A stretch of 64,000 nt of DNA from a virus, in IMG/VR virus record IMGVR_UViG_3300050343_000163, one strand, 5' to 3'. The position numbers and the translations under genes were made by a program. Position 1 is the stretch's first letter. Each line of letters starts with the position of its first letter. The notes beneath the pieces are model-generated. The model was not told where the DNA came from. It did no database searches and worked only from the letters and a program-made list of their open reading frames with translations. This document shows positions 1 through 64,000 of this stretch, piece after piece.

Positions 1-761
1 TTGTCCATATTCTGAACAACCCAATTCTTAACATCAGTAAACTTTTTCTTCTTCAAGGACGAAAGTAAAGTGTCAAGATTGACATCAGCAACATCCACAA
101 GAATAGCAGACGTAATAGCACCAGTAGCGGCATAGCGTTGGCACTCATTAATAAGACGCCTCCAGTCAGGATAATAACGCTTAGTAATTTTAGCGAGAAC
201 TTTGTCTTCATACTCTACATTCTCGTTAGTAAGAATAGTTTTCAAACGGGTAAAGAACTGACCCTGCAAAGCTACTGCTTGTTCAGGTTTGATTCTAAAA
301 TCAACAACAGTGCATCGAGAATGCAACGGTTCAATAATCTTGTTAATGAAGTTGCATGTGAAGATGAAACGACAGTTTCCATGAAACTCCTCTACAGCGG
401 TCCTCAAGGACAACTGAACATCGTTAGTTGTGTTGTCTGCCTCATCGATGATAACGACCTTATGAGACGCTCCAGAGGTCAGAGAGACAGTAGTAGCAAA
501 CTGACGGACTCTGTTCCTCACAGTGTCTAGGAAGCGTCCCTCATCAGATCCATTGATCACGATGTAAGAAGCACCAATCTCTTCACACAGCGCCTTAGCA
601 ATGGTTGTCTTGCCCACGCCAGCAGTGCCATTCAACAGCAGGTTAGGAAGCTCTCCTTGATTGACGAAACCCTGAAACACTTCTTTGGTGTTAGCAGGAA
701 GGATACAATCTTCAACAATGTTTGGGCGGTATTTCTCCACCCACAAAAACTCTTTGCTCAT
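1..761 (-). CDS. gp44: Clamp loader large subunit (AAA+), partial, runs off left edge
   Basis: Hand translation from ATG at 761: MSKEFLWVEKYRP..., Walker A GTAGVGKT, LHSRC motif; near gp45. Absent from the ORF track. Confidence 0.95.
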   Translation of the reverse strand, partial: MSKEFLWVEKYRPNIVEDCILPANTKEVFQGFVNQGELPNLLLNGTAGVGKTTIAKALCEEIGASYIVINGSDEGRFLDTVRNRVRQFATTVSLTSGASHKVVIIDEADNTTNDVQLSLRTAVEEFHGNCRFIFTCNFINKIIEPLHSRCTVVDFRIKPEQAVALQGQFFTRLKTILTNENVEYEDKVLAKITKRYYPDWRRLINECQRYAATGAITSAILVDVADVNLDTLLSSLKKKKFTDVKNWVVQNMD

Positions 762-767
762 AATAAA

Positions 768-971
768 TTATTCAAAAATAGGAAGGATGCGTTGTCTCAT
801 TTCTTTGAGTTGTTCTAAGTCATTCCCATACTCACCCATGTTCATGTAAACACAATCAATATAGCGTAAATCGTTACGCTGTGCATCTAGAGTAAAGGAA
901 TCGCAATACTCAAGAATCTCATATGGTACATCAACTTGCCTGTCATAATCAATAGTCACAATCAAATCCAA
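768..971 (-). CDS. Hypothetical protein, 67 aa
   Basis: ORF fills the gap between the glycosylase-like gene and gp44, same strand. Confidence 0.6.
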   Translation of the reverse strand: MDLIVTIDYDRQVDVPYEILEYCDSFTLDAQRNDLRYIDCVYMNMGEYGNDLEQLKEMRQRILPIFE

Positions 972-1471
972 TCAGGTTTACGTTCTGGAGCACGAAGATA
1001 GTTGGTAGCTACCCAAGGTTTAGATGCAATATACATTTTGTACTTGCTGTAGATGTCAACAGTATCATACTTGAATTCATCAGGACCTGCAAAGACAAAA
1101 GGTGTATGCATAGTATTGTCTGCTGATGGTAAGAGATGTGTTATCTCTAGTAGTGGTTTAGAACAAGAATGAACTTTACCGTATCTGTGTGTGTACTCAG
1201 CACATAGAGAAAGACCATGTGTAAGTAACCACCATGCATTTGCTAGAGAATCATTTGCCCAGATAGTGCAAGGATGATTACGGAATGCACCTTTCTCTGT
1301 CTTGTATGGTTGACCATCGTTACGATGTATTTTACCGTAGCTATGACCCCACTCTTCAGAGCAAACAATAGAAAGCATTTGACATGTTTCTAATGGCATC
1401 TTGACAACGTGTTTGTCAGGCAAGCACTGTGCTGAGATAGTGGGATCAGGGTCTGTTACAAATATGTTCAT
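962..1471 (-). CDS. Pyrimidine-dimer DNA glycosylase / endonuclease V (DenV)-like protein
   Basis: Start reassigned to MNIFVTD (ATGA overlap with upstream ORF); DKHVVKMPLE resembles T4 DenV DQHLMAEYRE with the Glu; HPCTIW motif. Confidence 0.6.
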   Translation of the reverse strand: MNIFVTDPDPTISAQCLPDKHVVKMPLETCQMLSIVCSEEWGHSYGKIHRNDGQPYKTEKGAFRNHPCTIWANDSLANAWWLLTHGLSLCAEYTHRYGKVHSCSKPLLEITHLLPSADNTMHTPFVFAGPDEFKYDTVDIYSKYKMYIASKPWVATNYLRAPERKPDWI

Positions 1472-1677
1472 AGCAAATGTGATATAGAAATCACTAGGAG
1501 GAATGTAATCATAATAACTACATCCCAAGATTTTGTCCTTACGAAGTAAGGAATTGAAATACTATCACCCACTAGTTGTAATGCAACACCAAATGTTGTA
1601 TTGATATGAAGGATAGTAAAGTAAGCAATAATCACAAGACCACTGCCCAACACTCTCATTGGAACAGTAACGTTCAA
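1468..1677 (-). CDS. Small hydrophobic (membrane) protein, 69 aa
   Basis: 2-3 hydrophobic segments; ATGA overlaps with both neighbours. Confidence 0.7.
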   Translation of the reverse strand: MNVTVPMRVLGSGLVIIAYFTILHINTTFGVALQLVGDSISIPYFVRTKSWDVVIMITFLLVISISHLL

Positions 1678-2348
1678 TTGGGTTCAAGAGCAATGTAGTA
1701 TGTAAGGTCAACATCATTATTAATCCACTCGGAAATTAGATGCTGAGATACCTTAACAGTATAGTCACCTGGTAGAACACGAATGTTTTCAATCTTGAGA
1801 TCAAGACTAAAGGTGCCAGTAGCACAACCTGCCACAGTGATATCGTAAGTATTACTGGTATCATTTTCTTTGTCCCTGAGGATAAGTTTGATTTCTTCAG
1901 ACTCCTTCTCAGAATAGAAAGTAAGATCTGGCAAACTGTAAACAGCAGATGCTTTTTGCAAAGCTACAAGATCATCAGAAGAAAGATTAAACTCTACATC
2001 AGAACCAGGAAACTTTACATTTTTTTCTGGAGCAGACTTGAGCGTAATTTCAGGATCCGAAAAATAATACTTAGCAGACTGACGACCGCCACGGATAGAA
2101 ACAAAATCGCTAGATGTGAATTCCAGTTGAGGATCGTTAAACAGAGAAATACCGCTAAGGAACTGACTGAGATCATAAATTGCGAAGTCACTAGGAAATA
2201 CTTCTTCGCCAGTGAATTTTGCCAGAATGTTTTCTGCATTGCTAATGGTTCGTACTGTGCTCCCTTGACGAAATACGATTGACGAATTGATCGTAGAAAA
2301 ATTCTTAAGGACATCTAGAGTTTTTCTGGAAAGGATAACTTTGCTCAT
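1674..2348 (-). CDS. gp45: Sliding clamp
   Basis: LSRKTLDVLKNFSTINSSI, FAIYDLSQFL, YYIALE; upstream of gp44. Confidence 0.95.
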   Translation of the reverse strand: MSKVILSRKTLDVLKNFSTINSSIVFRQGSTVRTISNAENILAKFTGEEVFPSDFAIYDLSQFLSGISLFNDPQLEFTSSDFVSIRGGRQSAKYYFSDPEITLKSAPEKNVKFPGSDVEFNLSSDDLVALQKASAVYSLPDLTFYSEKESEEIKLILRDKENDTSNTYDITVAGCATGTFSLDLKIENIRVLPGDYTVKVSQHLISEWINNDVDLTYYIALEPN

Positions 2349-2632
2349 TGAGGATAGGATTCAGTAATGTTTGATTTGTCAGAGAAGTGAAGAAGGAGTA
2401 GACCGTAGTGTAAGATCTTAATGATATCACGACGGGCAGTGCCTTTCTTGTCATAGCGTGAAGCGTACTTGAGGATGTTGCAACGGCAGAATGCCTCAGC
2501 GTCTCCACATGCTTCAATCAAGTCTAACGTTTGAATGGCATCGTTGCCAGCAGAATAGTGTTGTCCATAGGTTCCTGTAATGTAATCACGTAGCTCTGCT
2601 AACAGAGCTTCTTCATTATATTTTAAACTCAT
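2345..2632 (-). CDS. DUF3310-like protein
   Basis: HY...IQTLDLIEA...FCRCNILKYASRYDKKG...DIIKILHY pattern; start at MSLKY overlapping the upstream stop. Confidence 0.7.
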   Translation of the reverse strand: MSLKYNEEALLAELRDYITGTYGQHYSAGNDAIQTLDLIEACGDAEAFCRCNILKYASRYDKKGTARRDIIKILHYGLLLLHFSDKSNITESYPQ

Positions 2633-2811
2633 CGTTCCCAAATATATTCAATATTATCATGGTAGCATTTAAATACGCTGCCGTCAATCCCCTGCATATA
2701 GAGTTCTATACCTTTGCCACCTACAATTTTAGCGGTACGGCACTGGGTGCCTCGCAAAATTACGAGACGACCCATGTAACCATGGAATTTATCAGAAAGA
2801 GACATCGCCAT
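2629..2811 (-). CDS. Hypothetical protein, about 60 aa
   Basis: Start reassigned to MAMSLSDK; short overlap with the cobS-like 3' end, ATGA overlap downstream. Confidence 0.6.
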   Translation of the reverse strand: MAMSLSDKFHGYMGRLVILRGTQCRTAKIVGGKGIELYMQGIDGSVFKCYHDNIEYIWER

Positions 2812-3895
2812 CTTGTTCCTCCTCTTCAGTTTGAATGTCAGCATCAATCTTATCATACAATTCGATGAATGACTGTTTAGTCTCATCATCAAAACGGTTC
2901 ACGCAAACTTTGATAGCTTTCATACGGTTCTGCCAGATAGCAAATGCACGAATGATGTGAACGAGTCTACGAGTAGAGATTACCTCATCAATACCACCGT
3001 CTTTGAAAGTCTTACGGATAATGTCTGCCCAGTTGGCAAGGTTAGTACAGAACTCTTCATCAAGAACACCTAGGTTACCTGCTGCTTTCTGAAGAATTTT
3101 AGTTTCAGTAACAGGAGAAGGATACTCTTGCTCAAAAGTCAAAGCAAATCTCTCAAGGAATGCTTCATTCAATACGTTAGTACCGATGAACCTACCGTCT
3201 TCAGATCCCTTACCCTTAGTATTAGCAGTAGCAATGATGTTAAATCCTGATGTTGGTTTTACATAACGACCAGTCTTCTTAAGGAATACACCTTTGCCTT
3301 CTAGAACAGATTGCAAGCAGAGGATTTTGTTAGACGCAAGGTCAACTTCATCTAGAAGCAACACAGCTCCACGTTCCAAAGCTTCGATGACAGGACCATT
3401 ATGCCAAGCAGTTTCGCCGTTAACAAGACGGAACCCACCAATAAGATCGTCCTCGTCAGTTTCAATGGTAATGTTTACCCGAATCAGTTCCCTATTTAGA
3501 GCAGCACATGCTTGCTCAACAGAGAAAGTCTTACCGTTTCCTGACAATCCAGTAATGAATGTAGGGTAGAACAATTTAGATTGGATAATTTTCTTTACAT
3601 CAGTAAAGTTACCAAAAGGAATAAAATTAGGATCCTTATCAGGAATAAGGTTTTGCTCTAGAGCAGGAATAGCTGCAGGTGCTTGATAAGTTTGCTCAAG
3701 TTTTTCTTGAACCGTCAGGTTCCACTTACCAATACCTTGCTTATAAGTTTTGAGTCTCTTTTTAACAGTAGCGAGAGAGCAGTTGAAATGCTCAGATGCT
3801 TCAAACAATTGCTTGGTGTTTACCTCAGTACCAACTTTATCAGAAAGGTAAGTAACGAGGTCTTCAGTTGAAACTGGAACAGGAGCGAAAGGCAT
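2792..3895 (-). CDS. cobS: CobS/MoxR-type AAA+ ATPase with N-terminal HTH-like region
   Basis: Walker A GLSGNGKT, TDEDDLIGG, Walker B LLLDEVD, ATANTKG, LERF, ISTRRL. Confidence 0.9.
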   Translation of the reverse strand: MPFAPVPVSTEDLVTYLSDKVGTEVNTKQLFEASEHFNCSLATVKKRLKTYKQGIGKWNLTVQEKLEQTYQAPAAIPALEQNLIPDKDPNFIPFGNFTDVKKIIQSKLFYPTFITGLSGNGKTFSVEQACAALNRELIRVNITIETDEDDLIGGFRLVNGETAWHNGPVIEALERGAVLLLDEVDLASNKILCLQSVLEGKGVFLKKTGRYVKPTSGFNIIATANTKGKGSEDGRFIGTNVLNEAFLERFALTFEQEYPSPVTETKILQKAAGNLGVLDEEFCTNLANWADIIRKTFKDGGIDEVISTRRLVHIIRAFAIWQNRMKAIKVCVNRFDDETKQSFIELYDKIDADIQTEEEEQDGDVSF

Positions 3896-3920
3896 GATGT
3901 GTTTTGTTGTCTATGAATAT

Positions 3921-3975
3921 AGTATAGGGTATGGAGGGGTCACTGACGACCCCATGTGTACCAGTTTGTCAACTG
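3921..3975 (-). promoter_or_regulatory. Putative early promoter for cobS-like gene (CAGTT-N4-AACTG dyad, 30 nt, TATACT)
   Basis: Minus strand CAGTTGACAAACTGGTACA at 3957-3975, TATACT at 3921-3926, hairpin GGGGTC-N6-GACCCC in the spacer; same layout at 6173-6226. Confidence 0.55.
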
Positions 3976-6149
3976 ACATACTCTACGAAAGAATTGAGTA
4001 GTTTTTTGTTGGTGGACTTACTAGCAAGCATCTTTTTAAATGCACGAGAGATCTCATTTTTCTTAGCACCAGACTCAACGTTCAACTCTGTATTTTGATT
4101 TAGAGAATTACTACTAATAGCATACAGAGCAGAGAATGCTGCAGGATTAGGAATGATTGCCGATTTTTCTTTCTTCCACTGCTTTTGGATTTCAGTGTAT
4201 TTTGCAAAATCAGCATAGCGTCCAACGAAACTAGACAACTGACTGCCCTGTAGAATACGGAAACCAATTACATTTACATCAGGGTTACGATCACGAACCT
4301 GCTGGATGAAGATGTTAGTGATAGTGTCATATTCAAACTCAGGATAGACACGACCAGTCTGACGATCACGAAGGCAATTGCCCCAGTCAATACGAGAAGG
4401 ACGGATGATGTTCTCATCTTTATGTTCAAGATACTGCTCTCTACCATAAGCAGATTGACATCCTTCACCGTCAGTCAAGATACAAACATTAACTTTCTGA
4501 AGATCATTTTGTTTTTTGAATTCAGGAATAATGTAGTTAAGCAAAACAATAGCTTCGTTCAAAGGAGTTCCTGAAAGAGTAACACCAATTGTATTTTGGT
4601 AACCATTATAATTTGCATAATAGTTTGCTTCTCTATACAAGTTCTTACACATACGCTCATAGTTGCGAGAGTTAGAACGAGAAGAAATAAAGTTCATCAA
4701 ATGAAAACATTGAGGATCAATAAAAAACTCATTCTTTTTTAATCCTTCCCAACTACGATAGTAAGAATCATAACTAACATGCTCTGGAGTTTCGCCTGCT
4801 ATATTTGCTATGGCACGTTTTGCTGCAATCCACTCATTAGTAAATGCATAGACTTCAAATGGAATCTGTACTTTCTTACAGAATGCAGTGAGGTTAAGAA
4901 GTTGTTTGACAGTTGGCAATAGCTCATGCTGCATAGAACCAGACCAGTCAAGAATGAAGATCAGTCCATGGTTCTTACCATCAGGAACAACAGTTACTTT
5001 TTTGAAAATGTCTTCGTTATAAAGATAAGTATGTAACTTTGAAGTATCAAGCACACCAGTCTTAGATTGACCAGCACGAGCATAAGCGTCAGCAGACTTA
5101 CGACATTCAAATTCCTTAACAAGATAGTTTACCTCTTTCTGTGACTGCTTGCGAAAATCTTGATACTGACTATCAACCTGAGAGTAAACATCATCGATAT
5201 CAGATGCTTGACTATCAATCCAATCATGAAGGACAGTCCAATCTACAAGGTGGTTTTCTAGATCAACGTTTTTAGGGATCTCAATATATGTAGTGCTACG
5301 ACCATAATTACGAGAGGAAAGATTTTCTGCTTTCTCATTGAAAGAACGTTGAGTTGAAGAAGTATCTCCTCCTCCAGAACCATCATCCTCTTCATCTTCA
5401 TCCTCTTCATCTTCAAAAGAATCTGCATTAGATGTAGATCCTGCACCACCAAAGTTAGGTTGGATATCAGGTTGATCTTTATCTGAAGATTCTCCAGATG
5501 CTTCCTCAGCAGATTCTACTCCTTCTGCATTTTCATCTTCTTCAGTTTCTTCCTCATCAGATTGTTCAGGAGAAGCTTGAGGAATATTAGCAACCGTTTC
5601 TTCAAACTGCTTACTGAACTCATGTACGTCAACCGCAATCTGTAGAACTTCTTCAAAAGTTTCTGCGAGATCAGTACGAGCAACAAATAATTTTTCTTCA
5701 GTAGAGAAAGGAATAAGTGCATTAGCACCAATCTTAAAGTGTAGATTGATACGGTCAATCAAACTGAGTTTAGTAAGATCTTCTCCCTGAATATTAAAGA
5801 AGTCACGATCGTTTAATTCTTTGTAACCACCAGCAAAAGACTTACGAAGACCTGGATACTTACGCTTCATTAGTTTCTCGATACGAGCGTCTTCAATTAC
5901 ATTGACAAAATCCATAGGACAGTCAGCAATGTCTCTCCAGTCTTTGTTAGGAGTGAATAGTGCATGACCCACTTCGTGACCGACAAGCATATCATATACA
6001 ATGTCTGATGCTTTGTCCCAGTTAGGGAGAGTCAAAATACGACGGTCAACGTCGAAGGAAGCTGTGTAGCACTGCTTATGCTCTACAACAAGATTCTCTG
6101 TAGCGAGAAGACGGGCAAGGTTACCTTTGATTTCTTTGTTGTTTGACAT
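3969..6149 (-). CDS. CobT-like protein: HExxH metallopeptidase-like domain, acidic linker, vWA domain
   Basis: VGHEVGH and NVIEDARIE; D/E-rich linker; MIDAS DWSGS, LSGTPL, ILTDGE; directly upstream of the AAA+ gene. Confidence 0.85.
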   Translation of the reverse strand: MSNNKEIKGNLARLLATENLVVEHKQCYTASFDVDRRILTLPNWDKASDIVYDMLVGHEVGHALFTPNKDWRDIADCPMDFVNVIEDARIEKLMKRKYPGLRKSFAGGYKELNDRDFFNIQGEDLTKLSLIDRINLHFKIGANALIPFSTEEKLFVARTDLAETFEEVLQIAVDVHEFSKQFEETVANIPQASPEQSDEEETEEDENAEGVESAEEASGESSDKDQPDIQPNFGGAGSTSNADSFEDEEDEDEEDDGSGGGDTSSTQRSFNEKAENLSSRNYGRSTTYIEIPKNVDLENHLVDWTVLHDWIDSQASDIDDVYSQVDSQYQDFRKQSQKEVNYLVKEFECRKSADAYARAGQSKTGVLDTSKLHTYLYNEDIFKKVTVVPDGKNHGLIFILDWSGSMQHELLPTVKQLLNLTAFCKKVQIPFEVYAFTNEWIAAKRAIANIAGETPEHVSYDSYYRSWEGLKKNEFFIDPQCFHLMNFISSRSNSRNYERMCKNLYREANYYANYNGYQNTIGVTLSGTPLNEAIVLLNYIIPEFKKQNDLQKVNVCILTDGEGCQSAYGREQYLEHKDENIIRPSRIDWGNCLRDRQTGRVYPEFEYDTITNIFIQQVRDRNPDVNVIGFRILQGSQLSSFVGRYADFAKYTEIQKQWKKEKSAIIPNPAAFSALYAISSNSLNQNTELNVESGAKKNEISRAFKKMLASKSTNKKLLNSFVEYVS
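5386..5415. repeat. Perfect 15-bp tandem duplication within the acidic linker
   Basis: tcctcttcatcttca x2, encoding EDEEDEDEED. Confidence 0.8.
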
Positions 6150-6172
6150 GTGTCTCTGTTGCTGATGTATAC

Positions 6173-6226
6173 ATCATAACAAATAAACAACCTAGCCAAC
6201 CAGTCCGTGTGTCACTTCGTTAACTG
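6173..6226 (-). promoter_or_regulatory. Putative early promoter for cobT-like gene (CAGTT-N4-AAGTG, 29 nt, TATGAT)
   Basis: Minus strand CAGTTAACGAAGTGACACA at 6208-6226, TATGAT at 6173-6178; twin of the 3921-3975 element. Confidence 0.55.
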
Positions 6227-7937
6227 TCACGTTGAGGGTAGAGTAGTTCTTTACCTTCTCCACAGAGATAGTACGGTCGAACTTATCGTCCATACCCTGC
6301 TTGTGACTGATTACAAACACCTTGGTGCTGTCATCAAAATTTCTTAGGATCCATCCTAGATCAGACGTACCCGATGTGTCAAGTGATCCATCAAAGATCT
6401 CATCTAAAATAAGGAGGTTAGTATCCACGCTATTCTTAAGCTTAGCAATACTACGCCAAGTGAGCAGAAGAGCGATATCAATACGAGCTTTTTCGCCTTC
6501 ACTGAAACTATCGTAAGAGAACACATCACGGTATCTAGATTTGATTTGCTCCTCAAAGTTCTCGTCTAGGGTAAAATTGACATAAAACTCCATACGTTGT
6601 AAGAAATCGTTAATCAACTTATTCATAGTAGGAAGATAGGTTTTGATGATCCTAGTCTTGATACCATTATCTTTAAGGAGTTGACCCGCTGTTGTAAGAA
6701 CATCACGATCAGATTTCAAACTAGCTTGTTGTTTATTCAAACTCTTTTTGTTTTCAACCAAAAGTTCTAGTTTGTTATACTCCGATTTCTTATCAACATT
6801 ATCACTGTTTAATTCTACAATTTCTTCTTCAAGTGATTCCACTTGTTTACGAATTGTCATCAGTTGAAAATTGGTTTGTGAAATTGTAGTGTTGATATCA
6901 TTTACTGTAGTAGAAAGTTCAGTAAATTTATTAAACCTAGTTTCTTCTTCTCCTATAGCAGAGAGGATATCATTATATCCTACAAGCATTTCATCAACTT
7001 TACCCCGACCTTCGTCCAGTTTTAGATTACGAAAATCTTCACGTAGGTCTTGTGTACACGTAGGACACACATGGTTGTTCTCAAAGAACTCAAGTTCTTT
7101 CTTACATGTGTTCAGTTTATGTGTTACCTTGATCAAGTATGTGTTCAACTTTCGCAATTTCCCGTTTGATTGCTGGTACTCATGCATTTCTTCATTAAGA
7201 TTACAGATTTGTTGTGTCAAAAGAGAAACATCTTCCACACCTTGTAGCTCAGTTTTCTTATATACATCTATCTTTTCTTTCTTGCGATCAATCTCTTCTT
7301 GATTTCTCTTTTCTAAAGTAAGCATAGTTTGCTTTTGCAATTCAATCTTATCCTTTAGAAGATCTAGTTGATAATTGATGTCGCGAACTTCATCATTGTT
7401 CTCACGCATCTTATCTTTCAAAAGAACATTCATAGTAGAGAATACTTGGATATCCAAGATGTCCTCAATAATATCGCGACGTTGACCACCAGGCAGTTTC
7501 ATGAATGGGATAAACGTAGAGGATCCCAACACAACAATCTGTGTAAATGATTTGTAGTTCATCTTGAGCACGTTCTGCTCAAAGTTTTTCTGCTGATCGT
7601 TTACTGAACTTTCTTGATTCCATAACTGTCCATTACAATAGATCTCAAACTTGTTAGGTTTGATACCACGAATAACTTTGTAGTCTAGCTTACCAATACG
7701 AAACTCAATCTCGACTACGCAATTTTTTTCATTAATACTATTAACTAGAGACCCTTTACTAATCTTGCGAAATGGTTTTGCAAACAGCGAAAAAGTAAGA
7801 GCATCTAAAATGGTGCTCTTACCTGCTCCGTTGTCTCCAACAATTAAATTTGTTCTACCTTCTTCTAAATTAATTTCACTAAACACATTACCCGTGGATA
7901 AAAAGTTCTTCCAACGGATTTTTTCAAAAATAATCAT
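6192..7937 (-). CDS. gp46: Recombination endonuclease ATPase subunit (Rad50/SbcC-like)
   Basis: WKNFLSTGN, Walker A GDNGAGKS, CPTC zinc hook, FSEGEKARI signature, LILDEIFD, VISH. Confidence 0.97.
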   Translation of the reverse strand: MIIFEKIRWKNFLSTGNVFSEINLEEGRTNLIVGDNGAGKSTILDALTFSLFAKPFRKISKGSLVNSINEKNCVVEIEFRIGKLDYKVIRGIKPNKFEIYCNGQLWNQESSVNDQQKNFEQNVLKMNYKSFTQIVVLGSSTFIPFMKLPGGQRRDIIEDILDIQVFSTMNVLLKDKMRENNDEVRDINYQLDLLKDKIELQKQTMLTLEKRNQEEIDRKKEKIDVYKKTELQGVEDVSLLTQQICNLNEEMHEYQQSNGKLRKLNTYLIKVTHKLNTCKKELEFFENNHVCPTCTQDLREDFRNLKLDEGRGKVDEMLVGYNDILSAIGEEETRFNKFTELSTTVNDINTTISQTNFQLMTIRKQVESLEEEIVELNSDNVDKKSEYNKLELLVENKKSLNKQQASLKSDRDVLTTAGQLLKDNGIKTRIIKTYLPTMNKLINDFLQRMEFYVNFTLDENFEEQIKSRYRDVFSYDSFSEGEKARIDIALLLTWRSIAKLKNSVDTNLLILDEIFDGSLDTSGTSDLGWILRNFDDSTKVFVISHKQGMDDKFDRTISVEKVKNYSTLNVTVNEVTHGLVG

Positions 7938-8200
7938 TCTGCAGAATCTTCAGGTGGTATCAAAAAATCGTCAGGCGTGATAATGGAAAACTTTTGACCA
8001 CGGTCTTGACATGCTGCTATTATAACATGATCTTCCATTTCCACAACCTGCATTGGAGGATATTCAATGTCCTCCTCCATCATCATCAAGTATCTTGATG
8101 CATCGTCATTATCAATAAAGATAGGTATAACCCTATCCTTTGCCGTGTCAAACACAGAGTATACACCGTCTGGATGATTTTCTAATGTTAGAACAAACAT
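7934..8200 (-). CDS. Conserved hypothetical protein (DUF3110-like)
   Basis: MFVL...G.YS...IF...DDASRY pattern recalled from cyanobacterial DUF3110; between gp47 and gp46. Confidence 0.55.
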   Translation of the reverse strand: MFVLTLENHPDGVYSVFDTAKDRVIPIFIDNDDASRYLMMMEEDIEYPPMQVVEMEDHVIIAACQDRGQKFSIITPDDFLIPPEDSAE

Positions 8201-9240
8201 TATGCAACATTACAGCTTTCAATATATAGTGTTCTCATTAAAGACTTAAGTTCACTTTTGTCTACGGCAATCTCTACTTCATCAATGTACTCATTAAGAA
8301 GAGTCATTGTGTCTTTAGTTTCAAGATCTGCATCCTCTATGTTATCTGCATCAACTAAGGTCTCAACAATTTTTACATCATGAGCACCTACGTTGTAAAG
8401 ACGATCAACCAATGTTTCAAACATTTGGTAGTCACGTTTTTCTTCAACGATGAGTTTGATGAACTTGTCTTTATAATCAGATACATCTGATTTGTTGTAG
8501 TCGGTAGCTGCGTCATCGTAGAAGATCTTCTCAAAGATTTCATACGGATTTCTGATAAACTTAAGTCTATCACTTTCAGTATCGTAGATATGGAAACCGC
8601 GAGAGTCTTTATAATCATTCCAGAACATCTGATAGGGGTTGCCAAGATACTGGACATTACCATGCTTTGACTTATGATGAAAATGTCCTGACCATACTCG
8701 TTTAAAGTTTTTAAAATCAGAAACTCTAAATCCACCATCAAATTTCATGCCAGGTGTAACTTCAAATCCATCACACTCTAGATGACCACACATGATATCA
8801 GCGTCAGAGTTTGTCATAACATCTACGCTACTAGCTTTGTTTTCTGAATTGATCCACGGCATCATCAGAAACTTTTTACTACCAAGTTTAATATGCTTTG
8901 GTTCAGCATAGATATTGATATTGCTATACTTCTCTAAAAGAAGTTCGGGTGAATTAATTTTGTTTGTATTTTTATAATACGTACAATGGTTACCCAAAAT
9001 CATATGAACTTTATAATCTACCAGTCGTTTGAAATAATTAGTATCAACACGATTAAAAGTATTATAGTCCATTGACTTTCGGTTATCAAAAGTGTCACCT
9101 AGATCAATGATAGTATCGATACCTTCTTTTTCAAGAGTTGGAAAGAATACATTGTCATAGAATTTCTGGAAGTAATTCCAAAAGGGTAAAGAACCCTTTC
9201 GTCCATCAAGATGTTGATCCGTTATTAGTGCTATCTTCAT
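8200..9240 (-). CDS. gp47: Recombination endonuclease nuclease subunit (Mre11/SbcD-like)
   Basis: True start MKIALITDQHLDGRK at 9240; DLGDTFD, LGNH, GHLE, GHFH phosphoesterase motifs. Confidence 0.96.
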   Translation of the reverse strand: MKIALITDQHLDGRKGSLPFWNYFQKFYDNVFFPTLEKEGIDTIIDLGDTFDNRKSMDYNTFNRVDTNYFKRLVDYKVHMILGNHCTYYKNTNKINSPELLLEKYSNINIYAEPKHIKLGSKKFLMMPWINSENKASSVDVMTNSDADIMCGHLECDGFEVTPGMKFDGGFRVSDFKNFKRVWSGHFHHKSKHGNVQYLGNPYQMFWNDYKDSRGFHIYDTESDRLKFIRNPYEIFEKIFYDDAATDYNKSDVSDYKDKFIKLIVEEKRDYQMFETLVDRLYNVGAHDVKIVETLVDADNIEDADLETKDTMTLLNEYIDEVEIAVDKSELKSLMRTLYIESCNVA

Positions 9241-9463
9241 CTTTAATAAATTCTCCTTTTTCGTAATCAAATCTAGGATGTGGGGCAGACGGCACCCAAG
9301 GGTTTTTTGATGTGTTGTGTATAACAATAAACTTATCAGCAGCAAATGTACCTGCAATACTGACTCGAATTTCATCATCATCTTTCCAATTAAATGAACC
9401 ATCTTTTTTAGTATGGTTCATTGCTTCTTGGATCTGGTCAATAACTTCTTGTGTTAGTTTCAT
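9206..9463 (-). CDS. Hypothetical protein, about 85 aa
   Basis: Start reassigned to MKLTQEV; ATGA overlap with the upstream 40-aa ORF. Confidence 0.7.
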   Translation of the reverse strand: MKLTQEVIDQIQEAMNHTKKDGSFNWKDDDEIRVSIAGTFAADKFIVIHNTSKNPWVPSAPHPRFDYEKGEFIKDEDSTNNGSTS

Positions 9464-9582
9464 TGCAAATACTCCACTATCTTTAGTATACCATATGCTG
9501 TAAATACTTGAGGAATTATAAAAGCAACCATTGCTACAATCCAAAAGACATAGTAATAATTTTCTTTATTCTGTGTTCTCAT
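9460..9582 (-). CDS. Small membrane protein, 40 aa
   Basis: Hand translation MRTQNKENYYYVFWIVAMVAFIIPQVFTAYGILKIVEYLQ; ATGA overlaps at both ends. Confidence 0.7.
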   Translation of the reverse strand: MRTQNKENYYYVFWIVAMVAFIIPQVFTAYGILKIVEYLQ

Positions 9583-9812
9583 TGAGGGGAATGATCTTTA
9601 AACTTATCATGGTTGCCATCACCTGGCATTTTACCAAAAGCAATATATTCAACAGCTTGTAGAGAACCTTCCAGTCTAGTCAAGTCTCTCTCAATTTTAA
9701 TGTATTCATCATACGCTTCTTGTAGTAATTCTTTTTTCTCAGTTAACTGAGCAGTTCTCTTTGTGAAACGCTCAATTAATTGTTCATTGTTTTCTACAGG
9801 TTTAATTTTCAT
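9579..9812 (-). CDS. Small coiled-coil protein, 77 aa
   Basis: Heptad-like L/E/K-rich sequence within a tight gene string. Confidence 0.7.
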   Translation of the reverse strand: MKIKPVENNEQLIERFTKRTAQLTEKKELLQEAYDEYIKIERDLTRLEGSLQAVEYIAFGKMPGDGNHDKFKDHSPQ

Positions 9813-9969
9813 TGTATCTAATTGTTAGTGATTGCAAAAATTCTCCCGTTGGTTTAGAAACTTTCCAAGTTGAATCTTTCGATGCAAAGGATAGTTTACA
9901 ACGTATCTTGTTTGATGAGAGACGAATCATTCTCACCATAGCTAGATTACGTTCCAATTCATTGAGCAT
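9802..9969 (-). CDS. Hypothetical basic protein, 55 aa
   Basis: Hand translation MLNELERNLAMVRMIRLSSNKIRCKL...; fills the gap with 11-nt overlaps. Confidence 0.55.
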   Translation of the reverse strand: MLNELERNLAMVRMIRLSSNKIRCKLSFASKDSTWKVSKPTGEFLQSLTIRYNEN

Positions 9970-10108
9970 CTTCTTGTGTTTTATTGTATACTATAATTCG
10001 ATTGCCATCATGTGTAAACATGAGTTCATCATCATGACCCCAACAAAGTTCTTCGTAAAGATCATTAAGTTTTTCCATGTCATCATATAAGGTGTTGGGG
10101 TTTGGCAT
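9959..10108 (-). CDS. Hypothetical acidic protein, 49 aa
   Basis: Hand translation MPNPNTLYDDMEKLNDLYEELCWGHDDEL...; TAATG overlap with the gp55 stop. Confidence 0.7.
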   Translation of the reverse strand: MPNPNTLYDDMEKLNDLYEELCWGHDDELMFTHDGNRIIVYNKTQEDAQ

Positions 10109-10614
10109 TATCGATTCATTTTAGTTTCAATGTTTTCTTTGATGCTACCCATGTCAGAATAAGAAGCATTCATACCAGACATACTACCATCATATGTGTC
10201 TGTGTGCATGACTTCATCATATCCTGACCGTTCTAGGATCTTACCTTTGATCTCTAGCTGCTTCTTTTCTTTTTGGATCCTACGCAAGAATGCATAGTAA
10301 ATGATCTGAGTAAAATAAGCGAATGGGTTCTTAGATTTTTCAGGGTCAAAGTTGTCAATATACTGGAGGCAATTTTCAATGCCGTCACAGATCATGTCCT
10401 CACGGAACATGTAGTTAACAAAGTTAGGTTTATAAGATAGGTGTGTTGCGATCTTTAAAAAGCAAGAACCAATATAATTGGTAACTCGTGGGCGAGGTTT
10501 GCCTGTTTCTTTAGCAGCATGAACGTTTTGCCGAAAGTCAGTGATCGCAGCAAGGAACTCTTTATTATTGACGTAGTATTCTGTCTTTTTTCGGGTCATT
10601 ACTGCATATGCCAT
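10108..10614 (-). CDS. gp55: Late-transcription sigma factor
   Basis: YYVNNKEF, KIATHLSYKPNFVNYMFREDMICDGIENC, NPFAYFTQI. Confidence 0.97.
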   Translation of the reverse strand: MAYAVMTRKKTEYYVNNKEFLAAITDFRQNVHAAKETGKPRPRVTNYIGSCFLKIATHLSYKPNFVNYMFREDMICDGIENCLQYIDNFDPEKSKNPFAYFTQIIYYAFLRRIQKEKKQLEIKGKILERSGYDEVMHTDTYDGSMSGMNASYSDMGSIKENIETKMNR

Positions 10615-10639
10615 GGTTTGTTACCATTATCATGTACTA

Positions 10640-10668
10640 AGGATAGCACAATGAATTGGATTTGTAAA
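10640..10668 (-). promoter_or_regulatory. Sigma70-type promoter for gp55
   Basis: TTTACA (10663-10668), N17, TATCCT (10640-10645) with extended -10 TG. Confidence 0.65.
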
Positions 10669-10674
10669 GGGGGC

Positions 10675-10703
10675 TTGACAGAACCTCATAAACTGAGTAC
10701 AAT
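10675..10703 (+). promoter_or_regulatory. Near-consensus sigma70 promoter, antisense orientation
   Basis: TTGACA (10675-10680), N17, TACAAT (10698-10703); points against the minus-strand genes. Confidence 0.65.
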
Positions 10704-10731
10704 TAACCTTGTAGAGGTTCAGGTCAAGGTA

Positions 10732-11130
10732 TTAGCTTTTATTAAAGATATCTTCTAAAGACTTTTTCATTTCTTTTACTGATCCTAGATATCCAGAATC
10801 ACGAGTTAATTTCCCTGCTCTTCCAGTTAGACTCTTTCCATTTTCTAACCTCTCTAAAGTTTTTTCGTAGAAGTCTTGAATCATGGGATCAATTTCAGTC
10901 ATAGTCATGATATGATCACGCTTAATAATAAACATGTTATCAAACGAGGCGCTGATCCATTCACTAAAAGAAAAACCAGATACTTCTAATTGACCTTTCT
11001 TTTGTTTTGCAGCTAGAACTTGGAGAGGGTTTTCTAATAATACTTTGTCTTCATCTTCTAAGTAGCAGACTTTAGATACTATCTCCTCTCCAGTTGTTAA
11101 TTTTATTGTTGCATAGAATTCTTCTTCCAT
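10732..11130 (-). CDS. Conserved hypothetical protein between uvsW and gp55
   Basis: 132-aa ORF, YATIKLTTGEEIVSKV N-terminus, conserved position in T4-like cyanophages. Confidence 0.8.
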   Translation of the reverse strand: MEEEFYATIKLTTGEEIVSKVCYLEDEDKVLLENPLQVLAAKQKKGQLEVSGFSFSEWISASFDNMFIIKRDHIMTMTEIDPMIQDFYEKTLERLENGKSLTGRAGKLTRDSGYLGSVKEMKKSLEDIFNKS

Positions 11131-11132
11131 AT

Positions 11133-12605
11133 TTAACTTGCTCTAAGGTTTACTTTTATTACCTCATACTTAAAATTTTCATCATTATAAATGTTGACTC
11201 TTTCATTCAAGTGCCGAAGCGTATAATTCTGACCGCCAATGTCATCAGCGATATCGTATAAAGTTGCAATATCTTTACCTTCACCTTTCCTAAGTACACG
11301 ACCAATTGATTGGAGGTTACGAATGCGTGACTTACTTGGGGAAGCAAATATAATATTGTGTAATCGTTTAATATTAATTCCTGTAGAAAAGGTTCCGTAA
11401 GAAGCAACAATAACAGCGTTATTTTCCGTCTCGGTAATTTGACGAACAGCTTCTCTATCTTCTACATCAGTACCACCATGAACAAAAAATAATTTTCGTT
11501 CTGGGTCTATGGTATTATTTATCAACTCATAAAGTGGTTCCCCATGCTTTTCAATATAGTTAAATAGCACTAGGGTGTTACCCTCAATGTCTTTAACTAG
11601 GTTTTTAATAATATTATTTCTTCCTTTATGTTCTACGAGATATTCCATCTCATCATGATATGATTCAAAGTGTTGCGGAGCATGTTTACACAAAAGTATT
11701 TTTATTCTAAACTTAGAGAGATAACCAGATTTGATTAAATCATCTGTTTTAGTTACACGTTCACAATCACCAAACAATCCTTCCAACACCCACTTGTGAG
11801 TTTTACTCCCGTCTAGGGTTCCAGTAAAACCAAACCTATACTTGGCATTGTGTAGCTTAGTCATGATTCCTGTGAGGGACTTCGACTTAAATAGGTGTGC
11901 CTCATCTCCGATAACACAATCAATATCATCAAAGTATCTTTTTGGAAACTTGTAGATGGATTGCCAGGTTGAAATAATGATTGGTTTGTCAGTATTCTTA
12001 TCTTTGCCTGAATATATCTTATGCACATGATCGTCAGCATTCCACCCGTAATCGTTAAAGTCATTGACCATCTGTTCTACCAAGGACGTAGTAGGGACGA
12101 TGATCAGCGTCTTCTTGTTGGTAGCAGTATAGTATCGGACGAGGGAATAAATCATAAGAGACTTCCCAGATCCCGTAGGAGAAAGAAGTAACTTTCTATT
12201 ATTTTTTATAGCTTCGTAGACTGCACGATATTGATAGTCGCGAGGTTGAATATCACCACGGACAATTTTATCCATGAATGTCTTTACACCAGCAGGAGAA
12301 ACAAAACCGTTTAGGTCTTCAACATCTCCATACCAATCATTCCTTTCATACTCAACTTTATATTGTCTTTCGTATGCCCATGTCTCTAAGTGTTTTCTTA
12401 GACCATGATATAATTCACCTGTACCTGGTGAATACAAACGAATAGTTCCGTCCCAGTATTTGTATCTGGGATTCTTTTTTAAGAACTTAGCTTCAGGAAC
12501 TTCAAAGGTAAAGTAGTCTGACAGTTCTTGATGAACATGTGGTTCCTTTGAATTAATTGTAATGTAAACTTCGTTCTTTTTTTTAATACTGAGAGTTGTC
12601 ATCAT
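11133..12605 (-). CDS. uvsW: SF2 DNA/RNA-DNA helicase UvsW
   Basis: SPTGSGKS, IGDEAH, GFTGT, QSIGRVLR. Confidence 0.97.
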   Translation of the reverse strand: MMTTLSIKKKNEVYITINSKEPHVHQELSDYFTFEVPEAKFLKKNPRYKYWDGTIRLYSPGTGELYHGLRKHLETWAYERQYKVEYERNDWYGDVEDLNGFVSPAGVKTFMDKIVRGDIQPRDYQYRAVYEAIKNNRKLLLSPTGSGKSLMIYSLVRYYTATNKKTLIIVPTTSLVEQMVNDFNDYGWNADDHVHKIYSGKDKNTDKPIIISTWQSIYKFPKRYFDDIDCVIGDEAHLFKSKSLTGIMTKLHNAKYRFGFTGTLDGSKTHKWVLEGLFGDCERVTKTDDLIKSGYLSKFRIKILLCKHAPQHFESYHDEMEYLVEHKGRNNIIKNLVKDIEGNTLVLFNYIEKHGEPLYELINNTIDPERKLFFVHGGTDVEDREAVRQITETENNAVIVASYGTFSTGINIKRLHNIIFASPSKSRIRNLQSIGRVLRKGEGKDIATLYDIADDIGGQNYTLRHLNERVNIYNDENFKYEVIKVNLRAS

Positions 12606-13075
12606 TGTCCGTTAACAAATTTCTCCCACTCAATAGCACTCTTGACCTGAAACCCTCTATTAGAAATTTGACGCATGACTTGATCTAACCAGTACAACAT
12701 CTGATCTAGATACTTGATTTTTGCCTCAAGGTTAATGATCTCATCATCACTCTCAAGGTATGTTTTCATTTTCTCGGAAGTCTTAATGCTTGATCCAAAT
12801 GGTTTAGCGGCGTAAACTTTAGCGTCTGCCTCTCCAGAGTAATACTCACGCTTTTCCCTAACCAATTTACGGATCTCAAATTCAAGTGAAGCTTTGATCT
12901 GAGAGATGTCAGTGTAATGGTTTAAGTATTTATTATGTTGAAATGGGATGTTAAGAGCTAATTGTCCTAAGTCTGTGGTATACTGTTTACTCTTGAACTG
13001 AAAATCAACTGCAGAATCTTCCGCCCAATCTGCTCTTAACTGTTCAAATTTATTACGAAGAGAATCAAAATTCAT
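12602..13075 (-). CDS. uvsY: Recombination mediator UvsY
   Basis: QHNKYL, YYSGEA, RGFQVKSAIEW; adjacent to uvsW. Confidence 0.9.
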   Translation of the reverse strand: MNFDSLRNKFEQLRADWAEDSAVDFQFKSKQYTTDLGQLALNIPFQHNKYLNHYTDISQIKASLEFEIRKLVREKREYYSGEADAKVYAAKPFGSSIKTSEKMKTYLESDDEIINLEAKIKYLDQMLYWLDQVMRQISNRGFQVKSAIEWEKFVNGQ

Positions 13076-13593
13076 AAAAGTTTCATTGTTTTATCACGAA
13101 GGAAGAACTGCTGGTGCTTGAATGTCACCTCCGCAGTAATATATTCCACATCAGTTATTGTAGCATCAAATTGTAGGTTACTTAAAGATACAGGAAATAT
13201 ATCCCTAAACTCTACAACAAATGCTGGGTTGTATTGTGAAGTAGTGATATGTAATTGTGCGTTAGTATAGATATCTAATTCATTTGTTGTTCGTTGCATC
13301 TGATCTGCATTGCCATTATCTCTCATCCATTTATGAATAGAGTTATAATTAACTAGATCTTCGTCAACAATAAAACGCACGACAAAATCCCCGAAGTTAA
13401 CACCACCGCCAGGTACGATAGGCAAATTCCTAAAAGGACTTGCTACATCAATGGTAGGCATGTTAACATCGGGGACATTTGCTGATTGGCAAAAGAAATC
13501 TACTCCATCAAACTTCTCTAGTTTAAGGAGATAACCAATAGGGTTTAAGAAGTTCCTATTTCTAGGTTGTTCTTTATACCATTCAGCAGACAT
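13072..13593 (-). CDS. gp3: Tail completion / sheath stabiliser protein
   Basis: NFLNP, FFCQSANVP, FIVDEDLVNY, FPVSLS; conserved position before uvsY. Confidence 0.88.
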   Translation of the reverse strand: MSAEWYKEQPRNRNFLNPIGYLLKLEKFDGVDFFCQSANVPDVNMPTIDVASPFRNLPIVPGGGVNFGDFVVRFIVDEDLVNYNSIHKWMRDNGNADQMQRTTNELDIYTNAQLHITTSQYNPAFVVEFRDIFPVSLSNLQFDATITDVEYITAEVTFKHQQFFLRDKTMKLL

Positions 13594-13614
13594 ATCAACT
13601 TCCCAAGCTATAAC

Positions 13615-13621
13615 TATTTAT
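13615..13621 (-). promoter_or_regulatory. Late promoter (ATAAATA) for gp3
   Basis: T4-like late -10 box about 20 nt upstream of the ATG. Confidence 0.65.
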
Positions 13622-13632
13622 GGGTTGTTAAA

Positions 13633-13953
13633 TTAACGTTGAAATACTCTTTGAATAGGAACTTGTTTTAATTTATCGATAACATCAGACTCGACTCTAC
13701 TAACAATTTTATCTAACAAGTCTACATCTATGTGCATGAAAGGTGGGATAATACCAAGCAGACGAAGTAAACCATCCACAAATAATGCAAGAGTTGTGAA
13801 TCCTAAGATCATACTAATAACAGTAGCGTCCCGATTATGTTTCGCCATTGAATCTTCGTCTATCTTTCTAGCTTCACTAACTGCTTTCTCTACTGCTTGT
13901 TCAATCAGTATGTCAATTTCTTCTTTTGTGTAGCTAGTCTGGTTGGTCTTCAT
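13633..13953 (-). CDS. Membrane-anchored hypothetical protein
   Basis: Start reassigned to MKTNQTS; one TM segment VISMILGFTTLALFVDGLL. Confidence 0.7.
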   Translation of the reverse strand: MKTNQTSYTKEEIDILIEQAVEKAVSEARKIDEDSMAKHNRDATVISMILGFTTLALFVDGLLRLLGIIPPFMHIDVDLLDKIVSRVESDVIDKLKQVPIQRVFQR

Positions 13954-14125
13954 TGTTCCAAAAGTCTTCCCAGTCTGTGTCTGAGTTTGTAACATCCTTA
14001 ATATTTTTATTATCTAAGTAAGCTAATTTAATTCCTCTTGATTCTAAAACAATTTTTTTAGCTTCGGTCATTTGTTTATGATAAAAAACAATTGGTTGTT
14101 CATGTAATCCAATATCACCACTCAT
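13934..14125 (-). CDS. Hypothetical protein, 63 aa
   Basis: Tight packing with short overlaps. Confidence 0.6.
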   Translation of the reverse strand: MSGDIGLHEQPIVFYHKQMTEAKKIVLESRGIKLAYLDNKNIKDVTNSDTDWEDFWNNEDQPD

Positions 14126-14297
14126 CTAATTCCTCCTCTTCGTCCCATACTTCATACGGTCCATATTGCATACGTTTTAATTTTTCAGTCTCTGATCTAA
14201 ATGATTTTGTTTCTGATATCCAAACAACAAATTTCATTACAATAAAAATTGTTGCTAGTGGAGACAAACATAATAATAATATTAATGATTGATTCAT
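14115..14297 (-). CDS. Small membrane protein, 60 aa
   Basis: N-terminal hydrophobic helix, acidic tail; ATGA overlap upstream. Confidence 0.65.
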   Translation of the reverse strand: MNQSLILLLCLSPLATIFIVMKFVVWISETKSFRSETEKLKRMQYGPYEVWDEEEELDEW

Positions 14298-14470
14298 TGA
14301 CTATATTCGTTTATGATATCTAATACCTTATCTAGGGAATTATGAGCACCGTCATACCACTGACCTGTCTGACCTGTTAGACTAGAACTAGTATCTTTAT
14401 CATACAATTCAGTTTTTAATTTATATACCTTTGCAAGCATGTCTGTTTTACGTAAGCTACCACGAGGCAT
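14294..14470 (-). CDS. Hypothetical protein, 58 aa
   Basis: Hand translation MPRGSLRKTDMLAKVYKLK...WYDGAHNSLDKVLDIINEYSQ; preceded by TAAATA and AGGAG. Confidence 0.7.
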   Translation of the reverse strand: MPRGSLRKTDMLAKVYKLKTELYDKDTSSSLTGQTGQWYDGAHNSLDKVLDIINEYSQ

Positions 14471-14492
14471 AATAATTAATCGATACTACTCC

Positions 14493-14498
14493 TATTTA
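14493..14498 (-). promoter_or_regulatory. Late promoter core (TAAATA)
   Basis: Immediately downstream of the gp23 terminator. Confidence 0.5.
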
Positions 14499-14503
14499 AG
14501 CAT

Positions 14504-14528
14504 AAAAAAAGGGACCCCGTAGGGTCCC
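14504..14528 (-). terminator. Rho-independent terminator after gp23
   Basis: GGGACCC-TACG-GGGTCCC (cUNCGg tetraloop) followed by T7 on the minus strand. Confidence 0.92.
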
Positions 14529-14549
14529 TGTGTTGATTTCGTAACCGTA

Positions 14550-15974
14550 TCAGGTGAGGTTCGCAACGCGAACACGTCTGTAATACTGGTTGCGGTTGTG
14601 TGTAAGTGCCTCGGCATCAGGTGTGCCGTTGCTCTGTACAACGAATGGGTTAGCAACCATACCGTAGCGTGTCTTGAAGCCAATCTTGGGCTGGAAGGTG
14701 CTAGGGTCAATGCTTCTGAGCATTTGTAGGGGAACGTATGGGCAGTAGAACAGTCCACTGTCATAAGGTGAAGAACCCTTATAACCAACTACGTAGTAGT
14801 GGGTGTTAGAAACGTTAGCAGAGTAAGGATCAACAAAGACCTTAATGCGTCCGTTCATTGTACCTACAAGTAGGTTACCTGTGTCATCAACTTCACCGAT
14901 GGAAGGACCACCAGCGCCGCTTAGACCTGAGGAATAGTCGAGTGTGCCAGACATGGCAAGAGCAGAAGCTACATCAGCAGAAGTGATGATGAAGTTGCCC
15001 TTTCCTCTACGAGTTTGCTGCGCGATAGCGTTAGCATCTCTTTCAATCTGGAACATAAGTCCCTTGAATTTCTCAACAGACCATCTGCCGTTGCTGTCAA
15101 CGTCGAGGTCAAATACGCCAGCGTTAGCAACGTTGTTCTGTGCGCCAGACTTAGCGACAGTGTAAACGGTTCTAACAACTTCACGGTTGATTTCAGCAAG
15201 GATCTCACTAGACAGTAAGTTAGCAAGTTCCTGCTCAGCATCAAGACCATGAATTGCTTTCAAGTCTTGAGCAAGTTCTAGAGTGTATTCTGCTTTCAAA
15301 GCACGAGTCTTTGCAGTAACAGAAGTCTTCTCGATGCTGAAGCTCATCTCGTTGAATAGGGTTGAACCCGATCCTAGTGCTTCTGCATCTTCTCTAGCGA
15401 TGTTGCCTGCTTGGCGCTCGTAGTTAGCAGCAGTTGTGCCGCCGCCTGTAGCGTCGTTAAGCAGTGCAGGGTTAGCATCAGTTGCACCACCGTCTCCAAG
15501 AGGAGAAACGGGGTCGTTGTATGCTGCAGGACCCTGTGAGTTACCAGAGAAGTTGGTGTCAGGCTCGTTGTAGAGTGCTTCTGAACCAGCGCGTAGTGCA
15601 GCGCCATTCTCTTGATAATGTGACTTCATAGCAAAGATTAGTCCAGTAGGACCGCTCATTGGTTGAACGCCACAGATGTCGTATGCTACCAAGTTAGGCA
15701 TGGCACGACGGATTAGGGAGATCATTACAGGATCGAAACCTGCAAGTCCACCAGTTTGAGTACCGAGACCGCTACCAGATAGTGCGTTTGTACCGATAGC
15801 ACCAACAGTGTTGGATGCTTCGTTGATCATACCACGCTCTTCACGTAGTTGTGATTCTGTGTTTTCTAACAGAACAGCGGTAACAGCCTTTCTATAATTG
15901 TCTTTGATGGCAACAGAGCCTTCATGACCTAGAACAGGTGCCCACTTTTCGGTTAGAGCTTTTGAGTTAAACAT
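14550..15974 (-). CDS. gp23: Major capsid protein
   Basis: LIRRAMPNLVAYDICGVQPMSGPTGLIFAM, RALKAEYTLELAQDLKAIHGLDAE, YCPYVPL, FKTRYG. Confidence 0.99.
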   Translation of the reverse strand: MFNSKALTEKWAPVLGHEGSVAIKDNYRKAVTAVLLENTESQLREERGMINEASNTVGAIGTNALSGSGLGTQTGGLAGFDPVMISLIRRAMPNLVAYDICGVQPMSGPTGLIFAMKSHYQENGAALRAGSEALYNEPDTNFSGNSQGPAAYNDPVSPLGDGGATDANPALLNDATGGGTTAANYERQAGNIAREDAEALGSGSTLFNEMSFSIEKTSVTAKTRALKAEYTLELAQDLKAIHGLDAEQELANLLSSEILAEINREVVRTVYTVAKSGAQNNVANAGVFDLDVDSNGRWSVEKFKGLMFQIERDANAIAQQTRRGKGNFIITSADVASALAMSGTLDYSSGLSGAGGPSIGEVDDTGNLLVGTMNGRIKVFVDPYSANVSNTHYYVVGYKGSSPYDSGLFYCPYVPLQMLRSIDPSTFQPKIGFKTRYGMVANPFVVQSNGTPDAEALTHNRNQYYRRVRVANLT

Positions 15975-16018
15975 TTTGTTTAATTGCTCCGAATTAAAAA
16001 TTTATGGGTTAGTTATTA

Positions 16019-17176
16019 TCAGGATTTCCAGTGGTTGAGTGCGGTAAGGTATTGTGCCATTGCTGGTGTTACCTCTGCGTTCTCTCCTTCTACTGGAGTT
16101 TCGTCTGCAACTTCACTTTGAGTTACAGTTGCTTCCTTGAAATAGGACTCCTTAATGGTTTTCACCTTCTTGGAGAACTCTTCCTCGGTAGTAAACTCAA
16201 CACCCTCAGAGAGTGCAGCGAGTTTGTCCTTCTGAGTATCTGCAAGTCCTTCTGAAACAGTGTTCAGAATATTGAGTTTGGCAGTCTCGTTAAGACGTTT
16301 TTGTAATTTCACATTAGCTTTGACCTGTTCGTCAAGGCGCTCTTCCATTTCACGAATAGAGTCAGCCATACCTTCTACCACGTCAACTTTCTCGTCGGGG
16401 ATAGCGATATAGTGCTCTTCAAAGAGACCCTTCAGACCTGCGATGAAGTCTTCAGTAATCTCATTTCTGATTCCACGGTCCACAGCAACTTGGTTTTGCT
16501 CCATCCATGTACCGATGGCGTAGTTCACAGTGCCGTTAACTTCTTCGGATAGTTCTGCCTTAGCGGCATCTACTTGCTTATCCAATTCAGTGGCAAAGTG
16601 TTCTACAAGCTTGTCATACTCTTCAGAAATTTTTGCTTTAACGGCAGCTTCAAAGATTGTCTTTGCCTTTTCAGCAAACTCTTCTGAGAGTTCTGTGCCC
16701 TCTACTAGGGCAGCAACGTCAGCGGAAACATCAAGTTCCTCAAACGAAGGTTTGATAGGATAACCAACAGGACCACCTACCTTGGTTCCATATGCAACTT
16801 CAGCACCAACTGAAGGGGCAGCATCAGGAGAGTCGCCTGCACGCTGTTGAGGATCACCCGATACTTGAGAGATGGGTGCAGCGGCTTTAGCGCCAGGATT
16901 TTCTTCGCCGTCATCGTCGTCTTCGTTAGGAGCAGTCGATGTACCACCAAGATCAGTTACTGACTGACCTGCTGGAGCAGCAGAAGGGTCTACTTTTGGT
17001 TGGGGATCTTTGCCGCTACCAGAACTAGTCTGTGCGTCAGAGACCTGAGTGGGTTCACTACCAGTGCCAGGGATAACAGTTGCAGAAACAGTAGGCATTG
17101 GATCTGCCGCGTTCTCTACGATCACCTTTTGCTCGGTAACGAATTCCTCAAACTTTTCGTTAAGCTTGTCTGACAT
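16019..17176 (-). CDS. gp22: Prohead core scaffold protein
   Basis: LSEEFAEKAKTIFEAAV, acidic coiled coil; between gp21 and gp23. Confidence 0.93.
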   Translation of the reverse strand: MSDKLNEKFEEFVTEQKVIVENAADPMPTVSATVIPGTGSEPTQVSDAQTSSGSGKDPQPKVDPSAAPAGQSVTDLGGTSTAPNEDDDDGEENPGAKAAAPISQVSGDPQQRAGDSPDAAPSVGAEVAYGTKVGGPVGYPIKPSFEELDVSADVAALVEGTELSEEFAEKAKTIFEAAVKAKISEEYDKLVEHFATELDKQVDAAKAELSEEVNGTVNYAIGTWMEQNQVAVDRGIRNEITEDFIAGLKGLFEEHYIAIPDEKVDVVEGMADSIREMEERLDEQVKANVKLQKRLNETAKLNILNTVSEGLADTQKDKLAALSEGVEFTTEEEFSKKVKTIKESYFKEATVTQSEVADETPVEGENAEVTPAMAQYLTALNHWKS

Positions 17177-17216
17177 TTGAGTTTACCTCGTAATTTCCGT
17201 ATTATTAATCTAAGTT

Positions 17217-17224
17217 TATTTATA
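17217..17224 (-). promoter_or_regulatory. Late promoter (TATAAATA) for gp22-gp23
   Basis: Perfect T4 late consensus. Confidence 0.85.
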
Positions 17225-17227
17225 GAA

Positions 17228-17872
17228 TCAAAGATTTGAGAGGAAATGCTCAAACACTTTGAGCGTTTTCTCTTCCATGGAGCGGCGGTTAGCACCTTCC
17301 ATGTATCTCTGGTATTTAGCAACTTCTCTTTCTTTTAAAAGACCGTTGTCCCATACCCATTCTTTACCTTCCATGATTCCATTTACAAAAGCATCAGGTG
17401 CGGAAGGATCTGCTACAATATCTGCAGCAGTTGTAAGCATGAAGTCATCTGCAACAACGTTGCAGTCTTCACTTCTTTGAATGCTTCCCATACCACGAGA
17501 GGAAACACCTAACTGAACTCCTTCGCCAAGTAGATTCTTAGCGATGTTACCCATTGGGGTATCTAAAATTTGTGCCTTTCCAATAAAGTTATTACCCTCT
17601 GCTTTGAGAGAAATAATTCTATGCGACACTCTATCGAGATTGATGGTAGGACCATCTGGATGACCGAGTTCACCTAAAGCACGCTTAGATTGTACGTACT
17701 CTTCATTGTATCTCTTGACCTCTCGCTCAAGAACACTATAAGGATACATACGACCATTGCGGTTCTTTAGTTCTGATTGAAGGAAGACACCTTCAATATA
17801 CAGAAGTTTTTTTCCGTTTTTCTCCTCAGTAAGGAGTTTAACGTTTTCAATCGTTTCCGTTATCAGTTTCAT
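17228..17872 (-). CDS. gp21: Prohead protease
   Basis: Start MKLITETIE; NRNGRMY, LGELGHP, GVSSRGMGS, DIVADPSAPDA. Confidence 0.97.
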   Translation of the reverse strand: MKLITETIENVKLLTEEKNGKKLLYIEGVFLQSELKNRNGRMYPYSVLEREVKRYNEEYVQSKRALGELGHPDGPTINLDRVSHRIISLKAEGNNFIGKAQILDTPMGNIAKNLLGEGVQLGVSSRGMGSIQRSEDCNVVADDFMLTTAADIVADPSAPDAFVNGIMEGKEWVWDNGLLKEREVAKYQRYMEGANRRSMEEKTLKVFEHFLSNL

Positions 17873-18068
17873 CGGGTTCTTCCGTTTCGGTAGGTTCGTC
17901 AAAGAATGTATTTGCTACCACTTTTTTGTAACCTGCCATAGCTTCGGAAGCTTTGGAAAATAACATGTCATGGATAGCATCGATCGCAGATGCTCTTTGA
18001 TTATCATTGATTTTTCCAACGATATCTACAGCACCTACTTCGTTATTAACTTCAGTGTTTTCAGGCAT
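17847..18068 (-). CDS. Small acidic protein, probable prohead core component
   Basis: 73 aa between gp20 and gp21, the position of T4 gp67/gp68; late box AATAAATA at 18089-18096. Confidence 0.6.
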   Translation of the reverse strand: MPENTEVNNEVGAVDIVGKINDNQRASAIDAIHDMLFSKASEAMAGYKKVVANTFFDEPTETEEPDETDNGND

Positions 18069-18087
18069 AATAATGATTCAGTATATT

Positions 18088-19791
18088 TTATTTATTATTT
18101 GGAGAAGGTTTAGGTGCGGATTTTGCTCTTTTTAAATCTCTTTCGAGCGCAGCATCAGCTGAGGCAGCATCTCTTTCTGCAGCATCATCTGCTTGCATAC
18201 CCTGAATTTCAGGGGCGAGTGCCTGATTTGTTTGCTGCATGTTATCAAGAACATTGACTTCCACAGGATCGATAGCAAGACCAGTATCAATATCTGATCT
18301 CATCTGTTTATCAATCTCACGCATATCCTTAGCAGTTTGTCCAAGAATTTCTTTACGAATATATTCTGTAGAAAAATATTTTCCAACAAAAGGATCCATT
18401 TGACTAACAGTCATCATACGTTGGTTCATCATTTCAATGTTTTTTAATTCATTAAAATGATTATCAAATAAGAAGTCATATTGAATATGCTCTTTCATTT
18501 CATCCCAATCTTCAGGAGCAATTACTCCTTTAAGGATGAGCTGAGTCTTGAGCATGTCTTGGAACATCTCAGAGAATCTCTTGCGGAGACGACCAATGAA
18601 CTTCGTGAACTTAAGTTCGTCACGGAGGACTTCAGTGGTCTTACCGAGATTGAATCCTTTATTGTCGTCTGTGAGACGGGAAGGAGGAAGATTGAGAGAG
18701 TTATAAAGTTTCTTTTTAAAATACTCAACGTCCTTAAGTTCTCCAAGGTTCTGTCCTCCAGGCAACGTAGTAATTTCAGTACCACGTCCACCCTCTCTAC
18801 GAGGCAACCAGAAATCCTCAAGCATACTCATGTGCTTTTTGTCGTCACGCATTTCACCAGTGTTTGCGTCATACACTAGCTTATTACGATAGCGACTCAT
18901 AACATCACGAAGATATTGTTCCGCTTTTACCTTAGGTAGATTACCAACATCAATGTAGAAAATTCTACGTTCAGGAGCACGGGACAATCTGTAGATAACA
19001 ATTGAATCTTCAATCATTCTAAGTTGATTGAGTGTCTTGATTGACTTGTGAAGGAAACCAAGAGTCATTCTTTTGTTTAAATCTTGTAGTCCAGAAGGAC
19101 AGAATGTAATTGAATCAGTTGCCATCTTGACACCCTGAGACAAAGACATATCGCCAACTGGTCCTAATACACCACCCTTATAAAAACCTTTTGGGTTATA
19201 AAGATAGTAGTCAACAAACGTACCGTATTCAAACTCAAGCGCAGTGCCCTTGATTGCCTCACGAGCTAGAGAGTCTTTCGGTTTGTTTTCAAGTTTTTGA
19301 CGAACCTTCTTGATCTTCATGGGATCAATGTACCGAAGTTCCGTAATACCTTTCTTTGGATTATCTAAATCGATAACCTTGTGATAATAAAGTCTTCCGT
19401 CAATATACCAAGATCTGACAATCTCATGTGCGCGATGGTCAAAGTTTAAAAGTTTTTTGAGGTATTCAAATTCGTCACGAATTTTTCTTTTAATTCCCAT
19501 GCCAGCATCTAGATTGTCTAGATTAACTTCAACGGGGGTATCGTGAGCATCGCTCACAATAAATTCATTAACGACTTCATCAACAGCACTATCAACCTCA
19601 GGATGTAGTGCCATGTCACGATAACGACGGATCATTTCAAACTCATTACGAGCTTGATTATCCGTGTCTACATATGTTCCATAATATCCACCTGCTGCTA
19701 CGGCAATTGCCTCATCAGCATTAGGAGGGACAGGGGACTGACCCTTCTGACCCTCCTTGCGATTAATTTGGAAGCCAAATAACTGACTCAT
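18088..19791 (-). CDS. gp20: Portal protein
   Basis: YRDMALHPEVD, IYRLSRAPERRIFYIDVGNLP, EDFWLPRREGGRGTEITTLPGG. Confidence 0.98.
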   Translation of the reverse strand: MSQLFGFQINRKEGQKGQSPVPPNADEAIAVAAGGYYGTYVDTDNQARNEFEMIRRYRDMALHPEVDSAVDEVVNEFIVSDAHDTPVEVNLDNLDAGMGIKRKIRDEFEYLKKLLNFDHRAHEIVRSWYIDGRLYYHKVIDLDNPKKGITELRYIDPMKIKKVRQKLENKPKDSLAREAIKGTALEFEYGTFVDYYLYNPKGFYKGGVLGPVGDMSLSQGVKMATDSITFCPSGLQDLNKRMTLGFLHKSIKTLNQLRMIEDSIVIYRLSRAPERRIFYIDVGNLPKVKAEQYLRDVMSRYRNKLVYDANTGEMRDDKKHMSMLEDFWLPRREGGRGTEITTLPGGQNLGELKDVEYFKKKLYNSLNLPPSRLTDDNKGFNLGKTTEVLRDELKFTKFIGRLRKRFSEMFQDMLKTQLILKGVIAPEDWDEMKEHIQYDFLFDNHFNELKNIEMMNQRMMTVSQMDPFVGKYFSTEYIRKEILGQTAKDMREIDKQMRSDIDTGLAIDPVEVNVLDNMQQTNQALAPEIQGMQADDAAERDAASADAALERDLKRAKSAPKPSPNNK

Positions 19792-19822
19792 GATTACCTA
19801 TTCAAATAAGTATGCTTCCAAC

Positions 19823-19829
19823 TATTTAT
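19823..19829 (-). promoter_or_regulatory. Late promoter (ATAAATA) for gp20
   Basis: GATAAATA overlapping the gp19 stop. Confidence 0.65.
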
Positions 19830-20416
19830 CAGACCACGCCGATGGTACTTACGCCTTCGCGTGAACCACCTTGTGCAGTGAAATAAGAATACTGCCACTC
19901 AACTGTGAATTCTTCAATCTGGTCATTGCTATCATAAGCAAGATCGATTGGAGAAACGTTAGTTGGGAAACAATGCAGTAGTGTATACTGTCTTAAGACA
20001 GCTCCACCTGCAGAAGCATCCTTTTCAAGTTGCTTAACAATTAGTTCACCCATGTAACCATCACTCTTGTTAGGTTTGAACAGAGGAGCAGAGTTATCAT
20101 CATGAGTATTGATGGTATTTGCCCACTGCTCAAAGAAGGAGCGTAGTTTAAGATCCTTATCGTTGAAGAATGTTGCAGTCCATGTATCGAAGGTACGATC
20201 ACCTGCGATTTTAACTGTTCTTCCTCTGAAAGGAACTTCGATCACACCCAAGTTAGAACCTGGAAGTGCTGCAGACTTGCACATTACGTTGATCAAGTCT
20301 TGCGAATCGTTTTTATCTAGAACATCAGGAAACTTGATGTCAACCATAAACATGTTAGGTTTGACGCCTTGCCCGATATTCTGTAAAAACGAACTTACGT
20401 TATTGACTGTTGCCAT
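19829..20416 (-). CDS. gp19: Tail tube protein
   Basis: LPGSNLGVIEVPFRGRTVKIAGDRTFDTW, FPTNVSPIDL. Confidence 0.96.
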   Translation of the reverse strand: MATVNNVSSFLQNIGQGVKPNMFMVDIKFPDVLDKNDSQDLINVMCKSAALPGSNLGVIEVPFRGRTVKIAGDRTFDTWTATFFNDKDLKLRSFFEQWANTINTHDDNSAPLFKPNKSDGYMGELIVKQLEKDASAGGAVLRQYTLLHCFPTNVSPIDLAYDSNDQIEEFTVEWQYSYFTAQGGSREGVSTIGVV

Positions 20417-20454
20417 TGTTTTTTACCTCGTGTTTTTTCTCGTTATATTTTAGA

Positions 20455-22365
20455 TTATCTACCGACGACTTCAGCGAACGAGACACCCGTTCTTGTAGCA
20501 GTTACAGTAACTGTTACGTAATTAATCGAGCGTGTAGGCTTGAGGTAGAGTTCAGCAACAAACTCATTTCTGTCAATGACTTCAGGAGTATTGTTGGTAT
20601 CATCGCAAACAACTAGGAAATCAGTTACACCTCTACGTGCCTGAACCTCAGCAAGGTAAGAACCAATAGAGGAAGCAAACCCTGAACGAGTTGTTTCATC
20701 ATTCTGTTCAAATAGAACTGCTTCTGCAAGTCCTCTAGCTCTCTTCTCAACATTGAGGAAGAGACGACGAACGTTAATACGATCGAAAGAAGAAGGTGAT
20801 GCAAGTGCAGTTTTGTCTCCAAATAGGATAGGACCTGAGCCAGGGAAGGCAACGATTGGGTTCACTGCACTGGTGTAAAGATCATCTCTCTGTGCCTTGT
20901 TAGGGTTGAAAGCAAGTTTTACAACATTTTGTAGACCACCACGACTAGTTCCTGCGGGAGAGAACCAATCATCTAGAATTGCGGAAGTAGAAACACAAAG
21001 ACCAGCAACGTCACCGTTACAACCAATGTAACGATACTTGTCGTTGAATCTATCGTATGTGTACTTAAGTCCACTGTCTTTTACAACGTAAGAACTAGAA
21101 GCAATGTTATCCATGAAGGATAGTGTGTTAGCTAATTGAGTTGCAGGTGTAAGTGCAGCACCACCAGAGGTAGCTATTTGAGCACCAGACCAAGGAGAAA
21201 CGAATGCAATGCAATCCTTTCTGCTATTTGCAACAGCAGCAACTGCTTGTGCTTTAGAAATTGTGTCTGCTTCGGTAGCAGCGTCACCACCCATTAGAAC
21301 GAAGTCTACAGTGGTTTCTTCAGTGTCTAGGAATAGATCGTATCCTGCTTGTACTTCACCAGCAGTGTATGCATAGTCATCAGTACCACCAGATAGAGAT
21401 CCACCAGCAGTAGACTTGATATATGCAATAACCAATGGAGATGCAGCAGTAGCACCGTAAGATGCAGCTGCAGCGCCAGGATCTTCACCAAGTGTACTAA
21501 ACTCAGCAGAACTTAATCCTTGACCTGCATAAACAAATCTAGAAAATTCATTAACAGTATTTTTCCAATAAGAAGAAGCACCTTCAGGTGACTTAGCATC
21601 AGAAAGTTTTGAAAGATATGTCAATCTTTCGACAATGGTGTTTGATGTTTCATCAATAACAGCAACGTGTACTTCGTCAGCAGATAGATAACGCTCGGAA
21701 GCGAAAGCAGAAGTGCCAGGACGAGGAGCAATAGATTTATATGTTAAACCAGTTGATCCGATTGGAAGTGCGTTCCAGTCAGAGTTGGTGAAAGCAGACT
21801 TAGTGAAACTGTTACCAGTTACTGCAGGAGCAGCACCTTCTTTAATACCAACAGTGTTAGCATCAATAACAACAGTAACTTCGTGATCGTTAGCACCGTC
21901 ATTAACTGTGCCACCAACAGCAAGACCGTGACCAGCTTTGGTCATCTTTGCATCTGCCACTTTATCTACAATAACAACACGAAGGTTGTTACCATCTGCG
22001 CCAGCATCTCTAGCAGCAAATTTTTCAGTAGTTACGCCTGCATCGAAGTCGTCCTTACTACCAACAAGAACTCCCGAACCAGAAACTGTTGCGTTTAGAA
22101 CTCCAGTAGCTGCACGAACAACAGCTAACGTTCCACCATAACGAAGGAATTCGGATGCTATTAACCAATCAGAAGCGTTTGCCTCATCTGGTGCTCCAAA
22201 TACATCAATAAGTTCTCTTTCAGAACCAATTTGTACAATTTTGCCTACTGGTCCTTTGCGGAATGAAGAGGACATAGCACCACGAAGGGCACTAGAACCA
22301 ACTACAACTGCATTGGACAAATCACGTTCTCTAATAACAACACCAGGCGAGACTTGACTTGCCAT
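20455..22365 (-). CDS. gp18: Tail sheath protein
   Basis: SPGVVIRERD, RKDCIAFVSP, RINVRRLF, FVAELYLKPTRSINY. Confidence 0.97.
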   Translation of the reverse strand: MASQVSPGVVIRERDLSNAVVVGSSALRGAMSSSFRKGPVGKIVQIGSERELIDVFGAPDEANASDWLIASEFLRYGGTLAVVRAATGVLNATVSGSGVLVGSKDDFDAGVTTEKFAARDAGADGNNLRVVIVDKVADAKMTKAGHGLAVGGTVNDGANDHEVTVVIDANTVGIKEGAAPAVTGNSFTKSAFTNSDWNALPIGSTGLTYKSIAPRPGTSAFASERYLSADEVHVAVIDETSNTIVERLTYLSKLSDAKSPEGASSYWKNTVNEFSRFVYAGQGLSSAEFSTLGEDPGAAAASYGATAASPLVIAYIKSTAGGSLSGGTDDYAYTAGEVQAGYDLFLDTEETTVDFVLMGGDAATEADTISKAQAVAAVANSRKDCIAFVSPWSGAQIATSGGAALTPATQLANTLSFMDNIASSSYVVKDSGLKYTYDRFNDKYRYIGCNGDVAGLCVSTSAILDDWFSPAGTSRGGLQNVVKLAFNPNKAQRDDLYTSAVNPIVAFPGSGPILFGDKTALASPSSFDRINVRRLFLNVEKRARGLAEAVLFEQNDETTRSGFASSIGSYLAEVQARRGVTDFLVVCDDTNNTPEVIDRNEFVAELYLKPTRSINYVTVTVTATRTGVSFAEVVGR

Positions 22366-22401
22366 GTTTTTTTACCTCTAGATATCAAATTTATCTAAAT
22401 G

Positions 22402-22407
22402 TATTTA
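22402..22407 (-). promoter_or_regulatory. Late promoter core (TAAATA) for gp18
   Basis: CTAAATA within dyad tctaaat-gt-atttaga. Confidence 0.6.
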
Positions 22408-22449
22408 GAAATTCTTACTGCTCTAGAGGGGAAACAATGCATGAACAAC

Positions 22450-22680
22450 CTACCAGTCTGGATATATCCAATCAGACAAAGATTGTTTTATTTTTCTAGA
22501 ATTTAAAATTCTGTTGATCGTACAATCTTTACATTCATACGAATATGCTGATGGTAATCCTCTCTTAGATCTTCTAGTCATATAAAAATCTTCAATGAGA
22601 TTCTTGTTTTTATTGCAAGACCTACATCGTCTTTCTTTAAAAAGAAGGTGTTCTAAACTGAACTGCTCCCCAATATCCAT
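22450..22680 (-). CDS. Small CxxC...CxxC zinc-finger protein, 76 aa
   Basis: Start reassigned to MDIGEQF (TGATG overlap with gp17 stop); CRSC and CKDC. Confidence 0.75.
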   Translation of the reverse strand: MDIGEQFSLEHLLFKERRCRSCNKNKNLIEDFYMTRRSKRGLPSAYSYECKDCTINRILNSRKIKQSLSDWIYPDW

Positions 22681-24329
22681 CAGTAGTTCCACATATATCC
22701 AACTTCTTCTTGCTTGTCTCCGTATGCCCACAGATCGCCTTCTGCATCCAGGAAGGTATCGTCACCCATGCCATCATCAATAAAACCAAAAGGAGACATA
22801 TCCTGTTCAATTTGATTTCTTTGTTCATCGTAGATTCTCCTTCTAATATCTTGGTCAGTCATATCTTTAAAATATTCTTGCATGACTAACCATGCAAACA
22901 ATACCATACACATTACAAGGTCATCATGATAACCTTCATCTGCTTCCCATGCTTGTTTCTTTTGTACAAACGTAGTTAGCTCTTGGAAAATTTGGAAGTC
23001 ATTAAACAATAACTTATCTTCTTCAATAATAGCTTTGAGATTAGAGCAACCGATCTTCTTGACAGTTACACTCATCTTGACACCTAGTTGTGTTTTCGAT
23101 CCTGAGAACCCTTGCCCTACGACTTGACCTGCTCTACCACGCATCGCACACATAAGTACGTTGGGATATTCAAGATCGTAATTAAGAGTAGCAGCGATAG
23201 AATCTCCAATGTCATTTACCTCTACTAGAATATACGGGTTGTTATATTCTTTTGCTACTTGAAAGATTACCGAGGGAAACAGTACAGGTTTAATCTCATT
23301 ATTTCTGTACTTCGCAACGATCTGATACGGGACACTGGTGATATCAAACACGAGGAAAGCAGAATAGTCGCCACCAATTCCTCTGGCAACATCGACAGTA
23401 ATAATATATTCGTGATCTTTTTCTGCTCTCTTATAAACGTCAAGTCCTGCATTGCTAGCTATGGGGTCATGGAATGGTATAGTTTGTAATTTGGATGGAC
23501 TGATTAAAGTATCAGCAGATCCAAGGAAGTCACACTCAAACTCTTGTGCAAACTGTCTGGGTGAAGTATTTTTAATTGTCTCTTCTTTCCACTTAGCATC
23601 TCTGCCAGGTACTTGAGACCAGTGAACTTCATTTGTAGTATAATCATTTCTACCTCTACTAGCATCCTCCCACATCTTGTAGAAGTGATTCATGCCATTA
23701 GGCGTAGAGATAATAATTACTTTTGTTGATTTACCAGAAGTAATAGTAGGATATACTGATGCAAAGAATTGTTCTGCGACATGGTTAGGGACGAATGCAA
23801 ACTCGTCAAGGAATAGAATGTTGAAGGACATACCTCTAACCGCACTAGCAGAGGTAGAAGCAGCCAATATTTTAGATCCATTTTCGAGTTCGACATTACC
23901 TTTGTTCCATACTAATATTCCATGTTGCATCCATTTAGGTAGATTCTCGTAGGCAAGTTGTAATCTTCCTAGCAGTTCCCTAGCGGTAGATGCCTTGTTT
24001 GCAAGAATACCAATGTTGACACTATCATAAAAAATTGCGTAATAAAGAAGATAGGCAACCACAGTGGTACTTTTACCTGTCTGTCTAGGTAGCTTTGCGA
24101 TGTTGAATCTGTTTTCATGAAAATCATTTAGAATCTTTTTTTGAAAATCATACATGCTGAAAGGAACCAAACCTTCATCCAGCGAGATGATCTTGATATA
24201 GTTCATTGCAAAATAGATGGGATCACTCTTACACTTGATCCACTCATCAATTTGCTTTTTTGTAAACTGTATTGGGGTCCCAGCCTTTTTCAGGTTGGGA
24301 TTACCCAAATATACATCATTACTTGCCAC
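22680..24329 (-). CDS. gp17: Terminase large subunit
   Basis: LPRQTGKS, LFLDEFAF, ISTPNGMNHFY, DVARGIGGDYS, HDDLVM. Confidence 0.98.
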   Translation of the reverse strand: MASNDVYLGNPNLKKAGTPIQFTKKQIDEWIKCKSDPIYFAMNYIKIISLDEGLVPFSMYDFQKKILNDFHENRFNIAKLPRQTGKSTTVVAYLLYYAIFYDSVNIGILANKASTARELLGRLQLAYENLPKWMQHGILVWNKGNVELENGSKILAASTSASAVRGMSFNILFLDEFAFVPNHVAEQFFASVYPTITSGKSTKVIIISTPNGMNHFYKMWEDASRGRNDYTTNEVHWSQVPGRDAKWKEETIKNTSPRQFAQEFECDFLGSADTLISPSKLQTIPFHDPIASNAGLDVYKRAEKDHEYIITVDVARGIGGDYSAFLVFDITSVPYQIVAKYRNNEIKPVLFPSVIFQVAKEYNNPYILVEVNDIGDSIAATLNYDLEYPNVLMCAMRGRAGQVVGQGFSGSKTQLGVKMSVTVKKIGCSNLKAIIEEDKLLFNDFQIFQELTTFVQKKQAWEADEGYHDDLVMCMVLFAWLVMQEYFKDMTDQDIRRRIYDEQRNQIEQDMSPFGFIDDGMGDDTFLDAEGDLWAYGDKQEEVGYMWNY

Positions 24330-24353
24330 GACAAAAAATTAGTTCACTATTAA

Positions 24354-24359
24354 TATTTA
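24354..24359 (-). promoter_or_regulatory. Late promoter core (TAAATA) for gp17
   Basis: CTAAATA 25 nt upstream of the ATG. Confidence 0.55.
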
Positions 24360-24641
24360 GAAATCAAAATTCTTATTAAGTTCTTCCATAGCATCTTTCT
24401 TTCCTTTGAGCATACCGTCAATAAAACCAGAACGATATTCCCAAGTTTGTCCACCCTCTTTCCCTTTCATGGGATTGATGCACTGATCGTTTCCATGCTT
24501 ATTACAAACAAGACCAGCAAGATCAAGCTCACTAGAGTCAGATGAAGCTCCAGTGCCACGCCAGACATGTGTACCATTGATCCAAGTTGCTCCACATTTT
24601 TCACATTCTTTTCTTTCCAGTTTTAAATTTGAAAATTCCAT
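24357..24641 (-). CDS. Cys-containing hypothetical protein, 94 aa
   Basis: CEKC...C..C, possible metal binding. Confidence 0.75.
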   Translation of the reverse strand: MEFSNLKLERKECEKCGATWINGTHVWRGTGASSDSSELDLAGLVCNKHGNDQCINPMKGKEGGQTWEYRSGFIDGMLKGKKDAMEELNKNFDF

Positions 24642-24643
24642 AA

Positions 24644-24874
24644 TTACTCCTGTGCTTCAATATGAGTGAAAGTATAATCAGCAAGCATAGCAAATAATTG
24701 TTGCTTGATCATATGTAAATATTCTTGCTCTTCAGCGGGACGTGCAGGGGAGCCTGGCCACATTTCCAAAGAATAGCAGACTACAGAGTATAATGACTTA
24801 ACGTCATGTATACCCATTCTAAATTCGCAATACCAATCCTCATCATAATCATAATTAGGATTTGTATTATTCAT
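24644..24874 (-). CDS. Hypothetical protein, 76 aa
   Basis: WPGSPARPAEEQEYL motif; ATGA overlap upstream. Confidence 0.75.
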   Translation of the reverse strand: MNNTNPNYDYDEDWYCEFRMGIHDVKSLYSVVCYSLEMWPGSPARPAEEQEYLHMIKQQLFAMLADYTFTHIEAQE

Positions 24875-25071
24875 TCGATGTACTTTTCGATAACCTCTAG
24901 TTGATCATGCCAGTGTGAAATAGCACTGACTTCAGCTTCTAATGCAGACATAACATCTGGATGTTCTCCAATTCCTACAGGATTTTGAAGATAAACTTCA
25001 ACATTAATTTTATGTTTTTCAATTTGACCTAAGGCATGTTGCTTAAGTGCGCTAATCATTTTGTCTCTCAT
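24871..25071 (-). CDS. Hypothetical protein, 66 aa
   Basis: NPVGIGEHPD motif; GTAAATA at 25074-25080. Confidence 0.8.
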   Translation of the reverse strand: MRDKMISALKQHALGQIEKHKINVEVYLQNPVGIGEHPDVMSALEAEVSAISHWHDQLEVIEKYIE

Positions 25072-25076
25072 ATTAT

Positions 25077-25538
25077 TTACTCTGTTAAAGTACCATGTTG
25101 TCTACGAATTTCGCGAAGTGCTTCTAAGTTCATATCTTTAGTGCCTCCGTCGTATGCATGAGCGAAACCTTCTGTAATCATTTGCTCGTTAAGGGACACA
25201 CTGTCGTCCCCAATGTAAAGCCAACCCAGAAGACGCCCGTATTTGCCAGTGCCACCAACAAGTTCAGTCCTAACAGACAACTCATCATCACCAGCCAACG
25301 TGCCTTCGAGTTTCTCTTTGAGCCAGTTGGTTGCGTCGATTCCAAGTGCTTTCTCCTCTAGATTTCTCGTCCTTTTCTCTGGCGTATCAACTCCTGCAAC
25401 TCTAACTCTTTCTTTCTTGTATAAATCAAACCCGAGGTCAATAGTGACATCGATAGTATCACCGTCAAGAACACGATTGATCTCCGTCACTCGGAAGTTG
25501 TAGCAGGACTTCCTGCTCGGTGGTGTCATTGCTCCCAT
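25077..25538 (-). CDS. Staphylococcal nuclease (thermonuclease)-like protein
   Basis: RVLDGDTIDV, RVRVAGVDTPE, GKYGRLLGW, SLNEQMITEGFA. Confidence 0.88.
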   Translation of the reverse strand: MGAMTPPSRKSCYNFRVTEINRVLDGDTIDVTIDLGFDLYKKERVRVAGVDTPEKRTRNLEEKALGIDATNWLKEKLEGTLAGDDELSVRTELVGGTGKYGRLLGWLYIGDDSVSLNEQMITEGFAHAYDGGTKDMNLEALREIRRQHGTLTE

Positions 25539-25674
25539 CTTTTAATTCTGCAAAAGCTTGTCTTAGTATGTATATGACATAACCTAGTGCCATTCCAACA
25601 GCAATGATTACCATGATAATCACTGACCATACAGGATTATTGGCGTTCTCAAGTGGTCGTAGTAATAAATTCAT
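25465..25674 (-). CDS. Small membrane protein, 69 aa
   Basis: One TM helix; ATGA overlap upstream. Confidence 0.65.
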   Translation of the reverse strand: MNLLLRPLENANNPVWSVIIMVIIAVGMALGYVIYILRQAFAELKDGSNDTTEQEVLLQLPSDGDQSCS

Positions 25675-25751
25675 TTCTTAACAGGCCAAGTAATTTCCAT
25701 TCCTATCGTGAGTAATAACACAAAAGAGAATACGAATATACCACTTATCAT
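25671..25751 (-). CDS. Micro membrane peptide, 26 aa
   Basis: Hand translation MISGIFVFSFVLLLTIGMEITWPVKK; ATGA overlaps at both ends. Confidence 0.6.
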   Translation of the reverse strand: MISGIFVFSFVLLLTIGMEITWPVKK

Positions 25752-25909
25752 TTGTGTCCCTTTGCAAAAGGTTCCCAATGTTCCCATCCATGTTTATGGA
25801 CGAGATCCATTCCTATAATAGGAATTACTACTAATGACAAAGATAGAAATCCAAGTGACCATGAATTATCCATGGTGTGTCTAACAAATAATAAAATATG
25901 ATGTGTCAT
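25748..25909 (-). CDS. Small membrane protein, 53 aa
   Basis: Start reassigned to MTHHILL by ATGA overlap; one TM helix, GWEHWEPF tail. Confidence 0.65.
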   Translation of the reverse strand: MTHHILLFVRHTMDNSWSLGFLSLSLVVIPIIGMDLVHKHGWEHWEPFAKGHK

Positions 25910-26013
25910 CCTGCATATGCCATCGAAGGTACGTAAGCAATCATTGCTACAATTAATATCAACCACCATCCTTGTAGTAGATATTTAAATTTGAATGTTT
26001 TTGATTTATCCAT
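25906..26013 (-). CDS. Micro membrane peptide, 35 aa
   Basis: Hand translation MDKSKTFKFKYLLQGWWLILIVAMIAYVPSMAYAG. Confidence 0.55.
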   Translation of the reverse strand: MDKSKTFKFKYLLQGWWLILIVAMIAYVPSMAYAG

Positions 26014-26023
26014 TATCAATATC

Positions 26024-26194
26024 CTATGGTTTGCAGTAGTCAATAAAATGAGGATGCGCTCTTAGGAGAGCTACATCCTCTTTTAAATTCTCTATGGCTT
26101 CATGTACGTCCATCGCATACCCACACATTTCGTGGTGAATATGTTGCTTGTCGTAATAACCAATTGTGTAATGCTTTTGTTGAGTCGGGGGCAT
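26024..26194 (-). CDS. His/Tyr-rich hypothetical protein, 56 aa
   Basis: Hand translation MPPTQQKHYTIGYYDKQHIHHEMC...HPHFIDYCKP; downstream of a sigma70-like promoter. Confidence 0.7.
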   Translation of the reverse strand: MPPTQQKHYTIGYYDKQHIHHEMCGYAMDVHEAIENLKEDVALLRAHPHFIDYCKP

Positions 26195-26223
26195 GATCTT
26201 TCAATCCCATACTAAATTTATAT

Positions 26224-26251
26224 AGTATATCACATAAGTATTAATACGCAA
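26224..26251 (-). promoter_or_regulatory. Sigma70-type promoter for the micro-ORF string
   Basis: TTGCGT-N16-TATACT with extended -10 TG; palindrome gtattaatac (26238-26247) in the spacer. Confidence 0.5.
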
Positions 26252-26275
26252 TTGTGTGTTGACTTACAAACACTA

Positions 26276-26782
26276 TTATAATGTTCCCCAGATAGCTACT
26301 TCATCCCATTTAGAATTAGGTGCAAGAGATCTAAAAATAGTAGAGCATACTCCCATAGCAACCTTTGATCCACTAACAACAATACTGTCATTAGAGGTAT
26401 CATAATCTATTAGTTGAATACCTAACTTAGATAACTCCTTGCTTCTTTTTGTGTAGTTTTTAAAATTAAAATTACAGTGGTTGATAATGATATCACCGTT
26501 CTCACAATGCTCTACCAAATCATTAATTGTTTTATCAATATTTTCTGGTGGTAGATTAATCATAAAAACAGCAGGAATTTTTCCAGCACCAGTATGTACT
26601 TTTCCATCATGATGGATTACTTGTGAAAGATATTCTAGTGTAGTAGTACATCCACTAAGATCTCCTTTCTCATAATATTCTTGGGTCTTATCATAATCAT
26701 TTGTATAACCCCATACTTCAATATCTTGTTTCATTATATCAGAGGATATTCCTCCAATAATTCCTATAAGTCCTACTTTCAT
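26276..26782 (-). pseudogene. gnd: Truncated, degenerate 6-phosphogluconate dehydrogenase (N-terminal domain only)
   Basis: MKVGLIG, EVWGY, EKG..SGCTT, GDIIINH, LGIQ.ID..TS, STIFRSLAP resemble cyanophage Gnd; GxGxxG and SGG motifs eroded; C-terminal domain missing. Frame is intact, so it may still be expressed. Confidence 0.7.
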
Positions 26783-27108
26783 GCACCCTTTACGTGAACA
26801 ACACCAGTCATACCTGCGCCCTGATGAGGACCACAGAAGAAGTTATAATCTCCTGCGTCAGCAAATACAACGTCCTGTGATTCTCCAGGAGCAAACAATA
26901 GTGCTTCTCTAGAAAGATCAGGGCGAGCTTCTACAATAATATTGTGAGGAGGTAGTGATTCATTGATAAAATGAACTGTGTCACCAGCAGAGATTGTGAT
27001 CTCATTTGGTGAGAATGCTAGGTTTCCATTAGCACCCATTGCTACATCTACTGCCCATACTGGCGCAGCAAAAAATAACACAACCAGAAACGTGATTAAA
27101 GCTTTCAT
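26779..27108 (-). CDS. petE: Plastocyanin
   Basis: Signal peptide MKALITFLVVLFFAAPVWA; PPHN and CGPHQGAGM supply the His/Cys/His/Met copper ligands. Confidence 0.97.
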   Translation of the reverse strand: MKALITFLVVLFFAAPVWAVDVAMGANGNLAFSPNEITISAGDTVHFINESLPPHNIIVEARPDLSREALLFAPGESQDVVFADAGDYNFFCGPHQGAGMTGVVHVKGA

Positions 27109-27272
27109 TTTGATACAGAATATTGTTCTTTATAAGTGTTAAGTTTCTGAATTAAGTCGTTATATTCATCCCACATGTATTCAGAACCTGTCTTCTCTTG
27201 ATAGAGTTGGCAGGCTTTAACTAAACGTGTGATGTCGCTATCGTTTAAACGCATTGTCATATCAGAACTCAT
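27105..27272 (-). CDS. Hypothetical protein, 55 aa
   Basis: Hand translation MSSDMTMRLNDSDITRLVKACQLYQEKTGSEYMWDEY...; ATGA overlap with petE. Confidence 0.75.
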   Translation of the reverse strand: MSSDMTMRLNDSDITRLVKACQLYQEKTGSEYMWDEYNDLIQKLNTYKEQYSVSK

Positions 27273-27333
27273 AATGTAATTATAGATTGTGTGGGTAAAA
27301 TTGCTTTATTTTAACATACTTTTAATAAGTATG

Positions 27334-27648
27334 TCAGCAATTCCACGCACGTAATGATTTGTTGATCCTACTATCAGGATCACTGGCAGTTTTCTTTGAA
27401 GTTAATTTCTTTTTCATTCCTTTCATTCGAGCGCAAAACGATGCCCTACGGGGATTTCCAGCCTTCTTGCTTGGTGCCTTGAGGTCAGATCCTGGATTTT
27501 CCTTCTCGTAAGACTTTCGTCCTTTCTCGTTAAGTCCACCTTCTTTTGATTTGCCAGCCTTTTTTGTCCAGGCTGCACTTTCTAAAATCTCGTTCTCCTG
27601 AGCTTTGGCAGACTCAGCGAGTCTTTTAAATTCTTCGTATTTTTTCAT
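27334..27648 (-). CDS. Lys-rich basic protein (DUF6321-like)
   Basis: GGLNEKGRKSY, RRASFCARM, SRINKSLRAWNC; late box CTAAATA at 27673-27679. Confidence 0.7.
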   Translation of the reverse strand: MKKYEEFKRLAESAKAQENEILESAAWTKKAGKSKEGGLNEKGRKSYEKENPGSDLKAPSKKAGNPRRASFCARMKGMKKKLTSKKTASDPDSRINKSLRAWNC

Positions 27649-27675
27649 ACCAAGTATCAGGGTTAACTGGATTAT

Positions 27676-28083
27676 TTAGCGTTTTCCACCACTCATATCT
27701 TTTAACATCTTCTGTAGTTCTGATGTAGAACCTACAAACATAGCATTATTAGTAACCTTAGATGGACCTTTCTTTTCTTCGTCTAAGTCTTTCATATTCT
27801 TATGCAACGCTTGAAGTTTCTCTGTCATGTCTGCGACGTGCTTCATTGCCGCTACAGCGACTTCATACGCTCTTGGGTGCCCTGACTCCTGAGCAACCTC
27901 TAAAGCGCCTCTGACCGCCTCCTGACCCTGATCTATGAGTGAGTACAATTCTCCGCGAGTATATTCATAGTCTTTTGTTTGATCATCCTTGTCATTTTTA
28001 TGACCCGCAGGTTTGATAGGTTGCGACTCAACATCAACACTGATGTTTAGCATCTCCTCCATGTTATCTTCTAAGCTACTCAT
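27676..28083 (-). CDS. gp16: Terminase small subunit
   Basis: DYEYTRGELY, HPRAYEVA, NNAMFVGSTSELQKML. Confidence 0.93.
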   Translation of the reverse strand: MSSLEDNMEEMLNISVDVESQPIKPAGHKNDKDDQTKDYEYTRGELYSLIDQGQEAVRGALEVAQESGHPRAYEVAVAAMKHVADMTEKLQALHKNMKDLDEEKKGPSKVTNNAMFVGSTSELQKMLKDMSGGKR

Positions 28084-28880
28084 AATATCTGAATCCCTTC
28101 ATTAAATCCAAAGTCATCACCAGAGTCTAACAATGCAGTATCTGCTGCATCAATATTACCATCAGTATTAATATCTGTTTTGGCAACTGGTGTATATGTT
28201 CGTGTAATTGCTCTACGATTAACTGCAGCATCACCAAGTGTTTCATGAATGATTGCTTTCTTAATAACGTCAGCAGTATTGTAAGGACCGTACAGATAAG
28301 ACTTCATTGTAAAGTTGAGAGTATAGATGATATATCTACGCTCATAAAAACTGTCATCCCATTCATCTTCGTAGCTAACATTGTTCAGAACAATAGCAAT
28401 ATCTCTTTTCTCATCCATATCAGGAATCATATTGAGAGTTATAGAAAATGATGGTTGAAAGTATGGTAAGATTTGTTCAGTAATTTGTAATGCATCATCT
28501 TGAGATTTTGCCATTACTCCTAATTCAAAACTTAAATTATAAGGAACAGGCACATACTGCACTCTTACTTCACCACCATTACCATCAATGATAGTTTTGT
28601 ATTTTTGAATTGGAGATGTCTTACGAGTTGAATCATAGTCAATACTAGTCATCTCAAAATACAATCTTGGTAAAGTGATTGCTACTTTTCTATTAGATGC
28701 GTTCTCTTCTAGTCTAACAATAAACTTTTGTTTAGGACCATATGCCAATGGTACTTTTAATTCTTCTAAAACAGAACCATCGCTAGGATCTGTACTCTTC
28801 ATAGTAATATTATTGAAGAGCGTACCAAACGCTACAATGTTCTTGCGAACAATTTGATTATAAAAATGTGATCCTAACAT
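28080..28880 (-). CDS. gp15: Tail sheath stabiliser / tail terminator
   Basis: FGTLFN, VPLAYGPKQKF, PVPYNL, EQILPYFQP. Confidence 0.95.
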   Translation of the reverse strand: MLGSHFYNQIVRKNIVAFGTLFNNITMKSTDPSDGSVLEELKVPLAYGPKQKFIVRLEENASNRKVAITLPRLYFEMTSIDYDSTRKTSPIQKYKTIIDGNGGEVRVQYVPVPYNLSFELGVMAKSQDDALQITEQILPYFQPSFSITLNMIPDMDEKRDIAIVLNNVSYEDEWDDSFYERRYIIYTLNFTMKSYLYGPYNTADVIKKAIIHETLGDAAVNRRAITRTYTPVAKTDINTDGNIDAADTALLDSGDDFGFNEGIQIL

Positions 28881-30004
28881 TAGATACTACCTGTAAAATT
28901 ACCAAATTCACCAAATGGGTTTCCTTCACTCCAATCTACGATATTGTCAGCATCATTTTCGATCTGTCTATTTTGATCGTAGTTGCTGTTGACGTTATTT
29001 AGAGTGTCGAAAGTTTCTGGACTCCACTTAGCACCTGAAGTTAAACCAGTGATTACTTCAGCAGTGGTGAATGTTCCAGTTCTATTGATGACTGACAGAG
29101 CTCTGGTTGTGCTATCCCAAGACTTGACTTCTGCTCTATTGTCTTTAGGTGAGTAATCAATAGTAATAGTAGGAGCGGAGGTATAACCACTACCTGCACT
29201 AGTGATAGTAATACCATTGACGATACCAGTGCTACTAACTGTTGCAGTCGCTGTTGCACCTGTACCTCCTCCTCCAGTGATAGTTACTGATGGTGGCGTA
29301 GCAACTTTGTAATGTGCTCCACCATCTGAAATTGTAATACTTGTTACAGCATCTCCTGTGATAGCAGATGTTGCTTTTGCTAAGAACTCATCACCAACAA
29401 CTTCCTCACCTACTGTGAAGTCTCCTGAACCACCAGGATCCATTACCAGTTTGATTGCATTGTCAAAGAGTTGTTCTATTGCATCAATCTCAGTAATTCC
29501 AGTATCAAAGTCATCACTACCAACCTCATAGATCTCAGCAGTGATAGCATAGAATTGGATCTTACCAAATTGGAAGAATGGTTCTTCCTTACCAACAAAT
29601 TTAATTTCGTAAATGTCTTGTGTTAATGGGAAGTACAGTAAGTCCCCTTCATTAGGTCTAGAACTTACTGTGAGATTGGGATTATGATCTGCTACCTCTT
29701 CATCCCAACGTCTTGTAGACACACGGAAGATAATTTCGTCTGTAATTCTTAAACCGAACTTGGAGATGAACTCAGAGTTGTCACCAAAACCCATGACGTT
29801 CTGTAACAACATCTCAATTTGGAATTGTTCTTGATACTTAGTGTATCTAACTTCATCCAGAGTGCTGTCTTGTAGAACTATCTTGGGGATATAGTAAATA
29901 TCTGTACCAAACAGTTTGATTTGCTCATCCACAAGATCCTGAACGAGACCTTGTTCGCCACTGTGACCTTGATAGTATGTTGGAAAATAGGAACTGGTAG
30001 GCAT
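28880..30004 (-). CDS. gp14: Neck protein
   Basis: EQIKLFGTDIYYIP, SKFGL, PNEGDLLYFP, FFQFGK, NPFG. Confidence 0.94.
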   Translation of the reverse strand: MPTSSYFPTYYQGHSGEQGLVQDLVDEQIKLFGTDIYYIPKIVLQDSTLDEVRYTKYQEQFQIEMLLQNVMGFGDNSEFISKFGLRITDEIIFRVSTRRWDEEVADHNPNLTVSSRPNEGDLLYFPLTQDIYEIKFVGKEEPFFQFGKIQFYAITAEIYEVGSDDFDTGITEIDAIEQLFDNAIKLVMDPGGSGDFTVGEEVVGDEFLAKATSAITGDAVTSITISDGGAHYKVATPPSVTITGGGGTGATATATVSSTGIVNGITITSAGSGYTSAPTITIDYSPKDNRAEVKSWDSTTRALSVINRTGTFTTAEVITGLTSGAKWSPETFDTLNNVNSNYDQNRQIENDADNIVDWSEGNPFGEFGNFTGSI

Positions 30005-30005
30005 T

Positions 30006-30827
30006 TTATCCGATCATATCCATAGGGGGAATTGCATACTTACTGAGAACTTCGCTTTCGATTTTCTCAATTTCTGCTAGTGCGTCTGTATATAACTCTC
30101 TACCGTTAAGCGTGATGCCGCCAGGTAACTGAACGTTGTTGTACTTAATTAAGTTCTGACCCCACTGCTTCTTTAACAAAGCTGTGGCATACCGTTTAAC
30201 AAACAAATCATTGTACATCTCAGTAGCATCATTGGGGTCAATCATGCGATGACATTCAATAAGGATATTAGATTCTTTTTTCAAGAAATCCTTATCTAGA
30301 TCCATATAAAGACGATCACGACGTGCTGTGAATCTAAACTGCTGGAAACTTCCATTGTTTAGAACCATATCTAGAGTTTCTAGATATTGCTTAGTCATAT
30401 AATAGTTGAGGATATCAAGTGATCCAAATGCATAGAGATCATTCAGGAACATTTGATACTCAATACCAAATAGATTTGAACGGATTGAGTTACTGACAAG
30501 ACCAAATACTTTACTAATACCAGTTACATGGGATGGTATAGGTATATAATTTGTAGTCTCTTTCCAAGTTACAGTATCGGCCCCATCTGTTTTGGTTGTG
30601 GATACACTAGCTGCAAACCTAGTTTTATCGTCTTCAGTTAATTCGTGATATAAAAAAGCACGCTCCATACCGTTGTAACAGTTCTCTTGAAAAAACTGAA
30701 CGGTATCATCAATTACATTATTTACCTGTTCGTCATCAACATTAACCTGCAATACAGGTTCACCCAATTGCCTCTTGCAATATGTGATGAGATCAGCTCT
30801 TGAGTTTGGAGATGCCATTACACACAA
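30006..30827 (-). CDS. gp13: Neck protein
   Basis: YCKRQLGEPV, KQWGQNLIKY, LPGGITLNG; CTAAATA at 30844-30850. Confidence 0.95.
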   Translation of the reverse strand: MCVMASPNSRADLITYCKRQLGEPVLQVNVDDEQVNNVIDDTVQFFQENCYNGMERAFLYHELTEDDKTRFAASVSTTKTDGADTVTWKETTNYIPIPSHVTGISKVFGLVSNSIRSNLFGIEYQMFLNDLYAFGSLDILNYYMTKQYLETLDMVLNNGSFQQFRFTARRDRLYMDLDKDFLKKESNILIECHRMIDPNDATEMYNDLFVKRYATALLKKQWGQNLIKYNNVQLPGGITLNGRELYTDALAEIEKIESEVLSKYAIPPMDMIG

Positions 30828-30846
30828 AAAATCCCTTCGTTCCTAT

Positions 30847-31077
30847 TTAGGAAGGTTCGATGCTTGCAGGTGATGCTTCAGTAGGAGGTTCTGTAGGTTC
30901 TTCCTGTCCCTCTCCAGAAAGTAATCCAATAGTCTCTAGACCACCTTCTAGTTTAATTTTATATTCTTTTGCTTTCGCTAAGTTTGTTTCCAGTTCGCCA
31001 ATTTGCTTTACAGTAGTAGCAATTTGTTCTTCAAAATTCTTTTTGAGTTGTTCGGGATCCATGGTCATTATTATCAA
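30847..31077 (-). CDS. Small coiled-coil protein, 76 aa
   Basis: Heptad pattern; own late box GATAAATA at 31096-31103. Confidence 0.7.
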   Translation of the reverse strand: MIIMTMDPEQLKKNFEEQIATTVKQIGELETNLAKAKEYKIKLEGGLETIGLLSGEGQEEPTEPPTEASPASIEPS

Positions 31078-31101
31078 ATATGATATTGTATACTGTATTT
31101 A

Positions 31102-31743
31102 TCATGTTGGAGAAACCCTATATGAATACTTATCATCAACAATTAATGAAGGCATGAAATTCATAGAGATAGAAACTCTACCATCTTTTCTGTTATCAGA
31201 ATAACCATGGGTAAGATTAGATTGCCATAGCATCACCTCTCCTTCAGAAGGGTGCATGATAACATCACAGTTATATTTCCCTAGCTTATTCATGTCTGGT
31301 AGCAATGAAATTGATGGTGCTTGTGAATGAGTAGAACCATCTGGATGTCTGAAAAATAATGGTGCATGTCCTTCTTCATGACAAACATAATATGTTCCAG
31401 ATATAAATGCATTAGTATGAAAATGTGGATACTGACTTCCACCAGTATCACATAAATTTAACCAGCTATCAGTAATAATCATTCTCTCAGGAAGATCATA
31501 TCCCAAATCATCAGCAACAAAAGAAGTACATTGATCTTCTAACCACTGTTTAAATTCTGACATTTCTTTTCTGTGTAGAAATGATCTACCAGATGTATTG
31601 TCGTAATGATGTAGGTTGTTATCCATTGCATTAGTGATCATATTTTCACCTGTCATCATGTCGATAATTTCTTTCTTTACAACATCACTATTTGGGTAAA
31701 GTTCTCTACCAATAACTTTAGGAAAAATATCAATTAAATTCAT
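31102..31743 (-). CDS. 2OG-Fe(II) oxygenase-like protein
   Basis: DSWLN, PHFHTNAFISGTYY, LWQSNLTHG, RVSISMN; TAATG overlap with the upstream stop. Confidence 0.85.
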   Translation of the reverse strand: MNLIDIFPKVIGRELYPNSDVVKKEIIDMMTGENMITNAMDNNLHHYDNTSGRSFLHRKEMSEFKQWLEDQCTSFVADDLGYDLPERMIITDSWLNLCDTGGSQYPHFHTNAFISGTYYVCHEEGHAPLFFRHPDGSTHSQAPSISLLPDMNKLGKYNCDVIMHPSEGEVMLWQSNLTHGYSDNRKDGRVSISMNFMPSLIVDDKYSYRVSPT

Positions 31744-33437
31744 TATTTTTTTAATACAAAAATGTTTATTCCATTCCACCAAGAATTTGTATCTTCAATT
31801 TCACCAGTAAGAATACTTCTTTCATACAAAACTGTAATCTTATTCTCTTCAATAAAATCTTTTGTCGATGTCAATACACCATCAAGGTTTGCATCATCAA
31901 CCACTAATATAAATTCATTCTCTGTATATTGAAGAATGTGATTTAAACAACTTCTCTGTACATTCAATTCATGATCTGCGTCATAAAAAATAGTATTTAC
32001 TTTTTTATCTAAATTTTCTTCTGTAGCTTCACGGATATCACCATTTAAAATTGCAATGTTGCTGTTGTCTGTCCATACAGATTTTACATTCTCAATGAAA
32101 GTTTCAATAGATCCTTCTTCATCATCCCATGGAATGTCTTCTCTGATTGGTTTGATATCTACATCACGCCAATGATCTGCTGCATAAGCAGTAATATCAT
32201 TACCTTGAATTGCTGCACAGAATGTGCTGCCATTAAACACACCAATTTCTAGATACTTTGTATCCTCGTAAGAACATAGATTGTTGAGGAAGTGCCTTAC
32301 CTTATCAGAAGTTAGACCCTGAATGTCGTGATCAAATTTTGACTTCCCTTCAATAGCTTTATCAATAGAGTCTAAACATCTGGTTACAAATGGGTGACAT
32401 ACTCTCTCTTGTTTTTTAAGATGTGCTTCAACAACTGTATCGCAATAATTACATTCCCAGCAATCAAATTTACAATTTTTAATTTTATCTCTCCATATAT
32501 CAATGGGACGATCTTTCATATTAAGATCTTCCATGTATACATTCATACGTGGGAAGAGAATTTCATCACCATCATTCCATTTTTTAATGATGTCCATAGA
32601 CTCCATTAATCTGATAGCACTTTCTCTACCATGCATTTTAAATACATCAATACCTAGATCAAGAAACTCTTGCCAGTCTTCTCTCCATGGCGGAATGTTT
32701 GCTGCTTTAAGAGATGCTGATGATTCTGTTACATCCCAAGTAGAACAAGATACTCTACTGATTTCAGAATTAAAATATTGAGGACTATCATCTCTTGTGG
32801 CATTGTATTGATAATGCTCTGGCATAATAGGACAACCACCCCAGCAATTTTCATTAGCTAGCAATGATAGTTTTACTGGTTTATCAATAGATGCACAATA
32901 TTCTTTTGCTTCGATAACTCTATTGAGAGCATCTTTATCTCTCATTAAATCTCTATCAAGATTTACATAGTGAAATCCTGCTCTAGCACAAGCAACAATT
33001 TCATTTGCTTTTGTGACTTCTCTAAGGATTGTGTTTTTGATAAACAGTTCAGGAAATTCTCTTTGAATTTGTCCTGAAGAAACCCATGATGTATGAGGTA
33101 GAGTTACAATACGAACACCCTTATCATACAAAGGTTTAAAATTTTCTATCCACAGATCTAGATTTTTTTGATCTGGTCTAATCCACATGTTATTAAATGT
33201 GGCAGACAAAGGAATACCTGTCTCTTGAGAAATAAACAATGCATTTCTTGTAGTTCCACTAACAGGATCAACTACAAAAATATCACCCATCGCATCCTGA
33301 TTAAAAGGAGGAATACGACAGGTAAAATATAGATCGTAAATTAAATGTTTATGCTCAATGAGGAATGGTATAAAAGTCTCCTCAGCAAATTTTTTATTGA
33401 TCTTCGGGTTGATCGGCAGACTGAAGACGCTTGTCAT
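31743..33437 (-). CDS. U32-family (Fe-S) domain fused to a class I SAM methyltransferase
   Basis: N-terminal ANENCWGGCP, SC, GIDVFKMHGRE, CKFDCWECNYC; C-terminal YLEIGVFNGST, IFYDADH, VVDDAN. Confidence 0.75.
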   Translation of the reverse strand: MTSVFSLPINPKINKKFAEETFIPFLIEHKHLIYDLYFTCRIPPFNQDAMGDIFVVDPVSGTTRNALFISQETGIPLSATFNNMWIRPDQKNLDLWIENFKPLYDKGVRIVTLPHTSWVSSGQIQREFPELFIKNTILREVTKANEIVACARAGFHYVNLDRDLMRDKDALNRVIEAKEYCASIDKPVKLSLLANENCWGGCPIMPEHYQYNATRDDSPQYFNSEISRVSCSTWDVTESSASLKAANIPPWREDWQEFLDLGIDVFKMHGRESAIRLMESMDIIKKWNDGDEILFPRMNVYMEDLNMKDRPIDIWRDKIKNCKFDCWECNYCDTVVEAHLKKQERVCHPFVTRCLDSIDKAIEGKSKFDHDIQGLTSDKVRHFLNNLCSYEDTKYLEIGVFNGSTFCAAIQGNDITAYAADHWRDVDIKPIREDIPWDDEEGSIETFIENVKSVWTDNSNIAILNGDIREATEENLDKKVNTIFYDADHELNVQRSCLNHILQYTENEFILVVDDANLDGVLTSTKDFIEENKITVLYERSILTGEIEDTNSWWNGINIFVLKK

Positions 33438-34170
33438 TGAGTTGGTCACGGATTTGATCTAGGAGAGGGATGTTAAGGTTGTGTTCTACACCATGGAATG
33501 TAGGAACTTGAACGTCAGGAGATTCTGCATATGCTTGAAAATACTTCTCTGTTCTTCCTTGAATCTTATCCATAGAGATCTTCATCAAACAAGCATACTG
33601 AGATGCAACATCAAGAATACCAACTTGATCTTCTTCTTTCATCATAGCAATAGAATCCATGTTGCCAATACCGACTCTACCATTTGCCATAATATCTAAA
33701 GCAGCTTGTTTACCAAGTCTTGCAATCCAATACTTTCTTTCATCTTCTTCATCCCATTCAACTGAATCCAATAGATCTTGTTTTGTTAGACCTTTGTCTT
33801 TAATATAATCTATGAAAACTTGAAGTTCATATTCTGCTTGACCCTTTCTTCTATTCCACATTTCTTTATCGAGTTCAGCAAACTCAACTTCAGCTGCAGC
33901 AAATTCAATATCAAACTCATCTCCATCTTCTGCTTGGAGTTTCTCTAGTAAAGCTTTATCACGACGCAAACGAATATCTCCCTTCTTTTCATCGAGGAGC
34001 ATTTTTTCATATTGATGTGATCGATTCTCGATCTCTAACAAAACTTGTTTTAGTTGTCGATCTTCTGTGACATGTGATTTGATCACATAGTCTAAAATTT
34101 GATTCTTCGACATACCAAGAGATACTCTTACAGCAATATCTCTAATTTCTTTATCTGTAATTACACCCAT
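33394..34170 (-). CDS. Coiled-coil hypothetical protein, 258 aa
   Basis: All-alpha charged sequence with a conserved-looking YWIARLGKQAALD segment. Confidence 0.8.
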   Translation of the reverse strand: MGVITDKEIRDIAVRVSLGMSKNQILDYVIKSHVTEDRQLKQVLLEIENRSHQYEKMLLDEKKGDIRLRRDKALLEKLQAEDGDEFDIEFAAAEVEFAELDKEMWNRRKGQAEYELQVFIDYIKDKGLTKQDLLDSVEWDEEDERKYWIARLGKQAALDIMANGRVGIGNMDSIAMMKEEDQVGILDVASQYACLMKISMDKIQGRTEKYFQAYAESPDVQVPTFHGVEHNLNIPLLDQIRDQLNDKRLQSADQPEDQ

Positions 34171-34190
34171 AATAAATCAAAAAATAATGA

Positions 34191-34955
34191 TTAGAACTTG
34201 ATACCAGGAATTACCTCATCTCTAATTAAAACACCCTGTTCGTTTTGGGTGTATTTATTTTCTTCTTTTGCCTGTTGTTCTGGCATTGGAAGACCAAGGT
34301 AGTTCTCATATAACCTATTTATCTTCCTAATTGTATCGCAATCTGAGAACTCTTTTTTAATTTCTGAAGACTTAATGTAGAGTGCTTTTACATTTCTGTT
34401 GTAAGCATTTCTTTTTTCTTGAATTTTTGTTTTTAAATCAACTGGAGCTACACCCTTTGCTACTGACAATTCTCTGATGATGTAATCATTATTATTATCT
34501 ACATCGTCATTTTGATATTCCCATGTCTTTTTCTCTAGTGCAGAAACACCTTCGTCTAAAGCTAAGAACCTTTGTTCAAAAGTTTGTTCTACAATTAACT
34601 TTGCTAGGAACTTCATAGTTCTTAGAATAGTATCATATCTCTTTTGTGTGACAGGAACTGCTACTTTAGGTCCTTCAGGTGCCATATCAGCATAAGATAG
34701 ATTATCAAAATCTGCCTCATTTTTTAAATCATCAGCAGGAACTTTAATGGTAGAACGAATATCACCAAGACTTCTCATACCAAATACTGCCATCTCTTTA
34801 TCCATCTCGACAAATCTGTCTGATAAAGAATTTATACCATTTACGTCTTCAGAATCCAACGAGAAAACATACCAATCAAGAACAGAGTTGATTGGTTGGT
34901 ATGTAAGTAATTTTGTTAGATCGGGGAGTTTACCAACGAAATATCTTTTTGTCAT
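34191..34955 (-). CDS. Putative tail-fibre assembly chaperone-like protein
   Basis: EKKTWEYQ...ELSVAKGVAPVDLKTKIQEKRNAY resembles the W..Q...L..A.G...L..KI..K...Y fibre-assembly pattern; directly downstream of a fibre-like gene. Confidence 0.5.
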   Translation of the reverse strand: MTKRYFVGKLPDLTKLLTYQPINSVLDWYVFSLDSEDVNGINSLSDRFVEMDKEMAVFGMRSLGDIRSTIKVPADDLKNEADFDNLSYADMAPEGPKVAVPVTQKRYDTILRTMKFLAKLIVEQTFEQRFLALDEGVSALEKKTWEYQNDDVDNNNDYIIRELSVAKGVAPVDLKTKIQEKRNAYNRNVKALYIKSSEIKKEFSDCDTIRKINRLYENYLGLPMPEQQAKEENKYTQNEQGVLIRDEVIPGIKF

Positions 34956-34957
34956 GC

Positions 34958-36103
34958 TTATACTCCTGTGTAACCGCTAGCTAGTGTACCATATTCAATA
35001 GCAGCACCCGATGCTCTACCAGGTGTTCCCTGAGAGTTGAGACTGCCATTTAATCCAAATGAGTGTGTGGAGAAACTTACTTGACCACCAGTATTGTTCT
35101 GACCACCATCATACATACCGTTCATAAATCCATGTGTCATTCCCGTATGGAATGTTTCTTCACCAGTAGTTGCTGGTTTACTAACAGATCCTAGGTTAGA
35201 ACCAGTAGTGTCATCTCTTCTTGAAAGTGCAGCGTTGGTTTGGTAACCACCTGCAGTGTTCCAATAAGAGAAATTAAGACGTGAGTTCCAAGTCTTGTTA
35301 GTTCCATCAGTGCCAGGAGCAGAACTCCAACCAGACCACGATTGAGTTGACCAGTCAAAGCTGTATCCATTACCACCTTGCTTATACCAACCTTTAGTTT
35401 CGCCATAACCACATGCAGGGTTATCACCACCAGTAGATCCGCCGCCACTAACAGTTGATACACTGTCATTAGTTAAGTCGTATCTGTCTGGGTTGTTGTT
35501 ATTGTTTCCACAAACATATGCATACTTAAAGTCTCTCTTCATAACAGAAGTTCTGTTTCTTGAAGTCTGCATCGATGTTGCAGCACCAGCATTGGACTCA
35601 GTGACCATGCTGAAACTAGAAACATAGTTACCAGTATTGTTCCAACCGTTTGCTGTGCAGAAAACATATGCTCTCATAGCAGAGTTTTGAGCACCTGCTG
35701 TGTATGCGTCAGACTGATCAATTCTGTCGCCAATGTTAGCGTTACTAAACGTAGCATGTGTACAACGGTTGATGTTTCTCCATGCAGCACCACCTCGGTA
35801 ACCTGCTGCTGGATATCCTCTAGTAATATTAAAACCTTCGGCAAACTCAACAATGTTTTCCCAATAAGCGTTAGTACCATCTGATTTCAGTGTGGCTCCA
35901 ACGGTGCTTGAATCACCAGCACTTGCAGGAAATTGCTCTGGTAAAGTTGAAAATGGCGCACCATTTACAAGCAAACTATTACTGCCAATATCAATATTAC
36001 CACCGAAGGTACATGAACCATCCGTATTCAACGAAATGTTGGGATTGGTTGAACTACCTGCGGCGGTATATTTAAGTTGATCTACTCTTAATTCTGATGC
36101 CAT
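34958..36103 (-). CDS. Putative fibre-tip / receptor-binding protein with propeller-like repeats
   Basis: MASELRVDQL N-terminus, GATLKSDGTNAYW linker, about six G/S/T/N/aromatic-rich repeats of about 40 aa. Confidence 0.55.
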   Translation of the reverse strand: MASELRVDQLKYTAAGSSTNPNISLNTDGSCTFGGNIDIGSNSLLVNGAPFSTLPEQFPASAGDSSTVGATLKSDGTNAYWENIVEFAEGFNITRGYPAAGYRGGAAWRNINRCTHATFSNANIGDRIDQSDAYTAGAQNSAMRAYVFCTANGWNNTGNYVSSFSMVTESNAGAATSMQTSRNRTSVMKRDFKYAYVCGNNNNNPDRYDLTNDSVSTVSGGGSTGGDNPACGYGETKGWYKQGGNGYSFDWSTQSWSGWSSAPGTDGTNKTWNSRLNFSYWNTAGGYQTNAALSRRDDTTGSNLGSVSKPATTGEETFHTGMTHGFMNGMYDGGQNNTGGQVSFSTHSFGLNGSLNSQGTPGRASGAAIEYGTLASGYTGV

Positions 36104-36128
36104 GGATAATAGGATCTCCTACCTTTAC

Positions 36129-36134
36129 TATTTA
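36129..36134 (-). promoter_or_regulatory. Late promoter core (TAAATA) heading the accessory cassette
   Basis: CTAAATA overlapping the stop of the 3492-aa gene. Confidence 0.6.
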
Positions 36135-39100
36135 GACGATGTTCCAGCTACCGCCATCAGCAACTGTGATCACAATATTGTTATTTATAGTGATAGGACC
36201 AAAACTACCACAGTTTGTTCCATTAGGAACAGTAATGTTCTCAGCAACAACTTGACTGTTTGCTTTGAAGATACCGTAGGAGTCGATCCATTGCCTTACG
36301 CCGTTAGCGTAAAGAACGCTGGTGTTTGCTTGGTTAACGAAAGTTTGACCTTCGATGTTTGTAGATCCAAGGACATGTAAGTCGTATGTAGGATCTTGTT
36401 TCTTAACACCAACTTTGGACAATCTATAGATGTCATTGCCGTTAGAAGCTTCTGTCCATCTAGATGTTACAAACTCTTGGTTGTTCTGGAAGAACTGACC
36501 ATTCAAGTTAATATCACCTTGAACATTTAATTGATAGTTTCTACTCTGGTTATTAGTTGGGTCGGTTCCAGAAGTTGCATTAGTGTTAATTGCAATTCTA
36601 TTGTCACCCTTAACCAAGAATGCAGGAGTTCCATTCCAAGATTGTCCACCACCAGCAGTTGATGCAGTAATTTCAAATGCATCACTATGTCCAATCTGGT
36701 TACCAATTCTGAAGTTTTTCTGACTGGAGGAACCTAAGAAGTACATACCAGCACCAGAGTTATCATTAGCGGAATCTAACGTAACATAATTTCTAAATCT
36801 GGATGTACCATTAACATCTAACTTAAAGCTAGAACTTGGAGTTGAAGTTGAAATACCAACTGATCCATTATAATCAATGGTCATTGCCTCAGTTCCAACA
36901 GTTAGTGGAACCTCGTTACCACTTCTGCCAGGATCAACCATGAACGCAATGCGTCCATAAGAAGACCAAAGTGCCATTCTCTCACTGCCTCTATGGTCAT
37001 AAAGTAGACCACCTCTTACAGTATCGTTATAAGTGAGTGCAAGACCAAACTGAGAATCAGCACCACTAGAACCATCTACCCAGTTACCATTAAACTGAGC
37101 AATGTCCATTCCATGAACAGTACCATAACTGTTAAAGTTAGAAGGTCTAATTCTCAACTTAACGTATGACTCACCAGCACGGTTAGTAAATACAGTCTCG
37201 CCAATACCGATCTTATTCTCAGAAGAGTCAACGAATAATGTATAGTTATCAACGTTAAGATCAGCAGTTAATGTTGTTGTATTGTTAACAGTTGCTGTTC
37301 CACTAACAGTGAGGTTAGAACCTGCACCAGTTAGGACAAGCGAACCAGTCATGGTATCACCAGTCTTCAGAACGTTGAGTGATGCAGCACCAGTTAGAGA
37401 TGCGGTAATTGTTCCAGCGGAGAAGTTACCAGCAGAATCACGTTGTACTGCATAACTACCAAGGTTAGCACTACTAAATTGAATGTTACCTTCGTTCCAT
37501 GCTTTCTGACCATTGATAGTAAATGCATCAGCATTTAGAACTGTCAATGCTAAAGTACCAGATCCTAAACTAGCATTACCACCAGCTGCTTCAAATTTAG
37601 CAGTATAGTGATCATCTGGAGTTGCCGATACTAACTGAGAAGATCTAAAGTAAATTGCAGGACTAGATGATTGACCATCAGTTCTTCCAAGTCTTAGTTC
37701 ACCAGATCCAGAGTTATTAACAATCTTACCAACGTCTACTGTATTACCATCTTCTAGAGTAAAGTCATCAAATGGTTGTCTGTTAGATGCACTACCAGCA
37801 GTAAGAGCACCAACAAAGTTACCAGAGTTGAGTCTACCAATTAGAATCGTAAAGTCGTTAAAGTTATCTGCTGTATCATCGTTAGTTACAACACTATCAA
37901 TAACAAAACTACCAACAGCTTGTGCGTTGGCGTTATACAAGTTGATTGGATTACCTGCAGCAAATACTCCCGTTGCAGATGTGTCGAGGATAACTCCAGA
38001 GAAGTAAATTCTGAACTTAGGATCACCAAGGAATCCTTTAACACTTACGTTATCTCTAAAGTTAGTTGCACTAATGAATCTAGGAAGTCTATTATCAGAT
38101 AAAGTTCCTTCATTAATGTTTAGAGCATTTTGATACCAAGTGCCCTGTCTATTGTCAAGTCTGTCAGCGTCAAGACCAGAGTCAAGACCATCATTCAATG
38201 ATGTCCATACCTTCGCCCATGTACCGAAAGATCCAACACCAGTTCCAGATCCACGGAGATACATGTTATCATTATCCGTGAATGCAAGTTGTCTTACACC
38301 ACCAAATCCAGCATCGAAACCAGAACCACCATTTCTGAAGGTTACAGTCATGTTTCTGGTGCCACCATCAGTTAGTCCATTAGCACTATTGAAGATTGTG
38401 TTAGCAACAATACCAGAACTGAAGTTGTTAGGAGCAGGAGAAGAGGACGGGTTGTTAGTACCTGTAAGAACACGAATCGTGTTACCTGCTGTACCAGAAA
38501 TTGCGATGTTGTAAGTTCCAGCTAATCTATCAGAAGATAGAGTACCAGCACTCATGTTACTAGCATTTAGATAGAATGTACCTTGTACACCGTCTAGTAA
38601 GTCAGCATCAAGTCCACTATCTGCACCAGTCTTAAGTTCAACAGATCCATTTCCTGCCTGACCAAGATTGAATTGTGATTTCTTATATCTAGAAACACCA
38701 ATTGTACCGTAAAGGTCAGCAGAAATTGTAAGATCAGTAACTCTCTGAACGTCAATAGATACGTTTGCATACTGTCTGTTGACCGTAGAAACTTTTGATT
38801 CTAGTACAAGAGAGGATCCAGCACCAATGACACCAGGAGCAGAGGTTACAGTAAAGTCTGAACTATATCCAGTACCACCATCAGTAACAGTAATTTCTGT
38901 TACAACGTTACCAGCAACAACAATATTAACCTTGAGTCCAGTTCCTGTTCCACCTGTTAGCGAAACATCAAAGTATTGACCGTTGGTGTAACCAGAACCA
39001 GCGTTAGAAATAATAACATCATCAACAAATCCACCTTGAGTGAATGTTGATTCAAATGATAGAGGAGATGCACCACGCTCAAACTCAATAATTGTTCCGA

Positions 39101-42100
39101 GAGGAATTGTTGCATTGACTGGGTTGTTTAGAGAGATCGTAGTTAGACCTGCTGCGGTAATAACACCAGTAATGTTTGTATTAGTCTGAATACCACTTAC
39201 AGTATTCTTAACTTCATGACCAATAAGAACATCAGAGTTTGTAGTAAAGATCATCTGAGATGATCCTGTAGTACACTGAGATGCCAATCTTGCAAAGTAC
39301 CTGCTTTCTGCACCTTTGAGTGACTGCATTGCTAGTGCAAAGCTAGAATCACCTCTTAAGAATGTGAAGGAGTTTGCAGATCCACCAACAGCAAGTCTGT
39401 CTGTTTCAATAACACCAGATGTAATATCGGAAGCAGCAATCTGATTGGAAGATAGTGATACCCAGTTGTTAGCATCGAAGGAAGATGTATTTACAACTCT
39501 AGTAATGTTAACTGTATTAGCAGTAGGTGATGTACTATCATCAACAGTATCAGTATCTTCTATCTTAATGTTGTTGACGATATCACCATATATTCTGCTC
39601 TCAATTAGAGCATTACCTTGTGCTTGTGTACCAGCTCCAGTAGGAGCAGCAAATGTAATATTAGGAGCAGTAGTATATCCTTTACCACCTCGGAATCCAC
39701 CAAAGTCATTAATAGTAACAGTAACAACTTGACCATTAGCAATAGTACAAGTAGCAGCTGCAGAAACTGCACCAGCTTCTGGGTTACCACCAGCAAATGT
39801 AACTACAGGAGCAACAGTATATCCAGAACCACCGTTACTAATATTAATTTGGAATACAACACCTTTTCTATATTCAGTTGATTGAATGCGTCCAGTAGTT
39901 AAACTACCAGTAAGGATGTCACCGATGGTGAATGTTAAAGCAGGATCTGGGTTAAATCCAAGGAACAGACTATCATTATCATTGTTTAGAATGAATGATG
40001 TTGATGTATCCTGTTGAATTGCAATGTCACCAGCAAGTGCTCCTTCTAGTGCAGTTCTTTCTGTTTGGTTTGCAACAGTGAAGACACTGAATGGTCTGAG
40101 TGCTGGAATCTGATCAATAGAGATCTTACCAGAATCAGTAAGTTCAACCAATGCTCTAGGAACAGCGTTCGTAGAATATGGTTTGTTGATGTAAGGTCCT
40201 AAAGCATTAGTGATATAATCTTTAACTGCCTTTTGTGTAGGTAGTTTAGAATCACTAGAGTTAGCACCACCAAGTGTGTTGGATGCGTCAAAACCAGTAA
40301 CAACAACGTCACCACCTTTCAGTTTCAAGAATTCAACTTCAGAGATCGTAACCGTACCAGTGAAGGTAATGTTACCAGTTCTGTTTTCGATTCTAGCGAA
40401 AGTACCAACCTTAAAGTCACCAAGTTCATCAGTACCAGAAACATATACACGACCGTAGTTTTCAGATACCTGTTCGTATGCTTCGACTTTAGTACCACCG
40501 TTCTCAGGAAGAGCTAGGTAGTTAGTTCCTGAACCCGCAAATTCCCACGTATGAGAAGAAGAGTTAACAATCGATGGTCTGTGTAAGTTAATTGTTTTAC
40601 CAGACAGAATACTGGTAGATACTGCCTGACCAGTTGCTATATCTGTAAGATCCATGGCACCACCTGTGCCATCATCAATAGTTAATTGTGCAGAGAAAGG
40701 AGGACCAACTGTAACTCCAGCTACAACATCAACAAAGTATTCAATATCTACATTAGTGTTTCTATATCCATCAATCTTAACAACATAATGCTCTAATGGT
40801 TCTCTACCAAGTCCACTAAGTGTTAGGATAGTTCTACCAGTAGGAGTAGAAGAAACATTTGAAATCGTTGCAATATCAAATGCATATGGGTCCTTACGGA
40901 AACCTATACCTCTTAATGCAAATGTACCAAAGTTGGTAGCAGAGTTAGTGATTGAGCAGTAACCACCAGATTCAGCAAGAACACCATCAGCACAGAAGAT
41001 AACGAAGACAGAAACTAACTGAGTATAACCATCGTTGATAACCTTATATCCTGTACCACCAAAAGATACAATCGTGAATGCAGATGCAACCATCGACTTA
41101 CCCTGATTGGGGAAGGATGCTGTTCCGTCTAACTCAAGACCAGGGAATGGGCAGTTGGGTTGTTTAACCTTGGCACCATCAACCTCAGCACCGCCACCAC
41201 CTAGGAAGGAGATAACAGATGCGTTCTGGGTGTATGGAGATGCCTCGATAATTGGATAGTCATCGTAATCACCACGAATTGCTAGTCTGTTGTTATTAGC
41301 ATCAGAAACAAAGTTATCTGGATACGAAATAATTTGTGAAGTATCATATAGAGAATTGCTAGTTCTAGATGTAGCACCAGAAAGAACTGTTCCATCTAAG
41401 ATATCTTCAAAAAGATCCATAGATGTATTGATGGAAGAAGCAACGTTAGAACATTGTGAAGTTTGTCCCGTGCTGTATACAAGTACAGAGTTGTTAGTTG
41501 TTCTAACAAATGTATGTGCAGATTGTGGTAAATGCTTGAGGCAATTAGTTGCAGCAGTTACGAATGTATGTGCAGATTGTGAAATCTGAGTAATTGATCC
41601 TGCAGCACCACTTACAAAAGTATGTGCTTCACCAGAAGCAGCACCACCAGCTCCTACGTTAACTGTAACAGTTCCAGTTTGTCTCTCGATACCATTAGCT
41701 AATGCACTTACAAAAGCATGTGTGCCTGTGTAAGAGGAAAGACCAGTATTAATTTCAAAAGTATCGGTAGTTACATTACTAATTTGTACCCATTTGTTAC
41801 TCAACTTATCATAGTTGGCACGAGGATATGTTTTGTTTACTGAATTTCCATCCAGATCACAAGTAAAAGTTAGACTATCGTTAGCAATTTTTACATAATC
41901 TCCATTTGCAAAATTATGTCCAGCACTTGTTATAACTAACTTTCCACTAGATGCTGTGTAGACAGCATTGGTAGCTGTATGTTGACTAGAAGAAACTGCT
42001 GTGATATTTAAAGATGCACCTGAAGCGGGGTCAGATGGTCTTGGATATGTTTCTACAGTTGTATTACCATCACCATTATAGTCACATGTAAATGCTAGAG

Positions 42101-45100
42101 AATTATCTAGAATTACAATTCCTTTATTAACATCAAGACCATGCTGAGTTCCAAGTTCTAGAACTAATTCACCAGTAGATGCATTGTAGGTAGTTCCTGT
42201 TTGTGCAGTAAGTAATTTATTTGCAGGAGATACACCTACGTTTAATGTAATAGTTGTATCACTTACACTATCGATAGGTATAGATCTCAATGCGTATGGG
42301 TCATGACCTGCTCTTGGATATGTTTTAGTAGCAGTATTTCCATCCATCGTACATGTGAACGATAGACTATCAGTATCAAGTACAACACCTTCACCAATAC
42401 TAAGTCCATGACCAGTACCAATAGTTAGAACCAGAGCACCTGTAGCAGGATCATAAGTTGCATCACTTGGAGTCCACTGTTGATCAGGACCAGATACGCC
42501 AACATTAATTGTAAATGTATCTGCAGATGTTGATGTTACTGCCAGAGCATTGCCATATGCAGTTTGACCAGATTGAGGTAAACTATGCTCAGTGGCATTA
42601 CCGTCCATTGCACATGTAAATGTGAATGATTCTGGAGAAAGACTAATACTATTACTTGTAGTAACACTATGACCTGTCACAGTCATTGTGAAATCACCAT
42701 TAGCAGGATTATAGGTAGCTGTTGATGGTGTATGCTGTGCTATTGGAGCGCCTGCATTTGGATCTGGAAGAATATTCCAATCTTCAAATCTTGGAATAGG
42801 TGAAGTTAGTACAGTAGGATTGTAAACAATAATAGTTCCATCTGTTACTGCACTTACAAATGAATGTGATGAACCAGAAGCAGCTCCTGCATTACCAACG
42901 TTACAAGTAACTGTGGTGACACCACCAGAAGATTGAACATTAGTGATGGCATGACTCTTGCCATAATTATCATCAGTTTTTAATGGACTTGAGTGTGTTC
43001 CAGTAACACTGTTATATGTACATTGGAAGGCAATTGCTTCTTCTTTAAATGCAATTCTATCTCCTACATTAGGAGCAATGAGAGGATCAGGGAAGATTAC
43101 CTCTAATGCACCAGTAGAAGCATTGTATGTTGCGTTAGTTGGAGTGAGATCAACATATGATCCATCAGTCCAGTTACGCATTGCTGCGATAGCATATGTT
43201 TTAGCTCTTTGATATGCAAAGATAGTTTCTGCTCTTTGTGCTTCTGGAATACCAGTTAAAGCAGTTTGTGTAAAGTAAGATTCGGCAGCTATAACAATAT
43301 TCTCATTACCACCAAATGTTAAATCTTTTGCTAGATTACTTAGCGTAATACCAAGATCTCTTTTACATTTTCTTTCGTTTGTGTTATCAAGTGAGAATAA
43401 TGGGAACTGACCTAATGTATCACGTAATGCTTGATCAGCAATTAGATACTTATTCCTTTCAATTAAGTATGCAGCATCCAGATAAGTTCCATTTTGATTC
43501 TTGGTAATAAGATCAACCCAAAGGAATGATAAAGTATCAATTGCAGATTTAACATCAGCACAAGCTGGAGTACCCGCAGTTGCTGTGATGACTGTATCAT
43601 CAAAGTATCTTGTTACAGAAGAATATACAGGAGAATAAATTGGATCTGATGGAGTACCGTCACCAGTTCTCCAGTTTCTCATTGCAAGGATACAAAGTTC
43701 TCGTGCATATTCAATCGCACGGAAGTTTTGAACAATTTCATCCTTGATGTATGCAATATCACCACCAAGAATATACTTCTTAGCTGCTTCAATAATGTTG
43801 AAGTTTGAACCAAATTCTAAATCTCTTACTAGAGCATTAACAAAGTGAATAACGTCTTGGCGGCATTGCTCATCACCGTCACTTCCTGTGTTATCTCCAC
43901 TAGTTGGGGAACTATAAGAAGGGTAAGTTTTTTGACCAGCATCACAGGATAGTAGAATGTCTGCTAACTTAATGGTATCATCTTCTACTAAAGTTGATAA
44001 AGCAGAATCTACTGTGATAGTTGCATAACCTGTTATGATATTATCGTAACTAAAGTTAGTAATATTTACAGTTGTATTTTCAAATTTAACTGTACCACCA
44101 GAAACATAAGTATGAGTTACTGGAGTCTGACCTAAGAATACTTTAAATGTATCTCCACCACCAGTGATTTCAGATACCTGATAATAGTCTTTAGCAAATT
44201 GTCTATTGATTCTTCCTACAACTTCATCTGCAATAAACTCTCTGTTATTACGTAGGAATACACAAGCATCTTGGAATCTTCTTTCTACAGGAGTAGATAG
44301 AGGGAATGTGTTTGGTGAGTTTAGTAGTGATAGAGTAATTACTTTTGAAAAACTCTTAACAGTTGCAAATTGACCAGGATCTAAGTTAGCATCTGTGATA
44401 GATGGAACTTTTTTAGGAATTACAAATCTTCTGCAGCGACCATCTGCATCTTCTAAGACTTTATAAATTCTTTGCTTACCATTTAGAAGTGATAAGTCAG
44501 GGTTTGAAGTAGGAAGATTTTCAATTAAAATTTCCTGACCTTCTTTAAACTCGTGAGTATTTGTTCTACCAACTAGTGCGTTAGTATAGAAGACAACACC
44601 ACCAAGATCTTCTGCATTACCAAACTGAGCATTTTGGAAACCACCTGTTGTAATACTTGGATCTCCTTGTAAAGAGAAATCAAGTCTAGAAATAGGTAGA
44701 GTTGTGGTGTAATCTTCATCTACTGCTACAACCTCACCTTCTGCTCGAATTGATTTAATAGCAGTAGTGTCAATATTTTCAGTTTGTGCAGTAGCTTGAT
44801 TGATTGCATATGTACCACCAACACCAGTTGCATCCCATGTGGGAGCATTTAGAATTGGGAAGAATGTTACATCCCAAATATTACTTGCAGATTGCGTAGA
44901 ATCAATCGCAGAAACTTCATAGAATCCTGTAAAAGCATTACCTGTGGATGGTGTTCCTACTAATTGTACTACTGTACCACCAGGAATAGTTCCAGTTGGA
45001 TCTTGTGTAAATCGTAAAGTGTTTGGTCCCTGTTGACCAGTAATAGCAAGGTTGATAGCACTACCTGCACCAGCAGATGTGATATATGAGAATTGCTCAC

Positions 45101-46610
45101 CTTCAACAAAGGAACCAGATTGTAATTGGACATCAATTGTACCATTTACATATGCACTAGCACCTATTGTAGTTGCAAATTTAACGTCAAATATTTTTGC
45201 TCTAGAACCAGTGTTAACACCTTTTACAATTAAACCAGATACTAATGTAGCAAGACCTGTATTGTTTTGGAAAGAAACACGGAACTGCTGTGGTCCAAAA
45301 ATTTGATGACCAACTGGGAATGATGTACCAAAATCACCATTAGCTTCTCTGTCAACGATAACTCTTTGCTTATCGTCAAAGACCATAGCAAAATCCCAAG
45401 TAGCAACTGCATCGCCATTGGAATCAATTTGGTCACGATAAGTAACACCAATTACATAGTTCTTATCACCAAACTTAACAATGTGTTTGCCAGGATTAGC
45501 AGGACGAATGATGACCAAACGTAGGTTATCACCAACGATGGAAGAATCGGGTGGTAGTGAAATTGGGTTATCTTCTACATAATCACCACCAGATACAATA
45601 ATAGTTTCTTTAACACCAGGCGTTTTCCATGCCTCTTGTGCTGCTTTTTTAATTGTTCTAACAGGGTTTACAGCAGATCGACCATCATTAAGGTCAGAAC
45701 CAATCTGTTGTGAAACGTAAATACGACCACCAACGTCATTCGTTGCTAGGTTGAGGACGTATTCTGTAGTAGCAATCTTGTCTGATCTATCACCCAATAG
45801 AGGTGTAATAGATCTTGGGAATACACCAGAGTCTCCAGTATCATTATATCTAAACTCATTTGGATCGTTGACGCGGAAACCAATGTGTTTGAAGTCAACA
45901 TCACCGTTTTTGATGATACCATCAACGTGTTCTGGAGCTTCAGAACCAGTTTGACCAGTGTTTAATGCTTGATAAACATTAGCTCCAAAATATCTGTAAG
46001 AATCTTTTTGTAGAATAACATTAGCAGACCATAAAATGCCTGTGTTATTCATGTAATTCTTCAGGTTTGGACCCCTGAAGTTAGCATCTGGAGTAATAAA
46101 GTTGTCAATATCTAGGTTTAGAATTCTTGCCGTATCAGAAATGATAGACGTAGATGTTCTAATAGCACCATTAATATCAAGTTCATAATCAACAGTATCA
46201 AGGAAAGCAGTAGCAGTAGCACCAGAACCACCACCTTCAGAAATAGTAACAATTGGAGCAATGGTATATCCGCTGCCAGGATTATTAACAGCAATTGTAG
46301 TTACTTTGCCATTAAAAGTAAATGCGGAAGCAAGAGCTTGTATACCACCAGCAGCATTAGGAGGTCCGATAGTTACTGTTGGGTTTACAGTAAATCCACT
46401 ACCTGCAGTGTCGAGAACGATATTATTAACTCTTTGCCCAGTTCGGTTAATACCGACACGGGGTAATTGCGTAGTAGAGTCTAACTCAGTTCGCAAGACT
46501 TCTTTTTCGTCTGCTCCTGTGCCAACTCTAATCGTGGCTTCATTATCACCGATAAGTTTAGGATTTACGCCCCTAATCTTTTCTTTATCGGAATTAATAT
46601 GAAAACTCAT
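36132..46610 (-). CDS. Giant virion fibre / structural protein, 3492 aa
   Basis: G/T/S-rich, GSGY repeats, beta-helix start motif, DADLLDG fibre motifs, C-terminal GPITI...W; CTAAATA at 46646-46652. Confidence 0.85.
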   Translation of the reverse strand: MSFHINSDKEKIRGVNPKLIGDNEATIRVGTGADEKEVLRTELDSTTQLPRVGINRTGQRVNNIVLDTAGSGFTVNPTVTIGPPNAAGGIQALASAFTFNGKVTTIAVNNPGSGYTIAPIVTISEGGGSGATATAFLDTVDYELDINGAIRTSTSIISDTARILNLDIDNFITPDANFRGPNLKNYMNNTGILWSANVILQKDSYRYFGANVYQALNTGQTGSEAPEHVDGIIKNGDVDFKHIGFRVNDPNEFRYNDTGDSGVFPRSITPLLGDRSDKIATTEYVLNLATNDVGGRIYVSQQIGSDLNDGRSAVNPVRTIKKAAQEAWKTPGVKETIIVSGGDYVEDNPISLPPDSSIVGDNLRLVIIRPANPGKHIVKFGDKNYVIGVTYRDQIDSNGDAVATWDFAMVFDDKQRVIVDREANGDFGTSFPVGHQIFGPQQFRVSFQNNTGLATLVSGLIVKGVNTGSRAKIFDVKFATTIGASAYVNGTIDVQLQSGSFVEGEQFSYITSAGAGSAINLAITGQQGPNTLRFTQDPTGTIPGGTVVQLVGTPSTGNAFTGFYEVSAIDSTQSASNIWDVTFFPILNAPTWDATGVGGTYAINQATAQTENIDTTAIKSIRAEGEVVAVDEDYTTTLPISRLDFSLQGDPSITTGGFQNAQFGNAEDLGGVVFYTNALVGRTNTHEFKEGQEILIENLPTSNPDLSLLNGKQRIYKVLEDADGRCRRFVIPKKVPSITDANLDPGQFATVKSFSKVITLSLLNSPNTFPLSTPVERRFQDACVFLRNNREFIADEVVGRINRQFAKDYYQVSEITGGGDTFKVFLGQTPVTHTYVSGGTVKFENTTVNITNFSYDNIITGYATITVDSALSTLVEDDTIKLADILLSCDAGQKTYPSYSSPTSGDNTGSDGDEQCRQDVIHFVNALVRDLEFGSNFNIIEAAKKYILGGDIAYIKDEIVQNFRAIEYARELCILAMRNWRTGDGTPSDPIYSPVYSSVTRYFDDTVITATAGTPACADVKSAIDTLSFLWVDLITKNQNGTYLDAAYLIERNKYLIADQALRDTLGQFPLFSLDNTNERKCKRDLGITLSNLAKDLTFGGNENIVIAAESYFTQTALTGIPEAQRAETIFAYQRAKTYAIAAMRNWTDGSYVDLTPTNATYNASTGALEVIFPDPLIAPNVGDRIAFKEEAIAFQCTYNSVTGTHSSPLKTDDNYGKSHAITNVQSSGGVTTVTCNVGNAGAASGSSHSFVSAVTDGTIIVYNPTVLTSPIPRFEDWNILPDPNAGAPIAQHTPSTATYNPANGDFTMTVTGHSVTTSNSISLSPESFTFTCAMDGNATEHSLPQSGQTAYGNALAVTSTSADTFTINVGVSGPDQQWTPSDATYDPATGALVLTIGTGHGLSIGEGVVLDTDSLSFTCTMDGNTATKTYPRAGHDPYALRSIPIDSVSDTTITLNVGVSPANKLLTAQTGTTYNASTGELVLELGTQHGLDVNKGIVILDNSLAFTCDYNGDGNTTVETYPRPSDPASGASLNITAVSSSQHTATNAVYTASSGKLVITSAGHNFANGDYVKIANDSLTFTCDLDGNSVNKTYPRANYDKLSNKWVQISNVTTDTFEINTGLSSYTGTHAFVSALANGIERQTGTVTVNVGAGGAASGEAHTFVSGAAGSITQISQSAHTFVTAATNCLKHLPQSAHTFVRTTNNSVLVYSTGQTSQCSNVASSINTSMDLFEDILDGTVLSGATSRTSNSLYDTSQIISYPDNFVSDANNNRLAIRGDYDDYPIIEASPYTQNASVISFLGGGGAEVDGAKVKQPNCPFPGLELDGTASFPNQGKSMVASAFTIVSFGGTGYKVINDGYTQLVSVFVIFCADGVLAESGGYCSITNSATNFGTFALRGIGFRKDPYAFDIATISNVSSTPTGRTILTLSGLGREPLEHYVVKIDGYRNTNVDIEYFVDVVAGVTVGPPFSAQLTIDDGTGGAMDLTDIATGQAVSTSILSGKTINLHRPSIVNSSSHTWEFAGSGTNYLALPENGGTKVEAYEQVSENYGRVYVSGTDELGDFKVGTFARIENRTGNITFTGTVTISEVEFLKLKGGDVVVTGFDASNTLGGANSSDSKLPTQKAVKDYITNALGPYINKPYSTNAVPRALVELTDSGKISIDQIPALRPFSVFTVANQTERTALEGALAGDIAIQQDTSTSFILNNDNDSLFLGFNPDPALTFTIGDILTGSLTTGRIQSTEYRKGVVFQINISNGGSGYTVAPVVTFAGGNPEAGAVSAAATCTIANGQVVTVTINDFGGFRGGKGYTTAPNITFAAPTGAGTQAQGNALIESRIYGDIVNNIKIEDTDTVDDSTSPTANTVNITRVVNTSSFDANNWVSLSSNQIAASDITSGVIETDRLAVGGSANSFTFLRGDSSFALAMQSLKGAESRYFARLASQCTTGSSQMIFTTNSDVLIGHEVKNTVSGIQTNTNITGVITAAGLTTISLNNPVNATIPLGTIIEFERGASPLSFESTFTQGGFVDDVIISNAGSGYTNGQYFDVSLTGGTGTGLKVNIVVAGNVVTEITVTDGGTGYSSDFTVTSAPGVIGAGSSLVLESKVSTVNRQYANVSIDVQRVTDLTISADLYGTIGVSRYKKSQFNLGQAGNGSVELKTGADSGLDADLLDGVQGTFYLNASNMSAGTLSSDRLAGTYNIAISGTAGNTIRVLTGTNNPSSSPAPNNFSSGIVANTIFNSANGLTDGGTRNMTVTFRNGGSGFDAGFGGVRQLAFTDNDNMYLRGSGTGVGSFGTWAKVWTSLNDGLDSGLDADRLDNRQGTWYQNALNINEGTLSDNRLPRFISATNFRDNVSVKGFLGDPKFRIYFSGVILDTSATGVFAAGNPINLYNANAQAVGSFVIDSVVTNDDTADNFNDFTILIGRLNSGNFVGALTAGSASNRQPFDDFTLEDGNTVDVGKIVNNSGSGELRLGRTDGQSSSPAIYFRSSQLVSATPDDHYTAKFEAAGGNASLGSGTLALTVLNADAFTINGQKAWNEGNIQFSSANLGSYAVQRDSAGNFSAGTITASLTGAASLNVLKTGDTMTGSLVLTGAGSNLTVSGTATVNNTTTLTADLNVDNYTLFVDSSENKIGIGETVFTNRAGESYVKLRIRPSNFNSYGTVHGMDIAQFNGNWVDGSSGADSQFGLALTYNDTVRGGLLYDHRGSERMALWSSYGRIAFMVDPGRSGNEVPLTVGTEAMTIDYNGSVGISTSTPSSSFKLDVNGTSRFRNYVTLDSANDNSGAGMYFLGSSSQKNFRIGNQIGHSDAFEITASTAGGGQSWNGTPAFLVKGDNRIAINTNATSGTDPTNNQSRNYQLNVQGDINLNGQFFQNNQEFVTSRWTEASNGNDIYRLSKVGVKKQDPTYDLHVLGSTNIEGQTFVNQANTSVLYANGVRQWIDSYGIFKANSQVVAENITVPNGTNCGSFGPITINNNIVITVADGGSWNIV
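41490..43150 (-). repeat. Five about 90-aa ATY...FTC...NVG...HxFV repeats, four of them nested
   Basis: Visible in translation; 19-bp direct repeat aatgtatgtgcagattgtg at 41509 and 41563. Confidence 0.8.
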
Positions 46611-46654
46611 GGTGTTCCCGTGCTTTTGACTTTTTTCCTATTCTATATTTAGCA

Positions 46655-47155
46655 TCAAGCCCATGCAATACTGATAACTTCTGTGGATGAAACCCACTTA
46701 ATAGTTGCAGTTGTACCAGCTCTTACTGTGTTATAGCTAAAAACGTTTGTTCCACCAGTAGGTTCAATCCCCCAAGTTTCACCTGTAGGAATATCATCTT
46801 TAATTACTGTTTGGAAACTAGACATAATATTTACATTTCCTGATCCATCACATGAGACCGCAGTCTCAAATTTGACAGCATATACAGTTCCTGAATCATT
46901 AACTGCAATGATGTTTCCTGTGACAAAATTTAAAGTAGAATTTGCAATAGGAATTTTTGTTCCTAATCCATCCAAGTCAAGAGTAGAGGTGTTAAGACCT
47001 CGTAAAATATAACGAGTTTGTGAACTATCTGTGAAATGCCTGTTCTTTACTTCTAGAGTATTAAAATCTTTTGCATTTCTTTCTTCATCAACAATAACAG
47101 TTTTGCCGATAGCAAATCCACCTTTAGAATCAAATTTTTCGGTTGTAGTTGCCAT
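46655..47155 (-). CDS. Probable virion structural protein, 166 aa
   Basis: Beta-rich, T/S/G-rich, located between structural genes. Confidence 0.7.
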   Translation of the reverse strand: MATTTEKFDSKGGFAIGKTVIVDEERNAKDFNTLEVKNRHFTDSSQTRYILRGLNTSTLDLDGLGTKIPIANSTLNFVTGNIIAVNDSGTVYAVKFETAVSCDGSGNVNIMSSFQTVIKDDIPTGETWGIEPTGGTNVFSYNTVRAGTTATIKWVSSTEVISIAWA

Positions 47156-47157
47156 TT

Positions 47158-50100
47158 TTATTTCTTAGTAATAGTAGATACGATAGTGATCTCGATTTGA
47201 TGACCAGTGGTGAGGTCTGATCCAACTGTAAAATTGATTCTAGCAAAGTTGCCAGATGTTCTTTCAAAAGTAGGGACAATTAGTTGTTGTCCTGTTCTGA
47301 CATTACCATACTCTGTATGGAAGATGTCTGTTCCATTATCTATAATACCAAACTCAAAGAATTCTCTATCATTATTATTTAAGTTCTCAGCAACTACAAC
47401 TGTCTTAGCTCCTACCGCTGCTTGAGCATCGTAGATATCAGATCCACTGGAGTTTGCAGAACCTTTTGTTAGAGTTACTTTTTCTGTCAAGATCTTAGTG
47501 TCTGCAAGTTCAAACTCTTTGAGATCTCCATCAAAAACTTTTACTCCAGTAAAGTTACCTGTACCAAATGAGGTATTGAAATAAACATCACCTTGATTGT
47601 CAAGTCTAAGAACTGGGTCAACTGATAAACCACCTGAAAGACCTAAGTCAAAATATTGCTTACTGGTATGTAAGAATGTTCTATCTGTTTGAGTATTATC
47701 AAGAGTTGTTTCAGCATTATCAAATGTCATCAAGCTTGCTGTAATTTCAAACTCGCTAGATGTGCTTGAGATAATAGTATCTACGCTGTAGAATTCAAGT
47801 GCGGATGCGGTAAGACGCATCGTATTTGTTCCATCATTGTAGAAGTATAATATGTTTTCGTTTGCACCAGGTGCAGTTTCGGGAATAATATAAGTGTTTT
47901 GATCAACGTCTTTTACTCCACCAAGAGAACCCCAGTTGGTTCCGTCATATCCTTCAAACTGACCAGCAGTTGTATTGAATCTAACACCACCCTGTATTAC
48001 TGAACCTCTGTCTGCATCAGAACCAGATGGAAGTGCTAAACTGGTATTTGTATTACATACAATTTTCTTACCAGAGTTTGGTTGTAAAGTAATATCATTA
48101 AGATCTGTAGAGATAATGTTATCTCTAAGTCTTAAATCTCCATTGATTACTAAAGGAGAAGAACCTAATGGATCTAATCTAATTTCTTCAACGTCAACAA
48201 ATGTTAGAGGACCAACTGCAAGACCCCAGAAAGTTAATGTGCAGCTACCATTAGTTACAGCACCACTTGTATGTGTAGGTTCATTACCACTTGTAGCAGT
48301 GTTACCTGCTACTGTAACTTCGTATAAATTATTTTTGTGCTTTAGATATGCACCAACTAGTACAGGTGCATTAGCAATCCAATCTGTAAATGCTGGAGCA
48401 GATGTATTTGCAGACTTGATAGTCTTATTAGTTCTAAACTCTAATTCATTTGGTGTAAATTTAACAGTATTAGATCCATCATTGTAGAACCAAAGTGTGT
48501 TATCATTAGAACCAATTGAAAGTTCTGCAGTAATGTAAGTATTACCATCTAGATCTCTAATACCACCAAGTGAAGACCAAGAAGAGGAAGAAGCACTATA
48601 ACCTTCATATTGATTACTATCTGTGTTATATCTGATCGATCCATTTTCTGCGGCACTAGCACCAGGACGTTGTGCAGATGTACCAGCAGGAATGTTGATA
48701 GAACCAAAACCAGTAACTTTGGTGACCTTACCAGTAGGTGCAGTTAGAACTAGGTCACTACCAGCATCGGTAGAAATAACATTATTCTCAATAGTTATTT
48801 TGTCATTGATATTTAATTTATCTGTAGTCTTAAGTTCACCCGAAGTAAGAACGTTACCGTCTGCCTGAGTAACAGTCAATCCACCAACTGTAAAGTCTGC
48901 AGTAGACTCTACAGAAGTTCCTGTTAAAGTAAGAGCAGCATCTGAAGTAATTAATGGAGTTGTAACGCTAGTGGTTGCTGCAACAGTTGTAGAAGAAACA
49001 TCAGGAGCACTGAGAGTATCAATAGTACCTTCAGTAGCTTTAATATCAGCAACAGTTACCTCACCAGTAAGAACTTCCATTGTGACGATATTCACAGATG
49101 AAATATCCGTAGCTCTTAGAATTAATCCACTACCAAATACTTTAGGATTATTTGGATCAATGGTGATTAATGCTTCTTGATTATCTTCACCACCTTCATT
49201 TTCATGACCAATACCAGAATTACAGAAATAGTAAAGGTTTGGAGTTACAGAAGTAACAGTTAGATCGAGATAGTCATTACCTTTCTCTACACCATCAGTA
49301 TATTCAACACCAGAGAAATTAACAACCACAGCACCTGCTGTAGTTGGAAGAAGAGAAACAGTTACTTGAGTAGCACTATCAATAGAAACAACTCTTGTAT
49401 CAGATGCTAATACACCAGCACCGCTAACAGTTGAAACAAGCATTCCTTCTACAATTCCTGTAGTGGATGCCACGGTTAGAGTATAACTAGCTACATCTAA
49501 TGTTGTGCTAACATTCTCTACTAAACTTGGAGCATATGGTCCGTCTCTAAATTCACTAAGAGCAAATTGGTGACCAGATACACTGTTATCACTCAAATCA
49601 AATCTATAAGTGTTACCAACATAAATTGTCCACGATGGAGTAATTTGTGGTCCAGATCCAACGTCAATTAAGAATCTAAATTCAAGAACAGATGCTGTAT
49701 CAACTGTATATTGTGTTCCAGCAGCACCAGTCTTAACAAATGTATTTCCAGAAGTAAATAAAGTTGCTTGATCTACTTCAATTAAGATAGTAGAAATATT
49801 ACCACTGCCATCTAAAGCAATATCTACAATTGTAACTGGGGTGGCAACATTTACGGTGTCTGCTGTAATTGTAATATCATCTGCAGGCGTAGCTCCACCA
49901 ATTAAGTTACCAGCAATAGTTAAAGTATCACTATTAGAGTATCCTAGACCAGCAGCATTGAGAGTTACGCCAATAATTAAACCATTGGTGCTTCTCTCTA
50001 CATCAAATGTTGCACCACTACCACCACCAGCAGATGTTGATGCAACACCAGTAAATGATCCCTGCTCATCTGATGTGAATGTTAGGTTGATACTAGCAGT

Positions 50101-52545
50101 TTGAAGGAATGCAGCAGATAGTGTTACTTGAGTTGCACTATCAACAGATGCAACAGTGACATTAACTCCAATGTTACCACTTGCGTCTTCTGTTACTTGG
50201 TCTCCAATATTAATACCAGTCGTGTCTGCAAGAGTTGCAGTAAACTGTCCTTGGACACAACTACAAGCAAGAGGACCAGTTGTAGCTGGTGTAATATCAC
50301 CACCAGTAAATGAAATATTTGTAATATCTCCAGCTAACTCTTCTAGTGTATCGCTACTAGTAATTGTTGTACCAGCAATAGTTTGAATTGCAGTAATCTT
50401 TTGAACGTCTTTAACCGTTACTGGATAACTGATAGGTTGAGTTAGGTCACCAGCATTTGCTGTAAACTCATCATCTGCAGAGTAACCGTTACCTACGTTA
50501 ACTAAAGTGAAACTTCCTACTTCGCCAAGAGTGTCAATTGTGTAACTAAAATCGTCCGCTGGGTCGCCAAATGCAGGAACAAAATTAACAACAGTCGGTC
50601 CAAGTGCAGTTGGAGCATCTGATAATGTAACAGTGGTAGCACTATCAACGTTAGCAATAGTTGTGTCTGCTGTTAATACACCTGTACCACTTACTTTTTC
50701 TACTTTATATCCAATAGAAAGTCCTGTTGTATCTGCAAGAGTAAGTTCGTTTGGATTTGAAGTAGAGAACGTTACATTTGCTGCACCAGCTACAATTGGA
50801 TTTGAAGACAGTGTTAATTGTGTTCCACTATCAATAGATACGATTGTGGTTGCCTGATCAAGTTGTCCAACGTCTCCAGCAGCTCCATTTGCGTTTAGTC
50901 CTGCTTGTAAACTAGATGTATCTGAAATAGTAATCTGAGCACTGCCTGTGCTTAGAGTTGCAGAGAATGCTGCAGATTCGCCAGGTAAGTATACAGATTG
51001 ATTTGCAATTTGTGCAGGTAGTCTTAGTACATCACCAACTTGATATCCAGATCCTCTGTCATTTAGAATAAAATTAGTAAGATCACCAGGAACATTGGTA
51101 ACTGTAAATTGGAACCCAGATCCACCACCATTTCCTACAGTAGAATCAGCTACGCTAAGTACATCTGTATTTTGGTAACCAGCACCACTATCAGTAATTG
51201 TTACACTAGTAACTGTACCTGTATTAACAACGTTGTTAACTGTGTAAAGGAATCCAGATCCTGTTCCGCCAATATTTACAAATGCTAATTGTAGTCTATC
51301 TCCATTTTTATATGTGATACCTGGATTAGTCCAAGTAACATCACTCACTATGCCTCCTGAAACAGTGACATCAGCAAAACCTTGCCATCCATAGTAAGTA
51401 TAAGTTGATGTGTCTTGTAGGGTAATATTACCGCCTGCAGGACCCATTCCAGGATGGTTTGCACAATCATAACGAACAATTTGAGTACCTGTATTACAAT
51501 CAGGTTTCATTACAACATCAGTAAAGCATCCTGCCTGACCATGAACACCAGCAGTAAACCATTCAAACTTATCTCGGAAGTCAATACCGTTGCCATTAGC
51601 AAGTTGGAAAGTTAATCTATGATCACTTCCTGCTTGTCCTGGATTAGCTCCTGCTATTGATGCGTCAGAAAGATCAAACCTATACGTGTTACCAACATCT
51701 AATGTCAGTTGAGGTTTATCTGCTCCATCAATGTTGTAGATAAAGTTTGGTTCACCTGCTTGTCCCGCATTGGGGTTAGCTACAGAAGTAACAACAAATG
51801 TTTGAACTGGTTCGTTGAAGAAAGATGATTGAGAATACACTGCGTCAGTGTATCCAGAACCAGCATTGGTAATAGTACCAGATGGTGTTGATGATCCATC
51901 AATTTCAATGGTAGCTTCTGCTCCAGATCCATTCCCTCCTGTAAGAGGTACTGCAGTATAAGTTCCTGGAAAATAAGCAGAACCAGCAGTTGTAAGAGTA
52001 CCTTCAAGAGCAGTAATCGTGAAACTAGCAGTTGCTCCAGTTCCATTGCCTCCACCAAGAGGAATTGTTAAATAATCGCCAGGTGTATAACCAGTTCCAG
52101 CATTTGTAATAGAACCATCAAATGATAGAACTTCAATGTCTGCAGTAGCGTTTTGTCCAGTACCACCAATTAAAGGAACTTCTGTATATGTACCAGTATC
52201 ATATCCACTACCACCACTAACTAAAGTAACTAGCGATTGTGCTAGTTTTCTTTGCTGAATATTAAAATCTTGATATGCTGTAAGTTCTGATAACTTATAG
52301 TCAATAATTTTCTTACCACTATTGACAAACCCTAGAGTTTTTATACCAGCTTTGTAGATACCTAATTGTGTATCTGTACTAAACTTAAGTGAAGGATCGC
52401 CAACTAGACCGTCTCCTAGTTGTAAGTTACCTGTTGATAGATCACTACCACCAGATGTGACGTTGAAAAGAGCTGTGCTAAGTTGATTGATCTTTTGCCT
52501 TTGAGACTCAAAGGTATCAGTCTTAGCTACGTTAATTGCTGGCAT
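47158..52545 (-). CDS. Large virion structural protein, 1795 aa
   Basis: TDTFESQRQKIN N-terminus, GSGY repeats, duplicated RYNT...EGY...W.SLGG modules. Confidence 0.85.
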   Translation of the reverse strand: MPAINVAKTDTFESQRQKINQLSTALFNVTSGGSDLSTGNLQLGDGLVGDPSLKFSTDTQLGIYKAGIKTLGFVNSGKKIIDYKLSELTAYQDFNIQQRKLAQSLVTLVSGGSGYDTGTYTEVPLIGGTGQNATADIEVLSFDGSITNAGTGYTPGDYLTIPLGGGNGTGATASFTITALEGTLTTAGSAYFPGTYTAVPLTGGNGSGAEATIEIDGSSTPSGTITNAGSGYTDAVYSQSSFFNEPVQTFVVTSVANPNAGQAGEPNFIYNIDGADKPQLTLDVGNTYRFDLSDASIAGANPGQAGSDHRLTFQLANGNGIDFRDKFEWFTAGVHGQAGCFTDVVMKPDCNTGTQIVRYDCANHPGMGPAGGNITLQDTSTYTYYGWQGFADVTVSGGIVSDVTWTNPGITYKNGDRLQLAFVNIGGTGSGFLYTVNNVVNTGTVTSVTITDSGAGYQNTDVLSVADSTVGNGGGSGFQFTVTNVPGDLTNFILNDRGSGYQVGDVLRLPAQIANQSVYLPGESAAFSATLSTGSAQITISDTSSLQAGLNANGAAGDVGQLDQATTIVSIDSGTQLTLSSNPIVAGAANVTFSTSNPNELTLADTTGLSIGYKVEKVSGTGVLTADTTIANVDSATTVTLSDAPTALGPTVVNFVPAFGDPADDFSYTIDTLGEVGSFTLVNVGNGYSADDEFTANAGDLTQPISYPVTVKDVQKITAIQTIAGTTITSSDTLEELAGDITNISFTGGDITPATTGPLACSCVQGQFTATLADTTGINIGDQVTEDASGNIGVNVTVASVDSATQVTLSAAFLQTASINLTFTSDEQGSFTGVASTSAGGGSGATFDVERSTNGLIIGVTLNAAGLGYSNSDTLTIAGNLIGGATPADDITITADTVNVATPVTIVDIALDGSGNISTILIEVDQATLFTSGNTFVKTGAAGTQYTVDTASVLEFRFLIDVGSGPQITPSWTIYVGNTYRFDLSDNSVSGHQFALSEFRDGPYAPSLVENVSTTLDVASYTLTVASTTGIVEGMLVSTVSGAGVLASDTRVVSIDSATQVTVSLLPTTAGAVVVNFSGVEYTDGVEKGNDYLDLTVTSVTPNLYYFCNSGIGHENEGGEDNQEALITIDPNNPKVFGSGLILRATDISSVNIVTMEVLTGEVTVADIKATEGTIDTLSAPDVSSTTVAATTSVTTPLITSDAALTLTGTSVESTADFTVGGLTVTQADGNVLTSGELKTTDKLNINDKITIENNVISTDAGSDLVLTAPTGKVTKVTGFGSINIPAGTSAQRPGASAAENGSIRYNTDSNQYEGYSASSSSWSSLGGIRDLDGNTYITAELSIGSNDNTLWFYNDGSNTVKFTPNELEFRTNKTIKSANTSAPAFTDWIANAPVLVGAYLKHKNNLYEVTVAGNTATSGNEPTHTSGAVTNGSCTLTFWGLAVGPLTFVDVEEIRLDPLGSSPLVINGDLRLRDNIISTDLNDITLQPNSGKKIVCNTNTSLALPSGSDADRGSVIQGGVRFNTTAGQFEGYDGTNWGSLGGVKDVDQNTYIIPETAPGANENILYFYNDGTNTMRLTASALEFYSVDTIISSTSSEFEITASLMTFDNAETTLDNTQTDRTFLHTSKQYFDLGLSGGLSVDPVLRLDNQGDVYFNTSFGTGNFTGVKVFDGDLKEFELADTKILTEKVTLTKGSANSSGSDIYDAQAAVGAKTVVVAENLNNNDREFFEFGIIDNGTDIFHTEYGNVRTGQQLIVPTFERTSGNFARINFTVGSDLTTGHQIEITIVSTITKK

Positions 52546-52738
52546 TTTTTATTAATCCGTGCAGTAGTGATTTGAGTTCAGAGACTTCATTCTTCAATGT
52601 ATTTATGTCGTCCAATGCGGAACTTAACTGCATAGATTTCCTTCTTGCAGCTATAGCAGAATCGTCCAAATTCAAGATGGCACCAGTGTTTTGGTCTCTT
52701 ACGAGACCATCATGTCCATCAACTTTTACAAAGTCCAT
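52532..52738 (-). CDS. Small conserved protein, 68 aa
   Basis: VKVDGHDGLVRDQNTGAILN plus a coiled-coil tail; follows the VrlC-like gene. Confidence 0.8.
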   Translation of the reverse strand: MDFVKVDGHDGLVRDQNTGAILNLDDSAIAARRKSMQLSSALDDINTLKNEVSELKSLLHGLIKNASN

Positions 52739-52747
52739 ATGCGGAAA

Positions 52748-55700
52748 TTAGAATGCAGCAACTGCACGGATGTCTTGGATCTTAGGTACATATGCTGGAT
52801 CCACACCTTTCATTACAATTTTGATTGCAAACGATGAATATTCTGGTAAATTTGATGCAGTATATTTAAGATCTTGATATGCAGATTGCTTCTCTACAAT
52901 TCCAGAAATTGTGTTTTCACTAGTTGCAATTTCGTATGTGTCTGGTTCTCCTTTTTTATTAAAGTAGATCCAATCAATATCGTCAAAGTTTTCTTGACTT
53001 GATGCTTTCTTAAACTTATAGAATACTTCTAAGTTTGAAATATCTTTGACGTTTGCAAGTAGATGTACATCAATTGCAGTAGCTGGACTTGTAATGGAAA
53101 CTTCTTTGGTTATATACTTAGCAACAGCAGATCCATTCTTAGATGTATCTTCACCAACAAAGTCTAAACCATTTGTATACATTACTTTACCAACCTCAAG
53201 ATATGACTTCTCTTCATCTGGTTGATTAGGATACTTAACAAAGTCTCCTACACGGAAGATATCAGCAATTTGATCTGCAACAACAGCATTTCTATTATAT
53301 AAAGCACTATCAATAATTCTATCTGTGAAGTTATTATTGATAGGATTCGCATCAACTCTTAAAGTTAACTTTTGTGTTTGACTATTCCAGATAGTAGCTT
53401 TACCAGTGATAATATTATCATATGTCTCTAACATAACAGATGGATTGCGTGCTACGATAGTTGCAGCATCTGCAATAGTTGTTAGAACTTGAGTTGGATT
53501 TGAATCTACTGTAACTGCACTAAGACCTAATTGATTTCCTAGAGTTACAGTTTCTCCTTTCTGGAAGAATTGACTTGTCTTAACTCTTACGTATACAACT
53601 TGACCGACAACTCTAGCAATAGTTCCTACTGCTTTGGTAGTAGATCCTTTGATTGTCTGGTTATCTTGTAGATCAGTACCACCATTACCCGCAAGATTAA
53701 ATTGATAAACTGGATAGAATTCAATAACTTGATCTCTTCTTCCAAATCTATCTTCTTGTCCAGTAGCATTTTCAATTCTATTTGATACTGTTTTAACAGT
53801 AGCACTAGAGAGATCAATAATTGGACTCAAATGAGACACAGTAGACGATAGAGTCATCTTATATGTAAGTGACCGAGATAGATTGTTTAAAGTTTCATTA
53901 ATATTAGATGCAATAAACTTCTGATTAGTGAAGTAATGTGGTTCATTCAAGAAAGTCTTTTCATAATCAGGTTGTGAATATGAAGTATAGTTAGTTGTAG
54001 TAGAGTCTACTGGAACAACATCAGTTGTTTTAACTTCTGTTGATAAAGTAGTTCCAGTAAATGATAGATAAGAAACTTGTGGATATAGAGTTTCATACTT
54101 TCTGTTTGTAGATGCATATACTGCAGATCCACCACCAATAGAATTACCAGCAGCTTGAGAACTAGAAATAATATTATATGAATCAATACCAGAATTACTT
54201 ACTTGGAATAATGTGCTATTTAAAACTGATGATGTAATACCACCTGTTTCTAATGCAGTCCTATAGAAAACATAAGAACCACCAGTATCTTCAAAACTGT
54301 GATCTCTATGATTTACTTTAACAATAGAATTATTATTCTTGAATAACTTAGAACTGGAGTTGGTATTAGCACTTGCGTTTGTCTCGAATGGATTTTGATC
54401 TAGAAGTTCATAACCAAGACCTTTATTCTTAACTAGAAGTTCTGCTGGTCTAGTTGTATCAAACTGAGCACGATACATAGTGAACTTAAGATCCTCGAAG
54501 ATATCTTCAGTCCAACTTTCGGTATTCTGGGAACGGTATACCGAACCTAGAGATGGTTGAGTTGTAATAACCGTACTTGTAGCAATATCAGTATCACCAA
54601 GTTTAGAAGACCATAGTTCATAATCAATCGAATCTGTTTCAACAATAAGAGCATACTCTGTATTATTTTGTAGATATACAGGATAATCAAATGCAAAGTG
54701 TGTAGGTGTGGTAGATTGAGTTACTCCTGTTTGATCAGTAGCTACACCCATTCTAACTGCAGGTGTGTCAATCTCGATGAATGTCTGAATTTCACATCCT
54801 CCAGCACCATTACCAACACCTTTAATAACAACAGAAGGTGCTTCTGTATATCCAAAACCAGATAGCGAAATCTCAGTATTGTAAATCTTACCACCTGATA
54901 CTTCGATTCTTGCAGTAGCAGTAGAACCACCAGGTAATTGTGGACTCTCAATAGTTAGAATTGCACTGTCATAGTTAAGACCAGTATTTGTAACTCTAAT
55001 ATCAGATAACTTACCACTATCTTTTGCAATAGCAAGAACAAAGTCTGTTGCATTTGTTGCATTTGCAAGAGTTACAGACGGAATAGTTAGGTCTTCATTA
55101 GGACGGAAAGATTTTCCATTGTGGTTGCTTAGAACTACAGTATAAACTTGCTCATTGGTGAGACTATATTTACCAGATGCAGTAGCTACTAGTTCTACAT
55201 TATTCTTATCAAAGATCTTGAGGATAGGACCAGAAGCAGCAGAAGATGCACCAGTTACATTTTCTCCTTGGGTAACTGACATATTTCCACTAGCAAAACA
55301 CTTGATAAAAGTATTTGGAGATAAGGTTTTTTCAGAACCAGGAATAATATTCTTGGCAGGTTTCTCTGCATCTACATTGGTGATGTAAGTCTTAACAGGA
55401 ATATTTGTACTCTTCTTACTGAAATATAAATCTAGACCAGTTACGAAACATCCACCATCTAAATTTTCAATTTTAAATGTTTGAGCTAGTGGATTTGGTC
55501 TAATAGGATTGTCAGTGTTACTTTCAATAAACTGAACACCCTCATTAGATTTAAAGATTGATGGTTTTGTAGATACAATACTAGAGGGATTTTCTGGTAA
55601 AATACCAGTAGCATAATACTTAATTTCTGTATAAGAATCTACACCAAGTTTTGATTCATTAGTTGCACTAGAAGTAAATCTAAATGTTAGTTCACCAGTA

Positions 55701-58700
55701 GTGAAGTTTAATTCTTCTGCATCTTCATCATAAGATACAGTATCAACATCTCCAGACCATGTAGCATTTTGTGTTGGAGGATTGCCAGCAGGAATAATAA
55801 TCAAACCAGATGCATTACCATATTCATCTGTAGTAATTGTTCCATTAAATGCAGATAGTGAGTTACCAGCAATGCCAGTATATCTCAAATCAGGATTGAC
55901 CCAACGACTAATATCTCTTCCTTCTAAGAACACATAGATTTTAGTGTTGGGTTTCATTCTACCAATTTTAAATTTAACAGGAAGACTTCTAGTATAGAAA
56001 GCTAAAGATGTAGAAACAATGTTATCACCAACAATTTTAGTCTGTACACCTTTTCCTACCTCATTATTTTGAGGACTAATATTAGAAGAACTACCAACCG
56101 ATGCTGATGTTACAGAAGTAGATGCAATTTGAGAATTAACACCACCTAAAGAATTAATTGATGTAAATGTCGAAGATGCTCCAACCCAATTGACTACAAA
56201 AGAATTAAAGAGACTGGAGAAACTCTCTTTTACATTTTCTTTAGCTAGGAAAATATTAAAGAGATCTGTGTTTGTATCAACAACTACAGGTTCTTCTGTT
56301 TGATCATACCATTGATCAATAGCAGGAGAAAGATCACTATCACCAACATATTGAAGAACAACAAATGGATTTGGATTTAATTTTCCAGAAGCAAAACTAT
56401 TTCCTAATAGAGATAGTGGAGAGTATGGTAGAGTTACCATATTACCAATTTTCTTATAACCAGAAACAGTTCTTTGATCTTCTCTAGTATTAACTTCTAC
56501 GAGATTAATAGAATCTTCTTTTGCTTGTGGACGTAAGACACTTTGCTGACTGTCTACTGCACATCTGTAATCAAGAGAAGATAGATTGCCAACTCTATGT
56601 GCTTCAAAATTATCGACAAAGAATCCAGACTTAAATCTATCAAGTCCAATCTCATCCTTAACTTGCATGTTAAGAGCTTGCTGTTCTAAGATGCTGAGTG
56701 TAGTATAATACTCAAGACGCTCAATACGCTTCTCCAATTTACCAATGTCACGCATTGTGTAACGACGGTTATCAACTGGAGTAATCCTTACATCCTTACT
56801 GGTCTTTGTGAATGCAGGAATATGTGCATAGAAAAGAGGCACAGCATCTTCAATAGGATCTGGTTTGGATGGGTTGAGTGAAGAGTTACCTTCTTTGATG
56901 ATAAAGTTTCCATTCTGATCTAAGAAGATACCATCAATACGATCCAAGTATTGTTTCTGACTGAAAGAGAATGTAAACTCTAGATTTATATCAGGAGCAG
57001 GACTACTTGCAATAATAGCACCAGAACCAGCAAAGGATCCTTGAGTTCGTTCTAATATTGCAGTATCAAGGAAACCAGGAATAATAGCAGTGGTATCTAC
57101 TTTTGGTCTAAAATCAATAACATTTTTGAGTTCTGTAATACCAAGAACTGAAGAATTGAAGGAAGGAACTTCATCTTCAGCAACACCTGCATCATGCAGA
57201 TAGCTATCGATTGTACAGAAATCACCTTGTGAATGCTCAAAGTAATCAAAAGCAATTACAAGTTGACCAGTTGTTTCTTCAAAACCAGGTTTTAGAACAA
57301 TACGAGAAACATCATAGATTGTATCTCTCTGACCATCATCAAATGTATATCTTGATGTAACATCAGTACCAGAAATTAGATTACCAGCAGTATCAATCTG
57401 CGGTGGTTGAGAAGAAGTTCCCTCATAAACATATCTAAGTTTAAATGCATCAGAGTATGATAGAATTTCTACAACTTCTGTATCATAGTCTGTTCCTCTT
57501 AGAGGTACAACACGGTCACCAGCAGATGTAACTGTAATTCTCTTATTTCTAACTACAGTCTTAAGTCTTGGTTTTGCGTTAGATACTTCTAAAGTTGCAG
57601 TCAACTTAAGTTTAGGGAATGTTCCATTAGCAGGAATAGTACCAAAGTATGTTGTTGGTAACTGTAAACTAATACTACCAGAAGTAAGACCACTGGATGT
57701 ATCAGTAGAAGAAGTAATCTCTACATCATCTTCTTCTAAAAAGATAATATCACCCTTAACAATATCAGGTGCATCACCAGGATCAATAACAGTAATAATT
57801 AAATTTTCTTCACTGAATGCAGCAAACCTTTGTGTTCCAAATGGTAATTGTGCAGCAAAAGTAATAACACCACCACCAGAAGATGCAGTAGTTACAAAAT
57901 CTCTACGGAAGAAATATTTGATCTTGGTGTCATCGCCACCAGCAGAAACTTGAGAAATTTGCTTGCTTCCAGTAGAAAACAGAAGTGTGCCACTTGTAGA
58001 ATTGTCTACCTTTGGACGTAACCTTACAATACTTGCATTAGTAACAGAACCTGGTAAAGCTGTGTCTAGATAAATTCTAGATTTATATGCTCCCTCTTGT
58101 TGTGTAGCAAATTGTACAATTGCACGAACTAAGTTGTTGTCATCGTCAGAGAATTGAATTAGATCTCCTTGTTGTACATCAGTAGATGCATCAGCACTAA
58201 AACTAGTAGACTCAACAAAAGTAGAACCCTGAGTACCAAAGAATGTATAATTTGTTACAGTTTTAATTTGTGAATACTTTTGACTGTTAATTACAACATC
58301 TGCAGAGAAACTATTTGCATTTCCTGAACCATAGGAACAACCAAGAGACTTGACATTCTGTGGAGTGTAAGTAGTTACTGTATCTCTATAAAGAACTGGA
58401 ACAATAGCAGCAGCTGAATTTGGAGCTCCAGAAGCATCTGGATTCTTAGCTGTTACAGCTGGTGGTTGTGCATACTCTACACCAACAGCAGATCTATTGC
58501 TAATCGCTGCTTTATAAATTTTTCCATCAACACTCTTTAATAATTCAATTTTAGAATTATCATATTCTAATCCATTAATTAAAAGTGTTACACCATCTGC
58601 ATATCCTAAACCTCTATTCTGCACAACAAAATGTGAGATAGTATTTTCTTTAGCAATTCTTACAGTATTACCATCTTCATCTCTAATTGTTTCACCAGGT

Positions 58701-60835
58701 AAAAATCTACCAGATAATGTTGTTACAAACAGAATAGTTCCTGTAGTGTATACACCTGAAGGTGTTCCTTCTACAACACCATAAGCTCCACTGTCTACAC
58801 CAAAAACATACTTACCTTCATCATATCCAGCTGGAGTTGTCTCAATAATAATCTTGGTGAAGAATTGTGGGTCGAAATATGAAATTCCAAACGTTGTATT
58901 GTATGCATTAGTTCCAGCAGCTAAACGACCTTTGGAAAGAACAATATCAGAATCTGAATTAAAACCTGAACCTCTTTCTTTCAAGAAGAAATTATTGGGT
59001 TTTACTTTACCAATAATAGGAGTAATAGTGTTGCTGTAATCTACAATAAAACCAAATTCAGCACCTCCCGATGCAGCATCCCCTTCAGTTAAATAAATGT
59101 TTCTCTTCTGCTCGGTATCAGATAGATCATATTCTAATAGCAGTTGTTCTAATTCGTTTTTAGGACCAAATACAGTTAGTTCTAAGAACTGAACTGATTC
59201 GGATGCATTAATAAGTGGTTTGTTTGTAGTAGCAAATGAAAGAGTTTTAAATGATCCAATAGCAGTTGGTGTACCTACATCACTTCTAGTTTTGATATAG
59301 AATAATTCACCAAACTGAGTTTGAAAAGTTGAATCAGTTACAGATCCAATAAGAGTAGTTGGACTTGTAATCTGTAAGGTGATAGTTTTAATACCATCAT
59401 TTGCAGAGAAGAATTTTCCTCTCCTATCAATTGTTTGTCTATGATCTGTTGTAAGTTCTGTGTTATTAAGACCAATAGAACCGTCATTAAACGATGAATA
59501 TAAAAATACATCAGGATATGCAGTAAGTTCAGATCCTTCTTTGTTTAAAGGAACACTACCATATACGTTTGTAATACAATAAGAAGGTAAACCTCTAGAT
59601 TTTAGAGTTACATTATCAGAAGAAAGACTTTCTCTAGCTTTATTGATTTCTAGATACTTAGTTTCTTTATTGACAATCTCATAACCTTTAATGTATGCTT
59701 TACCAGGACCTACACTAGCAATCATCTTTCTAGCAGATGTTCCAGCATCATATCCGTTGTATAGACCAAATTCGTCTACAGCATAGAAACCTTTGTTCTT
59801 ATCCTTTTGTGCCCACTCTCTAATATCAACAGAGAAGTTGTCAACAACATAATTACCAGATTCATCAAATGTTCTACGTGCTAGAGTTTGCTCTAGAACA
59901 CTAAAGTCTGTAGATGAAACTTTGCTTTGTACTTGTCCTCTAGAAACAGTGAGGAGTTGAATGAAATTTTTATCAGTAATTGCATTTAGCGCAAACTCTT
60001 TTAACTGTAAAGAGATTTTTAATCTATGTGCGCCTGGTGCAGTATAGTTAGAAGAACCAATTGCATTATCATATAGAGATGCATCTTCCTCAGGAGTTAC
60101 AATCTCTTCTTTAATTGTAAAACCAATTTTTGCAGATGGTTTATTATAATATTCATCAATAACTAATAGTTCTTGATTACAACGAACAAAGTAACCATTA
60201 ACAAAGTAAATACCTTCTTCTACTTTAACAGCAGAACCGTAACCCATTGCAGGACTTTCTAAAGAAGTAGTCTCTTCTGTGTCTGGATTTGTTACTTGAA
60301 TACTAGTTGGTAGAACACTACCATCTGTACCAACAACTAGAAGCGGTGTGTTAACACCATCAACAACTTCTAGAGTTTCACCTTGGCGGAAGGTTGGCTC
60401 TGTGTTGGAACTACCACTATTAATGTAATTTACATATAATGTATCAGCGGAAGATTCTGTTGCTAAAGTTGTTGCGAGAATAGTAGCTTTAACACCAGAA
60501 GTTAAACCAATTAGTTGTTGACCAATTAGTTGTGAAATATCATATTTCTTATAAACAATATCGTCTCCTTCCGAGACCGCAACCTCAGAAACAGACGATA
60601 ATTTTACGTAATCTAATTTTGTATTAAGACCTACTTCGCCAGGTATGACAAGTTCACCTTGTTTAAAGGCATACTTGCCAAAGCTTTCAACCTGATTCTG
60701 TAGAATAGATTGAACCTGCGTTAATTCTCTGCCTTGAATCGAATAACCTGGACGGAAAAGAATCTTATAGAAATTCTTGTTCGCATCAAAGTCTTCGTAG
60801 TAAGGACTTACATTAAGGTTCGTCTTTTGAGGCAT
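52748..60835 (-). CDS. VrlC-like / DUF4815 virion protein, 2695 aa
   Basis: NLNVSPYYEDFD...ILFRPG...QGRELTQVQSILQNQ, APGAHRLKI, RFKSGFFVDNF; CTAAATA at 60872-60878. Confidence 0.8.
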   Translation of the reverse strand: MPQKTNLNVSPYYEDFDANKNFYKILFRPGYSIQGRELTQVQSILQNQVESFGKYAFKQGELVIPGEVGLNTKLDYVKLSSVSEVAVSEGDDIVYKKYDISQLIGQQLIGLTSGVKATILATTLATESSADTLYVNYINSGSSNTEPTFRQGETLEVVDGVNTPLLVVGTDGSVLPTSIQVTNPDTEETTSLESPAMGYGSAVKVEEGIYFVNGYFVRCNQELLVIDEYYNKPSAKIGFTIKEEIVTPEEDASLYDNAIGSSNYTAPGAHRLKISLQLKEFALNAITDKNFIQLLTVSRGQVQSKVSSTDFSVLEQTLARRTFDESGNYVVDNFSVDIREWAQKDKNKGFYAVDEFGLYNGYDAGTSARKMIASVGPGKAYIKGYEIVNKETKYLEINKARESLSSDNVTLKSRGLPSYCITNVYGSVPLNKEGSELTAYPDVFLYSSFNDGSIGLNNTELTTDHRQTIDRRGKFFSANDGIKTITLQITSPTTLIGSVTDSTFQTQFGELFYIKTRSDVGTPTAIGSFKTLSFATTNKPLINASESVQFLELTVFGPKNELEQLLLEYDLSDTEQKRNIYLTEGDAASGGAEFGFIVDYSNTITPIIGKVKPNNFFLKERGSGFNSDSDIVLSKGRLAAGTNAYNTTFGISYFDPQFFTKIIIETTPAGYDEGKYVFGVDSGAYGVVEGTPSGVYTTGTILFVTTLSGRFLPGETIRDEDGNTVRIAKENTISHFVVQNRGLGYADGVTLLINGLEYDNSKIELLKSVDGKIYKAAISNRSAVGVEYAQPPAVTAKNPDASGAPNSAAAIVPVLYRDTVTTYTPQNVKSLGCSYGSGNANSFSADVVINSQKYSQIKTVTNYTFFGTQGSTFVESTSFSADASTDVQQGDLIQFSDDDNNLVRAIVQFATQQEGAYKSRIYLDTALPGSVTNASIVRLRPKVDNSTSGTLLFSTGSKQISQVSAGGDDTKIKYFFRRDFVTTASSGGGVITFAAQLPFGTQRFAAFSEENLIITVIDPGDAPDIVKGDIIFLEEDDVEITSSTDTSSGLTSGSISLQLPTTYFGTIPANGTFPKLKLTATLEVSNAKPRLKTVVRNKRITVTSAGDRVVPLRGTDYDTEVVEILSYSDAFKLRYVYEGTSSQPPQIDTAGNLISGTDVTSRYTFDDGQRDTIYDVSRIVLKPGFEETTGQLVIAFDYFEHSQGDFCTIDSYLHDAGVAEDEVPSFNSSVLGITELKNVIDFRPKVDTTAIIPGFLDTAILERTQGSFAGSGAIIASSPAPDINLEFTFSFSQKQYLDRIDGIFLDQNGNFIIKEGNSSLNPSKPDPIEDAVPLFYAHIPAFTKTSKDVRITPVDNRRYTMRDIGKLEKRIERLEYYTTLSILEQQALNMQVKDEIGLDRFKSGFFVDNFEAHRVGNLSSLDYRCAVDSQQSVLRPQAKEDSINLVEVNTREDQRTVSGYKKIGNMVTLPYSPLSLLGNSFASGKLNPNPFVVLQYVGDSDLSPAIDQWYDQTEEPVVVDTNTDLFNIFLAKENVKESFSSLFNSFVVNWVGASSTFTSINSLGGVNSQIASTSVTSASVGSSSNISPQNNEVGKGVQTKIVGDNIVSTSLAFYTRSLPVKFKIGRMKPNTKIYVFLEGRDISRWVNPDLRYTGIAGNSLSAFNGTITTDEYGNASGLIIIPAGNPPTQNATWSGDVDTVSYDEDAEELNFTTGELTFRFTSSATNESKLGVDSYTEIKYYATGILPENPSSIVSTKPSIFKSNEGVQFIESNTDNPIRPNPLAQTFKIENLDGGCFVTGLDLYFSKKSTNIPVKTYITNVDAEKPAKNIIPGSEKTLSPNTFIKCFASGNMSVTQGENVTGASSAASGPILKIFDKNNVELVATASGKYSLTNEQVYTVVLSNHNGKSFRPNEDLTIPSVTLANATNATDFVLAIAKDSGKLSDIRVTNTGLNYDSAILTIESPQLPGGSTATARIEVSGGKIYNTEISLSGFGYTEAPSVVIKGVGNGAGGCEIQTFIEIDTPAVRMGVATDQTGVTQSTTPTHFAFDYPVYLQNNTEYALIVETDSIDYELWSSKLGDTDIATSTVITTQPSLGSVYRSQNTESWTEDIFEDLKFTMYRAQFDTTRPAELLVKNKGLGYELLDQNPFETNASANTNSSSKLFKNNNSIVKVNHRDHSFEDTGGSYVFYRTALETGGITSSVLNSTLFQVSNSGIDSYNIISSSQAAGNSIGGGSAVYASTNRKYETLYPQVSYLSFTGTTLSTEVKTTDVVPVDSTTTNYTSYSQPDYEKTFLNEPHYFTNQKFIASNINETLNNLSRSLTYKMTLSSTVSHLSPIIDLSSATVKTVSNRIENATGQEDRFGRRDQVIEFYPVYQFNLAGNGGTDLQDNQTIKGSTTKAVGTIARVVGQVVYVRVKTSQFFQKGETVTLGNQLGLSAVTVDSNPTQVLTTIADAATIVARNPSVMLETYDNIITGKATIWNSQTQKLTLRVDANPINNNFTDRIIDSALYNRNAVVADQIADIFRVGDFVKYPNQPDEEKSYLEVGKVMYTNGLDFVGEDTSKNGSAVAKYITKEVSITSPATAIDVHLLANVKDISNLEVFYKFKKASSQENFDDIDWIYFNKKGEPDTYEIATSENTISGIVEKQSAYQDLKYTASNLPEYSSFAIKIVMKGVDPAYVPKIQDIRAVAAF

Positions 60836-60896
60836 CGTACTCCGCCAATAATACTAGTATTCTCGTTGAAGTATTTAGCGAAGTAACCAAAGAGTA

Positions 60897-62711
60897 TCAG
60901 AACTCAATTACTAACTTGATGTCTTCAATCTGGTCAGGAGCACGAGTGATTAGTCTTCTGTTCTCAACATAAATCACGTTACCAGAGTTATTTTCAATCT
61001 CTGGGTTAGCTAGACCACTTGCAAAAGTGACACCTAGTAGTGTAGAACCATAAGAAGTATCTACATTACCAGAAGCAGTAGAACTCTCTCCAGTAACAGC
61101 ATTAGAACCATTAGATTCAAATGCTTGTACAATACCTTGATCGGTATGTGCATCAGAAGTTTGGATGTACTTCAGAACACCAGCAGTTGTAGAACCACTA
61201 TCAAGTGTCCATGATACAACTGTACCATATGCTGTACCACCAGTTACAGTCTGAGTAATTTTTTCGTCAACGGCATAGTCTGCAGAAGCACCAGTAATCT
61301 TAATAGATTTTAGACCAGAAAGAGTATCAGCGGTTGCAAAAGTTGTAGTGCCATAGTTATATGGATCAGCAACAATACCAATACGACGGAAGTCGTTATC
61401 TACAGGGAAGTCACCTTGACCTTCAGAGTAAGTAAGGCGGATGTTTGTCATAACACGCTTACCATTGAGTTCTGTCTCATGATCAGAACCATGTCCACCT
61501 GCGGGAGCAAGAACAACTTCAATAGCACCAACAGCAGAAGCACCAGTTGCTACAGCAGATGATAAACCAGCATTAGAGAAGAGGTTGCCGTTAGTGAATA
61601 GAACGTTAGCATAAGTGTAACCTGATCCACGAGCTTCAATCTCAGCGGATGTGATTGCACCTGCACCATTTGTTACAAACTTAACTTTACCACCAGATCC
61701 ATCACCCTTAATAGAGGTGTAGAGAGTCTGGGAAGCAGGAAGACCAGAACCAGCGTTTTCAACTAAAGCAACATCAATAGCACCAGCAGTAGCAAGAGCT
61801 GCAACTGCTTGTCTAGAAACATTGTTAGAAAGAACGATTGGCATGAAGTCAGAAGAAAGGAACTTCAGAACATCATCGGTAGGAATGGTGTACATATACT
61901 TCCAAATGTAACCAGCACCAGTTGTCTCAGTATAGAGACCAGTAGCAGAAGCATAGTTGCCACCTGCAGTAGATGGTTCTTCAGTTGCGTTTTGTCCAGT
62001 TGTGTTAGAAGGATCTTCACCATTGTAAAGACACTTAAATACTTCGTAAGTTGAGTTCATTACATAGAACTTAGCATCTGCGATGCTTGCAGCACCTGTT
62101 GCAGCTTGCTTACCGATTTGACCACCGCCACCAGGTGTAGCAGAGTAATCGGGTTTAAACATGTCGAACTTGGGGTTAGCTACCAAGTCCCAGTTGTAAC
62201 GACGAATAACAGTTCTAGCAAATGAATCTGTGATACGCTTTGCAGCGATCATTTCATCGTACAATGAATACTTTTCTGTTTGGTTGTCTAGAGGAAGGGG
62301 TGGAACATCTTCAGTAGCGTAGCGATATACACCAGAAACTGCAGTGGCACCTGTGTCGGATCCGCCAGAACCACCACTTCTACCTTTTAAAGCAGAACCA
62401 AGAGGGGGAGCAGAGTTAACGCCAGCACTTCCAAAAACGTCGGTAAGAAGTAGGGCACTATCATAAACTGCAGCAACTGTGGCGCGGAAAGCGGTGGAAC
62501 CATACGTTCCAACATACACTTCGTTACCAACTACAAACGCGGTTGAATTTTGTGTGTGAACCTCTACGTATGCTTTCCATGGTTGTGGGCGTCCCACAAA
62601 GAAGTACATTCTAGAGCGTTCCGCACTGGTATCGTTAGGACCTTCGGTTAACGATTCTAAAAATTGTTTAGCATTGAAAATCCTAAACTTATCAGAGATA
62701 ATAGCAGCCAT
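60897..62711 (-). CDS. gp8: Baseplate wedge subunit
   Basis: MAAIISDKFRIFNAKQF, YIWKYMYTIP, FRRIGIV.DP, IYVENR...QIEDIKLVIEF. Confidence 0.92.
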   Translation of the reverse strand: MAAIISDKFRIFNAKQFLESLTEGPNDTSAERSRMYFFVGRPQPWKAYVEVHTQNSTAFVVGNEVYVGTYGSTAFRATVAAVYDSALLLTDVFGSAGVNSAPPLGSALKGRSGGSGGSDTGATAVSGVYRYATEDVPPLPLDNQTEKYSLYDEMIAAKRITDSFARTVIRRYNWDLVANPKFDMFKPDYSATPGGGGQIGKQAATGAASIADAKFYVMNSTYEVFKCLYNGEDPSNTTGQNATEEPSTAGGNYASATGLYTETTGAGYIWKYMYTIPTDDVLKFLSSDFMPIVLSNNVSRQAVAALATAGAIDVALVENAGSGLPASQTLYTSIKGDGSGGKVKFVTNGAGAITSAEIEARGSGYTYANVLFTNGNLFSNAGLSSAVATGASAVGAIEVVLAPAGGHGSDHETELNGKRVMTNIRLTYSEGQGDFPVDNDFRRIGIVADPYNYGTTTFATADTLSGLKSIKITGASADYAVDEKITQTVTGGTAYGTVVSWTLDSGSTTAGVLKYIQTSDAHTDQGIVQAFESNGSNAVTGESSTASGNVDTSYGSTLLGVTFASGLANPEIENNSGNVIYVENRRLITRAPDQIEDIKLVIEF

Positions 62712-62747
62712 TGTTTTTCTGTTCCGACGTAGTGTTTGTGCCTGAGT

Positions 62748-62772
62748 TATTTATATTTATAGCAATATTTAT
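62748..62772 (-). promoter_or_regulatory. Cluster of late promoter boxes upstream of gp8
   Basis: TATAAATA at 62748-62755 and 62754-62761, ATAAATA at 62766-62772. Confidence 0.75.
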
Positions 62773-64000
62773 GTAATTGCGAACGGAATCAACTCATCCC
62801 CGTTTGATATTGAGTTACTACCTCTTATTAGAGTGCATCCATCAAAGGTATTAGCAGTCTTAGATGCATATTGAATTACTGATCCACTCGAAGTGAATAG
62901 GTAACCAGCATTATCAAAGTATGCAGTATTTAGCGCAGCAATGCTGGTAGGTATCGTACCAACAGTGGTAGTTGTTGTAACTGGTTGTTGGATTGAAGGA
63001 GGTGCAAGATTAAATTTATCACCAGCAGATGTATATTGAGATTTTCTTCTCTTAGTAAAATCATCAAGAGTTAAACCACCAAAGAACCTTGATACTTCTT
63101 CAATAGTCATACCAGATACTCCCATGCCATCATCAAAAATGCCATCAAAGTGACCGATAGTATATCCAACGTTAGTGATAGCATAGTTTCCAATATACCC
63201 ACTATCAGTAGTAAAGAGTGTGTTTCTAACTAGTTGCTCATTTCCATTTCTTTGAGTGACATAATATTTGTCTGCTGCGGAAACAAGGAATACACCAGAA
63301 CCAACTCTTTGTGCAATTGGATTAGTCAAGAATGCAGTTTCTTGATATTTGTCAACTACACCACCTGGTGGAGGAGTAATAACAACCTCAGTAGCTTCTC
63401 TTGTTACTGACATTACAGAGGCAGGAGAAATCTGTCTCTGTACTCTCCTTTCAAATCCACCTGCAGTAGATGATGCACTCACCATACTAACATCAGATTC
63501 AGATTGGATAGAAGCAACAGCAGCAGATACAACTGCTATATCTTCAATCTGTCTTAGATATGCACCAGCAGCCCAGAATTGTTCTGTGGTGTTATCATAA
63601 CCTCTAATGACTTGTAAGAATCTATCATTGATTTTTCTATTATAGAATACAAGTTCATTACCAATCATTAGTTTGCCATTAGGAGCAAACTTAGTTGTAT
63701 CAGGAATGTATACAATACTGTCACCAATTTCCAGATCAACATTCAAGTATGCAGCATTCTCAAAGTAATTGGTATTACTGATTGCATTATTAGGAATTTC
63801 TACTTGAACTGTAGTAGTAATTGCTTTAGAAACAGTTGAAATAGAATTTGTAGTTATAATATCCTGCAATTCTGCAGATACTACTGTTCCACCAGCATAT
63901 ACATCTATGACTTTAACATCATCAGCTGATGTTTCTTCTGTTGAGAAGAATTCAATATAATCTCGTTTTGGATCTAAAGCACCACCAATAGAGAATACCT
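62769..64000 (-). CDS. gp7: C-terminal part of baseplate wedge protein, probably gp7; partial
   Basis: Frame stays open from the TTG at 63869 to the window edge (VFSIGGALDPKRDY...); immediately upstream of gp8. Confidence 0.6.
   Translation of the reverse strand, partial: VFSIGGALDPKRDYIEFFSTEETSADDVKVIDVYAGGTVVSAELQDIITTNSISTVSKAITTTVQVEIPNNAISNTNYFENAAYLNVDLEIGDSIVYIPDTTKFAPNGKLMIGNELVFYNRKINDRFLQVIRGYDNTTEQFWAAGAYLRQIEDIAVVSAAVASIQSESDVSMVSASSTAGGFERRVQRQISPASVMSVTREATEVVITPPPGGVVDKYQETAFLTNPIAQRVGSGVFLVSAADKYYVTQRNGNEQLVRNTLFTTDSGYIGNYAITNVGYTIGHFDGIFDDGMGVSGMTIEEVSRFFGGLTLDDFTKRRKSQYTSAGDKFNLAPPSIQQPVTTTTTVGTIPTSIAALNTAYFDNAGYLFTSSGSVIQYASKTANTFDGCTLIRGSNSISNGDELIPFAIT

Follow-up and report, generated by a model that had tools for sequence, protein, structure and literature searches.

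The window, the whole stretch of 64,000 nucleotides analysed here (IMG/VR virus record IMGVR_UViG_3300050343_000163), comes from a T4-like cyanomyovirus, a marine cyanobacterial virus, and carries next to its giant tail-fibre gene a block of four genes. They code for a beta-propeller protein, two partner proteins of 254 and 258 aa, and an enzyme in which a putative U32-like barrel is fused to an O-methyltransferase domain. Judged by its gene families and their order, this is a new member of the block catalogued as T4-GC351-354. We suggest tentatively, and with somewhat less than even confidence, that this late block as a whole tailors the receptor-binding tip by hydroxylation and methoxy formation; tailoring of the fibre tip by the cassette enzyme is in itself plausible. 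The features of the region, in which all cassette genes lie on the minus strand, are the following.

36132..46610, minus strand: giant tail-fibre ORF of 3492 aa (phrog_5342 tail fibre protein, 5000 bits), upstream context outside the cassette
36182..36189, minus strand: T4-type late-promoter-like box TATAAATA, preceding the first ATG of the 381-aa gene by 79 nt
34958..36103, minus strand: 381-aa propeller gene (phrog_1417; fold from AlphaFold2)
34316-34322 and 34252-34258, minus strand: two more ATAAATA boxes, inside the 254-aa gene, preceding the 258-aa gene by 82-146 nt
34191..34955, minus strand: 254-aa gene (phrog_1604)
33394..34170, minus strand: 258-aa gene (phrog_1409)
31743..33449, minus strand: 568-aa fusion gene (N-terminal domain 32370..33449, C-terminal domain 31743..32369)
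31102..31782 as an ORF, minus strand: 2OG-Fe(II) oxygenase gene (PF13759, phrog_81)
31096-31102, minus strand: ATAAATA box preceding the 76-aa gene
30847..31077, minus strand: small 76-aa gene (phrog_580)

A sequence-only reading of this DNA had placed a six-gene cassette between the giant fibre gene and gp13, and six ORFs, all on the minus strand, do lie there, with gp13, gp14 and gp15 on the side away from the fibre gene. The spacing of 2-24 nt that it gave was nearly right: 2 nt separate the 381-aa and 254-aa genes, 20 nt the 254-aa and 258-aa genes, and about 24-33 nt the oxygenase and 76-aa genes, but the range also takes in a gap of 28 nt after the fibre gene and an overlap of 44-56 nt where the 258-aa gene, at its 3' end, runs into the start of the fusion. 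The fusion and oxygenase genes overlap by 1 nt (TAATG), the likelier start of the oxygenase being the ATG at 31743, which gives a protein of 213 aa (31102..31743).

Box TATAAATA sits within the 3' end of the fibre gene, just beyond the segment 30847-36134 that the sequence-only reading had considered. Close relatives retain a late-type box at a distance of 26-87 nt upstream, and the annotated homologue of S-RIM2 has a NATAAATA box about 31 nt upstream. The number of such boxes is by itself not above chance (4 found against 5.1 expected), but every one of the 14 ATAAATA heptamers that the window contains lies on the coding strand. A late box thus does stand ahead of the run, as had been proposed, but it is not the only one, given the further boxes at 34316, 34252 and 31096. 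Early expression, which had been named as an observation that would speak against the cassette, was not found in the P-HM2 transcriptome: the homologues of all four genes, PHM2_098-101, belong to the late class, as does the fibre homologue PHM2_096, and the auxiliary metabolic genes of that phage are all middle class (PMC5082946, S2 Table).

The four genes are inherited together. Of the 43 related loci whose upstream DNA is long enough, 39-40 retain the order propeller, 254-aa gene, 258-aa gene and fusion. One and the same set of 123 cyanophage isolate records contains both the fusion and the 258-aa gene, and the propeller is present in 117. The block was found in at least three genome contexts, each among fibre genes, so that it relocates as a unit. 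Median identity falls from 58% in the enzyme through 42% in the propeller to 38% and 30% in the two partners, as would fit a conserved enzyme alongside fast-evolving tip proteins.

The proposal of a single inherited module therefore holds for the propeller, the two partners and the fusion, but not for the other two genes. The label of 2OG-Fe(II) oxygenase is well founded (PF13759, E 3e-15, 56.8 bits, cut-off 27). Among 13 orthologues H107, H109, N111, H179 and R189 are invariant, but no acidic ligand such as the H-x-D/E motif normally supplies can be made out. Its gene, which had been counted as a fixed member, is a facultative add-on: only 21 of the 71 loci have it directly after the fusion, and genes of this kind are dispersed through cyanophage genomes. 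The phrog_580 gene of 76 aa is always found just upstream of gp13, also in S-RSM4, where there is no cassette; it belongs to the gp13 neck module and not to the cassette in which it had been included.

Residues 89-374 of the 381-aa protein are modelled as a six-bladed Kelch-type beta-propeller (AlphaFold2, pLDDT 82, pTM 0.75), in agreement with its earlier description as propeller-like. Its best structural matches are Keap1 (Foldseek E 1.6e-13, TM 0.82) and KLHL12/17 (for KLHL17, 6hrl_B, VIA-align Z 29.4, rmsd 2.6, 273 of 287 aa). No Pfam Kelch repeat was detected in the protein, searches up to an E of 10 giving only a chance-level match to CelD_N, and its relation to Kelch proteins is one of fold only. 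About 88 aa at the N-terminus make up an exchangeable module, and depending on their N-termini the homologues are 376-390, about 460 or 650-700 aa long. These modules also occur in other phage proteins from the fibre region, some of them with fibre-type motifs. With its position after the tail-fibre gene, the late expression of its P-HM2 homologue and its modular N-termini, the modelled propeller is a candidate fibre-tip or adaptor protein. The three cyanophages whose virion proteomes were consulted, S-SM1, S-PM2 and Syn9, appear to be without the propeller family and the block.

The N-terminal domain of the fusion (residues 1-360) is modelled by AlphaFold2 as a TIM barrel, and its top structural match, over residues 4-281, is the U32 protein Mk0906 (5d88_A, Z 14.4, rmsd 4.1, 222 aa), with MTHFR TIM barrels scoring nearly alike (Z 13.7-14.1). 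The Pfam U32 family, PF01136, was matched neither by the 568-aa protein, up to an E of 10, nor by ten distant homologues, and a profile of the fusion family found no U32 chain among PDB sequences. An hhalign comparison of 54 family members with E. coli UbiU, UbiV, TrhP and RlhA gave 256 colinear columns (E 5e-4, probability 31%) and a score of 36.6, whereas 30 block-shuffled controls reached no more than 21.7 and the reversed alignment 16.4. Strand-end cysteines match in the comparison with the E. coli proteins, together with a K-x-H/E-G-R motif. The U32 label is supported at the level of remote homology only, the Pfam model giving no match, and the barrel would be a distant relative of the U32 hydroxylases. 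Seven cysteines are invariant across both subfamilies (C202, C206, C235, C326, C330, C333 and C336). They fall in loops of low model confidence and their spacing is unlike the U32 signature; the barrel probably binds iron-sulfur.

The C-terminal domain (residues about 361-568) is a class I SAM methyltransferase of the O-methyltransferase type, and here Pfam upheld the label it had been given (PF13578, Methyltransf_24, residues 400-519, 29.5 bits, cut-off 26.3). It had no sequence-level match in the PDB. Structurally, it aligns with the O-methyltransferases MeT1, 8c9v, SpnH, Rv0187-type and TrmR (VIA Z 14.8-15.8), TrmR being among the tied top matches (Z 14.8 and 13.8), and some homologues of the fusion carry the JGI label of YrrM-type O-methyltransferase. 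E401, G403, G407, D490, D518, D519 and N521 are invariant, and by motif resemblance they may represent a glycine-rich motif for SAM binding and the metal site (Asp/Asp/Asn) known from cation-dependent O-methyltransferases.

Of the two partners, the 254-aa protein diverges quickly (median identity 30%), has no match in Pfam or PDB, and is always encoded between the propeller and 258-aa genes in the related loci. The 258-aa protein is helical and accompanies the U32-like domain as a conserved partner: in 40 of 43 loci its gene adjoins that of the fusion, the overlap of their reading frames is conserved, and by this arrangement the two genes are translationally coupled. The labels of assembly-chaperone-like and coiled-coil protein, proposed from the letters, found support from no tool.

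The association extends beyond cyanophages. In the Ralstonia jumbo phage RP31, a collagen-like fibre gene is followed by a gene for a 292-aa propeller-like protein, a small gene, a homologue of the 258-aa gene (ORF137; hhalign probability 99.0, E 2.8e-18; phrog_1409 E 9.5e-67), immediately downstream of this the U32-like ORF136, and then a DUF401/CitMHS-like membrane protein. On 80 other viral contigs the enzyme forms a stand-alone branch: 57 of them have Gly_rich_2 tail-fibre genes upstream of it, 54 have a Trp-halogenase-like gene next to it on the downstream side (0-600 nt), and 9 have three GT9 genes with a 2OG gene. U32-like genes adjoin tail-fibre-type genes in two phage lineages besides the cyanomyoviruses. 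Among cellular paralogues, one adjoins a B12 radical-SAM enzyme with a PqqD/RRE peptide-recognition domain, and one, from Dehalogenimonas, is followed by a DAHP synthase gene.

Under the fibre-tip interpretation, the barrel would bind iron-sulfur clusters and hydroxylate a ring carbon, and the fused methyltransferase would cap the new hydroxyl to give a methoxy group, a chemistry that would parallel the work of TrhP with TrmR, or of UbiU/V with UbiG. The 258-aa protein could be an obligate partner or a substrate-presenting subunit, and the adjoining 2OG oxygenase an optional extra tailoring enzyme. The likeliest substrate would be an aromatic side chain, either on the co-encoded propeller or on the adjacent fibre, in which case the virus would decorate its own receptor-binding tip. 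To our knowledge, the characterised U32 hydroxylases all act on RNA or quinones, never on protein.

A free aromatic metabolite, whether quinone-like, amino-acid-derived or a pigment, might be hydroxylated and O-methylated instead, as UbiU/V and UbiG do on quinone precursors, where ring hydroxylation is followed by O-methylation. The transporter-like membrane gene after the RP31 homologue and the DAHP synthase beside the Dehalogenimonas paralogue hint at such small-molecule chemistry, and Iyer et al. 2010 (PMC2938197) proposed metabolite synthesis for clusters of dioxygenases and halogenases in cyanophages. We nevertheless regard this as rather unlikely: no NRPS, PKS or prenyltransferase scaffold builder was found in or near the cassette, the cassette is late whereas auxiliary metabolic genes are all middle class, and a conserved propeller with swappable N-termini is left unexplained.

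Equivalent chemistry on nucleic acids would make the fusion a one-protein TrhP plus TrmR acting on the pyrimidine C5 of tRNA, rRNA or phage DNA, with ho5U converted to mo5U or a similar product, and with the propeller and partners as specificity factors or mere neighbours. The resemblance to TrmR and the YrrM-type labels agree with this, and where a U32 hydroxylase with a catechol-OMT-like methyltransferase linked to it has been characterised, the target is always U34 of tRNA (PMC6599085). But the fusion is without an RNA-binding extension of the kind present in TrhP and RlhA, it is expressed late with structural genes, nucleotide and translation functions being usually of the middle class, and the strict linkage to propeller and fibre genes in three lineages would go unexplained; we give this reading a low probability.

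It is also improbable, in our estimate, that the four genes are neighbours by descent with no common function, the enzyme being independent or, in a variant, a protease for glycine-rich fibres. T4-like structural regions are generally stable in gene order, synteny within such a vertically inherited region is weak evidence for shared function, and three loci tolerate an insertion of 4-6 kb that separates the 258-aa gene from the fusion, both being retained. Against this, the block moves as a unit between contexts, the 258-aa and U32-like genes are adjacent in the unrelated Ralstonia jumbo phage as well, and their overlapping frames are conserved. For the protease variant, U32 proteins were reportedly first described as "collagenases", and glycine-rich or collagen-like fibre genes adjoin the enzyme in other lineages, but we know of little support in the recent literature for protease activity of U32 proteins. 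Finally, Kelch propellers may act as substrate adaptors instead of fibre tips, and the best matches here, Keap1 and KLHL12/17, are typical protein-binding adaptors. The propeller could deliver a host protein or surface component for modification, for example for superinfection block or release late in infection; the sequence-only reading had named a host surface among its options, and GT9-type glycosyltransferases accompany a sister branch of the enzyme. This is very unlikely, given N-terminal modules common to other fibre-region proteins, some with fibre motifs, no signal peptides or membrane anchors, and partners with no host homologue detected in the searches made.

The fibre-tip interpretation can be set beside several known systems. 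UbiU/UbiV (with UbiT) and RlhA are U32 oxygen-independent, prephenate-dependent hydroxylases. The modelled barrel of the cassette enzyme resembles the TIM-barrel fold of this family, solved for Mk0906 (5d88), but the sequence similarity is marginal, and the cassette barrel has seven invariant cysteines, not four. UbiU requires its partner UbiV, and the coupled 258-aa gene suggests a like need here, although the 258-aa protein is helical, non-homologous and without conserved cysteines.

In B. subtilis, the operon yrrM-yrrN-yrrO brings together U32 hydroxylase and catechol-OMT-like methyltransferase genes, and TrhP (YegQ; TrhP1/TrhP2 = YrrO/YrrN in B. subtilis) and TrmR (YrrM) convert tRNA U34 to ho5U34 and then to mo5U34 (PMC6599085). 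The cassette would share with them the linkage of a U32-type hydroxylase to an O-methyltransferase and the two-step logic of hydroxylation and O-methylation. It differs in having both predicted activities fused in a single chain, in a cysteine pattern of its own (C-x3-C, a lone cysteine, C-x3-C-x2-C-x2-C), in the absence of a PF01136 match and of an RNA-binding extension, and in late expression among fibre genes together with a propeller and two partners.

Tailoring enzymes (2OG oxygenases and halogenases) between fibre and neck genes are also found in the dioxygenase/tryptophan-halogenase islands of cyanomyoviruses such as Syn9 (gp41-54), and the 2OG oxygenase next to the cassette is drawn from the same pool; those islands, described by Iyer et al. 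2010 (PMC2938197) without a propeller or a U32-like/methyltransferase fusion, were read as pathways to secondary metabolites and not as a means of tailoring fibres. Finally, the T4-GC351-354 block (Sullivan et al. 2010), catalogued as "sericin 1 precursor-like" and hypothetical proteins without fold or function, comprises in P-HM2 (PHM2_098-101), P-SSM4, Syn19 and Syn33 the identical four families in the identical order.

Four genes lying between the giant tail-fibre gene and gp13 of this phage form a block that is inherited together; they code for a predicted Kelch-type propeller (381 aa), two partner proteins (254 and 258 aa) and a fusion of a U32-like barrel with an O-methyltransferase-type domain (568 aa). 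The virus is a T4-like cyanomyovirus, whose gp13 surroundings show 76-80% DNA identity to Synechococcus phages of the Kyanoviridae, among them Sf-CH1b, ACG-2014i/j, S-CAM4 and S-RSM4. Every gene of the cassette region is carried by the minus strand.

Genes of the cassette region, in the order of transcription
36132-46610, minus strand: giant fibre of 3492 aa (PHROG 5342, 'tail fiber protein')
34958-36103, minus strand: 381-aa ORF, propeller (phrog_1417)
34191-34955, minus strand: 254-aa ORF, partner (phrog_1604)
33394-34170, minus strand: 258-aa ORF, partner (phrog_1409)
31743-33449, minus strand: 568-aa ORF, fusion (phrog_1458; Pfam Methyltransf_24 at residues 400-519)
31102-31782, minus strand: 2OG-Fe(II) oxygenase (PF13759)
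30847-31077, minus strand: 76-aa ORF (phrog_580)
downstream of the 76-aa ORF, minus strand: gp13, gp14 and gp15, the neck-side neighbours

The sequence-only reading had seen here a tightly packed fibre-tip cassette with its own hydroxylation and methylation enzymes, headed by a single late box. The packing was confirmed: 28 nt separate the fibre gene from the 381-aa gene, 2 nt the latter from the 254-aa gene and 20 nt the 254-aa from the 258-aa gene, which overlaps the fusion gene by 44-56 nt. Given an oxygenase start at the ATG at 31743, which yields a protein of 213 aa matching the orthologue length, the fusion and oxygenase genes share a TAATG stop/start overlap. The heading box (TATAAATA) is present at 36182-36189, 79 nt 5' of the first cassette ATG and within the end of the fibre gene, and is kept in relatives, the S-RIM2 type included, but it is not single, as two more boxes precede the 258-aa gene and one the 76-aa gene. 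The count of such boxes in the window is not above chance. The window has 14 ATAAATA heptamers (among them those at 11516, 17217, 31096, 34252, 34316, 36182 and 62748-62772), every one of them on the minus, coding strand. Although their total is below the 19.9 expected from shuffling, they resemble true late-promoter cores more than chance occurrences. Scans for sigma-70 promoters and terminators gave no enrichment within the block. In the neighbouring neck region, gp14 (28880-30004) has a C-terminal extension (residues about 208-348) that matches domains of giant 'virion structural' and fibre proteins, and its PHROG (460) matches residues 2216-2331 of the giant fibre (36132-46610), which points to a repeat domain common to neck and fibre.

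The expected co-occurrence was found for the propeller, the two partners and the fusion when each window protein was mapped onto 80 related viral contigs. At the 43 loci with enough upstream DNA, the 258-aa gene directly precedes the fusion in 40, the remaining three having a 4-6-kb insert between the two parts; the propeller is in order in 39, and at none of the 43 are the partners missing. Among isolates, fusion and 258-aa gene occur in the same 123 cyanophage records with an identical split by organism name, and the propeller in 117; the 254-aa gene diverges too quickly to be followed by tblastn (23 records) yet keeps its position. Compared with the window, the enzyme has a median identity of 58%, the other three proteins 42%, 38% and 30%. 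The block corresponds to T4-GC351-354 of Sullivan et al. 2010, catalogued there without function. Its placement varies: in the window and S-CAM4 it adjoins gp13, in S-RIM2/S-RIM12 it lies far away from that gene, and in Syn19/P-SSM4 it precedes denV; fibre genes surround it in every genome context seen. The fusion is present in about a quarter of sequenced cyanomyovirus records and has more than 2000 homologues in metagenome proteins.

Two genes formerly counted in the cassette fall outside it. Of 71 loci, only 21 have the oxygenase directly 3' of the fusion; elsewhere a related oxygenase is found upstream of the fusion, within an insert or nowhere near, and cassette-less cyanophages also have several oxygenases before gp13. 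The 76-aa gene, which has its own late-type box, always stays just 5' of gp13, whether or not the cassette is present. Five residues are invariant in the oxygenase (31102-31743): H107, H109 and N111 of the iron motif, which reads H-F-H-T-N and lacks the acidic residue usual in H-x-D/E, together with H179 and R189.

Early expression of the enzyme genes had been named as evidence against the cassette, and the homologues of P-HM2 fall in the late class instead. In the experimental time course of this homologous phage, which is not the phage of the window, in Prochlorococcus MED4, PHM2_098 is Late (E), PHM2_099, 100 and 101 are Late (D), and the fibre gene PHM2_096 is Late (E) (PMC5082946).

The propeller-like nature of the 381-aa protein was borne out by its AlphaFold2 model (pLDDT 82, pTM 0.75), in which residues 89-374 are predicted to form a six-bladed Kelch-type propeller, matching KLHL17 (VIA, Z 29.4, rmsd 2.6, 273 residues) and Keap1 (Foldseek TM 0.82). 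The N-terminal part is poorly predicted and is swapped between homologues; these fall into three size classes (376-390, about 460 and 650-700 aa), and their N-terminal modules recur in other phage protein families. Neither partner protein gave a known match in the Pfam, PDB and ESM Atlas searches, and a paralogous origin of the two was ruled out (hhalign probability 5%).

Residues 1 to about 350 of the fusion are predicted to fold as a (beta/alpha)8 barrel, with seven cysteines, invariant over 54 diverse homologues, on two loops of low model confidence. The C-terminal domain is a class I methyltransferase whose best structural matches are the O-methyltransferases MeT1, SpnH, Rv0187-type and TrmR (Z about 15). 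Since the Pfam U32 model matches neither the barrel nor its relatives, the barrel should not be filed in that family. Its best structural match, brought out by the exhaustive VIA search, is 5d88, the only solved U32 catalytic domain (Z 14.4, 222 residues), MTHFR barrels scoring nearly equal; Foldseek with the whole 568-aa model gave only generic methyltransferase and TIM-barrel matches. Furthermore, a family profile aligned colinearly with four E. coli U32 paralogues over 256 columns (hhalign, E 5e-4), placing L-D-R-D-L on L-S-R-E-L, K-M-H-G-R on K-I-E-G-R and the strand-end cysteines at most one residue from U32 cysteines, with a score of 36.6 against a maximum of 21.7 in 30 block-shuffled controls and 16.4 in the reversed control. 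Comparison by hhalign with single E. coli U32 sequences was uninformative, an ESM Atlas search returned unnamed viral clusters only, and sequence searches of Pfam (E up to 10) and the PDB with both fusion domains, the propeller and both partners, as single sequences and profiles, gave only Methyltransf_24 and PF13759. We read the barrel as a very divergent U32 relative with the same fold, and its cofactor is probably of the same kind. Our literature search brought up no paper that connects U32 enzymes with cyanophages. Deposited annotations place the start of the fusion about 50 codons late (at 8157 in S-RIM2, NC_020859, and at 8160 in S-CAM4); homology in S-RIM2 (8001-9722) and S-CAM4 (8001-9743), the conserved F-S-L-P barrel start included, sets in near 8001 and overlaps the preceding gene.

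The N-terminal domain also occurs stand-alone. One case is the Ralstonia jumbo phage RP31, where the gene before a 346-aa U32-like gene codes for a clear homologue of the 258-aa protein (hhalign probability 99.0, E 2.8e-18; same PHROG 1409), so that the pairing of the barrel with this partner, coupled to the fusion in cyanophages, extends to phages that are very distant from each other. Two genes further up lies ORF139, a 292-aa protein of the same length as a Kelch-like RP12 protein, to which the BFVD structure match was made, sequence support for a propeller in ORF139 being weak (E 0.012); a gene for a collagen-repeat tail-fibre-type protein precedes it. ORF138 was rejected as a homologue of the 254-aa protein. 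Also in RP31 (L089 in our set, 7016-8056), a gene for a DUF401/CitMHS-like membrane protein, unusual for a phage structural region, overlaps the U32-like gene by 8 nt at the latter's end, which hints at small-molecule transport.

A stand-alone branch of 400-450 aa with the same seven cysteines was surveyed in 80 further viral contigs from IMG/VR (L090-L169), some longer than 300 kb. One to three Gly_rich_2 genes (tail fibre in PHROGs) lie just upstream of the U32-like gene in 57 contigs, a gene of about 135 aa (phrog_1787) stands between them in 62, and a tryptophan-halogenase-like gene is adjacent 3' (0-600 nt) in 54, giving the run exemplified by L093 (4864-10825): Gly_rich_2 gene(s), the ~135-aa gene, the U32-like gene and the halogenase-like gene. 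The setting differs in nine contigs, where three GT9 glycosyltransferase-like genes lie 5' of the U32-like gene and a PF13640 oxygenase gene lies 3' of it. Homology to the cyanophage propeller or partners was rejected for both the Gly_rich_2 proteins and the ~135-aa gene; it is thus the arrangement that is common, not the genes. Three contigs of 11-16 kb assigned to Pelagibacterales, Nitrososphaerales and Chloroflexota MAGs (L183, L191 and L194) share with viral contigs L146 and L160 a run in which three GT9 genes precede the U32-like gene and a 2OG oxygenase follows it; they are probably misbinned phage contigs. Cellular genomes show varied contexts, among them a DAHP synthase, tandem paralogues in Syntrophaceae and a B12 radical-SAM enzyme that carries a PqqD/RRE peptide-recognition domain. 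One Dehalogenimonas sp. chromosome (CP139473.1; loci L174, L177 and L178) has three U32-like paralogues, neighboured respectively by a B12-binding radical-SAM protein with PqqD/RRE, a DAHP synthase-family gene and a xylose-isomerase-like TIM barrel.

Because ring-modifying enzymes (halogenase, oxygenases) recur beside fibre-tip genes in these other phages, we rank first, as a tentative choice, the tailoring of the propeller or fibre protein. The barrel would hydroxylate a ring carbon in an aromatic side chain of one of these proteins, and the fused C-terminal domain would then methylate the new hydroxyl. Co-inheritance, late timing and recurrence beside fibre genes strengthen this hypothesis. 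Ranked behind it is an RNA or DNA pyrimidine as the target, to be weighed with TrmR among the structural matches on one side and the constant company of fibre genes on the other. A free aromatic metabolite is another possible substrate, of the kind that Iyer et al. proposed for the oxygenase-halogenase islands of cyanophages (PMC2938197). Were RNA or a metabolite the target, the phage would still encode a methoxylation system that is new. Alternatively, the propeller, with its matches to KLHL17 and Keap1, may recruit a host protein as the target. Mere neighbourhood of the cassette genes, also possible, fits less well with an order that is kept while the placement of the block varies.

Protein tailoring can be extended to a wider reading, which we hold to be unlikely as it stands: several unrelated phage lineages would enzymatically decorate their tail-fibre tips, a newly recognised U32-like iron-sulfur branch and its dedicated helical partner hydroxylating aromatic side chains in fibre-tip proteins of the propeller type or rich in glycine. 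The finishing enzymes would differ between lineages: in this phage the fused O-methyltransferase, in others halogenases, 2OG oxygenases or glycosyltransferases. If true, this would add a chemical layer of host-range variation on top of amino-acid sequence and provide the first protein substrate of a U32-type hydroxylase. Chemical tailoring of the fibre tip would mean that host-range prediction from sequence alone misses a layer, and that U32 chemistry extends to proteins. Members of the four families abound in the ocean, yet they have been listed as hypothetical since 2010, and the fold assignments (Kelch propeller; U32-like barrel with O-methyltransferase) turn them into a concrete, testable hypothesis.

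To us the enzyme varies a known kind and stands in a new context; its substrate would decide whether the cassette amounts to a new type of system. The hydroxylate-then-methylate logic proposed for the fusion is that of UbiU/V with UbiG, and also that of TrhP with TrmR, whose genes lie together in the yrrM-yrrN-yrrO operon of B. subtilis (PMC6599085).
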